DNA of 64,000 nt from assembly GCF_964213995.1 (NCBI RefSeq), contig NC_135804.1, positions 59,024,001 to 59,088,000 on the forward strand. The letters run 5' to 3'. Within the stretch, counting starts at the first letter, position 1. Each line of letters starts with the position of its first letter. The DNA is from Mustelus asterias. Lineage: Eukaryota. Shown in pieces: positions 1-64,000 of this stretch. The notes below the pieces were generated by a model. It was not told the DNA's origin, did not search any database, and was given only the letters and a program-made list of their open reading frames with translations. The position numbers and the translations under genes were made by a program.

Positions 1-257
1 CATTTTCCAACGTTACCAGGAGTAGGCTATCATGTAGTTGCAGAAAGTACATCCAGTAACAAGGACTTCCATTAACATAATAAAATGCTCCAAGGTTCTT
101 CACAGAAACATTAGGTAACAAAATTAGATTGTAAGCTGTGTAATGAGACATTGGGACAGATGAACAAGAGCTCAGTCAAAGAGATATATTTTAAGAAGTA
201 TCTTAAATGAAGTAGAACAAGTAGAGGGGTGGAGAATTCCAAAACTAGTAGCAAGTA

Positions 258-565
258 GGCGGCACGGTGGCACAGTGTTTAACACTGATGCCTCACAGTG
301 CCAGGGACCTGGGTTCGATTCCTGCATTGGGTCACTATGTGGAGTCTGCAAGTTCTCCTTGTGTCTGCGTGGGTTTCCTCTGGGAGCTCTGGTTTCCTTC
401 CACAGTCCGAAAACGTGATGGTTAGGTGCATTGGCTATGATTATTTCTCCCTCACTGTACCCAAAAAGGCGCTGGAGTGTGGCGACTAGGGGATTTTTAC
501 AGTAACTTCATTGCAGTGTTAATGTAAAACCTACTTGTGACTAATAAGTAAACTGTAACTTTAAA
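258..565 (+). mobile_element. tRNA-headed SINE (HE1-like head, tail type ending ...aataaataaacttt)
   Basis: A-box-like GGTGGCACAGTG, B-box GGTTCGATTCC and the conserved core gtgtctgcgtgggtttcctc shared with eight other copies. Confidence 0.85.
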
Positions 566-694
566 TACTGAATTAGAGCGCAGAACCAGTCCCATACCTA
601 GAACAGAGCAGGAAGCTGATACTTTGGTGTCACTTGAATACTAAGATTGTTCTAATCAGATGAAATACATTTGTTTCTTTTTATCATGTTTCAG

Positions 695-808
695 GAAGAA
701 ATTCTTTATGACTGGATCAATCCAATTTACTTGGATGTTTCAACTCAAGTTCATGTCCAGGATGAGTTTGAGGAGAAATCTGAGATACTTCTAAAGAACT
801 TTTTCAAG
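695..808 (+). CDS. OGFOD1: OGFOD1 internal coding exon ([14 protein letters not shown]...LLKNFFK)
   Basis: tttcag acceptor and AAG|gt donor, phase 0-0. Peptide matches the remembered vertebrate OGFOD1 segment [13 protein letters not shown]...QEEFEE.SEILLK.F.K. Confidence 0.93.
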
Positions 809-954
809 GTGAAAACTCAGTCGGGGATTAGTTCAGTTGAATGGCAAGAGCCCTTTTCAAAAAATGTTTGTGGAACACGAACAGGGATTGGATGTGTTTC
901 AATGAGAACAGCAATGGGAAGGCCCATGACGTGTATCAATTTCTTTGTTCAAAT

Positions 955-1779
955 TGTTGTAGGGAAATATCCCTTACCAGTGCAGAATAGAAGTTGAGTC
1001 GCAAATCAAGGTTCAAAGCGTGTCTTTATTGTACAATTACTGGGATCCCAGGGAGACCCCCGTAGCCAGCTCAGAAACAGTGGCTTGGCCACGTTGATCT
1101 CAATTAAATCACATCAGCGGTGTATCTTTATAGAGTTTCAAATTCAAGCGGGAACATTTGATTATGCATTTTTACAATATGTATAAAGTGGTCTGTCAGT
1201 TTAAAAAGTCCCTAGGAAGTTTCATCGATTAGCATTTGTATGGTGTGTGTTCGTGTTAATGGGATTACTTGGTCCTGCCCCGGTGTCTAAATGCGTTTCC
1301 CATTATCTTCTCTATGTGTCCTCTTATCTGAATTGATCTTATTGTTTCGTGTCTGTGTTTCCTGCTTGTGAGATTGAGTGTTAATGTCATCCTGTCCTGT
1401 TGGATGTCTGGAGTATTTCATTCTAATCTTTTATTCTTGTATCTTAGTTTATCAGATTTTTATGTCTGCCTTGGCCGAATTGGTAATATTTCAGTGATAG
1501 CTTGGTTTTGATAGCCCACTCTATGTCTCGTTTCGTAGGGATCTTGATCGTCCTTGGCCAGTTTAAAATGCAGCTGCGCGCTGTTGCTAGGCAGATTAGG
1601 GATCTTCCGTAGTTTTTGAAATTCGTGAGTCTCTCAGCTGTGCAGGGGGGGACCCGATCGAATATCCATCCGGGGGTGCCCCTCTGCATTGTTGGCCCGT
1701 TATGAGTGGTGCCAATTAGTCCAATATGTAAATATGTTTGATGATACAAATATGGTTTTCTGGAAAATTTCCTCCTTCA
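955..1779 (-). mobile_element. Solo LTR, endogenous-retrovirus-like
   Basis: Minus strand begins TGAAGG and ends CAACA. 4-bp TSD AAAT at 951-954 and 1780-1783. Minus-strand TATAAA at 1127-1132 followed by AATAAA at 1025-1030. Confidence 0.8.
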
Positions 1780-1927
1780 AAATGTTGGTATGAAGTGTCC
1801 TCTTTTATTCACTGCTAATTTTTTCGTGATGTTTATCACATACAGATGTAATACATGATGGTGAATTCAGCTCTTGTGGGAAAGGAGAAGGCTGTCATTT
1901 TCTGGCTAACAATTGCCACAAGAAGTC

Positions 1928-2123
1928 GTCTCACAACACCAGGTTAAAGTCCAACAGGTTTATTTGGTATCATGAGCTTTCGGAGCGCTGCTCCTTCATC
2001 ACCTAATAAAGGAGCAGCGCTCCAAAAGCTCATGATCCCAAATAAACCTGTTGGACTTTAACCTGGTGTTGTGAGACTTCTTACTGTGCCTACCCCTGTT
2101 CAACTCCGGCATCTCCATATCAT
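1928..2123. mobile_element. Fold-back Penelope-like terminal-repeat insertion with decayed hammerhead motifs
   Basis: ~75-bp inverted arms. TSD AATTGCCACAAGA(A)GTC at 1911-1927 and 2124-2139. Minus strand reads TGATGA-A-GGAGC-AGC-GCTCC-GAAA-GCTC. Confidence 0.7.
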
Positions 2124-2996
2124 AATTGCCACAAGAGTCAGACAGTTTTGAAAGAAAAGAAACATAGACCCTGAAAGCGAGTCTGGCACTTGGAAGCTAA
2201 CTATCAAGGCAGCTAAACTGAGATTGACATACTTGAGCGAAAGGAGCCCTGTGCCAGGATTATAGGGTAGAATGTAGATGGCTTATTCTGTTTAGATTAA
2301 GCTAAAAGACCCACCAATGTAGAATAGCATTCATTTCTTTAATATCATTATGTGAATTTGTGTTGTGTGATTTAAAGAATGCAACCTATTGCTTCATACA
2401 ATCTACTTTTCTGAATTGTGCAGGTAAGATTAGGAATTCACCTAGTTTAACCCTCAGTCCACCTTCAGAAAGATTGAAGAAATACAAATGTAAAAGACGC
2501 AGAGGGTTTTATTGTTACAACTCTGAGCCTTGCTACCATATAAATGGATATTGAATAGTCAACTCACTAAAAATATGATAATCAGGCCACATACAGGAGT
2601 GATTGACACCGACAAGGTGTCTATAACAATATTAAGTTAATGACAAGTTTAAAGAACAGAAAACTTCTTTAAACTGTTATCTTTGTTAGAAGTGTAGCAA
2701 ACAACTGAATGTTCTGGTTATGATTTTTCATGTTCTTCTGCTTCTTTGAATAAAGTAAGTTCGAAAGAACTTGCGTTTACACAGTGACTTTCATGATCCA
2801 AGGAAGTCCCAAAGTGCTTTACAACCAGTGAAGTACTTTTGAATTGTACTCGTTATATAATGAAACTTGGCAGCCAATTTGCACACAGCAAACTTGCAGA
2901 AACAGTAACGGGGTAATGACAAGATAATCCACGTTGTAATGCTGTTCAATGGACAAATTTTAACCAGGATACCATGAGAACCCCTCTGCTGTTCTT

Positions 2997-3263
2997 ATCA
3001 TAGAATCCCTACAGTGCAGAAACAGGCCATTCGGCCCATCGAGTCTGCATCTCAGGACACTAAGGCGCAATTTTATCAGGGCCAATCAACCTAACCCACA
3101 CATCTTCGGACTGTGGGAGGAAACCAGAGCACCCAGAGGAAACCCACGCAGACACGAGAAGAATGTGCAAACTCCACACAGACAGTGACCCAAGCCGGGA
3201 ATCGAACCCAGGTCCCTGGAGCTGTGAAGCAGCAGTGCTAACCACTGTGCTACCGTGCCGCCC
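2997..3263 (-). mobile_element. tRNA-headed SINE with CR1-like tail
   Basis: Reverse complement of the same head and core, with a tail ending gggattctatgat. Confidence 0.85.
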
Positions 3264-3699
3264 TTTTTCTTCCACCCACTTGGCTGGGAAGATGGGGCCT
3301 TGATTTAATGTTTCATCTGAAAGACAGCACACTGCAAAGCTCTGTCAATACCACATCAGACTGTCAGCTTAGATTATGTGCTCATGTCTTGAAACTTTCT
3401 CATTCAGGTGAGCATGCTAAGCGTGAGCCAAGGCTGACGCTGTAATAAATCTGAGCACTAGTTTAGGCAATTTTTTGAAAAAAGTATTGTGAACATTTCC
3501 ACTTTTTGGATTGCTAGGACTTGGAGTGGGCATCCAGCTTCAGTAAGGAGTTTAGCATGACCATTGGTCCTGGCCTAAGTAATGGAGGCTAGTTTTAGCT
3601 TGTAATTTTTTTTCTGCTTGTGGAAACTTTTGAAAAGCTTGCCTGAGAAATTTGTATTGGCACCCTTCCATCCACGAGTGATGGAACACAGCAATATGG

Positions 3700-4600
3700 G
3701 GGTGTGTCTTCATTTGGTGCACTTTTGCTCATGCTGTGAAGCCCAATCCTCGAGTGACAAGGATTCTGTCAACAAGCACCTTGCATCATGCTGCCAAGTG
3801 ATGGGGATTGTTGTTTTCATTGTTCACACCTAATGCCAAGTTGCTGCAGCCAATAGTCATCATGGTTGTTTTAATAGTGGATGCTAGCCCACAGGAGATA
3901 TCATTATTTCTCTCTTTCACTAGCTACCCACTCCCAGGTATTGTAGTCCCTGCTTAGGGCCTTTATGTCATGTGTGCCAGCTGCCTTAATGCAGAGCCTT
4001 GGGTGCCCATAAGTTGTATTGCTTCGGCTATCTATCTGTGGATATGCAACTGTCCGTCATCCGCGGACATGGCCAATTTACCAAAGCTACCTTTGATTGA
4101 TTAATACCAACACATTTAGGAGCTCTGCCTTTGAGAGGACTGTTACATTCATGATTTTGCCGCAGGCAACAAAGATGGAAATTATTGAGCTTATCTTCCT
4201 GGTAGCTTTAAGATGCCCATGCTTCACAGGTGCTGAGAACATAGGCTTTATAAACCATCAGCTTGGTCCGAAGGATCAGCTTCTTGTATTTCCCTTGCAC
4301 GTTTTGTGTTGGCCAAAGGTGATAGCTGCTTCCCCTATTCATATTTCAAGCTCTGCATCAAAGAACAAATTGTCTGTCACTGTGGACCAAGTGAACAGAA
4401 TTTGCTAACCAATTCCAGTGGGGTGTTATTTAGAGTGATCAGGGATGGGGATGCAATACCTTATTCCATGACCACGGTTTTCTTGATGCTTATAGTCAAG
4501 GAGAACAATTTACAGACTGGCAGACACAGTCTATGAGTCTGGGTAGCTGAGTTTCAGTGTGGGTGACTCGTGCAGCATCATCAGAGTAGAAGACCTTCCC
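3700..4600 (-). mobile_element. RTE-clade LINE fragment (decayed)
   Basis: Minus-strand FYSDDAARVTHTETQLPRLIDC, LTISIKKTVVM and TKLMVYKAYVLST resemble the RTE RT (YADDAAL.AH...LQRLMD). A further piece (EGIYFYTRSD) lies at ~5500-5575. Confidence 0.6.
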
Positions 4601-4689
4601 GATCCAACACACTGGGGGTGATTGGTGCAGCAAGCTGGGAAGATAGCACATGAGGCTTTCACGCTGGGCATGAACTAGTCCTGTGCTGA

Positions 4690-5350
4690 AAGCTATCTTT
4701 CTGGCTCTGTTTTGCCAGTGCAATTGGCTTGCACCCAAAAGGGGCACGAAGCCAGTTTAAATATTAATGACATGTCATTAACATATCCGGTATGGCCGTT
4801 TCTGGCCTCCTGGGTGTCTCTCTCGCCCCCCCCCCCCCGCCCACCACCACCATTGTTGGCGAGAGCTCTCATCAGTGAGAATCACTGCTGGCCGCCACCA
4901 ATGGGACCAAACGTGATGGTCACGCCGGGGGAGATTGGAAGCCATTAAAGCTGTTGAGATGGTTGGGCAGTGCCCATGGTGAGGCAGGGTGGTGAAGAGA
5001 GAGAGTTTTGCAAGGGGGGAGCTCTGCAGAGATGGTGATAGGTGGGGGGGGAGGAGGTCTGCAGACAAGGGTGATCAGTGGGAAGAGGTGTCTATGCACC
5101 GAGGGTGATCGGCGCGAGGGGGACCGTGAAGACAGGATGTGATCATGGGGGTGCTCCGTGGATTGAGGTGATTATTGGGGAGGGAGGAGGGACTGGCATG
5201 GAGCGATCAGTGGGGGGTGAGGAGGTGATGGTGATGTCCATGGTGGGTGGCAGGAGATGGCCCGGTTCACTGCAAGATTGGGATGCCTGCGCGATGGCGC
5301 CCTGAGCAGTCTGCAGCCGGCTTCCCCAGTGAGCTTGGGCTCCGCCCTTT
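4690..5350 (-). mobile_element. Harbinger-type non-autonomous element (partial)
   Basis: GC-rich and G-run-rich body similar to the MITEs at 8949-9920 and 48242-50394. Confidence 0.45.
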
Positions 5351-6170
5351 CCCTCTGGTGAGAGTTGTACTTCTTTCCAAAGAAGTGACAGAGTGTCATA
5401 AGATTGCACTTTCAAACTCGCCCAAAAACTAGGCCTGAAACTCTTTTGTTTTCTCATTCCTTTGGCACTGCGTTTTTTTTCTATCGTCTTGATAGATTGT
5501 ACATTGTCATCTGATCTAGTGTAGAAGTAGATGCCTTCCATTTCTGAAGAGAAGATGAAAGTCAGGAGCATTTAGAGGGCACCAAACAGAATGGGGGCTA
5601 GGGCACAGGCCCGTTTCACTCCATTCTTCACTGACTAAAACCATGCCTCAGTACTGGTAAAAATCCAAACTGCATCGTTCGCTTCAACCTAAAAGGTTAG
5701 AAAAATTTGGTTGGATCTTGGCAAGAAACAAAGAAACTTAAATAACCTGTCTTGCACCTTGTTGCATTAAACATATTAGTGACTGGGCTTCTATAGCTTC
5801 TCATATACTAGCTTAGATTATACTTGTACAGAACTTATTTCTGAGACATGAACTGTACTGTATTAGGAGCACAACATTCCATTTTATCTGTAAATGATGA
5901 AGACTTAACATCAAGGCACATGCTACATGGTCCCATATTGGAGTCACTTATTTTACTTCATGTGTACTGTACATGCAAATGAGCTAACACCAAGATGTAT
6001 GTGAGCCATGCAGCTATGTAATGCGTATTCAGTTGGTACCAGCAAACATATGAACCATGTACTATTAGATGGAGTAAATTGTTTTTTCTACCATGCAAAT
6101 AGAATTGCCTTTGCTCTGCTGGCATACTGGACTCTAACATTAACACCTACATTTTCTTCCACTTGTGCAG

Positions 6171-6250
6171 AAAGAAAAGTTTGAGCTGGTTTGTGAGGCT
6201 TTACGCAACCCTGAGATTAAATGGAAGAGAAGAGGGCCTGCCAACAAGAG
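6171..6250 (+). CDS. OGFOD1: OGFOD1 coding exon (KEKFELVCEALRNPEIKWKRRGPANKR)
   Basis: ttgtgcag acceptor, AG|gtagat donor, phase 0-2. Matches the OGFOD1 EKF..VCEAL....W..RGP.NKR motif. Not in the ORF track. Confidence 0.92.
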
Positions 6251-6333
6251 GTAGATGGATATCAGAACTCTGAAAAAATTGAAGCCTATAGATATTAGAG
6301 CTGTATATTTAACCAGCAGTATGCATTGTGAAG

Positions 6334-7179
6334 TAGAACATAGAACATAGAACAGTACAGCACAGAACAGGCCCTTCGGCCCACAATGTTGTGCCGAGCT
6401 TTATCTGAAACCAAGATCAAGCTATCCCACTCCCTATCATCCTGGTGTGCTCCATGTGCCTATCCAATAACTGCTTAAATGTTCCTAAAGTGTCTGACTC
6501 CACTATCACTGCAGGCAGTCCATTCCACACCCCAACCACTCTCTGCGTAAAGAACCTACCTCTGATATCCTTCCTGTATCTCCCACCACAAACCCTATAG
6601 TTATGCCCCCTTGTAATAGCTCCATCCACCCGAGGAAATAGTCTTTGAACGTTCACTCTATCTATCCCCTTCATCATTTTATAAACCTCGATTAAGTCTC
6701 CCCTCAGTCTCCTCCGCTCCAGAGAGAACAGCCCTAGCTCCCTCAACCTTTCCTCATAAGAGCTACCCTCCAAACCAGGCAGCATCCTGGTAAATCTCCT
6801 CTGCACTCTTTCCAGCGCTTCCACATCCTTATAGTGAGGTGACCAGAACTGCACACAATATTCCAAATGTGGTCTCTCCAAGGTCCTGTACAGTTGCAGC
6901 ATAACCCCACGGCTCTTAAACTCCAGCCCCCTATTAATAAAAGCTAACACACTATAGGCCTTCTTCACAGCTCTATCCACTTGAGTGGCAACCTTTAGAG
7001 ATCTGTGGATATGAACCCCAAGATCTCTCTGTTCCTCCACAGTCTTCAGAACCCTACCTTTGACCCTGTAATCCACATTTAAATTAGTCCTACCAAAATG
7101 AATCACCTCACATTTATCAGGTTTAAATTCCATTTGCCATTTTTCAGCCCAGCTTTGCATCCTATCTATGTCTCTTTGC
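6334..7179 (-). mobile_element. CR1-clade LINE 3' fragment (HER1-like)
   Basis: ORF 6417-7214 has WAEKWQMEF..DKCEVIHFG, RPHLEYCVQFWSP and RRLRGDLIEVYK. (ttctatg)n 3' microsatellite tail. Confidence 0.92.
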
Positions 7180-7240
7180 CTACATTTGCCTACAAGTTTG
7201 CCTACAAGTAGCACCTACTTTGCCTACAAGTAGCACCTAC
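7175..7240 (+). repeat. Iterated TTTGCCTACA(AGTAGCACCTAC) repeat at a CR1 5' junction
   Basis: Four units of 10, 12, 22 and 22 nt. Confidence 0.85.
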
Positions 7241-7337
7241 AGAGAAGATGCAGCAGGGAATTTCTGTAACTATACATCATGCTTAAAAAATCCAAGAAGC
7301 CTAAACCTGGAACAGAATGACAATGTTACATGAACTT

Positions 7338-7549
7338 TGGAAAATCTCAGCAGGTCTGACAGCGTCTGTGGGGAGAGATTAGAGCCAACATTTTGAGTCT
7401 AGATGACCCTTCATCAGAGCTGATGAAAGGACATCTAGACTGGAAACGTTGCCTCTATTATCTCCCTACTGATGCTGTCAGACCTGCTGAGATTTTCCAG
7501 CATTTTCTGTTTTTGTTTCAGACTCCGGCATCTGCAGTATTTTGCTTTT
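7338..7549. mobile_element. Fold-back Penelope-like terminal-repeat insertion, second family, with decayed hammerhead motifs
   Basis: Inverted arms 7338-7499 centred near 7419. Both strands read CTGATGA-A-[stem II]-(G/A)AAA-(C/T)GTT. Related single-arm fragments at ~10320-10410, ~12610-12740 and ~28385-28480. Confidence 0.7.
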
Positions 7550-8461
7550 ATGATACATAAACTTTGTTGTTTTAGGGAAACACAACTATTTTTTCAGCTT
7601 TTCTATCAAATCCTTTCTCTTCCACATGCAAAAGAGATGGCCAGCAGATTTAGTGGGTTGTATAATGGGCCTGCCTCTGAGCCTCTTTTTCATTTTACGC
7701 AACAATATGGATGATGAGCTCTGTAAGCTGAGCATCTTTATCTTTGCTCAGTGACAACATGCATTGTTGCTATAACACACTGCTTCTCTCCAAAAACATT
7801 TTGTCCCTTTAACATATCCTATGGGAAGCAAACTCAAACCTCTGTTTAAAGCAGTTGGGTTATGGTGGGGAAATTTTTCATCTCTTCATCTTTTTATTGT
7901 TTAAATCGTATCACTTTGTGAATATGTGGCTGCATTGGCTCATGTTTGAGTTCCTGTGGACCTTGCCATTTGGTATATGATAGTCATATAGGTGTTATAA
8001 GTTATGTGATTAACAGGGACCAATCACATGAACCCTCGGAATGTCCACATTTGATCTTACAGCAACATTCCAACTCCATCCTGACACTGGAGGCAACCTT
8101 CTCCTCCTAACTTGAATCTAACTTCCTCCAAACTATAATCTGCCATGTTCATAGTCTGGTTGGTGCCTTATTCCCATCCTCATTAGATGTCAACTGGAGA
8201 CCCAGCCTCAGCCTGCATTCTCTGCCTCAGTGTACTTGACTCAACATCAGCAGGCTATGTTATTAAACAGATTATTTTAGTACTGAGATATATCCGAAGC
8301 CCTGCTGATTTTGAAGTCTGTTGCAGACTTCAGAGATATGACGTTCCCACTGTTCCACTGAAATAAATGACAAAAGTTGTTAGTATTGAGATATCTGTAT
8401 CTGGTCGATTTATTTTTCTGGTATGTGACTGGCACTGTGATATTACCTCTTTGTTTTATAG

Positions 8462-8772
8462 ATGCTATGATCAAGCAGAGAAAGATGGCCTCCCTGATAT
8501 TCTTGCCAAGTGTATGGAGCTGTTTCATTCTGAGGCCATGTTCCTGCTTCTATCCAATTTTACTGGCTTAAAACTCCATTTCCTCGCATCCTCAGATAGT
8601 AATGATGATGAGGATGAACAGGAGGATGAAGAGGAGGAGTCTGATGGCCACGAACAAGCATGTTCTAGCACTGCAAAAGGAAGCAAAGCTGATTCAACAG
8701 AAGATGATCGGAGAAGAAAGGGAGATAAGGTTGGACCAAAGGAAGTTGAGATGCCAGGAGAGAGTCCCAAAG
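8462..8772 (+). CDS. OGFOD1: OGFOD1 coding exon ([42 protein letters not shown] + acidic linker)
   Basis: ttttatag acceptor, G|gtaaac donor, phase 2-1. [20 protein letters not shown] is characteristic of OGFOD1. Confidence 0.95.
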
Positions 8773-8948
8773 GTAAACTTCACAGAAAACGAGTCCAAAA
8801 CTCTAAGTGAACGATTGTTTTTAGGAGTTCAGAACTGATTTGGAAATGAGACTAGTAAAACCATCATATTAATTGTTACAGACAAGAGAGGGATTAATTT
8901 AAACAGACCTGATTTCTTCTCTCACTACCCATCTGGAAAAGAAAAGTT

Positions 8949-9920
8949 GGGGGCAATTCTCCCCAAAAAATTCAAAGTGTTGAATTTGTGTAAAAACTGG
9001 AGTAAATCACGCTAGATTTTTCAGTGGCAGTTTAGAAAAGAATCTCCCACACACTGCACTGCAGAGAGCACTAGCATGAATCCTGTTGAAAAGCTGTGGG
9101 CAAGGCCTAGCCCGAGGAGGAGGCTGGCAGCACAGCGCTGAGCAGGCCACTGCTGAGATCAGCACATGCGCAGTTGCCCCTGTCTGCCAGCCTCCCGATT
9201 GCTGACCAGCCCCGCAATCCCACAAACTGGCCCTCTCAACCCCCCCTCCTCCACCCCACCCCCCATGGCCCGATCACTGGTCTCCTGGATCTCCCGCCCA
9301 CTCCACCCTGATGGTCAGCCCTGATCAATGGCCTTCCTCCCTCCTCCGCTGATCCTGACTGCAGAGTGGCAGCGGGGACCCCCCCCTCCCCCCAGAGACC
9401 CCGTCCCCCATTATGCTCACCCCCTAGGCACTACTCTATGCCCAGTTGGAAGTTCCAAGACGCCCCCTGGGCATTGTCACTTTGCCCCTTGGGCAATGCC
9501 AGGGGGCCCAAGCTGACACTGCCAAGGTACCAATGTCCCAGCACCTGACCCTCTGGGCGGCCTCGATTGCACCCCCTCCTTCACTCCAGCGGGGCTGGGC
9601 TGCCAACTCCTTGTTAGTGGGGAGCTACTGTAAAGCCTGCTGGAGTGAAATACTCTGGGCGGGGTGGGGGAGGCTAGCGGACCCAGAGACTTCAGTCCCA
9701 GGCCCGCTAATTATATTCAAATGATATTGGAATGACTGTGTGAATTTCTAATGCAGCTCTGCACTGATTTCTGGCACGGAGCTGATGGCGTCAGAAATCC
9801 GGCGCTGGGAGATGCACTCAGGGCTGGACGCCCTGCACAAATTGCGCAATTGGTTGGCGCTTGAATCTCCTGGGCTGCTGCGCTAAAAAACCAGCGTAGC
9901 GGGATGGGAGATTTGTCCCC
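8949..9920 (+). mobile_element. Harbinger-type MITE
   Basis: Imperfect TIRs GGGGGCAATTCTCCC and GGGAGATTTGTCCCC. Body homologous to 48242-50394. Confidence 0.7.
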
Positions 9921-10663
9921 GTTGTTTTTGTTTTCCTCTTTATAAATGGCAGCGTATTTTCCCCAACCCCTCATTTTGGAACCTGCGAATCCTCTATTAA
10001 TAATCTCGCAGCAAAATCAAGATGAGATAAAATAAGAAGGTTAGTTTATTTTATATACACACACAAGACATGAGAAAAGGGTTTTAAAATGTCCATCCCT
10101 TTTGTACTCGTACAATAAAGGAGGGATAAGGGAAAGAAAGGGGTACAGTGCAAGACCCAGATAAAATTAGAGGTATGGTTATAGGTGAGTGCAGAATCCA
10201 GAATCAAACGTCTAATGGTGTATTCCTTCAGAGGATAGCAGGCTGACTGTTGTAGGTCATATGTCTTCCCAGAAGGGAGGACTTTCACGATGGAAGAAGG
10301 CACGTAGAGATGAATTGGAACAAAAACAGAAAACGCTGGAAGATCTCAGCACATCTGTTAGCATCTGTGGAGAGAGAAAAGAGCCACTGTTTCGAGTCAG
10401 GATGACCCTGCTCCAACCTGTTAGATGGTAAATAGCTGACAGAGATAAGTTGCTTGCATGGAGTCCTGCTTCTATTCTGAGGTCAAGAAATAACTAGATA
10501 AAATTCAAAAGCTGTATAACTACATGAATTAAGACAGTTCAAGTCTAGGTCACCTGGCAGGATGATTTTGGGTTGAATTGTTTGGCTAATGAAGCCTCTG
10601 GTTGGAACCCATAATGTTTTGGTGCAGGTAAAATGAGGCCATTAGCACCACAATGGAAATTTG

Positions 10664-10776
10664 GGCCCTGATTTTGCTGGCACGGCCGCCCAAGTCTCGT
10701 AAGGCCAACAGGGAATGCCGTTCTGCGAGCCTCGCTCACCTGGATTTCGGGAGGCAGTGCCGGTAAAATCAGGGCC
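10664..10776. mobile_element. Small MITE
   Basis: 20-bp TIRs GGCCCTGATTTTGCTGGCAC and GTGCCGGTAAAATCAGGGCC, similar to the Harbinger end at 17271. Confidence 0.7.
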
Positions 10777-11206
10777 TAGGAGTCACAAACCGCTGCCTTT
10801 GTCCATAGCTCGTTAGGGCAGACATCCTGTCTGCTAATTTATTGTGTTGGCTTGGTTAGAATTTGTATATAATGCAAAGTTAATGATCCTCTAGGGAGCA
10901 GTGACCATAGTATGATAGAATTCGAAATTCAGTTTGGGGGTGAGAAAGTGGAGTCCCACACTAGCGTTCTGGAATTAAACAAATGATCTGGAATATGTTG
11001 CTCTAGGTCACTTATGTATGCTTGAGTACCACTGAGACAAGTCACCTGAATGTCAATTGTTGAATGTTCCAATGAAGCTACATAAAAAAGGAGACAAGAC
11101 ACTATAATTAAAAATAACAGGCCAAAGCAATGTTTAGTTCTTCAGAAACTCAAAAGCAATAGGTTAAAGACTGCGAATATACTTTCATTATGTTTGTTCA
11201 TCACAG

Positions 11207-11335
11207 ATCCTAGTGTTCCTGTTTGCCGAGGGGAATTGCGACACTGGAGAAATGGATTCTACACACTTATTCATGATACCAATGTAGAAAATTCGGAGTT
11301 TGCTCTGGATCTGCTGTTGTGCTGTGGATGTGAAG
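11207..11335 (+). CDS. OGFOD1: OGFOD1 coding exon ([24 protein letters not shown]...[13 protein letters not shown])
   Basis: tcacag acceptor, G|gtatga donor, phase 1-1. Matches the OGFOD1 C-terminal domain SVP.C.GELRHW..G.YTLIHD...EFALDL. Confidence 0.94.
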
Positions 11336-12028
11336 GTATGAGCTGACAGTTTTATTCTGACAGAAGTGAATTCTTAACCCACTTAGGGAGTTGTAAAGAA
11401 GGATATTTGAATTGTGAGAGGTGGAATAAAATTGGCAAAAGTAGAGACAAATTGAATTAAAGAATAATCAATAGTCCATTCCACTTCTCTTGAGGTACTG
11501 CTGATCCATGTGGATTTTATTATATTTCAATTGACCCATCTATAGATTTGCATTTTCTGTTGGTTTAACGTGCATATTTACCTTAGATTTTGTATGACTG
11601 GTTGTTATTATTTGCAAACTTTACATTCTTTATGAATCAGATGTGTCTGTGCAATTTCAATATGTGAATGAACATAGTGAAACTCGGACTGAACCAAAAG
11701 CCCTCATCAATGTACTCAATATAAATCCTGTGTTACATGAGCTCCTTGACTACTGGATAGAAGAATATAACAAATTGTGACTCAGGATTTAAATCAACAT
11801 TACCATTAAGAGAAAAGTGAACAGTACTCAGACCAGCCATATATTTAATGTGATTATAATCGTCTCAATGTTTTCAATATCAAAGCAACAAATGTGATAC
11901 AAATTTAGGACTGATTTCAGGAGCATCTTACTCTTGCAAAGTGACAACATATGTCACAGGGAAATGGAATTGAAAACTCTGGATAATTTTAAGAAAGTAT
12001 TGAATGCTGAACTGGAAAAAATTTAGCA

Positions 12029-12127
12029 TCATAGAAACATAGAAAATAGGAGCAGGAGGAGGCTATTCGGTCATTTGAGCCTGCACCGCCATTCATTGCT
12101 GATCATCCAACTCAATAGCCTGATCCC

Positions 12128-12160
<33 letters not shown>

Positions 12161-12530
12161 CCCCCGCCATATCCTTCGATCCCCTTCACCTCAAGTGCTC
12201 TATCTAACTGCTTCTTGAAAACATTCAATGTTTTGGCCTCAACTACTTTCTGTGGTAGCAAATTCCACAGGCTCACCACTCTCTGGGTGAAAAGATTTCT
12301 CCTCATCTCTGTCCTAAATGGTTTACCCTGTATCCTCAGACTGTGACCCTGATTCTGGACACCCTCACCATGAGGAATGTCCTTCTTGCTTCTACTGTGT
12401 CGAGTCCTGATAGAATTTTAAATGTTTCTATGAAAATTCCCCTCATTCTTCTGAACTCCAGTGATTACAACCCTAACCGACTCAATCCCTCCTCATGCGT
12501 CAGTCCCATCATCTCAGGAATGAATCTATG
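12029..12530 (-). mobile_element. CR1-clade LINE 3' fragment with an expanded poly-C tract
   Basis: RRNLFTQRVVSLWNLLP..VVEA peptide, tttctatg tail, and a C-run at ~12129-12159. Confidence 0.85.
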
Positions 12531-13099
12531 AATTGAGGTGGTTCAAGTGGCCTTCATCAGCTGTGTGATTTCTATAATTGGTGAATGTGCAACTCATTAG
12601 GAAAGAGCATCAAAAACCAAATTCTGAAGATGCTGAAAAACTAATAAAGAAAATGCAGTAAATATTCAGCAAGTCAGTTTCATCTGTGGAGAGAGATAAA
12701 GTTAACATTCTCAGGTCAGTGACTTTTCACTTGAACTGGGAAACACTAGAAATGTAATGGGTTTAAAATGAGTGAAAGAGGGGAGGTAGAAAAATAACAA
12801 AACTGATAGTCTATGATAGGTTGGAAAACAGAAGAGATAAAATGCCCAAAGAGTTAGCAGTACAAGGCTACTTGGCCAAACTAAGCAGGTCTGGCTGGAG
12901 GTGGCAGAATACTTGAGCAGCAGGGGTGTGGTCAGAATGACCGAGGGAGTGATAATGGAACAAGTTTTTTAAAAATGGTGTCTATTGGAGGTGTGAATGG
13001 CAGAATGCTGAAAAGAGCTAACGTAAAAGCAAAAGAAAAATGAGTGTGTAACTAAAACCAGCTAAATAAAAGGAAACAAAATGGGTGTACAGATTACCA

Positions 13100-16000
13100 G
13101 GGGCATACATTTTCTCCCATATTCAGGAGCAGCATGATGCCATCTGGCATCACGGCCCCCACTGCGGTCCCACCCATCCTGCTCCTGACACCTCGGGTGA
13201 GTCCTCAGAGGATGCAGGTGAAGGGACCTCCGAGGGTGGCACCTTTTTGGCGTCAGCTTCCACCTCACAACTCAGCTTCCCAGATACTCTCACTTCGGCT
13301 GGTCCAGTTAGTGGTGAGGCTTCTGGATCACTCTCTGGTGAGCACAATACATCTAATAATGTACATCGGGTGGAGGAGGGAACGTCGGAGGCCTCTGGCA
13401 CAGGGGGCCTGCCGGAGGTAAGGACTCAGCTGGCCCCAGACTACATGCTGGGCCTCTGAGATCACTTCTTTCTCAGCTGCTGGAGATGCAGCAACAGAGC
13501 CAGGGAATGCAGAAGGGGCTGACGGCCACACTGGACCAACTGCGAGGCTGCTGGGAGGAGTCCCAAAGCTTTCAGGTTGACCAGTTATTGCCTGTCTTGC
13601 TTGGTTCCCAGGCTAACACTGCACCTGCGGTGAAAAGCCTGAGACAGAGAATCCTCGCCATGAGTGGCAGGTTCCAAGCGATGGCCAAGTCACAGCAGGC
13701 CACAGCGGAGTCCCAGAGGGCCACGGCTGAGTCACAGTGAGCCACAGCTGAGAGACTCAACAGGCTTCTCAAGGTTCTGCGGCCCATGACTGAGAGGCTT
13801 GGGAGTTTGCACGAGACCCAGCGGGACAGCGCTGAGACACAGCGGGCTATGGCAGCAGCACTTGAGAACATGACCCAATCACAGAGGGCCAAGGCTGAGT
13901 GGCTGCAGAGCGTGGCCCAGTCTCAGAGGGCACTTGCTGCCACGATTGATAGGTGGCTCCCAACTCAGGTGGTGATCACAGAGGGCTCGACCACCAGGGG
14001 TAAAATGCAGATGGTCTTCCAGGACTGGTAGGGCTGGCTGACGCTGGAGCTTCTGGAGCTCACTGCAGAAGCACCTCCATCCCATGTAGTGACCCAGGGG
14101 CCCACAGGGAGCAGGAAGGACTCGAGCCCAGGCCTTCCAGCCAGGAGACTGGCTGTGGCTACACCTTCTGACTCCCCTCTTCCTGACACCGGGGCATCTG
14201 AGGCGCAGTGGGATGAAGAGGGTGTCGTGACTACATCCCAGACATCTGGGAGCCGGCCAGGCCCTCTAGGTCCAGGCCCTTCAGAGGAAGCGCATCACAG
14301 GCCAAGGGGCGTGGTAAGCAGCTGGCCCCCTCCACCTCCGATGTATATTCTGGGGGGCACCAAGACATAATGGTAGGCCACGCAATGTTAGGAAGTTGTA
14401 GTTGCACTAAGATGGCACAGGTGAAGGGCACCACTAGTTAGATAGATATTTAAGCACTTTAATGTTTTCTGTTCACATGTTTTTATATTGGTACTTATTA
14501 TTTAGACACTTTTGTTGTCAACAATAAATGTTTTTTCACCAACTGTGACTAATTTGTCTCAGATTTGTCTCTTATAGGAATCCTCCTCCCTTGAGGGTTG
14601 CTGGAGTGATGCTTCATGTTGATGTCAGTTGGGGAGGCCCCTCAGTGCTGTTTCACTGAGAAAATGCAGGCATTGGTATCCCAGAACCTATGAGAGATTA
14701 TCTCCCCTCCTCCACCCCAGTGACCCCGGGGCCCCGTATGGGGGTTTACAGATCCCTTATCCACTACACAGATGTGGGTCCAGGTGTCAGCGTGCATGCG
14801 GAGATCAGGTAGGAGTCAGACTAGATTGCACCAGGACATCATCATAATGGTGCGTTGTCACCACCCTCCTACCCAGGCCCACCATTCTGGTGTTACAATG
14901 TTGCAGGAGATAGTAGGACTTTGTGGAGGAGGGGGGATGGAATCCATGTGCAGAAACACAGGCCCCTAGTGAGCAAAGCGCCTGGTGATCAGAGCCTCCC
15001 TCGCAGCCATTGTGTGCCTGACCCTTGCTGTCAGCCCTCCAGCGCCTGGGTGGTGTTGCTCAGCCTTGTCCTTCTCTTCCTCCTCCTATTCCTCCTCTTC
15101 ATCCTGCTGGGCGTTCTCCTCCCCAGCGACATCTGGTCGATCGGCCTCCACATCCTGCTCCTCCTTCAAAAGGGTCTCCTCGCTGTTGTGCCAGGTTGTG
15201 AAGGGCACAGCACTCCACTACAATGCGGGAAGAAATCAGGGGGCTATATTGTGGGGCCCCGCCAGAGTGGTCCAGGCACCTGAACCACATTTTGAGGAGC
15301 CCTATGCACTTCTCCACTATTGAACAGATGGCAACGTGAGCCTCATTATACCGGGTCTCCGCATCAGTCTCAGGCCTCCACACAGGTGTCATCAGCCAAG
15401 TCCGAAGTGGGTACTCGCTCTCACCCATGAGCCATCCCTGCAGCCTGGGCTCCTCAAAGATCTCCAGTATGTCTGAGCTCCTCAATATGAAGCTATCATG
15501 CACGCTGCCAGGGTGTCTGGCGCAGTGTCTGGGACAGCACGGCAGCACAGTGGTTAGCACTGCTGCTTCACAGCTCCAGGGACCTGGGTTTGATTCCCGG
15601 TTTGGGTCACTGTCTGTGTGGAGTTTGCACATTCTCCTCGTGTCTGCGTGGGTTTCCTCCAGGTGCTCCGGTTTCCTCCTACAGTCCAAAGATGTGCGGG
15701 TTAGGTTGATTGGCCATGCTAAAAAATTGCCCCTTAGTGTCCTGAGATCTGTAGGTTAGAGGGATTAGCGGGTAAATGTGTAGGGATATGGGGGTAGGGC
15801 CTGGGTGGGATTGTGGTCGGTGCAGACTCGATGGGCCAGATGGCCTCTTTCTGCATTGTAGGGTTTCTATTTCTATTTCAGATGTGCATGATGTTCATCT
15901 TTTGGTCACAAACCAATTGCACATTTAGGGAATGGAATCCCTTTCTATTCATGAATCGTCGTGGATTCTGAAGTGGGGCCTAGAAGGCAATGTGTGTGCA

Positions 16001-17271
16001 GTCTATAGCCCCCTGCACATTACATCCCCGCAATGGCTGTGAATCCTGCAGTCCGGGCTTCCTGTTGGGCCTGGTCCAGGTGAAATTTGATATACTGGCC
16101 AGCCCGTGCATACAGGGCATCCATGACCTCCTTCACACAGATGGAGGACGGCTGACTGGGAAATGCCACGTACATCTTCACTGGTGGTCTGGAAGGACCT
16201 GGTAGCATAAAAATTTAATGCGGCCGTCAATTTCACAGTCATCGAGAGTGGGTGCCCCCCTCCCCCCCACCCCGAGGTGCCAGGTCCTGCAACAAGTGAC
16301 ACAGGTTTTGCACTGTCTCCTTTCGGAGCTGGAGCCATCAGCGGCAGGCAATGTCTGACATTTGTTCAGACGACAGTCGTGTGCAGAACTGTTGGGGTCT
16401 CCACTCCCTCCTTCTCCTGCACCCCTTCCCTCTGGGCCACATCCTGAGTCCAGTTGCTGTCGCCCTCTACTCCTGCGAGTGGTAAGGCCTGGGCCTCCTC
16501 TGCCTGCAATTCATCCTCCTGCTCTTCCTCCTCCAGCTCCAGCAGCAACCAAAAAAACAGCAAGATCAATTGGTTGCATTGCAAAAGCCATCTTGTCAGT
16601 CTGAAGGAGGCGGGGGTGCAGATTTGGAGAAGAGGAGAGACAGATGGAGAAGTTAAGGAACGCTGATTACCCCTAGCCCAGCAACACACACTGCCCATAC
16701 TGTCCACCACCGCCCCCCCACCCCACAGACCCCCCAACAACACAACCACCCCATTCCCTCCCAAAGTCCCCCCAGCTACACAGACCCCCCATTCTCCCCC
16801 CACAAACCTCCTCAGCAACACAGCCCCCTCCATCCTTCTCCCAGTAACACACATCCAGAGCTCATGCAGTGGTGACCACATACACTGCTGCTTGAAAAGT
16901 CCTGAGGCTGCAGCACTGCCACTTCAAAGGTTTTCCAGCACCCCCCCCAGCAAAACCTGGAACAGTGTTGCATGCACTAGGACCCAGCAGCATCCCCCAA
17001 GGCCCAAAATCAGTGCTGAGACCCGGGTCCATGCTGAAAATCGGACATCGGACACCGTGATCAGCAAAGCCCCCCCCCACCCCCCCACACACACACACAC
17101 TCGCAGACCCCTTCCCAACCCGAAACGCCACATGGCCGCCACGAAAGGACCCCCTATGAGCAGCACGGAGCCAAACGACGGTAGGCACTTACGTCGTCAC
17201 TAACCCTCACGCCCGACTTTAGCACTTTTTTGCACCCGAAAATGGGTGCAACGGGATGGTAAAATTCTGCC
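13100..17271 (-). mobile_element. PIF/Harbinger DNA transposon (decayed, left end missing)
   Basis: Minus-strand HARBI1-like transposase (~16590 to ~15050) with VKLTAALNFYATRSFQ, VQGAIDCTHIA, NRKGFHSLNVQLVCD, PGSVHDSFIL and VEKCIGLLKMWFRCLD, frameshifted and SINE-interrupted. Convergent plus-strand second ORF at 13127-14370 with heptad repeats and AATAAA at 14523. Right end GGTAAAATTCTGCC. Confidence 0.85.
15533..15877 (+). mobile_element. tRNA-headed SINE inserted in the Harbinger transposase
   Basis: Full head, core and tail. Interrupts the transposase between ...MHI and CARHPGSVHD. Confidence 0.88.
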
Positions 17272-17565
17272 TATGATTCTTGATTGGGACTGGAGAATGG
17301 TTCTTTCAAACTTAATCTGGAATTTAATTTTATCATGATCACATTTTTCCAGATAATCTTTTGCCAATTAAACCTGCCTTATTGCACAATACTAGATCTA
17401 AAATAACTTTTTCCTTAGTTGGTTCCACAATATATTGTTCTAGGAAAAAAGGGTTATTTGCATTGTTGTGATGTGCTTAATAGTGAAAGTAATGGAAATG
17501 TGAATAAATCTTATGGGCCTGCATTTCCCGCCTAGTATTCCATCTAATTATCATGGGATGTCCTT

Positions 17566-18030
17566 GTTTGATTTTGATTTGATTTATTATTGTGACATGT
17601 ATTAACACACAGTGAAAAGTATTGTTTCTTGCACGCTATACAGACAAAACATATTGTTCATAGAGAAGGAAATGAGAGAGTGCAGAATGTAGTGTTACAG
17701 TCATAGCGAGGGTGTAGAGAAAGATCAACTTAATGCAAGGTAAGTCCATTCAAAAGTCTGATAGCAGCAGGGAAGAAGCTGTCCTTGAGTCGGTTGGTAC
17801 GTGACCTCAGACTTTTGTATCTTTTTCCCAACGTAAGAAGGTGGAAGAGAGAATGTCCAGGGTGCGTGGTGTCCTTAACTGCTGACTGCTATGCCGAGGC
17901 AGTGGGAAGTGTAGACTTCAATGAATGGGAGGCTGGTTTGTGTGATGAATTGGGCTACATTCACGACCTTTTGTAGTTCCTTGCGGTCTTGGGCAGAGCA
18001 GGAACCATACCAAGCTGTGATACAACCAGA
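17566..18030 (-). mobile_element. Rex1/Babar-type LINE 3' fragment
   Basis: SVLSGCITAWYGSCSAQDRKELQKVVNVAQ peptide and an AATAAA(TCAAA)n tail on the minus strand. Confidence 0.75.
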
Positions 18031-18142
18031 AAGAACGCTGACAAAGGCTGACCTGTGTGTGGAAGAGGAAAATATTTTATCAGCAGGCAACAGAAAGGAA
18101 GCGGATTAGGAAAATCAAATATATCTTTTTCCTCTGTTTCAG

Positions 18143-18201
18143 ACTGGAATGATGAATTTGGTGGCATTACTTCATACATCGCAAAGGAAGAAGATGAAGA
18201 G
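18143..18201 (+). CDS. OGFOD1: OGFOD1 coding exon (DWNDEFGGITSYIAKEEDEE)
   Basis: tgtttcag acceptor, GAG|gtatgc donor, phase 1-0. Matches W..E.GG.TSYIAK.EDEE. Confidence 0.94.
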
Positions 18202-19625
18202 GTATGCTCCTTGTTTACTGAAGTTCAATTTGAAGTTCGAAAAATAAATAATTTGCATTTATAGGGCGCCTTTCAACATCTCAGGACACCCTAACGCACT
18301 TTACAGTTAATGAAGTAATTCTTAAGGCTAATCACTCGTGTAATTTAGGAAACTCGGCAGCCAATCTGGGCACAGAAACTCCCAAAAATAGCAGTGATAA
18401 TGGCCAGAAATCTTATTTGGCAATTTTGATTGAGGGATAAATATTGACTGGGACACTAGGGAGAACTTCCTTGATATTTTTCAAAGTTGTGCAATGTGAT
18501 CTTTTACGTCCAGCTGAAAAGGCAGTTGGACTCAGTGGAAAGAGAACCCCCTATCATGATGCAGCAGTCCCTCAGTATTGCAATCGTGTGTCTGCCTGGG
18601 GTACCTCTGATGTCAGGTATGACTTTAAGTAGTGAACTTGATGAGGATATTTGAACTGTCAAATGATAAAGAAACCAGTCCAAGGTGAGTCAGGGCAGTA
18701 GGATTGAACAACGTAAATTTAAATCAGCAATCACTACATTTAAAGCAGGTTGGAAGAAAAAGTCTTGATCAAAAATTATTAATATTTAAATTAATTTGTC
18801 ATACAATGGTCATGAAGATTTTGGAACATTTAAAATGCAGTCAAATGCTAGCCTGGGTGATGTGGAGGCCCAAAAGCTTGAGATTTAAGGGCCATGTGTT
18901 CTTTTAGTGTCTTTCTCCTGTGTTAGTTTGTAATTGAAAGGAAATTAATAATCTCAAGCAACTTGGTAATCTAAGTGCAATATCACTTACTTTTAGTCAA
19001 AACATTATGAATTTCATGTTCAGAAATGTCTGGTAGTGACTTGTTCAATAACAGCAGGCATTCCAAAAGCAAACCCATGTATAGCTTTGGTGTGACGCAT
19101 ACTGGGAGACTAAAACTGAGAGTTTCTCCATTTGAGTTGGGGACTGTCAGGCAGCCAGTCAATGACTAGCACTAACAGTGACCGCTGGCAACAAACCCAT
19201 TCTTCCCAAGTGGAGAATTTGGACTAGCATGAAGACTCTGAAAGGAAAGGCTTTACAATATTGATGATGCAATAATCTTTTGGGGTCGCTGAGTAGTGCA
19301 CTTAAATGCACCAAATCCTTAATTGGTGTCTGCAGTAGTGTAGGAAGATACTAAAATTTTCCATATATTGAATTCCTAGATTTAGCAAACTCACTGAAAA
19401 TGGGGCCATGTCATCCTGAGGAGAAACTAAATGAAAGTCTCGTACTCCAATATGAGAAAAGGCTTAAAATGTGGATTGTAAATCACCCAAGACAGCTTTA
19501 CTAAGCTTTTGAGGCTTTTGAGATATCATGTGCCACCCATAATAACCAAAGATAAAGTGTAAATAGGGGTTTGGCAAAGGAAGAAGCGAAGTGAAAACAT
19601 TTTAATGGCTTGTGTTGTATTTCAG

Positions 19626-19787
19626 TTACTTACTCTTTGTCCAGAAGACAACTCCTTGGCCTTGATCTACCGAGATAAAGAAACACTGAAGTTTGTGAAA
19701 CACATTAACCAGCGAAGCATCAGTCTGTGTAAGAATACACAAGAGAGAAAGGGGTTCTGGGACTTTTCGTTTGTGTATAATGAGTGA
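19626..19787 (+). CDS. OGFOD1: OGFOD1 terminal coding exon ([31 protein letters not shown]...[11 protein letters not shown])
   Basis: tatttcag acceptor, phase 0, TGA stop. Matches the OGFOD1 C-terminus. All six exon phases join into one open frame. Candidate ATTAAA signals at ~20060 and ~20094. Confidence 0.95.
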
Positions 19788-20694
19788 TGGCACATCTGCT
19801 TTGTGTAACAAAGTCTTTGCATCTGATATGGGATGAAACATCAAAATGTTGAATGATGTGTTCTTACTGATAAAGAGGCTTATGTGGTATGTGCATCTCT
19901 TAAGATCTGATATACAATAGTGGCAGTTAGATCCCCATTGCATTTCGCCTGGGCTGCTTTTGGCTGTGCCAGATGTTTATACATTTGAAGAAAGACTTAT
20001 TTGGTTTGTGAGAGCTTGGTGTTAAATTTGCAATTGCCATAAAGTGTACTGTAATACTAATTAAAATATTTTTGGAACAGTTTTAGTTTTTGAATTAAAA
20101 ACATTTTTGTAATAATTGTGAATCAAACCTTTAATTTTGCTTGTCTCTTTGTTATTTGGTCCCTCTTCACAATCATCTGTCTTCAGCGTGCATGCTATAA
20201 GTTTCTCATAGTGGTACCCTCTAAATTTCAAGCATTTCACAGACTGAATTTGACAGTAGACTACTGCCTTTTACAACTTTTGTAGTGATACACTAATGTG
20301 TTTAATTTGTAATCTTATGATTTTTTGGGCGGTATTTTCTGTTGGTGTTCCCTCCAGTTTATATTATTTTCTCTCCATCTGAGAATTTCTGGTATGTGAG
20401 AGTCCTTGGCTGAGATGTTGGTAGGTGATCTATTGCTAGTCTGCCAATTTTGCTTGGAAGTGGGCTGCTGGGAGGTATGGAGATAGCTGAGGCTACAACT
20501 GCTTCTTTGATTTATTCTACATCAGATATTAGGCATTTATTATGGTGAAATTGATGGTCTCACTCAGGGAAGAGGAAAGATAATTGGTGTGGGAAATATA
20601 AGCAAAAGGAGTTAGTTCTGGAATACAGATTCAGATAAATTATCTGCATCAAACCATGCTGCAGAAAAAATAATTTGCCTGTCCCAGGATGCTT

Positions 20695-22065
20695 GTTTTT
20701 TGTTTATTCATTTATGGGATGTAGATGTTGCTGGTTGGACCAGCATTTATTGCCCACCCTTAGTTGCCTTTGAGAAGGTGGTGATGAGCTGCCTTCTTGA
20801 ACTACTGCAGTCCCTGAGGTGTAGGTACAACCACAGTGCTGTTAGGGTGGGAGGATTTTTACCCAGCGACAATGAAGGAACAGTGATATGTTTCCAAGTC
20901 AAGATGGTGAGTGACTTGGAGGGGAAGCTCCAGGTGTTGGTCTGCCCAGGTTCTGCTGCTCTTGTCCTTCCAGATGGTAGTGGTCATGGGTTTCAAAGGT
21001 GTTGCCTGAGGAAACTTGGTGAGTTCCTGCAGTGCATATTGTAGATGGCACACATGGCTGCCACTCTTTGCTGTGGTAGAGGGATTGAATGTTTGTGGAA
21101 GGGGTAGCAATAAAGCAAGCTGCTTTGTCCTGGATGTGTCAAGTTTCACGAGTGTTGTTGGAACTGCACTCATCCAGGCAAGTGGAGAGTATTCCATTAC
21201 ATTCCTGACTTGTGCCTTGTAGATGTCGGACAGGCTCTGGGGAGTCAGAAGTCTGCAGGATTCCAAGCCTATGACCTGCTCTGGTAGCCACAGTATTTAT
21301 ATGGCCAGTCCAGTTTCTAGTCAAAGCTAACCCCCAGGACATTGATAGTGGGAGTAGTGCCATTGAATGTCAAGGGGCGATGATTAGATTCTCTCTTGTT
21401 GGAGATAGTCATTGCCTAGCACTCGTGTGGCGTGAATGTTACCTGCCACTTGTCAGCCCCAAGCCTGGATATTGTTAGGTCTTGCTGCATTTGGACATGG
21501 ATTGCTCAGGAGTCACGAATGATGAACATTGTGCAGTCATCAGCAAACATCCCCAATTCTGACTTGATGATGTAAGGAAGGTCATTGATGAAGCAGCTAA
21601 AGATGGTTGGGCCGAGGACACTACCCTGAGGAACTTCTGAAGTGATGTCCTGGTGCTGAGATGATTGACCTCCAACCACCACAACCATTTTCCTTTGTGC
21701 CAGGTATGACTCCAATCAGTAAAGGCTTTTCCCCAATTCCCATTGACTCCAGTTTTGCTAGGGCTCCTTGATGCCACACTCAGTCAAATGCTGCCTTGAT
21801 AACAGGCGCAGTCACTTTCAGTTCACCTCTAGCATTCAGCTCTTGTCCATGTTTGAACCAAGGCTGTAATGAAATCAGGAGCTGAGTGACCCTGGTGGAA
21901 CCAAAACTGAGTGTGAGCAAGTTATTGCTGACTAAGTGCTGCCTGATAGTACTGTTGATGACTCCTTCCATCACTTTGCTGATGATTGAGAGTAGACTGA
22001 TGGGGCAGTAATTGGCCAGGTTAGCTTTGTCCTATTTCTTGTGTGCAGGATATACCTGGGCAGTT
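20695..22065 (-). mobile_element. Non-LTR retrotransposon 3' part (CR1/L2 group, distinct family)
   Basis: [20 protein letters not shown]...MFADDCT and IYKAQVRNVMEYSPLAWM, frameshifted. Confidence 0.85.
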
Positions 22066-22240
22066 GTTAGAGCTATCACCTGCACTAGCCTGAAATGATC
22101 CGGATTCGTGATATTCATGGCTGTGGTCATCTTCATAGCCAGTGGCAGTACTTTCATCACTGACTTTGAGATTTCAGGTCTACTTGCATGAGGCAATGTA
22201 TTCCTGTGAGCACCTCCTTCACAAAATGGCAACATTGCAC
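22066..22240 (-). mobile_element. Relic of a Harbinger transposase N-terminus
   Basis: LPLAMKMTTAMN resembles the LPVAVKVTAALN motif, also seen near 16230. Confidence 0.35.
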
Positions 22241-22677
22241 ATACTGTCCTTCAGTGAGGTTGAGGCAAAAGATGTATTCCCTGAAAACTCCATATTTATC
22301 CCTTCTGTTCGATCTATTTGTTTGAGCAGCTTATCCTCCATAATATCTGCTGATTTTCCTTGTCATGTTGGAAGCAAGTGATCTGAACAGAACACTTGAA
22401 GTGAGAATCAAGGTCTTCACCCTGTGCCAGACCTTGTTCTATAGACTTCACCAACTTAAGCAACAGTACAAATCACCAAACATGCCATAGAGTCAGCAAC
22501 AATCTAAAGAAATTGATCAACAACTAACCTGAAAATCGTTGAGTTCTGGTAGGGGGTCCTTCCTATTGCTAAATATGTGTTCAATTGTATTGTAAGAATA
22601 GACATATTGACCTTTGTTAAAAATTATACACACCGATTGAAGTTAAGATCTGCGGACGCTGCTTCAGGTGCTTGATA

Positions 22678-22983
22678 AGTTTAAAGTTTATTTATTAGTG
22701 TCATAAGTAGGCTTACATTAACACTGCAGTGAAGTTACTGTGGAAGTCCTCTAGTCACCACTTTGACGCCTGTTTGGACACACTGAGAGAATTTAGCATA
22801 GCCAATGCTCCTAATCAGCGCATCTTTCAGACTGTGGGAGGAAACCTGAGCACCCGGAGGAAACGCACGCAGACATGAGGAGAGCATGCAGACTTCGAAC
22901 ACACAGTGATCCAAGCTGGGAATTGAACTGGGTCCCTGACACTGTGAGGCAGCAGTGCTAACCACTATGCCACCGTGTCACCC
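22678..22983 (-). mobile_element. tRNA-headed SINE (tail type as at 258-565)
   Basis: Reverse complement of the copy type at 258-565. Confidence 0.85.
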
Positions 22984-25522
22984 CTGAAAGCCTGCAGTGA
23001 TGGTATCACCAAAATGGTGATACCAAATGGGTTGGACTGGAAGTAAACATGAGGTGTGACCAAAATGGCACCAGTAGCACTGCAAAAACAGATGTTTTAG
23101 AGTCGAATTTTGCAGCTACAGACTTATGGATGTGTCGCTAAAACGAGACTTCATCTACCTATTCAGGTAGACATAAGGAATTTTGTCGCAAAATTTAAAA
23201 TGTGAAAAAGTGATTGGAGGGGGGTGGAGGTGAGGGTTCTCCCTGTGTCTTTGCTAACATTTATCCCTCAACCAATTAAAACGACCTAAAACAGATTATC
23301 TGGTCATTCATCTAATTACGATTTGTAGGACCTTACGGTGTATATCTTGACTGCCATGTTTGCCTGCAAAACAACAGTAAATAAACCTCAAAAAGTAATT
23401 CATATAAGGTGCTTTGTTATGTCCTTTGGATGATAAATCTGCATTAACATGCACTTTTGAAAAAAAAAATCACATCAAGAATGGTATAAATAATATAGGC
23501 TGAAACCTTGGATTAATTTAAGAATCAGTTGGTTGATTTGATTGGAGGATGGTAGCACCTTTTTGGATAGTTAAGCTAAGATGGACCAAATCATTCAACT
23601 TGTCTGTATCTAGCTTGTGAACAGCATTTCTTTCTCTAAGAGCACTATCTTAGTCTCTTAACGTGACTAAACAATGTTTGGGTAGTTTGTGCTTCAAATT
23701 CAGAGTTGTGTTATAATTGCAGAAATTAATTTTACAAGCAATCTTTATCTTTAAAATGGTATTACATTGACCCAATCACCTTGTGTAAGTCAAATAGGGT
23801 ACTTAAAGGTTAAAGGCCATTCTCATTATGTACCTAATTTCCTCCTTTCTATTTTAATTTTAATGGAAAAACCTCTCTGCTTTGAATTGGGATCATGCTG
23901 GGAGACTGTGATATATCACACATGCTGGGTAATGTATTTCCTGTTTGTTATTATTTCCTGGAACATGGTTTTGATCAGTTTGGGGAGGAATTTCAGGGAT
24001 TTTTTTTTCCATGAGTTGCCCTACTTATATTTACATCTATTTCTCACATTTCTTTGGTGAATTGTTTTCTTTTGATGTGATAAGAAGCATTGGAGTTGAC
24101 ATTGCTTAGTTAGCAACATGTCTTATTGTGATAGACCCTGATGGTTCCAACTGTGCACTAAAGACAATGCTACCTGGAGAGAATTGACCATTCCAGGTAC
24201 TGGCTGAGTATCTAACTCCCTCTCACAGTTCGCTCCATTATCCCACTACCTTAGCATTACATAGAATTTACACCACAGGAACATGCCATTTTGTCCGACA
24301 GATCTATTGTGTTGCAAACGTGAATCTCCTTCTCAGCTTCCTCCATCTCACCAGCACCCCATTACCAGATCCTCCTTTTTCTTCTTCCCTCATAATTATC
24401 TAGCTTCACCTTAACAGTAATCTTTACATAGGTTTGAGTATTCCCATTTAGTTTCTGCTCAGATGGAGAATGGCCATGAATTATCTTGGATAAGGGAGGC
24501 TAGTAAATTGAGAAGCTAAAAATGAAAGGAGATTATGGTTAGGCTTCCGACATTCTCTCCTAACATATTCACACTAATCAACTCCAACACTGGCCTTAAA
24601 GTAGCATCCAACTGCAATTGCTTGAAAACTGGAAGAAGAGCGGGTGGCACAGGAAATAATGGATAAATCAGCGAACACTGAAAATGAAAAATGAGCTTGA
24701 TGTTTCGCCTCTTATTTTTCAGCTGTTCCCAGTAACCAGGTATGCAGACTTTTTAACCTATGAACTGCCTCCCTATAACAGGCATTTGTGATCCTGATTA
24801 ATTTTATTGTGGCTCTCCTCTTTTCTTGCTGAGGTATCTCTTCCAACCCATTTCCAATAGAATTACTTCCCAGCTTTTCTGATTACTGATTGGCACGCTG
24901 TGTAATACAGACTATTTTTGTTCATTTACCAAACAGTGAACATTGAATTGTCTGGGGCTCTTGAGAAGGCTGAGTGCCTCCTGCCCCATGCCCCAGACAG
25001 AGAGGATCCCTGAACGGCTGCACTGCATTTCTCTAACCTGGCCCAAGCAGGAAGGTCAGGCGAGAAATGAGCCCGTGCCTTTTAGTTTAATAGGAGGGGA
25101 GCGGAGGGCAATCTGACTCTGCCAGCCACTTCTGTGCCGAAGGACCTGTTTCTGAGTTGTCCCCCTTCGCCATGGCCAAGGCACTGAAACCGTTAATGTA
25201 GCAACGATGATAGATAAATCTGAGAATTGCTCTCCCTGAAATCCCCCTATTGGGGGAATCTTTAAATGAACAAATGAAATGCATTTGGCTTGCTATGGGG
25301 CTGGGGCAGGGGCATTGGGGCACAGAGTGGTTGGCGTACTCTGCCTGGTTCATGCTTAACCCCTGCATCATAGGAATGCTTGCAAGAGCGAGGGTGTTGA
25401 GTTTTTAGATGAAATATGAGTTCCAGAGTTATTAAGGAAGTGAGATGGTTGGAGGGAGCTCTTTTGCGTTTAGCTTGTGTGGAGCTGTGAGTGTAGCAGC
25501 CAAGTTTGTGTGTGTGATCAGA

Positions 25523-26620
25523 GAGTCATAGAAGTTTACAGCATGGAAACAGGCCCTTCGGCCCAACTTGTCCATGCTGCCCTTTTTTTAAACCCCTAAA
25601 CTAATCCCAATTGCCCCCATTTGGCCCATATCCCGCTATACCCATCTTATCCATGTAACTATCTAAATGCTTTTTAAAAGACAAAATTGCACCCACCTCT
25701 ACTACTACCTCTGGCAGCTTGTTCCAGACACTCACCACCCTCTGTGTGAAAAAATTGCCCCTCTGGACACTTTTGTATCTCTCCCCTCTCACCTTAAACC
25801 TATGCCCTCTAGTTTTAGACTCCCCTATCTTTGGGAAAAGATATTGACTATCAAGCTGATCTGTGCCCCTCATTATTTTATAGACTTCTATAAGATCACC
25901 CCTCAGCCTCCTATGCTCCAGAGAAATAAGTCCCAGTCTATCCAGCCTCTCCTTATAACTCAAACCATCAAGTCCTGGTAGCATCCTAGTAAATCTTTTC
26001 TGCACTCTTTCTAGTTTAATAATATCCTTTCTATAATAGGGTGACCAGAATTGCACACAGTATTCCAAGTGTGGCCTTACCAATGTCTTGTACAACTTCA
26101 ACAAGACATCCCAACTCCTGTATTCAATGTTCTGACTGATGAAACCAAGCATGCCGAATGCCACCTTCACCACTGTCCACCTGTGACTCCACTTTCAAGG
26201 AGCTATGAACATGTAACCCGAGATCTCTTTGTTCTGTAGCTCTCCCCAACGCCCTACCATTAACTGAGTAAGTCCTGTCCTGGTTCAATCTACCAAAATG
26301 CATCACCTTGCATTTGTCTAAATTAAACTCCATCTGCCATTCGTCAGCCCACTGGCCCAATTGATCAAGATCCCTTTGCAATTGGAGATAACTTTCTTCA
26401 CTGTCCACTATGCCAAATCTTGGTGTCATCTGCAAACTTAGTAACTATATTCTCATCCAAATCATTAATATAAATGACAAATAACAGTGAGCCTAGCACT
26501 GATCCCTGAGGCGCACCGCTGGTCACAGGTCTCCAGTTTGAAAAACAACCCTCTACAACCACCTTTTGTATCAATTTAGATACCTCACCCTGGATCCCGT
26601 GAGATATAACTTTATGCAAC
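25523..26620 (-). mobile_element. CR1-clade LINE 3' fragment
   Basis: [27 protein letters not shown] and RPHLEYCVQFWSPY, frameshifted. Confidence 0.92.
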
Positions 26621-26659
26621 AACCTAGATCCTGTCTCTCTCAAAATATCTTCCAACAAC

Positions 26660-27049
26660 TTACCCACCATGTCATGTGTGACGTCCAGATTGAGCGGAAC
26701 ACGGACCGCGAGAGGAAGCCGAGTGGACAACACATTTCAGTCAGCTTTCAGACTAACATCCGCACTTCTTCCCTCGAATGACGTGACCCTTGATTTCAGC
26801 TTCAGATTAAATATTTTCAAAGCTTAGTTTGAGCTGCACCAGCGCAATTTATGCTTTTAGCTCACAGCGTGGTCGTCAGACCTTAACTACCGAGTACACC
26901 CAACATAATAACCGCAAGATTGCAAGTCTGATATTGCACATCGTGTTAAGTGGAAACAAAAGTTACCTTCCTCCCCCATCTACCACCCCGCCCCCTCCCC
27001 ACCCGGCCGAGGCTCTGGTCCCAGCCGTTTTTCAGCTCCAAATGTCAGT
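26660..27049 (+). promoter_or_regulatory. Putative CpG-rich promoter of the IgSF gene
   Basis: CpG density rises abruptly after the CR1 fragment. GC box CCCCGCCCCC at 26986-26995, CRE-like TGACGT at ~26679 and ~26779, GGAA cores. Directly upstream of the leader exon. Confidence 0.5.
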
Positions 27050-27104
27050 ATGTCTGGAAGAACCTCATTTCAACCCATCCTCATCCTGGCCCTTTGTCTC
27101 ACAG
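27050..27104 (+). CDS. IgSF V-C1-TM gene exon 1: signal peptide MSGRTSFQPILILALCLT
   Basis: ATG with A at -3, hydrophobic core, and phase-1 donor ACAG|gtacgt that joins in frame to the V exon. Confidence 0.8.
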
Positions 27105-27374
27105 GTACGTGTCTTCATTTTAACACCGACATCGGAAAGGCTGTAAATTAAGCTGACAAAAAACCATCAGAAAATATGTAAATTATATTGCAATTTAGAG
27201 CTGGGGTAATTTTCTATTGTTCCTTCTGGAGTTCCTCTGGCCGCCCTATATTCAGTAAAGACGATATTTGGAATTCAATGATAAAAGCTTATTGTCGGCC
27301 CGTTTTCTGCTAGAAATATTCCACTCGCCCTCTCCCTCTCAGAAGTAAATGTTTTTTTTGTTTTTTTGTAATAG

Positions 27375-27680
27375 AAGCCGGCAGCCAAGTACACCAAATG
27401 CTTGATGTGAAAAATGCGATCGCGGGAGATACCGTGACTTTTCACTGCACGTTCCCGCTGTTCAGGGATGTTAATAAGATCGCAGTGTACTGGTGGAGAG
27501 ATGGCGAACGAGAATTCTTAAAATCGCAGCAAGATTCCAGGAGAAGTTTCGAGGTTGAGACCAAAGCGAGCGCCACTCTGCGCATTGTCAAGGTGCGTTT
27601 TGAAGACGCCGGAGTTTATTATTGTCGAGTGCAGGGTGAATATAATGGAAATGGAACCGGCATACAGCTGGGTGTAAGCG
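27375..27680 (+). CDS. IgSF gene exon 2: V-set (VJ-type) domain
   Basis: Poly-T tract plus aatag acceptor, G|gtgagt donor, phase 1-1. Has B-strand Cys (TFHC), C-strand Trp (VYWW), EDAGVYYC and a J-like GNGTGIQLGV G strand. Confidence 0.92.
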
Positions 27681-27699
27681 GTGAGTGATCCTTCACGGC

Positions 27700-29720
27700 G
27701 ATTGTGGAAAACACAAGTTAAATTTACAATAATAGCAATCGGGGCCAGTGATGTAGGGCAGAGGAATGGCTTGAGAAAACGGCCGGATGGATACACCTAA
27801 TCGACATTAATTTCTCATTTGCCACCCTTCATTATGGCACATTCACAGTGTAAGAAGTCTAACAACACCAGGTTAAAGTCCAACAGGTTTATTTGGTTGC
27901 AAAGCTTCACAATGCACAGCCGACCATTGCGTCTGCGGTGGGAAGCTGACAGAATGAGAGACACGGCCACGGCAGGTCGGAGCTTTTGTTGATGGAAGTT
28001 CAGCACAGAAAGCCGAATGCTGACTATTGCGCGAATCGGACCCCACCTCGGCATTTGTTTATTGGGTTCTGGGGATTTCCGCAAGCTCCCGCTTTAACTG
28101 CTATTTCGAAATAACATTCATTTAAAATATACATTTCACAATCTCCTCTAATTGTTACAAGATGCGAAATGTAACAAGCGTTGACAATAAGCTATCACCT
28201 CCCATCCAGTGAAATCGCTCATTTATCCTCCAGTCTTGAATGGTTTATGTTTAGAACGAAATCCACCAGTTTTAAATGCGTTTAAACCCTTTCACTGTTT
28301 GTTACCCCCTTTTCTGAAATGAAAATCTCAGAATTGGCAACACAGAAACGTAAACCTCGGCCAAAAGTGTGGGTCGAAAACTTTTAAAAATAAAATAAGA
28401 ATATTAGAAATATTCAGACGGTCTGTGGTGAGAGAAACAGAATTAACGTTTAGAATGGAATATGGCTCTGCTTCGGAAGTTTACTGAGATCTCCAATGTT
28501 CTTGTCCAGGATAATTTGGAGGCATTGTCAGCGGAACTGAATAAAAACAGGTCTGAATAACATGAAAATTCTTGTCCACGTCAGGGAGAATCATTATTCA
28601 CTTTAAGTAATGTCGTATAGGATTTGTCTCGCAAGGTCGGCGTTAGACACCAGTGGATATCTTCTCTCATTGGGTATCTGGAGCGAAGTGCTTATTTTTC
28701 AAAACCACTTTGCTCCAGTTATCCAAGCAGTAGATTTTTCCAAAGTCGGATCCAGTCGGATCAGAAAGTTTCTAGAGGTAGAGCGAACCGGATTGTTGTA
28801 TTCGGCCGAGTTATTGATCGATTCTTGAGCATATTTTTTCTTTGTTGAATGTGTTTAAAAATGCTCTGATTAGGTTATAAAATCCGCTCGACCCAACATC
28901 GTCCATTTTACACATTAGTGCAAAATTAAATCACTATGTGTAGTCAGAGGTACATCACTGGAATAAGAGGGTTGACGTCATATCTATCGCAAGTTTTATT
29001 CCCTATTGATATCACCCGTTTAGTACCGTTGACAAATCGTTCCGAATTATTAAAACAAACTGCAACTCACCAGCTGTCCAAACCCCTGATCATTCTGTTT
29101 CAAACTCAAGGGCCACATATAAAGAATCGCAGTTAAACACCGAATTTCCACACGAGAAAAAATCCCTCCCGCATTTGAGCCCCCCTATCTAGCGTGTGTT
29201 CCTCTGGTCTAAGTGGAAACTCCCAGTAGATTAATCGAAAATCTACATAACAAACTTTTCTGTCCCTGAAAATTAATAATATTCGAATCGGAACGTTTAA
29301 TTGTTAAATGTTAAGATTTATTCAGCTTCGTGTCAAATATATGTTCTTCTCAAGTTGTTAATTGTCAATTCAATGGGTTCAACCCGACCATTTACTTCGC
29401 GTTTGGCGTCCGAAACCATGACGTGCTCGAAGCAACTAATATTTGGGGAAGAAAGTAAAAGGTTTGATTCTGGGACGAGTCTTTCTTTAATCGTTCTTTG
29501 AACCAGGACCCTACTTGGAATTTAATTTGTGGCACTGTAATTTATTACCTTGGCTAACAACAATAATTTCTCACTCTCAATAGAAATTGGGACGTTGGTT
29601 GTAGTTTAAAAATACTGTCATGGCCGAAAGTTCGACTGCCCTTCCACACGCCTGTCATTGTAAATGCAAAGAATGTACCGACTTTTATCCAGTCCTTTTC
29701 TTCAGCATTCCCGTTTTTGC
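27700..29720. promoter_or_regulatory. CpG-retaining intron-2 region with NF-kB and CRE motifs
   Basis: GGGGATTTCC at 28071-28080, GGAAACTCCC at 29215-29224, TGACGTCA at 28973-28980. CpGs are visibly more frequent than in flanking unique DNA. Confidence 0.4.
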
Positions 29721-29726
29721 TAAAAA

Positions 29727-29955
29727 CTAGGAACAGGAGGAGGCAATTGGTCCCTCGAACCTGCCCCCCTCTTTAACACGATCATAGCTGACCTCTTCCC
29801 CGCCTCAACTCCACCTTCTCGCCGGTTCAATATAGCCCTTCAAACCCTTACTAATTAAAAGTCCGTCCATCTCTTCCTTAAATTTACTCAATGCCCCCGC
29901 ATTCACCATGCTCTGGGGTAGTGAATTCCACAAATTCACCACCCTTTGAGAAACA
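29727..29955 (-). mobile_element. CR1 LINE 3'-end fragment
   Basis: SQRVVNLWNSLPQ..V.A peptide plus the 3'UTR hairpin region. Confidence 0.7.
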
Positions 29956-29997
29956 ATGTCTCCTGGCAAGAATTTATGGCAAGGTTTAAAATAGGTA

Positions 29998-30307
29998 AGG
30001 TGGCGCAATGGTTAGCAAAGCTGCCTCAGAGCACCAGGGATCCGGGTTCCATGCCAGCCTCAGGTCACTGTCTGTGGAGTTTGCATGTTCTCTCCATGTC
30101 TGCGTGGGTTTCCTCTGGGTGATTTGGTTTCCTCCCTCACTCCAAAGATGTGTGGGTTAGGTTGATTGGCCATGCTAAATTGTCCCTGAGTGTCTGGGGT
30201 ATGTGGGGTTAAGGGATAGGACCTGGGTGAGATTGTCAATGGTGCAGGCTTGATGGGCCAAATGGCCTCTTTCTGCACTGCAGGGAGTCTACAATTCAAT
30301 TCTATGA
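29998..30307 (+). mobile_element. tRNA-headed SINE
   Basis: Same head and core, CR1-like tail. Confidence 0.8.
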
Positions 30308-30970
30308 TAATTGATAGTCTTAGCTTCAACCCAACAATTTAGACTTCAGGACCAAGCTATTGTTTAATCAATGCTCCATTTTGCTGAAAATAAATTATTT
30401 ACAACATAGAGTTTCCATAGGGGAAAATAATAGGAGAATAGGTTGTTTGGACATCCAGTCCACTACGGCCAACTGCCACATTCCTCAGGTTTTCCTATGA
30501 CGCTCTGCACCTTTGTTCTGCCATTTACACATTCTGGTCTCTTAATGGATGCTCCTAACACCATTCTCAGGCTTACTGCTCATTTACAACATTGTAAGTT
30601 TCTCCCTTTGATCCTTTATTATCCCTAACTCCTGTTGTCCACCAGAGTTGGACCGCTTTTTCTATGGATTTTTGTGCCTTAAAGGAATTTATAGTTGTTG
30701 CAACCCATGTCTTAACCCTGAAATACAAGACATTGCTTGCCCACTGTCATAACTTTAAATGTAGTTTTCCAAGTTATCCAGAACTACACAGGCAGCTTAA
30801 GAACATAAGAAGAAATAGGAGCAGGAGTAGGCCATCTAGCCCCTCGAGCCTGCAATAAGATCATGGCTGATCTGAAGTGGATCAGTTCCACTTACCCGCC
30901 TGATCCCCATAACCCCTAATAAGAACATAAGAAATGTTCTTATTTCTTGTTCACAACAGAAGGTGTTGTG

Positions 30971-31318
30971 AGGCAGCATGGTGGCACAATGCTGCCTCAC
31001 AACACCAGGGACCTGGATTCAATCCCAGCCCTGCTTGATTGTCTTTGTGGACTTTGCATGTTCTCTCTGTGTCCACATGGGTTTCCTACAGGGTGTTCTG
31101 GTTTCCTCCAACATTCCCATATTACAATGTTGCGCAGGTTAGGTTGATTAGCCATGCTAAATTTCCCCTCAATGTCCCAGGATGTATAAATTAAGGGGAT
31201 TAATGGGGTAAATACGTGGGGTTAGGGAGATAGGGCTTGGGTAAAATACTCTGTTGGAGAGTCAGTACAGACTCGATGGGCCAAAGGGCCTCTTTCTGCA
31301 CTGTAGGTGTTCCATGAT
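30971..31318 (+). mobile_element. tRNA-headed SINE (diverged)
   Basis: Same head and core, CR1-like tail. Confidence 0.78.
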
Positions 31319-31430
31319 ACATAGTTTATGTTAAGATTAAAGACCCTAGATTCAGACTTAACTTTCAAATTCTCCTAAGGCCCCTTTGCTAAAAGCTTGT
31401 TAATTATCTCTTTCTTATTGCCCAATACTG

Positions 31431-31760
31431 TATAGAATCATAGAATCCTACAGTGCAGAAGGAGACCATTCAGCCCATTGAGTCTGCACTGACCACAATC
31501 CCACCCAGGCCCCATCACTATAACCCAATGCATTTACCCTAGCTAGTCCCCCTGACACTAAGGGGCAATTTAGCATGGCCAATCCACCTAACCCGCACAT
31601 CTTGGACTGTGGGAGGAAACCGGAACACCCAGAGGAAACCCACGTAGACACGGGGAGAATGTACAAACTACACACAGACAGTGACCAAGCCGGGAATCGA
31701 ACCTGGGTGCCTGGCACTGTGAGGCAGCAGTGCTAACCACCAGTGCCACTGTGCCGCCCA
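31431..31760 (-). mobile_element. tRNA-headed SINE
   Basis: Reverse-complement copy with a (ctatgatt)n tail. Confidence 0.85.
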
Positions 31761-33469
31761 TATCTAAAATAGCCTGCTCCCTGGTTGAATGCACACCATT
31801 CTGATTTATAAAACTATTTTCTACACATTCCATGATCTTTCTTTTCCACACCATTACTACAATTTAGCTTGCCTCGCCCATATAAAGATTAAAGCTCCCC
31901 CCCACTCCGATCACTGTATTATCTTTGTTACATGCACCTCTAATTTGATGGTTTATACACTGTGCCATACACCACAACTAAATGTAGGTGGCCTATAAAC
32001 AACTCACAACAATATTTTATGCCCCTTGTTGTATCTTAGCTCCTGTTCTTCCTTCAGATACTCTGCCCGTGGTGACCATGGACTTTCATTGGTTTGGTCT
32101 ATGATTCTGCTTGGCAAAGTTTTGCAATGGTTTCTTTCAGCAGTATGACTAACTGGGAAACTCTCCCAGTCTTACTGTCTACTTTCAGGCATATCAGAAG
32201 AATTTACAGGCTGATAATCAACCTGTTTGATGAGCATTTCATGTTTTTAGCTCAGAAAAATCAAGAGGTAGAATCAGTTTGGGCGGAGCTAAGATCCACT
32301 TTCTCCACTGACTTCACTTTGTCCTTTATTATCAGGGTCACCCTTCCTCTTTTTCCAGTTTGCCTATCTCTTCTAAAAATGAAGCATCGTGACTATTTAG
32401 TTGCCAACATTGGTCACGTTACAACCACATATTTGTAATAGCTGCTCAATCTAACCTATGAATTTGTTTTTTCTGTCCTTTGTCTTAAATCTTTCTGATT
32501 CAATCAAAAATCTTTATTCCTTGGTTCTAGACTAATTTATTATTTCATATTTTTGTTTTAGTTGTTATTTAATGGGCATGGCTCAGTAGCAGCACTCTTG
32601 GTTTTGAATCCAGATGGTCCAGAATCCAGACTGTCCACTTGGGTGAAAATATAATATTTCAGGGAAGAAGAGCAGGCATGTTGTCCCAGTGTCCTGGTCA
32701 ACTATACACCTCAACCAAAGTCATTTAAAAAATGATCTTATTGTTTATGGGAACTTTCTGTGGTCAGCCAGGTTGCTGTAAAGTATGTTGGCTGCAAAGT
32801 GCTTTGGAGCATTGTGAAAGAGGTTAAGTAAATGGAAGTTCAACTTTGACGGTGATGTGCATTTCATCTGACAAAGGGATACAGTCAGATGCAAATGTGT
32901 TAGTGCATTAGCTCCTGACAATATGTAACATTGCAGCATTTTTTTGTGATTCTTTTAAAAAAAATTCTGCAGAATGTAAAACTTACCATTTAGGCACCTG
33001 GTGTTAGCTTTGCCTACCTCCATCTGAGGGGGATGCACCTCCCAGATCAAATGCAGGATAGCCAAATGCAGTCTCACTTAGGCAGTGGAAGTTAAAATTC
33101 TGTCTTTTGACCTGATACAAGGTTATTTATCACCAGTTTGTGAAAGCGTTTATATCAAAATGAACTTAAATGTTTGTGTTTTAATTATGTTTGCATGTCC
33201 CTGGACAAAAAGTGATATGAAGCAGAAAGATAAAATAAATATGAAAAGGGAATAGCTCAGAAAAACAACCCGAGTTCCATTTTAAAAACTCAAATATTTG
33301 CTAAAGCACATTGGCGGGAATGAAAATTACTTTGGTCTTTGTGTTGCAAATAAACAGAGTCATAAAGATTCCCTGTCATTGGTAAATTCTCGGGAAATTG
33401 GAAGTGATATATTTAGAATTTTACGAGAAACTTTTACCAAGAAACATATTTCCCCTCAAAGGGATTTTA

Positions 33470-33885
33470 GTTTTAAAGGTAGAGTTTCCCTAACAGAGGT
33501 TGTCCATTTAAGACAAAGATGAGAAGGCATTTCTCTATTAAGAGAGTTGTCAATTGTTAGAATTTCCACACGAGAGAGCCATGGAAGCTGAGTCATTTGC
33601 TGACATTTTACCACCCTGCCTGCCACAGGAATCGGAGCGGGCAAAGGGCGGAACATGGAAAGTTGACCTCAGGTGGGATTTTACGGTTTCGGGACAAGCG
33701 AGGCCTTAAAATCCCACCCATTGAATATATTCAAGGCTGAGGCAGACAAATTCATGAACTACAGGGAAGTCAAGGATTATAGGGAACAGGCTCGAGAGTG
33801 GAATTGAAATCCAGTTAACATAGTTCTATTAATGGCAGAGCAAGCAGGAGAGACCAACCTGTCTCCTGCTCCTATTTCTTATGGC
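33470..33885 (+). mobile_element. CR1 3' fragment interrupted by a ~130-bp MITE (~33597-33719)
   Basis: Decayed CR1 3' end. The inner segment ends AAAATCCCACCC, like the Harbinger-type termini. Confidence 0.5.
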
Positions 33886-35061
33886 CACTGATTCCATATT
33901 ATTGGATAGTGTGTAAATGACTTAATTGAAATGGCTCCAAATTAATGCAATTACAATGTTGCTATACAGAGCAGCAAGCTATTTCTTCCTCCATAGCCTT
34001 GTAACAGCTAAATCTATCTTTGAAGAAGCAAGCATCATCAATTTTTAAGGAAGGGTGGATGCACACATGAAGAAGAAAATGGAGGGATGTAAGGCAGGTT
34101 GGAAGTATGGTACATATGCGTCAGCATAGACTCGCTTGGGTGAATAACCTGTTTCTGTGTTGTAGCTTCTAATACTGGGTCTTCTATTGGGATGTTACTT
34201 GCGGCAACATGCACCACGTTTTGAAATTGGGTTACTATTCTTGTTGAAACAATATTTCGGAAATATCTCAGCTAATTTAAGTTTAGAACAACAGAATGGA
34301 ATCATAGAGTCATTATGACACAAAAGGATACCATTCAATCCTTCATGTCTGTGCCAGCTCTCTACAAAAGCAACTTCCACTCCCCTGCCCTTTCCCTGTA
34401 GCTCTGTATTCATTTTTTACAAGTTAAATGTCACTTTGTACACAAGTAGTTTACTTCATTTAGCATTATGATTCAACTATCCCCCTTACTAGTTGAACAG
34501 CAATCCTGCTTAAATATCCAATTTAATGGACAATGATTTTCATGAAACATTATAATTAAGCCCAATTATATCCTGGATGCATGTTTTCAGTGGAAATTTC
34601 CACAGACGTTTGTTGAGTCGCAATTTGAAGCATGACTTGATTTAATTTTCACTACCTATTTCTGCTGAGCCAAACTGCAATCATGTAAAATGACACTGGT
34701 TAATCCAGGCTCATAATCATCTCCACATCATAATCCAGGGCAGGTCAGAGGTTGGACCAACAAACAGCATATTCACCCAGTGATTATTTGGATAATCTAC
34801 ATTTTTGTATGCAGCGTTATTGCACGACAATGTATTATGAACACATCAAGTTTCTCCTTTTTTTGCTTGCAGCAGATTATACTTGGCTGCCAGTGTCTCA
34901 AAATGGATACAAAGTAATTAACAACTAGGAAGCAGTTTCTTTAAACTAATTAATATTCATAGGTAAAGTAGATCCTTAATATTGTTAAATGATGCCCAAA
35001 GCAATGTATTAGGAAATCGTACCCACTTGGAAATTGAGAAATGTGTTTGTTTCTTTTATAG

Positions 35062-35358
35062 TTCCTCCAGATCCTCTGAAGATTTCGCCAAAGCTTTTTG
35101 CGAATGGCTCTCTAACATGTTTGTGTGAAACGTCTGAGTTCTATCCTGATAGTTACACCATTGTTTGGCGTAAAGATGGTAAAGAAGTTACGGCTGGAGT
35201 TGAGAAATCCATGAAGAAGAATGCTAAGGGACTGTATGAAGTTACCAGTTATTTGAAAGAGCCACAGGCAGGTCCAACTGGGACTGTTTATATCTGTGAG
35301 GTATCTCACTCGACCCTTAAAGCTCCAACTTCAGTCAACTACACTGTTCAATTCGCAG
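35062..35358 (+). CDS. IgSF gene exon 3: C1-set domain
   Basis: ttttatag acceptor, G|gtagga donor, phase 1-1. C1 signature LCETSEFYP..YTIVWRKDG...LYEVTSYL...YICEVSHSTL. Confidence 0.92.
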
Positions 35359-35733
35359 GTAGGAAAAAACCTATTTAGTTGTGAATTGTTGTATATTGTG
35401 GTTTCACTGCAATTGATGGGAAATATTTTCACTCTAATAATGCCAGAAAGGAAATAAGTGCAGTGCTGGGGATTTTTCAGAAATTGTGAACTCAGCAGAG
35501 CTGGTTAATGATGGTGAAGTGAACTAGCTGCAGCTACAGACCTCGCTGATTTCATTTTACCCAACTTTTGAAGCTTTCCTTTCCAGGGTGCATTGAGTCG
35601 TGCTGACTTAAACCTTACTTAATTGCATGTCCTTCATGTATAATCAGGACACACACACACAGACACACATAATTGATTTTAGATTTAATTAGTTAAATGA
35701 ATTTATTTTCTCCAGCCTCTGTGGTGGTGTTAC

Positions 35734-37514
35734 ATTCTACAAGTATGTTAAGAGCAAGAAGATAAGATGTGAAGGAGTAGGACCTATCAAATGTGACGGT
35801 GGGAAAGTCTGTGTAGAAATAGCAGAGGTACTCAATGAATAATTTACTTCAGTGTTCACAGTGGAAAAAGGATCTTGGTAGTTTCAGTGCAGACTTGCAG
35901 TGGACTGAGAAGATTGAGCATGTGGACATTAGGAAAGAGGATGTGTTGGAGCTTTTGAAAAGCATCAAGTTAGATAAATCGCCGGGACTGGATGGGATGT
36001 ACCCCAGGTTACTGTGAGAGGTGAGGGAAGAGATTGCTGAGCCTCTGATGATGATCTCTGTGTCATCAATGGAGACGGGAGAGGTTCTGGAGGATTGCGG
36101 ATGTGGTTCCGTTATTCAAGAAAGGGAGAAGAGATAGCCTGGGAAATTATAGATCGGTGAGTCTAACCTCAGTGGTTGGTAAGTTGATGGAGAAGATCCT
36201 GAGAGGCAGGATTTATGAACATCTGGAGAGGAATAGTATGATCAGAAATAGCCAGCACAGCTTTGTCCAAGGCAGATCATGCCTTACGAGCCTAATTGAA
36301 TTTTTTGAAGATGTAACTAGACACATAGGCGAGGGAAGAGCGGTAGATGTAGTTTATATGGATTTCAGCAAGGCGTTTGATAAGGTGCCCCATGCAAGGC
36401 TCATTGAGAAAGTGAAGGGGCATGGGATACAAGGGGACATTGCTTCGTGGATTCTGAACTGGCTTGCCCACAGAAGGCAAAGAGTGGTTGTAGATGGGTC
36501 TTTTTCAGCATGGAGGTCGGTCACCAGTGGAGTGCCCCAGGGATCTGTTCTGGGACCCTTGCTCTTTGTGATTTTTATAAATGACCTGGATGAGGAAGTG
36601 GAAGGATGGGTTGGCAAGTTTGCTGATGACACAAAGGTTGGGGGTGTTGTGGATAGTGTAGAGGGATGTCAGCAGTTGCAATGAGACATAGATAAGATGC
36701 AAGACTGGGCAGAGAAGTGGCAGATGGACTTCAACCCAGATAAGTGTGTGGTGGTTCATTTTGGCAGGTTGAATAGGATGAAAGAATATAATATTAAGGG
36801 TAAGACGCTTGGCAGTGTGGAAGATCAGAAGGATCTTGGGGTCTGGGTTCATAGGACGCTCAAAACAGCATCGCAGGTAGAGGCTGTGGTTAAGAAGGCA
36901 TATGAAATACTGGCCTTCATCAATAGAGGAATTGAGTTTAGAAATCGGGAGATAGTGCTGCAGCTGTATAGGACCCTGGTCAGACCCCACCTGGAGTACC
37001 ATGCCCAGTTCTGGTCGCCTCATTACAGAAAGGATGTGGAAGCCATAGAAAGGATGTAGAGGAGATTTACAAGGATGTTGCCTGGATTAGGTGGCATGCC
37101 TTATGAGGATAGGTTGAGAGAGCTAGGTCTTTTCTCCTTGGAGAGGTGAAGGATGAGAGGTGACCTGATAGAGGTGTATAAGATGTTGAGGGGTATTGAT
37201 AGAGTGAATTCTCAGAGGCTTTTACCCAGGGCTGAAATGGTTGCCACAAGAGGTCACAGGTTTAGGGTGCTGGGGAGTAGATACAGAGGAGATGTTAGGG
37301 GTAAGTTTTTCACTCAGAGGGTGGTGGGTGCGTGGAATCGGCTGCCAGTAGTGGTGGTGGAGGCGGATTCGATAGGGTCTTTTAAGAGACTTTTGGATAA
37401 GTTCATGGAAGTTAGTAAGATAGAGGGTTATAGGTAAGCCTAGTAGGTAGGGACATGTTCGGCGGAACTTGTGGCCGAAGGGCCTGTTTGTGCTGTAGCT
37501 TTTCTATGTTCTAT
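35734..37514 (+). mobile_element. CR1-clade LINE, 5'-truncated, RT domain with stops
   Basis: VPLFKKG...[30 protein letters not shown] and KFADDTK, with a ttctatg tail. Confidence 0.95.
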
Positions 37515-39140
37515 ATTACATCTCTGGGTCGTTAGGCCATCATTGGGTTACTTCTCCAATTATGAAGGCTTAAATCATCTAGTGAGAGTAACTCAGAAAC
37601 ACAGTTGTCTCACTATGCCATCAGTTGTTTCCAAGTCACTTGTTAGAGAGGTTAATGGATGATGGTCCTTTATGAGTTTTAGTGTGAATGCAGAACTCTG
37701 CCTTCCACACATCACAGTTACATGAGCGAGTTAGCAGTGATACTTTGCTGACAGTGGCTTCAGGACAAAGGGAACTTAGAGAAGATAACCTAAGATTTAG
37801 AAAATAGAATGAATTCTCATTGGCAGTAGCCTTCTGTTTCTCCTACCTTTCCTGTTCCTCAGTCCAACGCCGGCATCTCCACATCCTGTTCTGAAGGCAC
37901 AGACACCTGCCATATCAGTATGTCATTCACATCTAAGTTCAGACACTGTCACCTATTATTTAACCCACAGGAGCCAAACAACTTAATCTGTCTTCTCAGG
38001 TAGTTGGAAAAGATTCCATGATACTTTTGAAAAAAGAGCAAGGTAGATTTTCCAGTGTCCTCACTGTCATTTATCTCAACTAACATTACCAAAACTGATG
38101 AATCAGTTATTTATTCCATCATTGTTTGTGGGACCTCTCTGTACACAAATTGACTACATGTTTCCAACATTATACAGTGACCACGCATCAAAATGTACTT
38201 AACTGACTGTAAAGCACTTTGGGATTGACTGAGCTTATGATGGGTGCTTACATAAATGCAACCTCATTCATTAAGCAGGATAGGCAGAAAAAGTGGATGC
38301 TGATAATCTTAATTATCCATGTACTTTCTAGATAAAGAGCTAAGGATTCAACATTTGAGTCGTTCAAGCAACAAATGCATTTTAAAGAATTTACTCTGTT
38401 CAGCACTTCTAGTGAAACTGTAGTTGTGTTCTTTACCATCATATTTACAAAGTGTTCCCAAATGTTTATGAAGTTGTTGCTAAATTATAGTAGATGCATT
38501 TTCCCCTGTGTATCAGACTTTTATTGCTGCTTTATCTTGGTCATATTTAATTTCTGATTTATGTTTGGGGGAGTTTTATTTTGATCTGAACCAAAGCAAG
38601 TGCTGTGCAGAAGAACATTTTCTTTGTTTGATTTTCAAGTCCAATTAAGAACACAAAAACACATAAAATAGGGGCAAGAGTAGACATTACAAGCTGTTGA
38701 GCCTGTGTTCCTATTCAAAATGATCAAGACTGATCTTGGACTTCAACTTTACCCACTTAAGATATAGAGTAAGTGCTCTTAAATCCATCTTTAGAAAAGC
38801 CCCACCATCAACTGTAATGATCCCATTTTTTCACTCCTTTTGGATAGTTTAAATGAAAAAATCCTATTATTGCTAATCTGAACTGAATCATGGACAGTTT
38901 TGGCCCACATCAAGCAGGAATGAGACAGAAATTCACACACTCATTAATCGTAAGGCTCATGAGTTGTAATTTTATGGGTTTGACAATCATGATTCAGACT
39001 GTTTATGACTCAGGAGCAGAAAGTGGAATATTATGTATTTATATTTGTGCAGGAAGCTTAAATTCATATTATTATCTGTCCTGTACTGTCATTCTTCTGA
39101 AAAATGAAAGATTAGTTTTTGTTCTGTATGTATCTTGCAG

Positions 39141-39260
39141 GCATTGATTCCAGCTGGCTTTTTCCTTGGTGGGTCTACCTCTGTGGAGCCATAGCTTTAC
39201 TGCTTCTGATTATTGCAGTGGTGCTTTGTTGTAAATTATGTTGTTGCAAAAAACGTAAAG
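39141..39260 (+). CDS. IgSF gene exon 4: transmembrane (GIDSSWLFPWWVYLCGAIALLLLIIAVVLCCKLCCCKKRK)
   Basis: tcttgcag acceptor, AAAG|gtaagg donor, phase 1-1. Hydrophobic stretch followed by a Cys cluster and a basic stop-transfer sequence. Not in the ORF track. Confidence 0.85.
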
Positions 39261-39754
39261 GTAAGGGAACAATCTTATTCCATTAATGGTTGGACTTCTA
39301 GATTTAATATTCATCAATTGTAAAAATACAGAAATGATAATAAATTGAAAGGACATGTGAATTAACCTTATTAAGCTGCAATAACAAAACGTTAGGATGA
39401 AAAATACTAATTCACTTCTTATATAGTATTTTATGCAATTTATTTGTGAGCTCAGCAAGGTGAAATATGGTAATTTTTAGTTTGGAACACTTCCCTTCTA
39501 TGCACTAAGAACTTCCAGATTAGGTACAGCACATTTAAAGTCAGAGCAAAGTTCCTCCTACGCTCCACAGAAATATGGTACAATTCAGGGCATTGGATTT
39601 TCAATCTCCCTTGAGGAACAAGATTGGGTGTGGATGCACTTTGAAAATTGTACTCCTAGCTGGCATCTTTAAGATCCTCCCAAGTTTGTTCCAGTATTCA
39701 AAGTGAGAGTGAGGGCGGGAGAAACCGGCAGTCTGCAGGGCAGCAATTAAGATA

Positions 39755-40795
39755 ACAGGGAATAGGAGAAGGAGTAAACCTTACACCCCTTTGAGTCTGC
39801 ACCATCATTTAATATGATCGTGCCTGATCTTGGGCTTCAACTTTACTTTGTTGCCTGCTCCATATATCCCTTGATCCACTTAGAGACCAAAAATCTGCCT
39901 ATCCCAGCATTAAAGGTATTCAATGGTGGAGCAGCCTCAATCCTCTGGATTACAGAATTCCAAAGATTCATAACCCTTTGTGTGAATTAATTTCTCCTCC
40001 CTCTTATCCCGAGATTGTGTCCCAGTGTTTTACATTCCCCAACCAGTAGAAACAATCTCGAAGCATCTACCCTAACAAGCCCCTTCAGCTTTTGTATATT
40101 TCAATGTGTCATCTCTTACTCTTCCATACTTCAGAGAAGATAGGCCTAAATCACCCAACCCCTTAGTATAATCCTTCATTTTCAGGGACCAATTTAGTGA
40201 ACATTCGCTGTAGCGTCTTCAATTCTTCCTAAAATGGAGATCAAAACTGCTGACTACCCTTGATAAGCCTTGCCTCTCCAAGTGGCGATTAATTCTGTCC
40301 TTTGGTTTTTTTTCAATTATTTCCCTGCCACTGATTTTAGAGACACTGCCCTGTGATTACCTGTTTTTTTCCCCCTATTTCGTTTCTTGAATAATGCTAC
40401 CCCACGGGCTGTCCTCCTGTACTATGGCATCTCTCCTGCGGCCAGAGAGGATCTGAAAATTCGCCATGGAGCCTGTGCAATCGCCTCCCTTGCCTCACAA
40501 GTAGCCTAGCATACATCTCATCTGGGCCTGGGGATTTATCCATTTTAAGTCCGCTACCACCTCCTCCCTCTCATTGCTAATCTGTTCAATTATATCACAG
40601 TCCCCTTCCCTGCTTTCTAAACGTACAATGTCCTTCTCCATACTGAACACCGATGCAAAATACTAATTTAGTACCTCACCTACATCTTTTGGGTCCATAC
40701 ACATATTACCACTTTGGGCCCTACATTTTCCCTGGTTACCCTCTTGCTCTTAATATACTTATAAAACACTTTGGAATTTTTGTTTAATTTGTCCT
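39755..40795 (-). mobile_element. CR1 LINE fragments
   Basis: 3'-end fragment followed by an upstream-RT fragment (NSKVFYKYIKSKRVTRENVGP). Confidence 0.7.
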
Positions 40796-40799
40796 TTAT

Positions 40800-41735
40800 T
40801 TTGTTAGAGTTGCACCTATCCAGGTAAGGGGAGACTATTCTATCAGACTCCTGACTTGTGCCATGTAGATTATGGACAGACTTTGTGGAGTCAAGAGGTG
40901 AATTATTCACTGCAGGATCTGTTGATTGTGCAATTACTTAGCTCTATCTATCACTTGCTGTTTATGCTGTTTGGCACGGATGTAGTCCTGTATTGTAGCA
41001 CGGATGTAGTCCTGTGTTGTAGCTTCACCACATTGGAAGGTTATTTTAAGGTATGCCTGGTGTTGCTCCTGGCATGTCCCCCTGCACTCTTCATTGAACC
41101 AAGGTTGATCCCCTGGCTTGGTGGTAATGGTAGAATTGGGGATATGCCGGGCAATGAAGTCACTGATTGTGTTTGAGTACAATTCTGCTGCTGCTGATGG
41201 CCCATGGTTGCCTGGTCTTGAGATGCTAGATCCGTTCAAAATTTATCCCATTTAGCATGGTGGTAGAGCCACACAATACAAGGAGGTTATCCTTAATGTG
41301 AAGATTCAACTATGTCTCCAAAAGAACAATACAGCTGGTCATCCCTACTGCTCCTTTAAGTCCGCTACCACCTCCTCCCTCTCATTGCTAATCTGTGGCA
41401 GGTAGGTTGGTGAGGATGAGGTTAAGTACATTTTTCCTTCTTAGTTCACTCTCCACCTGCTACAGACTCAGTCTAATAGCTGTGTCCTTTAGGACTCAAC
41501 CAGCCTGATAAGTAGCAGTGCTACCAAGTCATTCTTGGTGTTTGATATTAAAGTCCCCCACGAAGAGTACCGTCTGAACCCTTTCCACCTTCTGTGCTTC
41601 CTCCAAGTTGTATTTAACATGGAGAAGTATGGATTTATCAGCTGAAGGGATGCGGTATGTGATAATCGGCAGTAGGTTTCCTTGTCCAGGTTTTTCCTGA
41701 TGCTATGAGTCTTCATAGACTTCAAGATGTGCTTG
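40800..41735 (-). mobile_element. Non-LTR fragments of the 20695-22065 family
   Basis: HIPNSTITTKPGDQPWFNEECR and endonuclease-region remnants, homologous to 52290-54650. Confidence 0.7.
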
Positions 41736-43619
41736 CTAACTTCCTGCATTCCTTTGACGAGCACAGCCAAGTCTCTCAAAAAAATACTTACACGTTTTTT
41801 ACCTTTCAGAAGGTATCCTGCTTTTCTGTTCTTACGACCAAACTTCTCCACATATACTCCATCTGCCATCTTTTGCCCACTTACTCTATATCTTTGCAGC
41901 CTCCATTGATTACCTTTCCACCCTGCTTCAAATGATTAGCAAATTTAGATACATTACTCTGTGTCTTCATCTAAGAGATTTTAAAGGCATCTAGAGGTAT
42001 GGGGAGAGTGCTGGGTGTATGGTGTTGTGATAGAGGATCAGCCATGATCATGTTGAATGGTGGAGCGGGCTGAATGGCCTACTCCTGCTCCTGCTTTCTA
42101 TGTTTGCTATGACCAATCTTAAAGTCCTATCTCTAAATGCAGTCTTCTCTTTTTTCTAGTCTGCAACACCTCTCCACCTTGTGTCATCTCTCTTTATCTT
42201 AAAAATATCACAATGGTCATTTATCTATTGAATTTTCCACTCTTATTTTAACAAGGTTCCAAATAAGTCATCATACACATTGTACCACCTCCTATAATCC
42301 CACTTTATTGAAACAAAGACTCATGACAGCCACTAATTGCAAAACCCCCTATATCTGTCAGTCCCCACTTCCTCTAAAAATCTGTAGGTAACTGGAAGCC
42401 AAGCTTGTCATTTGCTGATTACTACTTCCTGAATTACACATTTTTCCCTTCTGCTCTCTTCAAACTCAGCCCTGGTCTGTAATTTAGTTTCCTCAATTTG
42501 TAAAGAAGTCTGTCTAGTCTCAGAATATAGTTATGAATTATATTTTATATTTTTCCATATTTGAAACAAAAATTGCTTTGTGAGCATTTGTCTAAAGTGA
42601 GCAAAAATGGAAAACAGATCCCAAGGTTGTCCATCACTGCAGCTGTAAATTCATTTCTGTCAGCATCTGGTCACATCACAAATATCAGATGTTCCACATG
42701 TCTTTGGCCAATAGCCTCAAAAGTCTCAATTTTATTCAGAAGAGCTGATTCCGTGTTTAAGTATGATTTTTGCATTTTTTTCTTTTGATTCTGTTACAAC
42801 TTCCAGGACTTCATTTTGGAGTTATGGTTGTTGCTAATGAAGCAATTATGGTATGTTCTCAGTGAATAGGATTAATGTTCTGTTACATTTTGGCAATGTA
42901 TTGTTAAAGTCTTAAACTAAGTGCTACTGGATTAAGTTGAAGGGGGAGGGAGAAATTTCTGTATGTTTTCTCCCATGTGTAGCTGTAGCATGCATTGCAT
43001 TACCATGGAAATGCTGGTTAAAAAGGCGTTTGCAAAGTTTTGCCAGGGTTGCCACTACTCTTCTGCTGAAGTTACAGTGGGTGAGTGAGAGAACATTTTG
43101 TTACTTTCATGCTTTTCAAACTGGGAGGTCATTCTCCTTGGTCTTCTTGATGAGATTAGCTGGCAAGTTCTCAATGAACTAGCACAGGAAGACCACATGT
43201 AGATAGTCATCATGATGTCCCTGGTGTTGATTTTCCTCATGGGGATCAAGTGACTGCACTGGGCATAGATGATCCAGCTACCTGCTTTGAAAGTGGACCA
43301 GGAGGTTGACCCAAAGTGCAATTGTGTCCATGCATCACAGCATATGGAACACGAGTCATCAACCTTCCCACTGAGGTATGTTCACCATCTGACATCTCAG
43401 GAGGCCATCAAATAGATAATCAAATTAGACATCACATGTCAAACCTATCCTATCACACAAAAGTAGCAGTTCTAGTGGTGAACCTCAGGGGAGTTAACTC
43501 CATTATCCTTGATTCAAATTTATGGAAATTTTATTGCTTTAAAATACATTAGAAGCAAAAAGTACAAACTTTTAAATAATAGGTTATTTTAAATACACAA
43601 AACATTACTTTTCTAAAAT

Positions 43620-44315
43620 TTTTCCATGGGATGTAACCATCACTGGCAAGATCAGTATTTCTTGTTCATCTGCTGTTGAGAAGTGGTTGTGGGTTGCCTT
43701 CTTGTACCACTGCAGTCCATCTGTTGTAGGTACACCCACATTGCTGTTAAGAAAAGAATTCCAGGATTTTGACCCAGTGACAGCAATGTAGTTACACGTC
43801 AGGATGGTGTGTAGCTTGGAGGAGAACTCCCTGTTGGTGATATTCATGCCCTTGTCCTTAGAAATTGTAGAAGTTGCAAGTTTGGAAGGTGCTTGCTGTC
43901 GAGCTTCTGCAGTGCATCTTCTAAATGGTACACACTGCTGTCAGTGTGTGTCAGTACAGGAGGGGGTTACTGTTTAAGGTGTTGGATGGCAACCGATCAA
44001 GTGGAATTATTTGTCCTGGATGATAAGCTTCACACTCCTGTCTTGAGCCTTGTAAATGCTGAACAGGCTTTGAGGAGATAGGAGGTGAGTTACTTGTCAC
44101 AGATTTCCTCACCTCTGGTCTGCTACTTGCAGTGACAGTATTTATAGTGCTGGTCCAGTTCAGTTTCTCATCAATCGTAACCCCCAGGATGGTGGGGCAT
44201 CCAGAAATGTTAATGCTGAAATGTTGAATGTCAAAGGGACATGGTTATATTCTTTCTTGTAATGGTCATTGTCTGGCATCAATGTTACTTGCCACTTATT
44301 TGCCCAAGTCTGAAT
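43620..44315 (-). mobile_element. Non-LTR 3' fragment of the 20695-22065 family (old)
   Basis: Clear nucleotide similarity to 20700-21480. Confidence 0.7.
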
Positions 44316-44880
44316 GTAAAATAAAAATGCCCCTCCCTTTTATAGCCTAAGTATTGATATCTGGTTTGTAGACTAAGGTACTCATTGGCCAGATTTTCTG
44401 ATTTACAATATACTGTATCAGACTATTGTGGTTTTATGGCATTTCTCCTGCAACATTATTTCAATTTCATATTCTGCATCAAATAGGCTTCATTGTAATG
44501 GGTGATTCCCTAATGTATAGCTTTATAACAATCCAGTTTTCACATGTTGTACCATGATTATGTAGAAAGAGACTTGAGCCTCAAGCAACATCACTAAAAG
44601 AGATAAACTGATCATTATCTCATTGCTGCTCAGGGGGCAATGCTGTTGGCAAATTGACTGTTTCTTATGATACAATTCACAATATATTTGTGTGGAATGC
44701 TTTGGGATGTTATGAAAAGTATTACATAAACATGATGACTTCTTCTGAAACAATGGATTAACTCAATAATTTAACAAGTGGAAACTTCCTGGTCAATGTT
44801 GTTCAGATAATAAAGTTGCTGACTCATCAGCGGTGTCCAGCATTTTCTGTCTCTTAGTTTCCATGTTGTTTTTCTCACAG

Positions 44881-45059
44881 CTCGTGAAGGCAACATTCAA
44901 ATGAGGCGTTGTGTTCGCTGCTCTGAGCCAGTAACGAAAAATCCTAAATGCGATGAACAAGGAGTAAACAAAGACAATACTCAGACACCACAGAGGAACA
45001 TGAGCAAAGTCGAAAAAGCTAATGAAACCCCACCGAAGCGCAAGAAACACCATAAATGA
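44881..45059 (+). CDS. IgSF gene exon 5: cytoplasmic tail (AREGNIQMRRCVRCSEP...ETPPKRKKHHK*)
   Basis: Strong pyrimidine tract with ctcacag acceptor, phase 1, open for 59 codons to TGA. AATAAA downstream at 45477. The five-exon CDS totals 957 nt (318 aa). Confidence 0.7.
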
Positions 45060-46119
45060 GATCGGTACCCCACATGTGCCTGATGGTGGGAAAACAAATC
45101 TGAAGAGTATTTTGTAACAATCATAGGTTGTCTATAAAGAATACCATCATTACATACTTCATAAGTGAGTCAACCAGAGAATTCCAACAAGACTTAGCAT
45201 CATAAAATTATTGCATTTAACTGTATTTGTTAACTCACTAAATCATTATTTCTGTGAATTAATATTTCTGAATCAATAATATGCTTATCTGAGTGCTTTT
45301 GACAGTTCTGGCAGGGTCATTGGAAGGATGTTCATATTTCACTGAGGATTGTTGTGAGTGAATTAATTTCTGAAGGATTCTCATAGTAGGAAAATGTGAT
45401 ATGCACAAATTTAACTCAATTCCAGTCCTCCAGCCACTCTGTGGAATTTTTGCATCTGTTCACTTATAGTTTATAAAATAAATTGCCCCATTCATATACC
45501 TACGGAATTTGAGTTCACCATTGACAGCCAGTTTATATATATATAAAACATTTTATTCTCCATTTGTACCCTTTCATGGAATTCAAGGCCATATTTGCAC
45601 CTCATTGGGGTAATTTGGATTTTGTGTGCTAGTATAAAATGGCTGATAGGGAGTCGGCACCTTATTTTACATCTCCTCCAATTTATGTTTACCCCTCCCC
45701 CCTCCACCCCCTCCCCACTATACAGAATTTTGGTGTCCACTTCCATCTAATATATTAAATTGTATTGACTCCTTACTTAAGTGCTGTTTCAGGTACTGTA
45801 CATTTCATAACATTTCAGGGCTCTCGTCACATACACTATGTAACATTTTTATTTACTTTTTACAGTTAGTGGACTGAATTTGCATTCCCATTCATACTAT
45901 GCATACAGAATAATAATACTCATTCAAATCCAGTGTCCATAGTTCTGTATCATTTATTGCTAGTTTGCAGGACACCCATTTATATCTAATTTCCATTATA
46001 ATTATCAATACTTCACCATATTATACATTTAATTACATTCTAAATTTACAATATACAAGTGCTTATATTGTTATGCAAATCAAGTTATGAAAGTATACTA
46101 ACTTAAAAGTATTGGCAGT

Positions 46120-46820
46120 TGAGGGAGAGCTAAGTAAATTTTAAAATAGCAAGAGGCCTAGTTGGTGTAAATAGAGGCAACATATTTACTTTAGCATAGG
46201 GATCAAAAGCCACCTTCTGGCTAAGATCAAGTGTAGTATTGGCAGTCCTGCACTTGATAGAAGTCAATGAGGTTACACTGAGGCTTCATTTGAAGCAATT
46301 TTTTAAAATGGCATCTCGGCCTTTTGGCTAAGATGCAAATAAAATCAAGCACTGGAGGGGGTGCAATGCCTGCTCCTATCAGCTTGGATCATGTAGATCA
46401 AGCCCAAGATAGGAAGAGGCTTGCCTGTCTTGTCAGCTTGGATCTGTAATGTCTCACTGGTTGAGACTTTGAATTGGACTTTGATTAGATTTGATTGGAT
46501 ATAGCTAAAGAAAAAAGGATCAAAAACCAGGGAGCATGGATTTAAAGTAATTGGTAGAAAGATTAGGAGGGAGATCAGGAAATATTTTTTAACCCGGAGA
46601 GTGCTAGGGGTGTGACAATCACTGCCTGAAAGGGTGATAGAGGCAAAAACTAACACCACATTTAAAAATTAGTTGAATGTCTACTTGAAGAGATGTGACC
46701 TGCAGGGATACAGGACAAATGCAGGAAGGTGGGATTAGGGTAAGTATCTCTTCATTGACTGACACAGGCAAAATGGGCCGAATGACCTCCTTCTGAGCTG
46801 TACATTTTCTGTGATTCTAT
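46120..46820 (+). mobile_element. CR1 3' fragment hosting the U2-derived insert
   Basis: Decayed CR1 C-terminus (GHGFKVIGRKIRREIRKYFLTRRV) and a ttctgtgattctat tail, split at 46213-46516. Confidence 0.7.
46213..46516 (+). mobile_element. U2 snRNA-headed SINE-like retroposon
   Basis: U2 nt 13-39 (1 mismatch) at 46213-46239 and U2 nt 7-27 (exact) at 46314-46334. A-rich tail. 13-bp TSD GGATCAAAA(G/A)CCA at 46200-46212 and 46517-46529. Confidence 0.78.
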
Positions 46821-47204
46821 TTTGTTAATTTCATATTTCAGTGACTATCAGTAGTAAGTTATTTATACTGTTATCCTGCACTATATATCATTTGTTATAA
46901 AGGATTGTGTTGTATATACACCTGTCTGATACTGTTATGATAATTGAGCTAAGATATAATAAAAATACAACTAACTCCTTTGTTTTAAAAATGTACAAAT
47001 GGTGAAGTACAGTACAAGAGGTGACACTAGTTTATTGATTGCATTAAATATCCCTCAGAGGCTTTTGCTACTACTTATTTTGGAATATTGGCCTGATACT
47101 AAGAGTCAATGAATAACTTATCAACCTATAATTTATACAAAAAGAAAAGCCACCTTCAAATTTGAAACATGCCTGATGAAAATCTATATTAAGCACTATT
47201 TTTG

Positions 47205-47622
47205 GTCGGCTGGATTTTCTAACTCTTCCTGCTGGTGGGATCTTCTGGTTCCATTGAAGGCGAACCCCCCACGGCAGGTCCCCCGGCAACAGGAAGGGGG
47301 AGCCACGCAAAACGGTGTAGCAATCAGAAGGACTGGACAATCCCACTGGCGGCCAATGGTGACTCATCTCTGCCACTGGAAAACACGATGCGGAGATGCC
47401 GGCGTTGGACTGGGGTAAACACAGTAAGAAGTTTAACAACATCAGGTTAAAGTCCAACAGGTTTATTTGGTAGCAAATGCCACACCTTTTGCTACCAAAT
47501 GTGGCTTTTGCTACCAAATAAACCTGTTGGACTTTAACCTAGTGTTGTTAAACTTCTTACTGGAAAACACGCCTGGTGGGGCTGGGGTGGGGGCACGGGG
47601 GGGGGGGTGAAAAATCCTACCT
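47205..47622. mobile_element. Short Harbinger-type MITE
   Basis: Termini GGCTGGATTTTC and GAAAATCCTACC. Contains a nested fold-back insert. Confidence 0.55.
47388..47558. mobile_element. Fold-back Penelope-like insertion nested in a MITE
   Basis: Same family as 1928-2123. 13-bp TSD ACTGGAAAACACG at 47375-47387 and 47559-47571. Confidence 0.72.
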
Positions 47623-47948
47623 GCTATTTCTATTTTATCTCTTGCCATAGTAAGTAAAGTAGGAAGTTAATGCCAGGCATATCTGTTACCTTATCTACTG
47701 AGTGTCATCACAGTTGATGTAGACAGCCATGCACTTTTTAAAATGCAATCAGTTTGTATTTTAACCCTGGTCAGAATTCTCAAATATATCGTATGCCTCG
47801 CCATCGCTGCCAGTGAGAGTGGAGAATTTGGTGCTCAGTCAAATCTCCATTAGCTGAAGCGGAATGGGAGAATTCCAGTCCCGAGCGAGGTCAGAGAATT
47901 TGTTTTTGTAACCAATCTGGAACCTGAAAATGCTGAAATAAATTGTAG

Positions 47949-48122
47949 TAAGAAGTCTCACAACACCAGGTTAAAGTCCAACAGGTTTATTTGGTAGCAA
48001 AAGCCACTAGCCTTTCGAAAGCTAGTGGCTTTTGCTACCAAATAAACCTGTTGGACTTTAACCTGGTGTTGTGAGACTTCTTACTGTGTTTACCCCAGTC
48101 CAACGTTGGCATCTCCACATCA
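47949..48122. mobile_element. Near-perfect fold-back Penelope-like insertion
   Basis: ~68-bp arms (47947-48085) centred on TTTCGAAA. 14-bp TSD GA(A/G)ATAAATTGTAG at 47935-47948 and 48123-48136. Confidence 0.75.
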
Positions 48123-48241
48123 GAGATAAATTGTAGGCAGTGATAGCTAATAGAGCACAAACAAATGATTGAGCTTGGGAGATTCCTTTGCTCCCTGGGT
48201 TCCCAACACACTATTTGATTTTCAACTCAGTTAGATACATT

Positions 48242-50394
48242 GGCCGGGATTCTCCCAAAAGAATTCTGGGCATGATTCTCCCAGCCCGCTGTGCTGCTTT
48301 AGCACAACAGGCCAGGAAACATCAGTGGAGGCCCTTTCATGAGCTTCCCACTCGGGACCATGACCTCCGTGTGTCTCCCGCTCCAAGTTTTTTTCGAGTA
48401 ATCTGTTCCGTGCTGGAAATTGGTGCAGAGCTGATTTTAATATTTAACTTAATATTTACATTCGATTAGTGGGCTTGGGACTGATGTCTCCGGGCCTGCC
48501 AGCGTCTCATCTTCCACCAGGAGTGGTTCACTCCAGCAGAGTTTACAACTGCTCCCCCACTAATGTAGAACAGGCAGCTGATTCCACTGGAATGAAGAGA
48601 GGCCATTGAGGCCTCCCCAGAAGGTTTGGAGTAGAGGGGGTGTGCCCCTTGGGCAGTGCCAGTCTGGCACACTTATACAGCCCAAGAGGAAAACTGACAA
48701 TGCCCAAGGGGCACCTTGGCACTGCCCCCCAGGCATTGGGGAGTGCCAAGGGGGTGGGGACAGAGGAGGTGGGGCTTATAGGGACGATTGGTGGGGATGA
48801 GGGGGTCCCGCGCCACTTTGCATTTGGGATCAGTAGCAGAGGGGAGGAGGACGGTGATCTGGGCTGACCATCCTGATGGGGGTTGGGGCTGCCGGGGCGG
48901 TTGGGCCTGGCTGGGGTGTTGGGACTGCCAGGGGGATGGGAAGATCAGGGCTGGCGAGGAGTTGGGGAAATCGGGGCAGGCTGGTGGGGGGGTGGGGAGA
49001 CTTGGGCTGGCCCGGAGAGGTCCGGGAGGCTAGCAATTGGGGATTGGGGCTTCAAAAAGGCCAGTGATGGGGGGGGGGGGGGGGGGGCGGGTTGCGGGGC
49101 TGGCCAGCGATCAAGAGGCTGGAAATGCGGAGCTACTGTGCATACGCCAACCTCTGCTCTGATAGATCGGCGCTTGCGCAGTGGCCTGCTCAGCGCTATG
49201 CTGCCGGCCTCTCCAATGGGAATAGGCCCCGCCCCTTGCTTTTCAGAGGGAATCCCGCTTAGGGCACTCTGCACTGCTCAGTGTCGGAGATTCAACTGCA
49301 AAATCTTGCTTTAAAAAAAATTGGAATTGGTTTAAAAACTTCGAATTATTTTGGGTGAATCCCGATCTCTAAGTCCCCTTGTGCGTGAGAACGGGAGTAA
49401 CTGCCACTGGTTTTTTAGCGGGATTTTCAGGTTGAATCTCCGACACTCGGCGCATCAAAGAATGCCCAGCGTGATTCACTCTGAAAATCTGTGGGCAGGG
49501 CCTATTCCCGCCTGAGAGCCCAATAGCATGGCGCTGAGTGGGCCACTGTGCATGTAACGATCTGTCAGTGTGGAGATTGGCCCATGCGCAGTAACCCCAC
49601 ATTGCCAGCCTCTTGATTGCTGGCCAGCCCAATTGCTGGCTGGCCCCACAACCCCCATCGCTGGCCTTCTGATTCCCCCCCCTTCCCCAATCGCTGACCT
49701 CACGGACCTCCTTGGGCAAGCTCCAATGTCCTCACTCCCTGCCCCCACCAGCAGCTCTTACCCCACCCCGGCAGACCTGACCTTCTGGCAGCCCCAACTT
49801 ATCCCCCCACCTGGATTGCCAGCCCCGATCACCATCCTCCCTCACTCTGCCACGAGCCCCAAGTGCAGAGTGGCAGTGGGACACCCCACCCCCACCAATC
49901 GCACCCAATTTGCCCTGCCCACCCAATAGGCACCACCTCCTTGGCACCACCCCATTGGTACTGCCTGATGGGCAGTGCTAAGGTGCCCTTGTGCAGTGCC
50001 AGGAGGCCAGGCTGGCACTGCTCAGGGGGCACCCCCTTACCCATACTTCCTGATGGGATCTCAATGGCTGCTCTTCACTTCAGTGGGGTCAGCCGTCTGT
50101 TCCCTGTGGGGAGCAGTAGTAAAACTCGCTGGAGTGAACCACTCCTGGCAAGAGATGACTGAGATGCTAGTTGTCCCAGAGACCTCAGACCGGGGCCTGC
50201 TAATGACATTCAAATCGTGAATATAATATTGAAATCAGCTCTGCACCAATTTCCGGTGTGGAGCTGATGATGCTGAAAGATTTTGCTAGCGGAGGCCTGG
50301 GCGCCCAGCGGGAAGCCCATGAAGCGGCAGCTGCTGATGTCTCCCGGCCCGCTGCACTGCTAGACCAGCAGAGCGGGCTGGAAGAATCGCCCCC
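48242..50394 (+). mobile_element. Harbinger-type MITE with an inverted same-family MITE nested at 48268-49367
   Basis: Outer TIRs GGCCGGGATTCTCCC and GGAAGAATCGCCCCC with 3-bp TSD ATT. The inner element is flanked by 3-bp TSD TCT. Confidence 0.78.
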
Positions 50395-50634
50395 ATTGTT
50401 GCAAATCAGGACCAGAGAGCAGGATTTTCAGATGGTGAAGCTTCCTGTCCTGCCACCCAAAGCATTAGCTGGGAATGCACCCTGCTGATACAGGCTGGCT
50501 TGCAGCCGCTTAGAGCTCCAAGGGGCATTATTTCACTGGAGATGGGACTTCTACCCCTCACTCAGAAGGAAGTGCCATGGCTGCCAGCTCTAGTCCCAGC
50601 AGCGCCAGTAGCAGTAGTAGCCAGACTGGAATCC

Positions 50635-50765
50635 ATGATGTGGAGATGCCGGCGTTGGACTGGGGTAAGCACAGTAAGAAGTCTCACAACACCAGGTTAA
50701 AGTCCAACAGGTTTATTTGGCAAAGAAACCTGTTGGACTTTAACCTGCTGTTGTGAGACTTCTTC
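50635..50765. mobile_element. Fold-back Penelope-like insertion (short arms)
   Basis: Same family, arms of ~40 bp, with an imperfect flanking duplication. Confidence 0.65.
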
Positions 50766-52289
50766 CTGGACTGGGATTACCAGCATTTCCCTTATTCAAA
50801 GGAACAGATATATGCAGATGCTCACATGGTAGGGTGATTAACTCTTTCGAAATAAAATAAGGTACTCTTTGACCATGTGGATTGGGGAGGGGGGGGTTTG
50901 ATCAGCACAAAAATACAGTGGATGGGGACAATGATGGGTGCATGGTCACAGAAGAAAACAAAGAGGCAAAGAGGATCTGCCCGAGGCTCAGTATTGCATA
51001 GTATGCCCCAGGGATATGGACAAAATGGATGCAGGATAAACAGTTAAAATATGGGGCAATCCCTTCAAATAAAGGACAGTGAGTTACTTTGTCTCAAAAT
51101 GGGATGGAGAAGTGAGACGTGGGCGATGGGGAGGAACAGGCGGGGATCTTGTTGGAGAGGCTTGGGGGATAAGGGGGCAGACCTTGTTGAGGTTGGGGAA
51201 GCTATGTGGAAAGGAAATTGCTGAGGGTGCCATTCCCCTGTCCTACCCCGGTCCAAGCATGGTGACGTGGCTGACATCACTCCTGTCTCAGGGCTCCACC
51301 TGCTAGCCTCAAAATTGGGAGTTGGTGGGAAATTTCCCTTAAATAGTCATTAAGTGCCCACTTAATGGTCTCAGTTGGAGCAAGGATGGATGGGCTGGCT
51401 TAGACCTCACACACATTTGTTAAATTGTGGACAGGTCAGGGCAACATCCTGGGAATGTTACGTGCCACCAGCACTTTCAAAATACGAAGAGGGGACCATG
51501 AAATTCTGCTCATGGATCTCATTCAAGTAAGAACGCTCATTTGTTACTTGTATAAATCTTTGTGTTCCAACATTGATGCCACTAGAGTTCGTGTAAAAGT
51601 CTTTATGCATAAGCTGTGTATAAACATTGGGATTGGTTTCCAGCTGCTGTTTCTCACATAGAAGTTGAAGGAAGCACCCCAAAGGTCACCGGATTCAATT
51701 TTCAGGTGGGCTTGTAAATGGGCGAGCGTGCTGTCTGCTTTCAATTGGAAGTTTCTTAACTATGGAAAATGATGTCCTGCATCAACCTGAAAATCTCAGT
51801 TGTGATTTTGTGATGCGGTTGGGTGTGTGGCATCACTCAAATTCCACATGCTTACGCTATGTGTTGAACCATCTATTGGAGGCCACTAAAAATGTGGTGA
51901 AGGAAATTTCTCATCTTTATTTTTGTAAGCCCAGGAAGAGTTTCCTGTACCCAAAATATTTTGTCCCTTGGCTGGCGATGTGAGTACCTCCCACTGGCTC
52001 CCTGGATTTACTCCACATCTTCCCAGGCCCCACATGCTTAATGCAGGAGCTGGCCGATTTCCTACGTTTTCTAACTGGCAAGTTGCTGTGAGATTAACCT
52101 TTGGTACCTGCAGCTCTCCACTGGCATCAAAATGAGGCTTCGGCATAAAGATTCTTGCCCTGTTTTGAGTGGAAGTTGAAGGTTCCTCCATTGCATTTCT
52201 AGTGGTTTCTTATCACATGGGTGTGCTTCACCTGCCTACCAATGACTGCTGATTTTGGTAGTGCTCCATTTTCTATTTATATTGCCCTA

Positions 52290-54650
52290 TTATTAACTGC
52301 CCTCTGAAACAGCCTAGCAAGCCATTCAGTCATATTAAACTGCTACAAAAAAAACAAGGGACGAAACTGGATGGACCACCCTGCATCGACCTAAGCACCA
52401 GAAGCAACCAGGGCAAACCCAGCCCTGTCAATCCTGCACAGTTCTCCTTACTAACATTTGGGGGCTTGTGCCAAAATTGGCAGAGCTCTCTTACTGACTA
52501 GTCAAACAATAGCCTGCCATTATCATAGTAACAGAATCATACCTCACAAAAAATGTCCCATCACCATTCCTGGGTATACCTGACCCACTGGCAGGACAGA
52601 CCCAGCAAGTATACAGTCAGTATACAGTCAGCAGGGAGTTGTCCTTGAGGGTCCTCAACATCAACTCTGGACCCCATGAAGTCTCATGGCACCAGGTCAC
52701 ACATGGGCAAGGAAACATTTTGCTGATTACCATGTACCACCCTCCCTCAGCTGATTAATCTGTATTCCTCCATGTTGAACAACACTTGGAGGAAACACGG
52801 AGGATGCCAAGAGCACAGAATGTACTCTGGGTGGGGTCTTCAATGTCCATTACAAAGAGTGGCTCGGTAATACCACTACAGACTGAGCTGGTTAATTCTT
52901 AAGGGACATGGCTGCTAGACTGGGTCTGCGGCAGGTAGTGAGGGAACTAATAAGAGAGAAAACATACTTGACCTCATCCTCACCAACGTGCCTGCTGCAG
53001 ATGCATCTGTCCATGTCAGTATCAGTAGCAGTGACAACTGTACTGTCCTTGCAGAGACAAAGTTCCATCTGCACATTGAGGATACCCTACATCGTGTTCT
53101 GTGGCACTACCACCTTGCTTCAAACAGATCTAGGAAGTCAACAGTGGGCATCCATGAGATGCTGTGGGCCATCAGCAGCAGCAAAATTGTACTCAACCAC
53201 AATTTGTAACCTCATGGGCCAGCATATATCCCACACTACTATTACCACCAAGCTAGGGGATTAACCCTGGTTCAATGAAAAGAATATGAGGGCATGCTAG
53301 GAGTAACACCAGGCATACCTAAAAATGAGGTGTCAACCTGGTGAAGCTGCAACACAGGACTACTTACATGCCAAATAGCATAAGCAGCAAGTATAGGCAT
53401 AGATAAGAAATTCCACAATCAATGGTCAGATCTAAACCCTGCAATCCTGCCAGATTCAGTTGTGCATTGTGGTGAACAATTAAACTACTCACTGGAGGAC
53501 GGGGCTCCACAAATAGCCTTATCCTCAATGATGGAGGAGCCCAGCACATCAGTGCAGAAGATATGGCTGGAGCATTTGCAACAATCTTCACTCAGAAGTG
53601 CTGAGTGAATGATCCATCTCAGCCTCCTCCAGACGTCCCCAGAATCACAGATGTCAGTCTTCAGCCAATTTAGTTTACTCCGTGAAATCAAGAAACGGCT
53701 GAAGGCACTCAGGTACTATTAAGAATATGGGCCCTGATAATATTCCTGCAATAGTCTTGCGCCCCAAAACTTGCCATGCCCCTAGCCAATCTGTTCCAGT
53801 ACAGCTGCAACACTAGCATCTACCCGGCAATGTGGAAAATTGGGGGCACTTTTGTAGACAAGAAACAGGACAAACCCAACCCAACCAATTACCACCTCAT
53901 CAGCTTACTCTTGATCATCCATAAAGTGATGGGAGGGGTCATAAACAGTGCTGTCAAGCAGCACTTGCTGAATAATAACTTGCTCATTGATGCTCAGTTA
54001 TGGTCCACCAGAGTCACTCAGCTTCTGACCTCATTACAACCTTGGTTCAAACATGGACAAAAGTGCTGAATTCCTGTGATGAGAGAGACTGCGTCAGAGA
54101 TAAAGGCAGGATTTGATTGAGTGTGGCATCAAGGAGCCCTAGCAAAAGTGAAGTCAACGGGAATCAGTGGGAAAAATGTCCACTGGTTGGAGTCATTCCC
54201 AGCACAAAAGAAGATAATTGTGGTGTTTGGAGATCAATCATCACAGCTCCGGGACATCATTAGGAGGAGTTTCTCAGGACAGTGTCTTAAACCCAAACAT
54301 CTTCCGATGATGCATCAGTGACCTTGTTTCCTTCATAAGGTTAGAAGATGTTTCCTGATGACTGCACAATATTCAGCATCATTTGCAATTCCTCAGATAA
54401 CAGTACATGTCCAAATGCAGCAAGCCTGGGCTATATCCAGGCTTGGGCTGACAAGTGGCAAGTACCATTTGCACCACACAAGTGCCAGGCAATGATCACC
54501 TCCAACAAGAGAGATTCAAACCATCGCCCCTTGACATTCAATGGCATTACCATTGCTGAATCCCCCACTGTCAGCATCCTGGGGGTTACCTTTGACTAGA
54601 AACTGAACTGGCCTAGTCCTATAAATATTATGGCTACAAGAGCGAATTTG
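52290..54650 (+). mobile_element. Non-LTR retrotransposon (APE endonuclease + RT remnants), family of 20695-22065
   Basis: Decayed ORF2 pieces: KKQDKPNPTNYHLISLL, MFPDDCTIFS and IQAWADKWQVPFAPHKCQAM. Confidence 0.82.
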
Positions 54651-54984
54651 AGATGCAGGCACCCTAGCCCCACAGGCTCTGCTCTGGTCCTTTCTATTGT
54701 GCGTCGTATCTTGCAAGAGAGATGGCAGGATGCCTGTGATTATGTACTGTTATGCTTGGGTGATGTTCATGCCATAGAAAGAAGCTAGTGGTTATGTGAA
54801 GGTATCAAGAGTTTGGTGTGAGACTGGCAGTATTACCAGGAGTGTGAAGATGGTGGAGTAACTGAGTATTAACCATGAGTTCTGAGTGCCAGAGAATGTT
54901 GCTGGGTGAGCGTTGAGGGTGTGGTGAATTGGCCAGCTTGAAAGGTTGATGCTGTGGTGGGTAGGAGATTTCATGGGAAGATCC

Positions 54985-55215
54985 ATTCACTGACCTTGAT
55001 CATCTGCACTGAGTTTTGTGGCACTGCTGCCAGGTCCTCAGGTCCAGTCATTGTGAATTGACCTCCCTGCTCACTGGCTCTCAATTGCTTCTTAGGCTGT
55101 GCCCTTAAAGGCCTCCTGGCCCCAAATGAAACCATGATCACGCTCTCCCTGTCCACCTCCACCACTAATTTCTCCAGCACTGCATCCATTGTCCTTGAAA
55201 TCTAGCTCTTCTCTG
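54985..55215 (-). mobile_element. Relic of a Harbinger-associated Myb/SANT-like ORF
   Basis: DAVLEKLVVEVDRE...GARRP and, in a shifted frame, RTWQQCHK. This matches the Myb/SANT-like motif RTW.QCRKK. Confidence 0.5.
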
Positions 55216-55676
55216 GTATTCTACTTCCTATTGTTTAAGTGCCAGCAATATTATTCAGTGCTGCTTCCCTTTAAGAGGAACATCATAAGAGCAGAGTGCT
55301 GACTCAACACATGATTTCAATGAAACACTGTCCAGCTGAGTGCATAGGCAACCGGCAGAATGTTGAAGCATGCTGAGCCCCATTGTTACATTCACGCTGA
55401 TGAAGAGCTGCCTGTCTCCAATGGAACTGGGGTGGGTAGGTCACAAATAATGACCCCCATGACCAAATCATGGGGCAAAAGAATTTTACTAAAAGCCAAA
55501 CAATTGGATATTAGTCGATTATGGTCCCAAAATCTTAGCCACAGCTATATAAATTTTATAAAGGAGATGCTAAGTGAGAGATGGTTATGTGATATTATCC
55601 TAGAATATTAACGGCATTGTCAATATGCACACTAAACCCATTTACAGTCAGTGGGCTAATAACATAATTCATGTAT

Positions 55677-56017
55677 GGTCGGCACGGCAGCACAGTGGTT
55701 AGCACTGCTGCTTCACAGCTCCAGGGACCTGGGTTCGATTCCCGGCTTGGGTCACTGTCTGTGTGGAGTTTGCACATTCTCCTCGTGTCTGCGTGGGTTT
55801 CCTCCGGGTGCTCCGGTTTCCTCCCACAGTCCAAAGATGTGCAGGTTCGGTTGATTGGCCATGCTAAAAATTGCCCCTTAGTGTCCTGGGGTGTGCAGGT
55901 TAGAGGGATTAGTGGGTAAATATGTAGGGATATGGGGGTAGGGCCTGGGTGGGATTGTGGTCGGTGCAGACTTGATGGGCCGAATGGCCTCCTTCTGCAC
56001 TGCAGGGTTTCTATGAT
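55677..56017 (+). mobile_element. tRNA-headed SINE (young)
   Basis: Highly similar to the copy at 15533-15877. Confidence 0.88.
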
Positions 56018-58347
56018 AACCTCTTCTATGATATATTAGACATCTTCAGCATAAGAAAAATTAAGAGACATTGAAAATCTCTCCTCTTCTCCATGGGAAA
56101 GCTGGTATGTAAGAATAAGATTCCATAGCATTACCTTACCTAAGTGGTCATTCTAAAGCTTGAATATGGATGGTTACAATCAAATTGAATCTCCATTATG
56201 GGTGGCATCATGGCCAATTCTTATCCTGTGCCACCTAAATTATTTGGGTAAATGGAAATGTATTGCTGTGTTGCATAGGTTGAAACGTATTTGTGTTGGA
56301 ACTCAACTAAACCACATGATTCTTGCCTGGGTCATTGTCTGAATATAGTAGCTTGAAGGGTTATGCAATTGAAAACAATAAGACATGAGAGATTGTGCAA
56401 CTGAACAATTGTAGGTCAGGAAATGAGTTTGCTGCTTCCTGTTGCTCAGAACCATAGATTAAGGGGTGCAAATATAATGAAGTATGTACCTAATATGTGT
56501 GTGAAACAAAATGTTGGTGATTATTTTAATGAAGACATGCATTGCATTGCAGGTCAACTTATGCATGAAGTGAATAGCATTATGCAATTCAAGATCAGCA
56601 ATCTAACTTGAATAATTGGAGTAGATATTAGAAGAAGGATATGATGCCCAATGTAATCACCCAACCTCTCTGATGGACAGAAAAATATTACAGTATCAGA
56701 TTATATATTTCAGGGTGAGATAGGAGTAGTGCTTGTTTTGAGATCAAGGTTTATACAGGAGTATAATGAACAACTGAATAAAAAACAATAGTATTGAACT
56801 TTCAGCCATACTCAAGGTAATTTTCTGCAGCTACAATAAGAATCTTTCAATTCTTGATTCTGCATACTGAACTTTAGATGTTCTATGTCGTATGTGCCTT
56901 TGCCTTCACAGAGTTGGATCCCACTACTATGATGCCGAACTGCAGGTGAATTATTATTTTTTTAGTCTTGGAATCACTGGCTAGGTCAACATTTAGTGCC
57001 CATCCCCAATTACTCTTGAGAAGGGGTCTGTGAGATGCCTTGAATGAACTCAAGAGTCGAGGACTGATCTCCCCTGATACACCTCAGTTCTTTTGAAATA
57101 CAGTCAGTTTCTGCCCTTGAAAAAGCAAAATATGGGTGCCACAGATGCTACTCTGCAGACACCTCCTACCAGCCCAGCACAGTCCCTTTGATAGTCATTG
57201 CAGATGACATCTATGTTTCCTTTTCGCTGTGGCAAACTTGACTACATTCTCTGTAGTGATGCTCAACCCTTTTGATATCATGAAGATTGATAAGATTGAT
57301 TGTGAGGCTAACAGTGGTTTCTGATATAGTAGAATAAATTGAACAGCAGCATCTCGGATCTATATATGTGCAGTTAAACATGAAAATCCAGAAGTTGCTG
57401 AACCAAGTTGCCTTGCCCTTCCACAAATGTTGCTACATCTATATTATGGCACAGTAGGAGGCAATTTGGCCTATTGAGTGTGTGCCGGCTCTGCACTGAG
57501 CAGTCCAATCGATTCCATTCCCTCACTCTATCCCTGTAGCTCTGTGAGTTTAGCTGTGAGAATTCTTCAATCTGATTTATTGAAGAGCCTTGCTGTTACT
57601 TTTCCTTGCTCACACTTGCTACAGATCTCTTGTCAAAGATGCTGGGTTGGATAAGACTCGTGGTGACAGCAAATTGGCATTCAAAATGATCTATGTGTAG
57701 CTGTAAGCATAGTGAATGGTGAATATTTTTCCTTCTGCACTGGCTATAAAATCCAGACCAAAGTGTAATCAAACTGGATTGTTTCTTTAAATCTTGGATG
57801 TTGAAACAATAACTGTGGGTTTGTTAGATTTAGGGCCTCACATCAAGGCAAAGGGCAATTTTTCCACAAAAGTTTTGCTTTTGAAAACTGACCACTTTGT
57901 CAAGTAAAAGTTTTGCATGAACAAATTAATAAGAAATGTGCTTTATATAAGAAGAGATCTCATGCCCCTTTCAACACTGTGAACAACTCCTTTTATCTGG
58001 CACACAAAGTAACATCATACCAATGTATAAAATTTCAAAATTGTCTCTAGCCTCGAAGCATCTGGACTTAAAAGAGATTTGACGTATCCAGGGCAATGTT
58101 TCCACAGGCGTGGATCATCGTCCACTTCCTAGGCTGGGTGGAGATTTAATATAACTGGTGAATATTATCAAACTATTGAATTGTGGGGGAGCATTCATTC
58201 TAATCGCTTAAACTTTCATGTGGTAAAATGAATTTCTTTTGTGATTAATACTTTGAAGCATGTCTTTCATTAAGACCAAACTAGGTATCAGTTCCTTGCG
58301 CACATGCTTTAATTTAGTGAAGTGATAGTATCTATTAAATTCCACAC

Positions 58348-58626
58348 AGGTGGCATGGTGACACAGTGGTTAGCACTGCTGCTTCACAGCGCCAGGAACC
58401 TGGATTCGATTCCCTGTCACTGTCTGTGTGGAGTTTGCACTTCCTCTCCGTGTCTGCGTGGGTTTCCTCTGGGTGCTCCGGTTTCTTTCCACAGTCTGAA
58501 AGATGTGCTGGTTAGGTGCATTGACCTGAACAGGTGCCGGAGTGTGGCGACTAGGGAATTTCAGTGACTTCATTACAGTGCTAATGTAAACCTTACTTGT
58601 GACGAATAAATAAATGAATAAACTTT
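58348..58626 (+). mobile_element. tRNA-headed SINE inserted in the Gypsy 3' LTR
   Basis: Head, core and tail as at 258-565. The duplicated ttaaattcc lies on both sides. Confidence 0.85.
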
Positions 58627-60766
58627 AAATTCCTCAGTACTGAGAGATCCCCTCATGAACAATTCCACAGCCAAGCATCAGGGAACACAGATCTTTATTG
58701 GAGTCGACCTGCTCCACACTCCAAATGACAACTGCCCTCTCAGGGTTTCCGGCTGGCTCACCCCACACCCCAGGTCACACAACCCGTATCCTTAAAGGGG
58801 TTAAGCCCCAACATACATAATACTCCTCCCCTCTAAAAAACAATACCCCCATAACAACAACTGAACCCATTGACATACAATTATACATTCTTCACCAAAT
58901 ACTTGGTGAAGAACCCCAATCTATTTACAACATGGTACAACTTATTGGTTAGCTCCCCAACCATATGTCCATCCTACATGACCAATCTGTCAGGGGGACA
59001 ACGACGATCCTGTGGGGTTTGTTTCCTGGGAACTGGAACTGGCCATAGGTTCCTCTCTGGTGATTGTGGTCTTGATGAAGCCACCAATGGGTGATCCTTC
59101 TTCCTGCATGCTATTCGTTGCCAATGTCAGCCCCCCAGTTCCTTCTGTGGACAGAGAAGCTATCGACTCCATGCCTCCCTCGCCTGGTACCTCCTCTGGT
59201 ATCACTCGGAATGCATCCAAATTTGTAGATGGGGTTCCCACCCCTTGATTCAGGCCATCTACAGTTGGTACAGATGTCGACACCAAACTAACTCGTCCCG
59301 AGTTTCCACTGTATAGCACACTGTCTTGGCAACAATTGCGGCCGAACCCACTCTCCCTGGAAGCATAGTTTCTGGCAAGTGCCAACTCGCTCTTCTGAAA
59401 TGCCCTCAGCTTGGCGTCGGCTTGACGGCCCATCTGGGCCTCCTGGTTCCTCTCCATGACTCATCTAGTCTCAACAGATCTCAGAGGTCAAACATTGTAT
59501 GCAATTATGTCCCAAACATCAATGCCGCTGGGAGAATTTGGTTGTTGCATTCTGGGTGTTCCTGTACTCATTCAAGAACTGTTTTAATCTTCGCATCAAT
59601 GACCTCTCCCCCCATGAAGTCTCCAAGGAGTGCTTAACAGACTGTACAAAATGCTCCGCTACCCATTCACCTTTGGGTGGTAGGTCGCAGACTTTACATG
59701 ACAAATTCCCTACAGTTCCATGTACTCCCCACGGTCCCACATGAACAGCAGTTCGTTGTCATTTACAACCTGGTCTGGATATATAAAAACCTATACAAAC
59801 ATGTCATTGAGCTTGTCAAGAGTCATTTCTGTGGTTGTCGATTTCATACATATCACTTCTGGCCACTTTGAGTGAGCGTTGATGACCATCAACAACATCT
59901 GGCCTTCTACTGGCTCCTCAAAATCTATGTGGACCCACTCATTAGCCCCTTTGGCCATAGCCATGCAGAAGACCACTTTCTCCTCAATGCAGACATTGAC
60001 TTGAGGCCACCACACATTACTGCAGGCCCTGTGTTTATCTGCGCCACCCCTGAGTGCCCTTGGTGCAATTGCTCCAACACTTTTCTCATCAAGAACGGGA
60101 GAATGAGGACTCGCATGCCCCACAACAAACAACCACCCTGCACTGACAATTCCCTTTGCCAGCTTAAATATGGCCTCAGTTCCGGATCCTTCAGTCGGCT
60201 TGACCTGCCCTTATGGACCAGGTCAATTACTTGACTCAGTATGAGATCCTTTCTTAATGGATGTTTCATGTTAGCAGCTTAATTGATACATTATCACCTT
60301 GTGAAATGTACATGATCTGGATAACCTCATCCAGGACCTCTTTGTGACAAGGCAACGACAGCCTTGATAATGCATCCGCATTTGTATGTTGATCCGACTA
60401 GCGATAACAGATTTCATACGGGTGACCTGCTAATATCAAGTTTGAAGTTTGTTTATTATTGTCACAAGCAGGTTTCCATTAACAATGAAGTTACTATGAA
60501 AACAATGTCCACCTCTGTACCTGTGCTGCAACCATAGATGGAATCCCTGAGTGAGGTCCCAAAATCTTGGTCAGCACTGTGTGATCTGTCAGTAAAACAA
60601 ACTTCCTGCCGTACAGGTATTGATGAAATTTGGTAACGCCAAAAATGATGCCCAGTGCCTCCTCTTTTTGCACATAATTCTCTTCCGCTTTAGAGAATGA
60701 CCTAGATGCAAATGCAAGGGGCCTCTCTTCTCCATTCGGCATCACATGGGATATCACAACTCCTAT

Positions 60767-61221
60767 TTACCAGGATGCTGCCTGGTTTGGAGGGTAGGTT
60801 TTATGAGGGAAAGTTGAGGGAGCTAGGGCTTTTCTCTTTAGAGCGGAGGAGGTTGAGAGGCGACTTAATAGAGGTTTATAAGATGATGAGGGGGATAGAT
60901 AGAGTGGACGTTCAGAGACTATTTCCTCGGGTGGATGTAACTGTTACTAGGGGGCATAACTATAAGGTTTGTGGTGGAAGATATAGGAGGGATGTACGAG
61001 GTAGGTTCTTTACTCAGAGCGGTTGGGGTGTGGAATGCACTGCCTGCTGTGATAGTGGAGTCGGACACCTTAGGAACTTTCAAGCGGTTATTGGATAGGC
61101 ACATGGAGCACACTAGAATGATAGGGAGTAGGATAGCCTGATCTTGGTTTCGAAAAGGTTCGGCACAACATCGTGGGCCGAAGGGCCTGTACTGTGCTGT
61201 ACTGTTCTATGTATGTTCTAT
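60767..61221 (+). mobile_element. CR1 3' fragment inserted in the Gypsy RNase H
   Basis: FTRMLPGLEG...RRLRGDLIEVYK, near-identical to the 6334-7179 subfamily. CTAT junction duplication. Removing it restores DASPDGIGVVISH. Confidence 0.92.
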
Positions 61222-64000
61222 GCCATCTGGTGATGCATCACAGGTCAGCTGCAGAGGTAACTTGGGGTTAAAATGGATGAGGATTCTGGACTCCTTCAAT
61301 GGCTTCTTTGCTGCTTGGTAAGTCTTCTTATACTCTGGTGCTCACTGCCATGCCTGTACCTTCATCAACAACCTGTCGCAGGTCAGGCACAAATTTGCCA
61401 TAATAGTTTGAGCCCCAGGAAAGACCTTAGTTGGTACAAACTTTCTGGCCTGGGTGCCTTCAGTATGGCTCCTAGCTTCTTTGGTACTTTATGCAACCCT
61501 TCACCGTCGATAATATGACCTAAGTACTCAACAGAGTCCTTGAAATTCTCGCACTTCTCTTTCCTAATCTGCAGCCCATGCTCCTGGAATCTCTTCAATA
61601 TCTCTTCTAAGTTTCAGAAATGTTCCTCCTCTGTGGAACCCATCACCATTATGTCATCCAATTAACATTGGACCCCTGGGGGACCACTCAAAATCTGATC
61701 CATTGCTCTTTGAAAAACAGCTGGGGACATCGTAACCTCAAAAAAGGCAGGCATTTATAATGGAATAACTCTTTTTGGGTGACAATACTTAATGGTGGCT
61801 GTGAGTCTTCAGCCACCCCAACCAACTGTTCTGTATATGTCCTCGAAATGATGTTCACTGGCTTCAGGGGGAGATGATTCAACATTGATCCCATAGTCAA
61901 AATATCAGGCAATGACACTGCTGCCCCCGTGTCCATCTCTACCTTCAGTTGCTTCCCTTCAAGTTTGGACATTGCCCAGAATCTATCTGCCTCACCTCTC
62001 ACTGAGAGAATATTTAATTCCAACTACATCTTCTTAGTCTGCTTTATTTTATCCACAGACCCCATGGACTCCTTGTCCTCATCTACATTGGTCACTTGCC
62101 ACTTCCACCTGAGTTTGAACACTGACCACTTTAGCTTCACACTCTCCTAAAACATTGGTGCTCTGCAGTTTTGGGCAATGTGGTCTGCCTTCTGACAGTT
62201 CCAGCACTGAGCTCCCTTTGCCCAACAACTGGGCTCCGTGTGATTACCTCAGCCACAATGGAGGCATCCCTTGACCCGTGACCGACTCTTTGGTGTCTCT
62301 GCCACCTTGTGCACCCTCACAATAGTGTCCATGTGTGCTGCCCCCCTGTCAGCCCGCTCTGTGGAGACCGTGATCTCAAATGCCTTCTTACTCCAGCTGT
62401 GGTTCTACCAATAGTCTCGTCTAAATTATTTCCTGCTGGAGGCCACACACGGGCCGGTCCCATAGTGCATCCTGCAAGAAAACCTGAAGTCACAATGCTC
62501 CACGAGGCTTTTGAGGGAAGCCATGAATTTGGTAATGGTCTCGTCCTCCATCTGATCTCACTTGTAAAACTGGAAACACTCCGCAATCAGCAAAGTGCCC
62601 CTCAAATACCTTACACAACTCTTGACATTGCTTTTCCATCGGTTTCTCAGGACTCTGAAAAGTTTGCATCCCATTGTGCTCAAAAAGACTGGCACAATGA
62701 GGTCATCCACCACCCTATTTGTGGTGACGAAAATACTGAACTGTTCAGTGTAGGCCATTCACGATTCAATTTCTTCATCGAACGCCCCTATTGTACCAAA
62801 TTTTACCGCCATTTCTCTTTGCCAGCGGCAGGGGTTTTCCCATCCATGAACTGTGTTTTCCACGCTAATTCCTGCACTCATTTCTCCTGAGTGCTTGGTA
62901 TTGCAATCACCTGACGGTCGAGTCTTCTTCCAATCGCACACAATCTGATGCCAGTGGCTGTTGTGGAGACTGACTTGTACTGTTCACTGCATTGGGTCTG
63001 TCCAACTCACAGTTTCTCACAATGTCCTCCCAACCCTGTGGTCCTACCCCGTCCTCGGATGGTTTCCATTAATTTTTACTGTGCACTGTGGATCTCCAGA
63101 TGGTCTGTGATGAAGTTCCCATCCTTCACCTTATGAGGAGTGGAACACTCCAACCTTTGTCACCAGTGTTGAATTCCCTAGCACCGAGGGGTCCCCGCAA
63201 GAACTACTCCACAGCCAGTTGTCAAGGAACACAGATTTTTGTTGCCTTCTACTCGCTCCATTCTCCAAACGACAACATCCTTCTCAGGGCACTTCCCTGG
63301 CCAGCCCACCCCACACCCCAGGACCCTTGACCCATTCCCTTAAAGGGACTACTTCAACATACAGAACAGTGTCACATCCAAGTCCAAGGCCGTTGAGGTC
63401 AGTTATAACACCTACTCTGCTCCATGTAAGTTATCTCTAAGCATTGAAATTGGGACCTTTCTATTCCATATGATTCAGTTTTGATGGAGAGATAGCAACT
63501 GAACAATGGGAAAGTGAATTAATGAAATCTGAACTGCTCTCAGTACCAATGATCATGAAGCTGTTGGAATGTTGTCAATACCAAACAATCATTATCTATT
63601 CTGGCCTATATATGACTCCCATTCCACAAGATTATAGTTGACTTTTAGTTGCACTCTAAGCAAGCTACCCAGTTGTAAGAAACTGTTGCAAGAAATTCCA
63701 GTTGTCCAAAAACACACACCATCACATTCTCAGGGGAAATAACTGTGTAGTACATGCTGGTCTTACTAGGAAAGATCCCTCCCAAGAGTCAATTATTAAA
63801 AAAAACTGCACAGCAGTTCCCTCTCAAGTGGTTTTAGGATAAAGCATAATTTTCAATTAGAGGTAACCAAGATAAACTTTCACTCTAATCACCGTTCCAG
63901 TGATAAAAGAGTTAATTGTCAGAATATTACTGTTAAGAAACTGTAATCCACCAAAACGCAGCTGCAGTTTCAACTTCAATATATGTGGTTTGTACTACGC

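Follow-up and report, generated by a model that had tools for sequence, protein, structure and literature searches.

A germline VJ-C1 membrane gene of Mustelus asterias belongs to a clustered cartilaginous-fish family of likely innate paired receptors

Researchers look to VJ-C1 genes that do not rearrange as proxies for the gene once invaded by RAG, and those described from sharks amount to one or two genes (UrIg and UrIg2). PRARP and the tetrapod VJC1 genes were reportedly described by Fu and by Ohta in 2019. Mammalian SIRPs possess two C1 domains, SIRP-beta carrying a Lys in the middle of its transmembrane (TM) segment, and NKp30 (NCR3) carries a TM Arg and no C1 domain. The novel immune-type receptors (NITRs) of bony fish are clustered and combine a J-like V domain with a second domain of the I type. 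In PMC12227049, UrIg and UrIg2 are presented as elasmobranch, non-rearranging genes with a single-exon VJ followed by multiple C1 domains, of which nurse shark UrIg2 has nine, located in the MHC or the AgR complex, and NCR3 as MHC-linked. PRARP and tetrapod VJC1 are MHC- or MHC-paralogon-linked, according to PMC10751288.

The gene analysed here is located in a 64,000-nucleotide stretch of Mustelus asterias contig NC_135804.1 (the window). It consists of five exons, with all introns being of the GT-AG type and in phase 1, and encodes 318 amino acids followed by a stop codon. Its layout is that of a single antibody chain, but in a germline-fixed form. The window contains the following features:

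27050..27104, + strand: exon 1, ATG and signal peptide with a phase-1 donor, spliced to exon 2 in read contigs
27375..27680, + strand: exon 2, germline VJ-type V domain with a Cys-Cys spacing of 59, the G strand N111-G-T-G-x-x-L-x-V and no RSS
35062..35358, + strand: exon 3, C1-set domain (Pfam profile)
39141..39260, + strand: exon 4 (120 nt, phase 1-1), encoding an uncharged TM helix that starts with PWWxYxC and a Cys-rich juxtamembrane stretch
44881..45059, + strand: exon 5, basic cytoplasmic tail with a conserved C-x-R-C, no Tyr and no ITIM, single copy genome-wide
45060..45083, + strand: stretch after the stop codon, seven sense codons long and closed by another stop, matching orthologue C-termini
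700..19790 (approximate span), + strand: neighbouring gene OGFOD1, of which the exon near 8460-8700 was tested (PDB 4nhx, E 5.5e-16), and the outer exons are where we take them to be from short motifs only

The five phase-compatible exons of the preliminary description, which had proposed a 318-residue protein, were all recovered with AG/GT flanks, and the V and C1 exons matched the Pfam V-set (40.7 bits, cut-off 26) and C1-set (43.9 bits, cut-off 21) profiles, respectively. The protein is already known as an NCBI prediction, which is identical over its 318 amino acids and named only 'SIRPA-like'. Junction 27104/27375, for which a splice check had been proposed, was found joined at GT..AG in contigs assembled from two sequencing runs of two studies, the library type of both runs being unrecorded or guessed. 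These spliced leader-V contigs run past 27680 into other sequence, and a contig from a third sequencing run reads through the leader-V intron. Junctions 27680/35062, 35358/39141 and 39260/44881 are based on their splice signals, on the identity with the NCBI model and on the colinearity of orthologues. The stop codon of the gene in this genome is considered to be early, because the codons that follow it match orthologue C-termini. Since exon 4 spans 120 nt in phase 1-1, its skipping preserves the reading frame, and TM-less isoforms of the orthogroup that skip this exon are annotated in five species.

Relatives of the window gene occur as predicted proteins in sharks, rays and chimaera, and all 18 family representatives that were looked up are chondrichthyan; these relatives and the gene structure agree with the earlier proposal of a non-rearranging V-C1-TM membrane gene of cartilaginous fish. 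In the M. asterias genome, 56 V-bearing loci are located on one chromosome, 48 of them (window gene included) with intact V and C1, and the cluster contig carries 55 of the 56 genomic V matches and the top 54 of 115 genomic C1 matches. Among 57 other loci examined, V was present in 55 and an uninterrupted V and C1 in 47; the cluster contains several pseudogenes and, in addition, four identical locus pairs. It surrounds BBS2-NUDT21-OGFOD1, whereas MHC II alpha and Ig/TCR V are located on other contigs, the MHC II contig also carrying the NCR3-like V exons of this shark. The nearest genomic V outside the cluster is NCR3-like rather than Ig/TCR, and this nearest-family relation is reciprocal. The portrayal of the locus as an antigen-receptor-like gene was correct as regards the VJ-C1-TM plan but missed the context, the gene being one of about 56 clustered paralogues whose relatives display paired-receptor hallmarks. 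As a separate observation, OGFOD1 serves as a synteny marker inside the cluster; in other species, family members apparently share one contig per species, which is the sole basis for synteny there.

Among 59 non-orthologous TM-bearing family proteins, 27 were found to carry an ITIM-type motif only, 14 a basic TM residue only, seven both and 11 neither, these being counts in which isoforms were not collapsed and both ITIM and TM-Arg were assigned by matching patterns to predicted models. ITIM-type and TM-basic types both occur among proteins from one species, and the activating-type residue is an Arg close to the outer TM end, accompanied by a short tail. As the relatives display ITIM-type tails or a TM Arg with a short tail, the family likely represents innate paired receptors with inhibitory and activating members, as judged from predicted sequences. 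Pathogen-driven paired receptors often show positive selection; among recent paralogues, no overall positive selection was detected (pooled pN/pS of 0.50 for V and 0.40 for C1), which speaks against the paired-receptor reading. In the accessible part of the marker tables from bamboo-shark single cells (supplement 3 of PMC11372145), no row was tied to the family. Automatic annotation names its members inconsistently, as SIRPA-like, Ig lambda-like, NCR3LG1-like, CD276 or tapasin-like.

The window gene is the odd member of this family: single-copy and conserved to chimaera, it has clustered juxtamembrane Cys residues and a CxRC tail. Orthologues were identified in 12 further species, including chimaera, with a V-only model in a 13th; their V domains are 44-73% identical to that of the window gene, while the tail is conserved only at 31-72%. 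The C-x-R-C motif is present in 11 of 12 orthologue tails and an ITIM in none of the 12, and the orthogroup is without TM charge. Inspection of the window gene for a signalling module revealed no ITIM, no tail Tyr and no charged TM residue.

In its V domain, Asn111 of an N-G-T sequon occupies the position of the J-segment Phe/Trp and G112-T-G114 forms the di-glycine bulge, the canonical J motif F/W-G-x-G being replaced by N-G-T-G. The G strand reported for this exon is therefore J-like but not a canonical J, and its suggested resemblance to NKp30 was borne out, as an N-G-[TS]-G-T-x-L-x-V strand is common to NCR3-like V domains. The Cys-Cys spacing is 59 in the window gene and 54-59 in family V domains, compared with 65-73 in Ig/TCR rows. 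The stated absence of a complete RSS around the V exon was upheld: none was found in 27300-35100 at ≤1 heptamer and ≤2 nonamer mismatches, the same scan being positive at six of six Ig/TCR control loci, and none was found among paralogues (0/55). Loose thresholds returned two matches near the V exon versus 0.33 expected (6.5% of shuffles reach two), one of which sits in a high-copy intronic repeat, and a loose match at the V 3' end was observed in only two of 55 paralogues. A candidate cryptic RSS within the CDR3-like loop was dismissed as chance on the basis of the loose-threshold shuffles.

Phylogenetic analysis placed the family V domains in one clade (support 98/97) in a 66-row tree, from which five redundant or truncated V rows were left out, and the family C1 domains likewise in one clade (97/98). 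A 96/96 branch of the 66-row tree parts the family from SIRP-like and Ig/TCR rows, the same branch being weaker (88/66) in the 33-row subset used for AU tests. An antigen-receptor reading of the gene or its family is regarded as highly improbable. It would account for the L-VJ-C1-TM exon plan with phase-1 introns, for the Ig constant domains that are the best PDB sequence matches of C1, and for the resemblance of the two-domain model to Fab light chains and UrIg2 in Foldseek, and a clade of family and antigen-receptor V was not rejected (AU p 0.461, with UrIg V outside the tree). However, the Fab matches mirror the make-up of the PDB (identity 20-26%), and the PDB sequence searches are swamped by multi-domain proteins and antibodies and do not discriminate; the TM lacks an antigen-receptor charge, the closest V outside the cluster is of another type, and the cluster lies off the MHC II contig, whereas UrIg and UrIg2 are linked to the MHC and AgR complex (PMC12227049). 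Because the V domain is shorter than Ig/TCR V and places a glycosylation Asn at the J Phe/Trp position, the V and C1 family is, on sequence grounds, not an Ig/TCR-type chain. Of the suggested architecture of a pre-RAG antigen-receptor ancestor, the VJ-C1 plan stands; as the V domain is shortened, has no J aromatic and is separate from Ig/TCR V in free (unconstrained) trees, a special link to that ancestor is not supported, although the AU test does not reject it.

According to another reading, the cluster is a cartilaginous-fish SIRP branch with one C1 instead of two, and the window gene a SIRP-gamma-like, non-signalling, CD47-binding adhesion member. The combination of VJ, C1, ITIM/ITSM tails and activating partners follows the SIRP plan, many members are labelled SIRPA-like by NCBI, the genome yields no better SIRP candidate (best E 1.4e-7), and AU tests did not reject a clade of family and SIRP (p 0.447 for V and 0.319 for C1), for which the SIRP rows were lungfish and skink SIRP-like sequences only. 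Nevertheless, a lungfish SIRP-like V query placed 0 of 101 matches on the cluster contig, the branch described above splits SIRP-like rows from the family, the neighbours BBS2/NUDT21/OGFOD1 are not those of the mammalian SIRP region, and the Arg near the outer TM end differs from the mid-TM Lys of SIRP-beta, making this reading quite unlikely.

It is also unlikely that the window gene encodes a B7-like ligand, with the role of B7-H6, for MHC-linked NCR3-like receptors or its own ITIM paralogues, rather than a receptor or co-receptor. Such a ligand would be consistent with a conserved, single-copy V+C1 ectodomain without signalling motif, with the annotated soluble isoforms, and with the PD-L1 V domains that top the Foldseek list of the V model (TM 0.82). 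NKp30 and VNAR obtained near-equal scores at 22-26% identity, however, so that fold scores do not discriminate, and the V domain is nested in the paired-receptor clade, outside the B7-H6/tapasin-like V rows, which form their own clade (100/99) and were labelled by likeness, named NCR3LG1 not being among them. A simple NCR3LG1 orthologue, considered in the preliminary description as the outcome that would contradict it, is not indicated, since both V and C1 trees keep the family apart from the B7-H6/tapasin-like and SIRP-like rows tested. An atlas search with a window-gene orthologue returned only generic V+Ig clusters.

With moderate confidence, we favour a germline leader-VJ-C1-TM-tail protein that belongs, as its conserved and single-copy member, to a clustered family of cartilaginous fish, likely of innate paired receptors, and that is itself predicted to act as a lipid-anchored accessory receptor or self-marker, not as an antigen-receptor chain. 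Most family members would bind ligands through the V domain; by comparison with known paired receptors, ITIM-tailed members would signal through SHP phosphatases and TM-Arg members through an ITAM adaptor such as FcR-gamma or CD3-zeta. The V domain of the window gene may function without Fab-like pairing, given that a glycan site occupies the J Phe/Trp position. By analogy, its juxtamembrane cysteines may be palmitoylated, providing a lipid anchor, and the C-x-R-C tail may dock a cytoplasmic partner, possibly via zinc, as in the zinc-mediated docking of Lck by CD4/CD8. Skipping of the TM exon could yield a soluble decoy. Within the family, a self-ligand or lipid-anchored accessory receptor is the most likely role by analogy.

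A broader proposal, considered rather doubtful, is that germline VJ-C1 paired receptors form a lineage of jawed vertebrates that has gone unrecognised. In this view, the lineage would have expanded in sharks to over 50 genes outside the MHC, its V domain would survive in C1-less ITIM/Arg receptors of coelacanth and turtles, and the window gene would be its ancient invariant co-receptor, coupling via a zinc-clasp-like C-x-R-C tail. If true, this would supply the large repertoire of NK/myeloid receptors long sought in cartilaginous fish, together with a living model of pre-RAG VJ-C1 receptor function. No published description of the cluster was found in the full-text literature, including supplements of PMC11372145 and PMC3964593, of which the coverage was partial, and an earlier listing of the family is possible. 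Under the favoured paired-receptor reading, one exon plan serves a whole family from chimaera to sharks and rays, which gives cartilaginous fish a concrete candidate set of innate receptors, both inhibitory and activating; VJ-C1 architecture alone is no mark of an antigen-receptor ancestor. The conserved window-gene orthologue offers the easiest handle for ligand discovery.

Compared with known systems, the family resembles SIRPs in its clustered germline VJ-type V and C1-set domains, with ITIM/ITSM and adaptor-coupled members and one with neither, but differs in its single C1, its neighbours and its outer TM Arg, in clades separate from lungfish and skink SIRP-like rows, and in a cluster missed by the SIRP-like V query. 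NCR3/NKp30 shares the single-exon VJ, the G-strand motif and the TM Arg of activating members, and its V is reciprocally the closest V family in the M. asterias genome; in contrast, family V forms its own clade with a Cys-Cys spacing of 54-59 versus 61-68 in NCR3-like V, and the window gene has a C1 domain, an uncharged TM and a contig other than that of NCR3-like V and MHC II. B7-H6 (NCR3LG1) and tapasin-related proteins share V, C1 and TM and are the origin of several automatic names, whereas the family V has a di-glycine J-like strand and lies apart in both trees. NITRs are likewise clustered paired receptors with a J-like V, NITR10 being a weak PDB sequence match of the V domain (E 4.6e-5), but their second domain is I-type, not C1. 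PRARP and VJC1, compared by description only, are similarly non-rearranging VJ(-C1) membrane genes. Finally, UrIg and UrIg2 share the non-rearranging single-exon VJ and C1, but represent two genes with several C1 domains, whereas the present family comprises about 56 loci with one C1 and ITIM/Arg modules, and is also found in chimaera.

Sequence inspection confirmed the five exons of the preliminary description (27050..27104, 27375..27680, 35062..35358, 39141..39260 and 44881..45059, forward strand), bordered by AG/GT and with all introns in phase 1, and translation yielded the expected 318 residues without an internal stop. The assignment of V and C1 domains likewise held, with exons 2 and 3 exceeding the Pfam cut-offs for V-set and C1-set, respectively. 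The NCBI model in Mustelus asterias represents an identical protein under an automatic SIRPA-like name, and the AlphaFold model consists of two Ig sandwiches, a TM helix (residues 229-254) and a disordered tail. The predicted leader-V junction (27104/27375) was exactly spliced in read contigs of two runs from two studies, which extend beyond the V exon donor; junction support covers one of the four introns, and the leader-V intron was unspliced in a third run. The stop codon in the M. asterias genome lies eight codons early relative to orthologues, and may be species-specific or allelic. At window 45057-45083, this stop precedes seven sense codons and a further stop that match orthologue C-termini, several of which have a penultimate Cys. 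A very high-copy short repeat was observed at window 27850-27903.

As claimed previously, no RSS was detected around the V exon, at thresholds recovering RSS in six of six Ig/TCR control loci; a loose-threshold scan returned two matches, consistent with chance. The picture of a lone antigen-receptor-like gene was not sustained, as a V-exon search of the genome produced 56 matches, 55 of which are on a single contig (C4): they occupy blocks spanning 58.8-60.0 Mb and 67.7-70.0 Mb, apart from a single match at 54.7 Mb. Of 115 C1 matches, the best 54 fall in the same blocks. Besides the window gene, 57 loci were extracted for inspection (counts are lower bounds): a V exon was present at 55, V and C1 on the same strand, both uninterrupted, at 47, and a di-glycine strand resembling that of J, as judged by a loose pattern, at 48, while an RSS scan detected none at any V-bearing paralogue among them. 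TM exons were found downstream at many of the cluster loci. Four pairs of loci have identical V DNA and may represent recent duplicates or assembly doubles. In one subfamily (L040-L042 and L054), the V has lost the di-glycine strand. The window gene is real, and the following features accompany it and the cluster:

C4, 58.66 Mb: BBS2, interleaved with the receptor block
C4, 58.75 Mb: NUDT21, interleaved with the receptor block
Window about 700-19790, forward strand: OGFOD1, enclosed by the receptor cluster, 7 kb upstream of the window gene
Window 6420-7214 (reverse), 25604-26736 (reverse), 36055-37434 (forward), 15102-16365 (reverse) and 59794-62023 (reverse): look-alike fragments of CR1-type LINE reverse transcriptase, Harbinger-like transposase and LTR-element pol, recognised by eye

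BBS2, NUDT21 and OGFOD1 adjoin one another on human 16q13. The last NUDT21 exon occurs three times (G000:C4:58769427, 58824101 and 58880734), in a tandem duplication together with V-C1 genes. MHC class II alpha is located on contig C8, not C4; C8 also carries two clusters (7.1-7.6 and 20.4-21.2 Mb; L068, L071-L092) that together comprise at least 20 single-exon VJ genes of NCR3-like type. Among V domains elsewhere in this genome, the NCR3-like ones are closest to those of the C4 cluster. Two further loci (L069 and L070, G000:C9:109.26-109.35 Mb) contain tandem multi-C1 exons, like B7-H6/tapasin-like multi-domain proteins.

At the sequence level, the V domain differs from Ig/TCR V in its Cys-Cys spacing (54-59 in family V vs 65-73; 61-68 in NCR3-like V) and in an N-G-T sequon, invariant in 9/9 orthologues, at the J Phe/Trp position. 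The aromatic residue at this position packs the V-V interface in Fab and TCR; a glycan there would therefore disfavour Fab-like pairing of the window-gene V. No C'/C'' strands were called in the predicted V model, for which Foldseek ranked PD-L1, shark VNAR and NKp30 about equally. The short spacing and the sequon also speak against the window gene being a close pre-RAG relic, which is very unlikely, even though a grouping of the family with antigen receptors was not rejected (p=0.461) given weak deep branches. Germline VJ exons with a W-G-K-G motif at L095 and L104 (G000:C15:2.3-2.4 Mb) fall together with P0164, a bamboo shark protein with six V domains, and are nearer to Ig V than the cluster family is.

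The family formed one clade for V (98/97 in a 66-row tree, 96/88 in a 33-row tree) and for C1 (97/98), in trees without UrIg, PRARP, NITR, or mammalian SIRP, NCR3 or B7-H6 sequences, the outgroup rows being labelled by likeness apart from those that carried database names. That the cluster represents shark SIRPs was considered improbable: a family plus SIRP grouping was not rejected, on weak deep branches (p=0.447 for V, 0.319 for C1), but a SIRP-like lungfish V retrieved no cluster members among 101 matches. Adjacent to family V (92/85, 33-row tree) lie a single-V ITIM protein from coelacanth and multi-V proteins from turtles. Coelacanth and turtle VJ receptors occur in ITIM and Arg-TM forms (P0058, P0197, P0173, P0221-P0227) and are possible bony-vertebrate counterparts lacking C1. 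Outside the family, the TM that best matched the shark activating-TM profile came from a turtle, at a weak 13.8 bits.

Dozens of V-C1-TM relatives emerged from a third homologue search and from a profile run against 1.84 billion representatives. Non-orthologous relatives with a TM numbered 59, isoforms being counted separately: ITIM/ITSM-type motifs alone occur in 27, a basic residue alone at the outer TM end (mostly Arg, with a short tail) in 14, both in seven and neither in 11; 17 more are predicted models without a TM. By its motifs, the family thus has paired-receptor anatomy. All 18 representatives chosen for taxonomic look-up belong to sharks, rays, skates or chimaera, and matches beyond chondrichthyans arose via multi-domain proteins whose individual domains scored much lower. 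Pooled pN/pS among recent paralogues was 0.50 (V) and 0.40 (C1), and diversifying selection is therefore not demonstrated. The germline V domains would recognise self or pathogen ligands, with ITIM inhibition balanced against adaptor-coupled activation.

The window gene is, from its sequence, an atypical member. Clear orthologues were identified in 12 other species, Callorhinchus included, and a V-only model in addition in Pristis. The sampled orthologues form one clade (99/94, 66-row V tree), and the nearest other V in the M. asterias genome is 44% identical. Its tail exon is unique in the genome, and its TM type is shared only by an isolated paralogue at 54.7 Mb (L038). This second conserved paralogue (G000:C4:54.656-54.664 Mb) has the same PWWIY Cys-rich TM; in the relatives P0075 and P0196, the tail carries Tyr motifs. 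A motif scan of the window-gene orthologues detected neither an ITIM nor a charged residue in the TM; the orthogroup retains a TM Cys and a juxtamembrane Cys/Lys cluster, with a C-x-R-C motif in 11/12 tails. The annotation of five species includes isoforms lacking the TM exon, and the M. asterias TM exon is likewise 120 nt, phase 1-1. Conserved since the chimaera split yet lacking ITIM and TM charge, the gene somewhat more probably than otherwise encodes an accessory receptor or self-marker that is palmitoylated and also has a soluble form acting as a decoy; a pure B7-like ligand is unlikely.

Non-rearranging VJ-C1 genes are already known as a class (PMC10751288; PMC12227049). A full-text literature search of incomplete coverage returned no account of this cluster, and an earlier description is possible. 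Tree placement of the V against antigen receptors aside, the window gene was found to lack the testable features of NCR3, of B7-H6 (with B7-H6-like rows labelled by likeness) and of Ig/TCR/UrIg. By analogy, the family may work like SIRP or NITR, which are paired receptors as proposed here for the cluster, with a V type resembling that of NKp30.

Follow-up and report, generated by a model that had tools for sequence, protein, structure and literature searches.

A probable shark retroposon family built from decayed 5′ halves of U2 snRNA

Genomic context of the insert

The window, by which we mean the whole 64-kb stretch of DNA analysed, carries on its plus strand a gene of the immunoglobulin type and, ~1.15 kb past the stop codon of that gene and on the same strand, a short insert containing pieces of U2 snRNA. 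The coding features upstream are as follows.

27375-27680, 35062-35358, 39141-39260 and 44881-45059 (+): four exons of the Ig gene, in one frame
44881..45059 (+): last coding exon of this Ig V-C1-transmembrane gene, which has Pfam V-set and C1-set exons

The gene product, 299 aa without its leader, is made up of V, C1 and transmembrane exons and ends in a basic tail. An AATAAA lies at 46958, and the insert probably sits in the 3′ UTR of the gene. The window copy of the insert has an AATAAA of its own at 46338-46343, where most reads of the family described below have G at 46341 and 46343; if the insert does lie in the 3′ UTR, this hexamer could act as an alternative poly(A) signal.

That the host is a shark had been proposed from the letters of the window, and protein comparison bears this out. 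An ORF at 6417-7214, part of a LINE, has its best relatives in Stegostoma (73% identical), Mustelus (71%), Chiloscyllium (70%) and Hypanus (66-68%), so that shark and ray proteins span 66-73%, while bird and turtle proteins reach at most 58% among the 120 matches listed. The top match (78%) bears a bacterial label and comes from a 1.6-kb contig, and we take it to be contamination. An elasmobranch host is thus well supported by sequence comparison. Other repeats are plentiful in the window. A repeat of ~330 nt occurs many times (15537-15870, 55682-56014, 31437-31762, 30003-30309, 30972-31319 and others) and presumably resembles the shark HE1-type SINE, HE1 being a tRNA-headed SINE. Nested elements with ~48-nt terminal inverted repeats lie at 47375-50768, 1917-2123 and 27850-27903, and a DDE_Tnp_4 (Harbinger-like) fragment lies at 15102-15755.

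Boundaries, target site and tail

The insert measures 304 nt (46213-46516, +) and splits an older LINE remnant. Its outer features are listed here.

46183..46820 (+): host site, the old 3′ end of a LINE presumed to be CR1-type, split by the insert and in the same orientation
46200..46212 (+): 5′ target-site duplication (TSD), 13 nt, 12/13 identical to the 3′ copy
46507..46516 (+): A-rich tail, 9/10 A
46517..46529 (+): 3′ TSD, 12/13 match to the 5′ copy, placed by the empty-site alignment

The interrupted LINE end is 57-68% identical to LINE copies elsewhere in the window, among them the paralog whose ORF at 6417-7214 matches reverse transcriptases; we label it CR1-type on the strength of its C-terminal motifs. 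When an empty site was made in silico by taking out 317 nt (the insert and one 13-nt TSD), the resulting junction aligned without a gap to the paralogous LINE 3′ end at 6640-6462 (106/179 identical, E 2e-9). Because of this ungapped alignment, both boundaries of the insert are fixed independently, and the 304-nt element must indeed have inserted into an aged LINE remnant. The length, the 13-bp TSD and the A-rich tail of the original prediction accordingly hold, coordinates included. The TSD evidence is that of a single TSD, belonging to the window copy.

The one non-A letter of the tail is the G at 46510, where 39 of 44 reads have A, and other copies of the family likewise show an A-rich continuation before running into unrelated flanks. 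No AATAAA was found directly upstream of the A-tail. The target lacks a starting A-run and in this differs from the mammalian L1-type site. From the 13-nt TSD and the A-tail it is plausible that a LINE of the Tx1/L1 clade moves the family; for the whale shark, the available text of one genomic survey gives Tx1 as present and full L1 as absent (PMC8455134).

U2 ancestry of the insert

As U2 reference we used a fish-like gene, L008 (183.5 bits), one of the real U2 genes that a motif scan drew from bacterial assemblies, where they are contaminants; such genes score 140-184 bits with the Rfam model. The best score of the insert against Rfam U2 (RF00004) is 22.4 bits (E 0.055), with further scores of 21.6 and 17.8 bits, all under the gathering score of 46. 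The insert is not a functional U2 gene by this score or by its T-run, which is without the closing G of an Sm site; neither an intact Sm site nor the U2 3′ half was detected in it. In a joint alignment, all units are collinear with U2 nt 1-100, and the insert folds better than its shuffles (z -3.3, 0/100).

Heads of other kinds were searched for as well. Rfam gave no match at gathering score anywhere in the window, tRNA genes and a tRNA or 5S head were likewise not found, and the heads of classical SINEs (tRNA, 5S, 7SL) are absent from the insert's Rfam matches at E<=10. No U1 part was found in the insert. The remaining weak Rfam matches (snoRNAs, miRNAs, U4atac; E 0.17-9) were taken as chance. 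The insert has no A box and one isolated B-box-like 9-mer at 46396, and contains internal T4 and T6 runs. A search for the loop motif of HDV-like ribozymes gave nothing convincing beyond one match with 1 mismatch.

The first unit, A, consists of a U2 head and a body.

46213..46239 (+): unit A head, U2 nt 13-39, 5′-truncated; 26/27 vs U2 gene L008, placed by covariance-model alignment
46240..46310 (+): body of unit A, which may descend from U2 nt 40-104 in decayed form
46248..46258 (+): arm antisense to U2 nt 26-36, 10/11 vs the reverse complement of U2 26-36

The range of U2 nt 13-39 claimed for the head stands, with the reservation that the match is not exact. The head includes the branch-point recognition sequence (46233-46238). 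In the listed contigs, other copies depart from U2 after nt 36-37, so that the match reaching nt 39 may be peculiar to the window copy. In the predicted fold the head is paired to the antisense arm, and the pairing takes in the first four bases of the branch-point recognition sequence; their predicted unpaired probability is 0-0.02 in unit A versus 0.13-0.95 in real U2; the head/arm hairpin has a z of -3.6. The branch-point sequence of unit A is thus predicted to be masked by pairing.

For the body of unit A, a U2 origin is only suggestive at the sequence level. Aligned without gaps to L008 it matches at 24/58 (p 0.005), whereas five other U2 genes give p 0.08-0.8, and a profile test for U2 likeness was not significant (50/395). 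A T6 run at 46299-46304 lies no more than 1 nt off the register of the U2 Sm site. At 46263-46284 a resemblance to U4 (by eye 17/22 positions of the Rfam consensus; 15.7 bits, E 0.85) was rejected, as the loose-end consensus of the family differs there.

The second unit, B, has its own stem-loop I followed by two related modules and a 3′ part.

46311..46336 (+): second U2 stem-loop I, nt 4-27, start of unit B; 23/24 vs L008
46342..46390 (+): module 2, U2 nt 24 to ~60 in decayed form, interrupted behind nt 31 by 12 inserted nt
46395..46444 (+): module 3, a duplicate of the preceding module; 8/8 to U2 nt 24-31
46445..46506 (+): 3′ part, in which a small hairpin (46451-46467) takes the place of U2 stem IIb and precedes the TTGAT repeat
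46480-46499 (+): TTGAT repeat, two 10-nt units, 9/10 identical

An exact second copy of U2 nt 7-27 had been claimed, and 46314-46334 indeed matches L008 at 21/21. Two changes in this stem-loop lengthen its stem, and the hairpin has a z of -5.8. Behind it, module 2 matches U2 nt 24-31 at 7/8 and, ungapped, nt 32-55 at 17-18/24 in five of six U2 genes, a level reached in 0/5000 shuffles after correction for the best of 26 offsets; the sixth gene gives 11/24 (p 0.41). The branch-point recognition sequence of module 2 is mutated and, in the predicted fold, sits in a hairpin loop; that of module 3 is replaced. Modules 2 and 3 form a duplication of ~54 nt (alignment score 49, 0/2000 shuffles), and the duplicated TCAGCTTGGATC noticed earlier was found and belongs to this larger duplication. 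The TTGAT-type repeat, also pointed out beforehand, was recovered as the two units listed above.

Module 3 and the 3′ part taken together align from U2 nt 40 in five of five U2 genes, with 6-43/1000 shuffles doing as well, where a flank control reached 6/1000 in one of ten control tests; a profile test gave 2/398 genomic windows and 9/400 shuffles. In this joint alignment the 3′ part is collinear with U2 to ~nt 100, while the last 60 nt alone are not significant against U2 (380-764/1000 shuffles). The sequence comparisons thus show that the heads and modules 2 and 3 descend from U2, and the earlier description of the body as non-U2 is to be given up for the two modules; the unit A body and the last 60 nt are not significant on their own. 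In each of the three units the branch-point recognition sequence is mutated, replaced or, by prediction, paired.

A different source for the head had been suggested, namely a LINE that targets U2. Keno inserts 37 nt into U2 (available text of PMC6136364), and for both Keno and Utopia U2 resumes with nt 39 on the 3′ side (available text of PMC4640811). Transcription from a U2 promoter through U2 nt 1-37 into the 5′ end of such a LINE would have made a junction that became the head of the element. Keno (Tx1 clade) and Utopia insertions as described in those texts have a U2 5′ piece ending near nt 37-38 and then other sequence, and the shark element comes near to this: its first piece ends close to the Keno site, at nt 39 in the window copy and at nt 36-37 in the listed contigs of other copies. 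For its unit A body a U2 origin is only suggestive, and the Tx1 LINEs responsible for SINEU mobilisation fall into one cluster with Keno (PMC4494074, as far as its accessible text goes). The element differs in having no ORF, no LINE-derived part that we could find and a dispersed distribution, and its 3′ flank is a LINE end and not U2 nt 39 onward. Since modules 2 and 3 are U2-derived, the oldest-looking form breaks at U2 nt 31 and not at 37-38, and the T-run of unit A is in the register of the Sm site, we regard such a birth as unlikely; what survives of the suggestion is that the first piece ends near nt 37. We prefer descent from decayed U2 5′ halves for the element as a whole.

Copy number, dispersal and subfamilies

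The original prediction expected a multi-copy family with dispersed, A-tailed members, and named a single-copy sequence as the contrary outcome. Reads or contigs from four of 24 listed sequencing runs, one from each of four organisms (A, B, C and F), were aligned to 45930-46829 at 80% likeness; among the listed runs, 14 from five organisms contain 48-69% of 29 sampled words, and none contains all. The copy number rests on raw whole-genome shotgun reads of B, a related organism, in which 13,196 reads aligned from 1,922.5 Mb. At 46341, a family-specific position unlike U2, depth is 7,183 reads, against 0-2 on the upstream flank. Family depth peaks at the second stem-loop I, and because 46341 differs between the family and U2, U2 genes do not explain this peak. 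With mates summed, depth in B is 247 at 46230-46259, rises to 1,056, 6,089 and then 7,366 at 46320-46349, runs at ~1,500-3,200 across the modules and falls to 390 at 46470-46499. The low depth at both ends of the element is partly due to the divergence of the window copy, and the value of 247 at 46230-46259 could reflect truncation or alignment failure. From these depths the family numbers about 8,000-15,000 copies in organism B, given an assumed genome of 2.2-4 Gb (contig totals for B are 2.1-2.2 Gb).

Dispersal is seen directly in two organisms. Past 46503 an A-rich stretch follows in 34 contigs of A and in 47 of C, after which the sequences disagree (agreement 0.55 and 0.52). In C, the seven contigs listed (403-1,764 nt, depth 12-18) each carry a near-full-length copy with 29-42 differences, and 8,872 further pieces lie beyond these seven. 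The family is thus multi-copy, with contigs of single-copy depth ending in unrelated flanks. A one-off chimeric U2 pseudogene would agree with the want of a second copy within the 64-kb window and with 0 true matches to the family motifs in prokaryotic, viral and metagenome collections, where shark DNA is not expected, but in four organisms the non-exact body is matched by reads and contigs in their thousands, which refutes that reading. Two metagenome matches to the family motifs were discarded as chance 21/22-nt matches in an unrelated coding stretch.

The window insertion itself occurs in other organisms. A contig of A, which may be the source of the window, is identical to it over 45930-46242, reaching 30 nt into the insert; two contigs of F span the 5′ and 3′ junctions with 7 and 8 differences; and one contig of C spans the 3′ junction (29 differences and 14 gaps over 371 nt). 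The insertion is thus common to A, C and F and is older than their splits.

Several structural forms coexist. In B, at least 4,136 reads have the unit A 3′ part ahead of the second stem-loop, and the dimer form is therefore common there. Joints from 46334-46335 to ~46395 or 46425-46428 mark forms without module 2. The shortest subfamily has module 3-like letters directly after stem-loop I (one listed row; joints skip 46335-46427). Joints that go back at 46335 were rejected as evidence of extra head units, since copies whose U2 head is longer than that of the truncated window copy would produce them equally well. The main subfamily of B has the layout of the window copy in a more uniform state (agreement 0.92-0.98 in four of six listed loose ends), and 3,776 reads run on behind 46456 with a 95% uniform family tail; this subfamily is probably younger than the window copy. 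Its loose ends are 30 letters long and hold no tail or flank, so that its dispersal is assumed from A and C. A contig of C joins 46503 to 46312, one copy passing directly into the start of unit B, head-to-tail, and such an insertion may show how dimers arise.

The same two observations could be turned towards a tandem satellite, or some other amplification of a U2-like unit at the DNA level that yields retrocopies only now and then: the abundant subfamily of B is uniform with its flanks outside the reads' reach, and the contig of C is joined head-to-tail. Contigs of single-copy depth with long unrelated flanks, heterogeneous sequence after the A-tail in two organisms, and the TSD of the window copy all contradict this, and we hold it very improbable. 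Passive retrocopying of a few host-maintained, U2-derived non-coding RNA genes, with no self-propagating SINE lineage, would account for the lack of an internal promoter, for the strong structure with its stem-lengthening changes and for the uniformity of the main subfamily in B. It sits poorly with the many module arrangements and loop variants across organisms, which fit master turnover, with the 7,923 of 13,196 B reads that are less than 90% alike to the window copy, and with the failure of any Rfam family to reach its gathering score; we give it little credence. A retroposon family with its own succession of masters remains our reading of these data.

Comparison with known systems

The closest parallel is the SINEU group of crocodilians. 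In its accessible text, Kojima 2015 (PMC4494074) detected no SINEU outside crocodilians and left open how promoterless SINEs are transcribed. According to the same text, SINEU-1, with ~7,700 copies, shares with the shark family a U2 head, an A-tail, a length below 500 nt, internal oligo-T and the lack of an internal promoter, as well as recurrent 5′ additions of U2, partial duplications and thousands of copies. The 3′ half of SINEU-1 is described there as of unknown origin, whereas the body of the shark element is decayed U2; the shark element has an elasmobranch host, is without a U1 part and, in the window copy, lies in a CR1-type LINE, not in Mariner-N4_AMi. SINEU-3, again as described in that text, is like the shark family mostly U2, with an intact 5′ piece of ~32 nt that breaks before the branch-point recognition sequence; it has lost ~50 nt and retains an 83-nt middle piece of U2. 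In the shark element, by comparison, nt 32-60 persist in mutated form, with a short insert that folds them away; the unit has undergone duplication and dimerisation, and the U2 3′ half was not detected. The shark family shows the general SINEU features that were tested, and by host it is not SINEU-1, -2 or -3.

Tailless and poly(A)-tailed U2 retropseudogenes also combine a U2 5′ fragment with a TSD and L1-type retroposition, but are independent truncations of normal U2 in the accessible accounts (PMC2912911, PMC5322556), whereas the shark element has a common remodelled multi-module body present thousands of times. Among the short interspersed repeats of cartilaginous fishes, to which HE1, SacSINE1, the CmiSINEs and the shark element all belong, SacSINE1 and the CmiSINEs are given tRNA-related heads and L2-type tails in the parts of the reports available (PMC5499810, PMC10468316); the shark element lacks a tRNA head and terminates in poly(A). 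Full-text searches of the literature on cartilaginous fishes, with most subscription papers outside their scope, found no report of a U2-derived SINE. It is quite possible that the consensus is catalogued in Repbase or Dfam yet unpublished.

Proposed origin and spread

Taken together, the insert is probably an old copy of a non-autonomous shark retroposon family, SINEU-like in kind and built from decayed U2 5′ halves, and the best reading is that the family arose independently of the crocodilian SINEUs. One possible course of events would begin with a variant U2 gene that lost its Sm site and 3′ half, so that its transcript dropped out of the snRNP pathway and acquired an A-tail. An L1-clade LINE, most likely Tx1, would then copy this U2-derived RNA in trans by target-primed reverse transcription, leaving TSDs and 5′ truncations. 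As the promoter of U2 stands upstream and is left behind in copying, no more than a few masters would be active: old U2 loci, or copies that landed downstream of another promoter, probably transcribed by RNA polymerase II. We suppose the masters to be driven from outside because the element carries internal T-runs and no A box, and because a U2 promoter sits upstream. New masters could arise by internal duplication and by 5′ addition of a U2-derived unit, giving monomer, two-module and dimer forms. The variants tolerated may have been those with a hidden branch-point sequence, a step that is speculative.

A more far-reaching proposal, that sharks independently evolved a large SINE lineage from variant U2 genes alone, driven by external snRNA promoters, with the branch-point sequence neutralised in all three units by an antisense arm or by mutation inside an inserted hairpin, is one we offer tentatively, as possible but doubtful. 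If true, it would hint, alongside SINEU-3, at a general rule, by which a U2 gene turns into a retroposon only after losing its engagement with the spliceosome. The family would give a second vertebrate lineage with an snRNA-derived SINE, of ~10,000 copies, with several structural stages coexisting and apparently young subfamilies, and so would offer material for finding master loci, promoters and the partner LINE, and for following the conversion of a spliceosomal RNA to a parasite. Insertions held in common by several species, like the window copy, could serve as phylogenetic markers in sharks.

Other U2-bearing sequences

The motif scan met U2 sequence in other settings. Three IMG/VR contigs of 1.8-1.9 kb (L003, L004 and L005) hold a piece of ~30 nt from the 5′ end of U2, which in L003 and L004 lies at 401-419 (-), between converging genes for a helicase (Rep-like) and a circovirus capsid. 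Another 49 stretches of eukaryotic U2 (L006-L054) occur in prokaryotic genome assemblies, a sign of host contamination. Four of them (L009, L031, L034 and L045), eukaryote-like contigs of one bacterial assembly, carry a variant of U2 (150.8 bits) whose branch-point recognition region is altered, and also tandem or truncated U2 5′ pieces joined to a common non-U2 body, possibly another U2-derived repeat.
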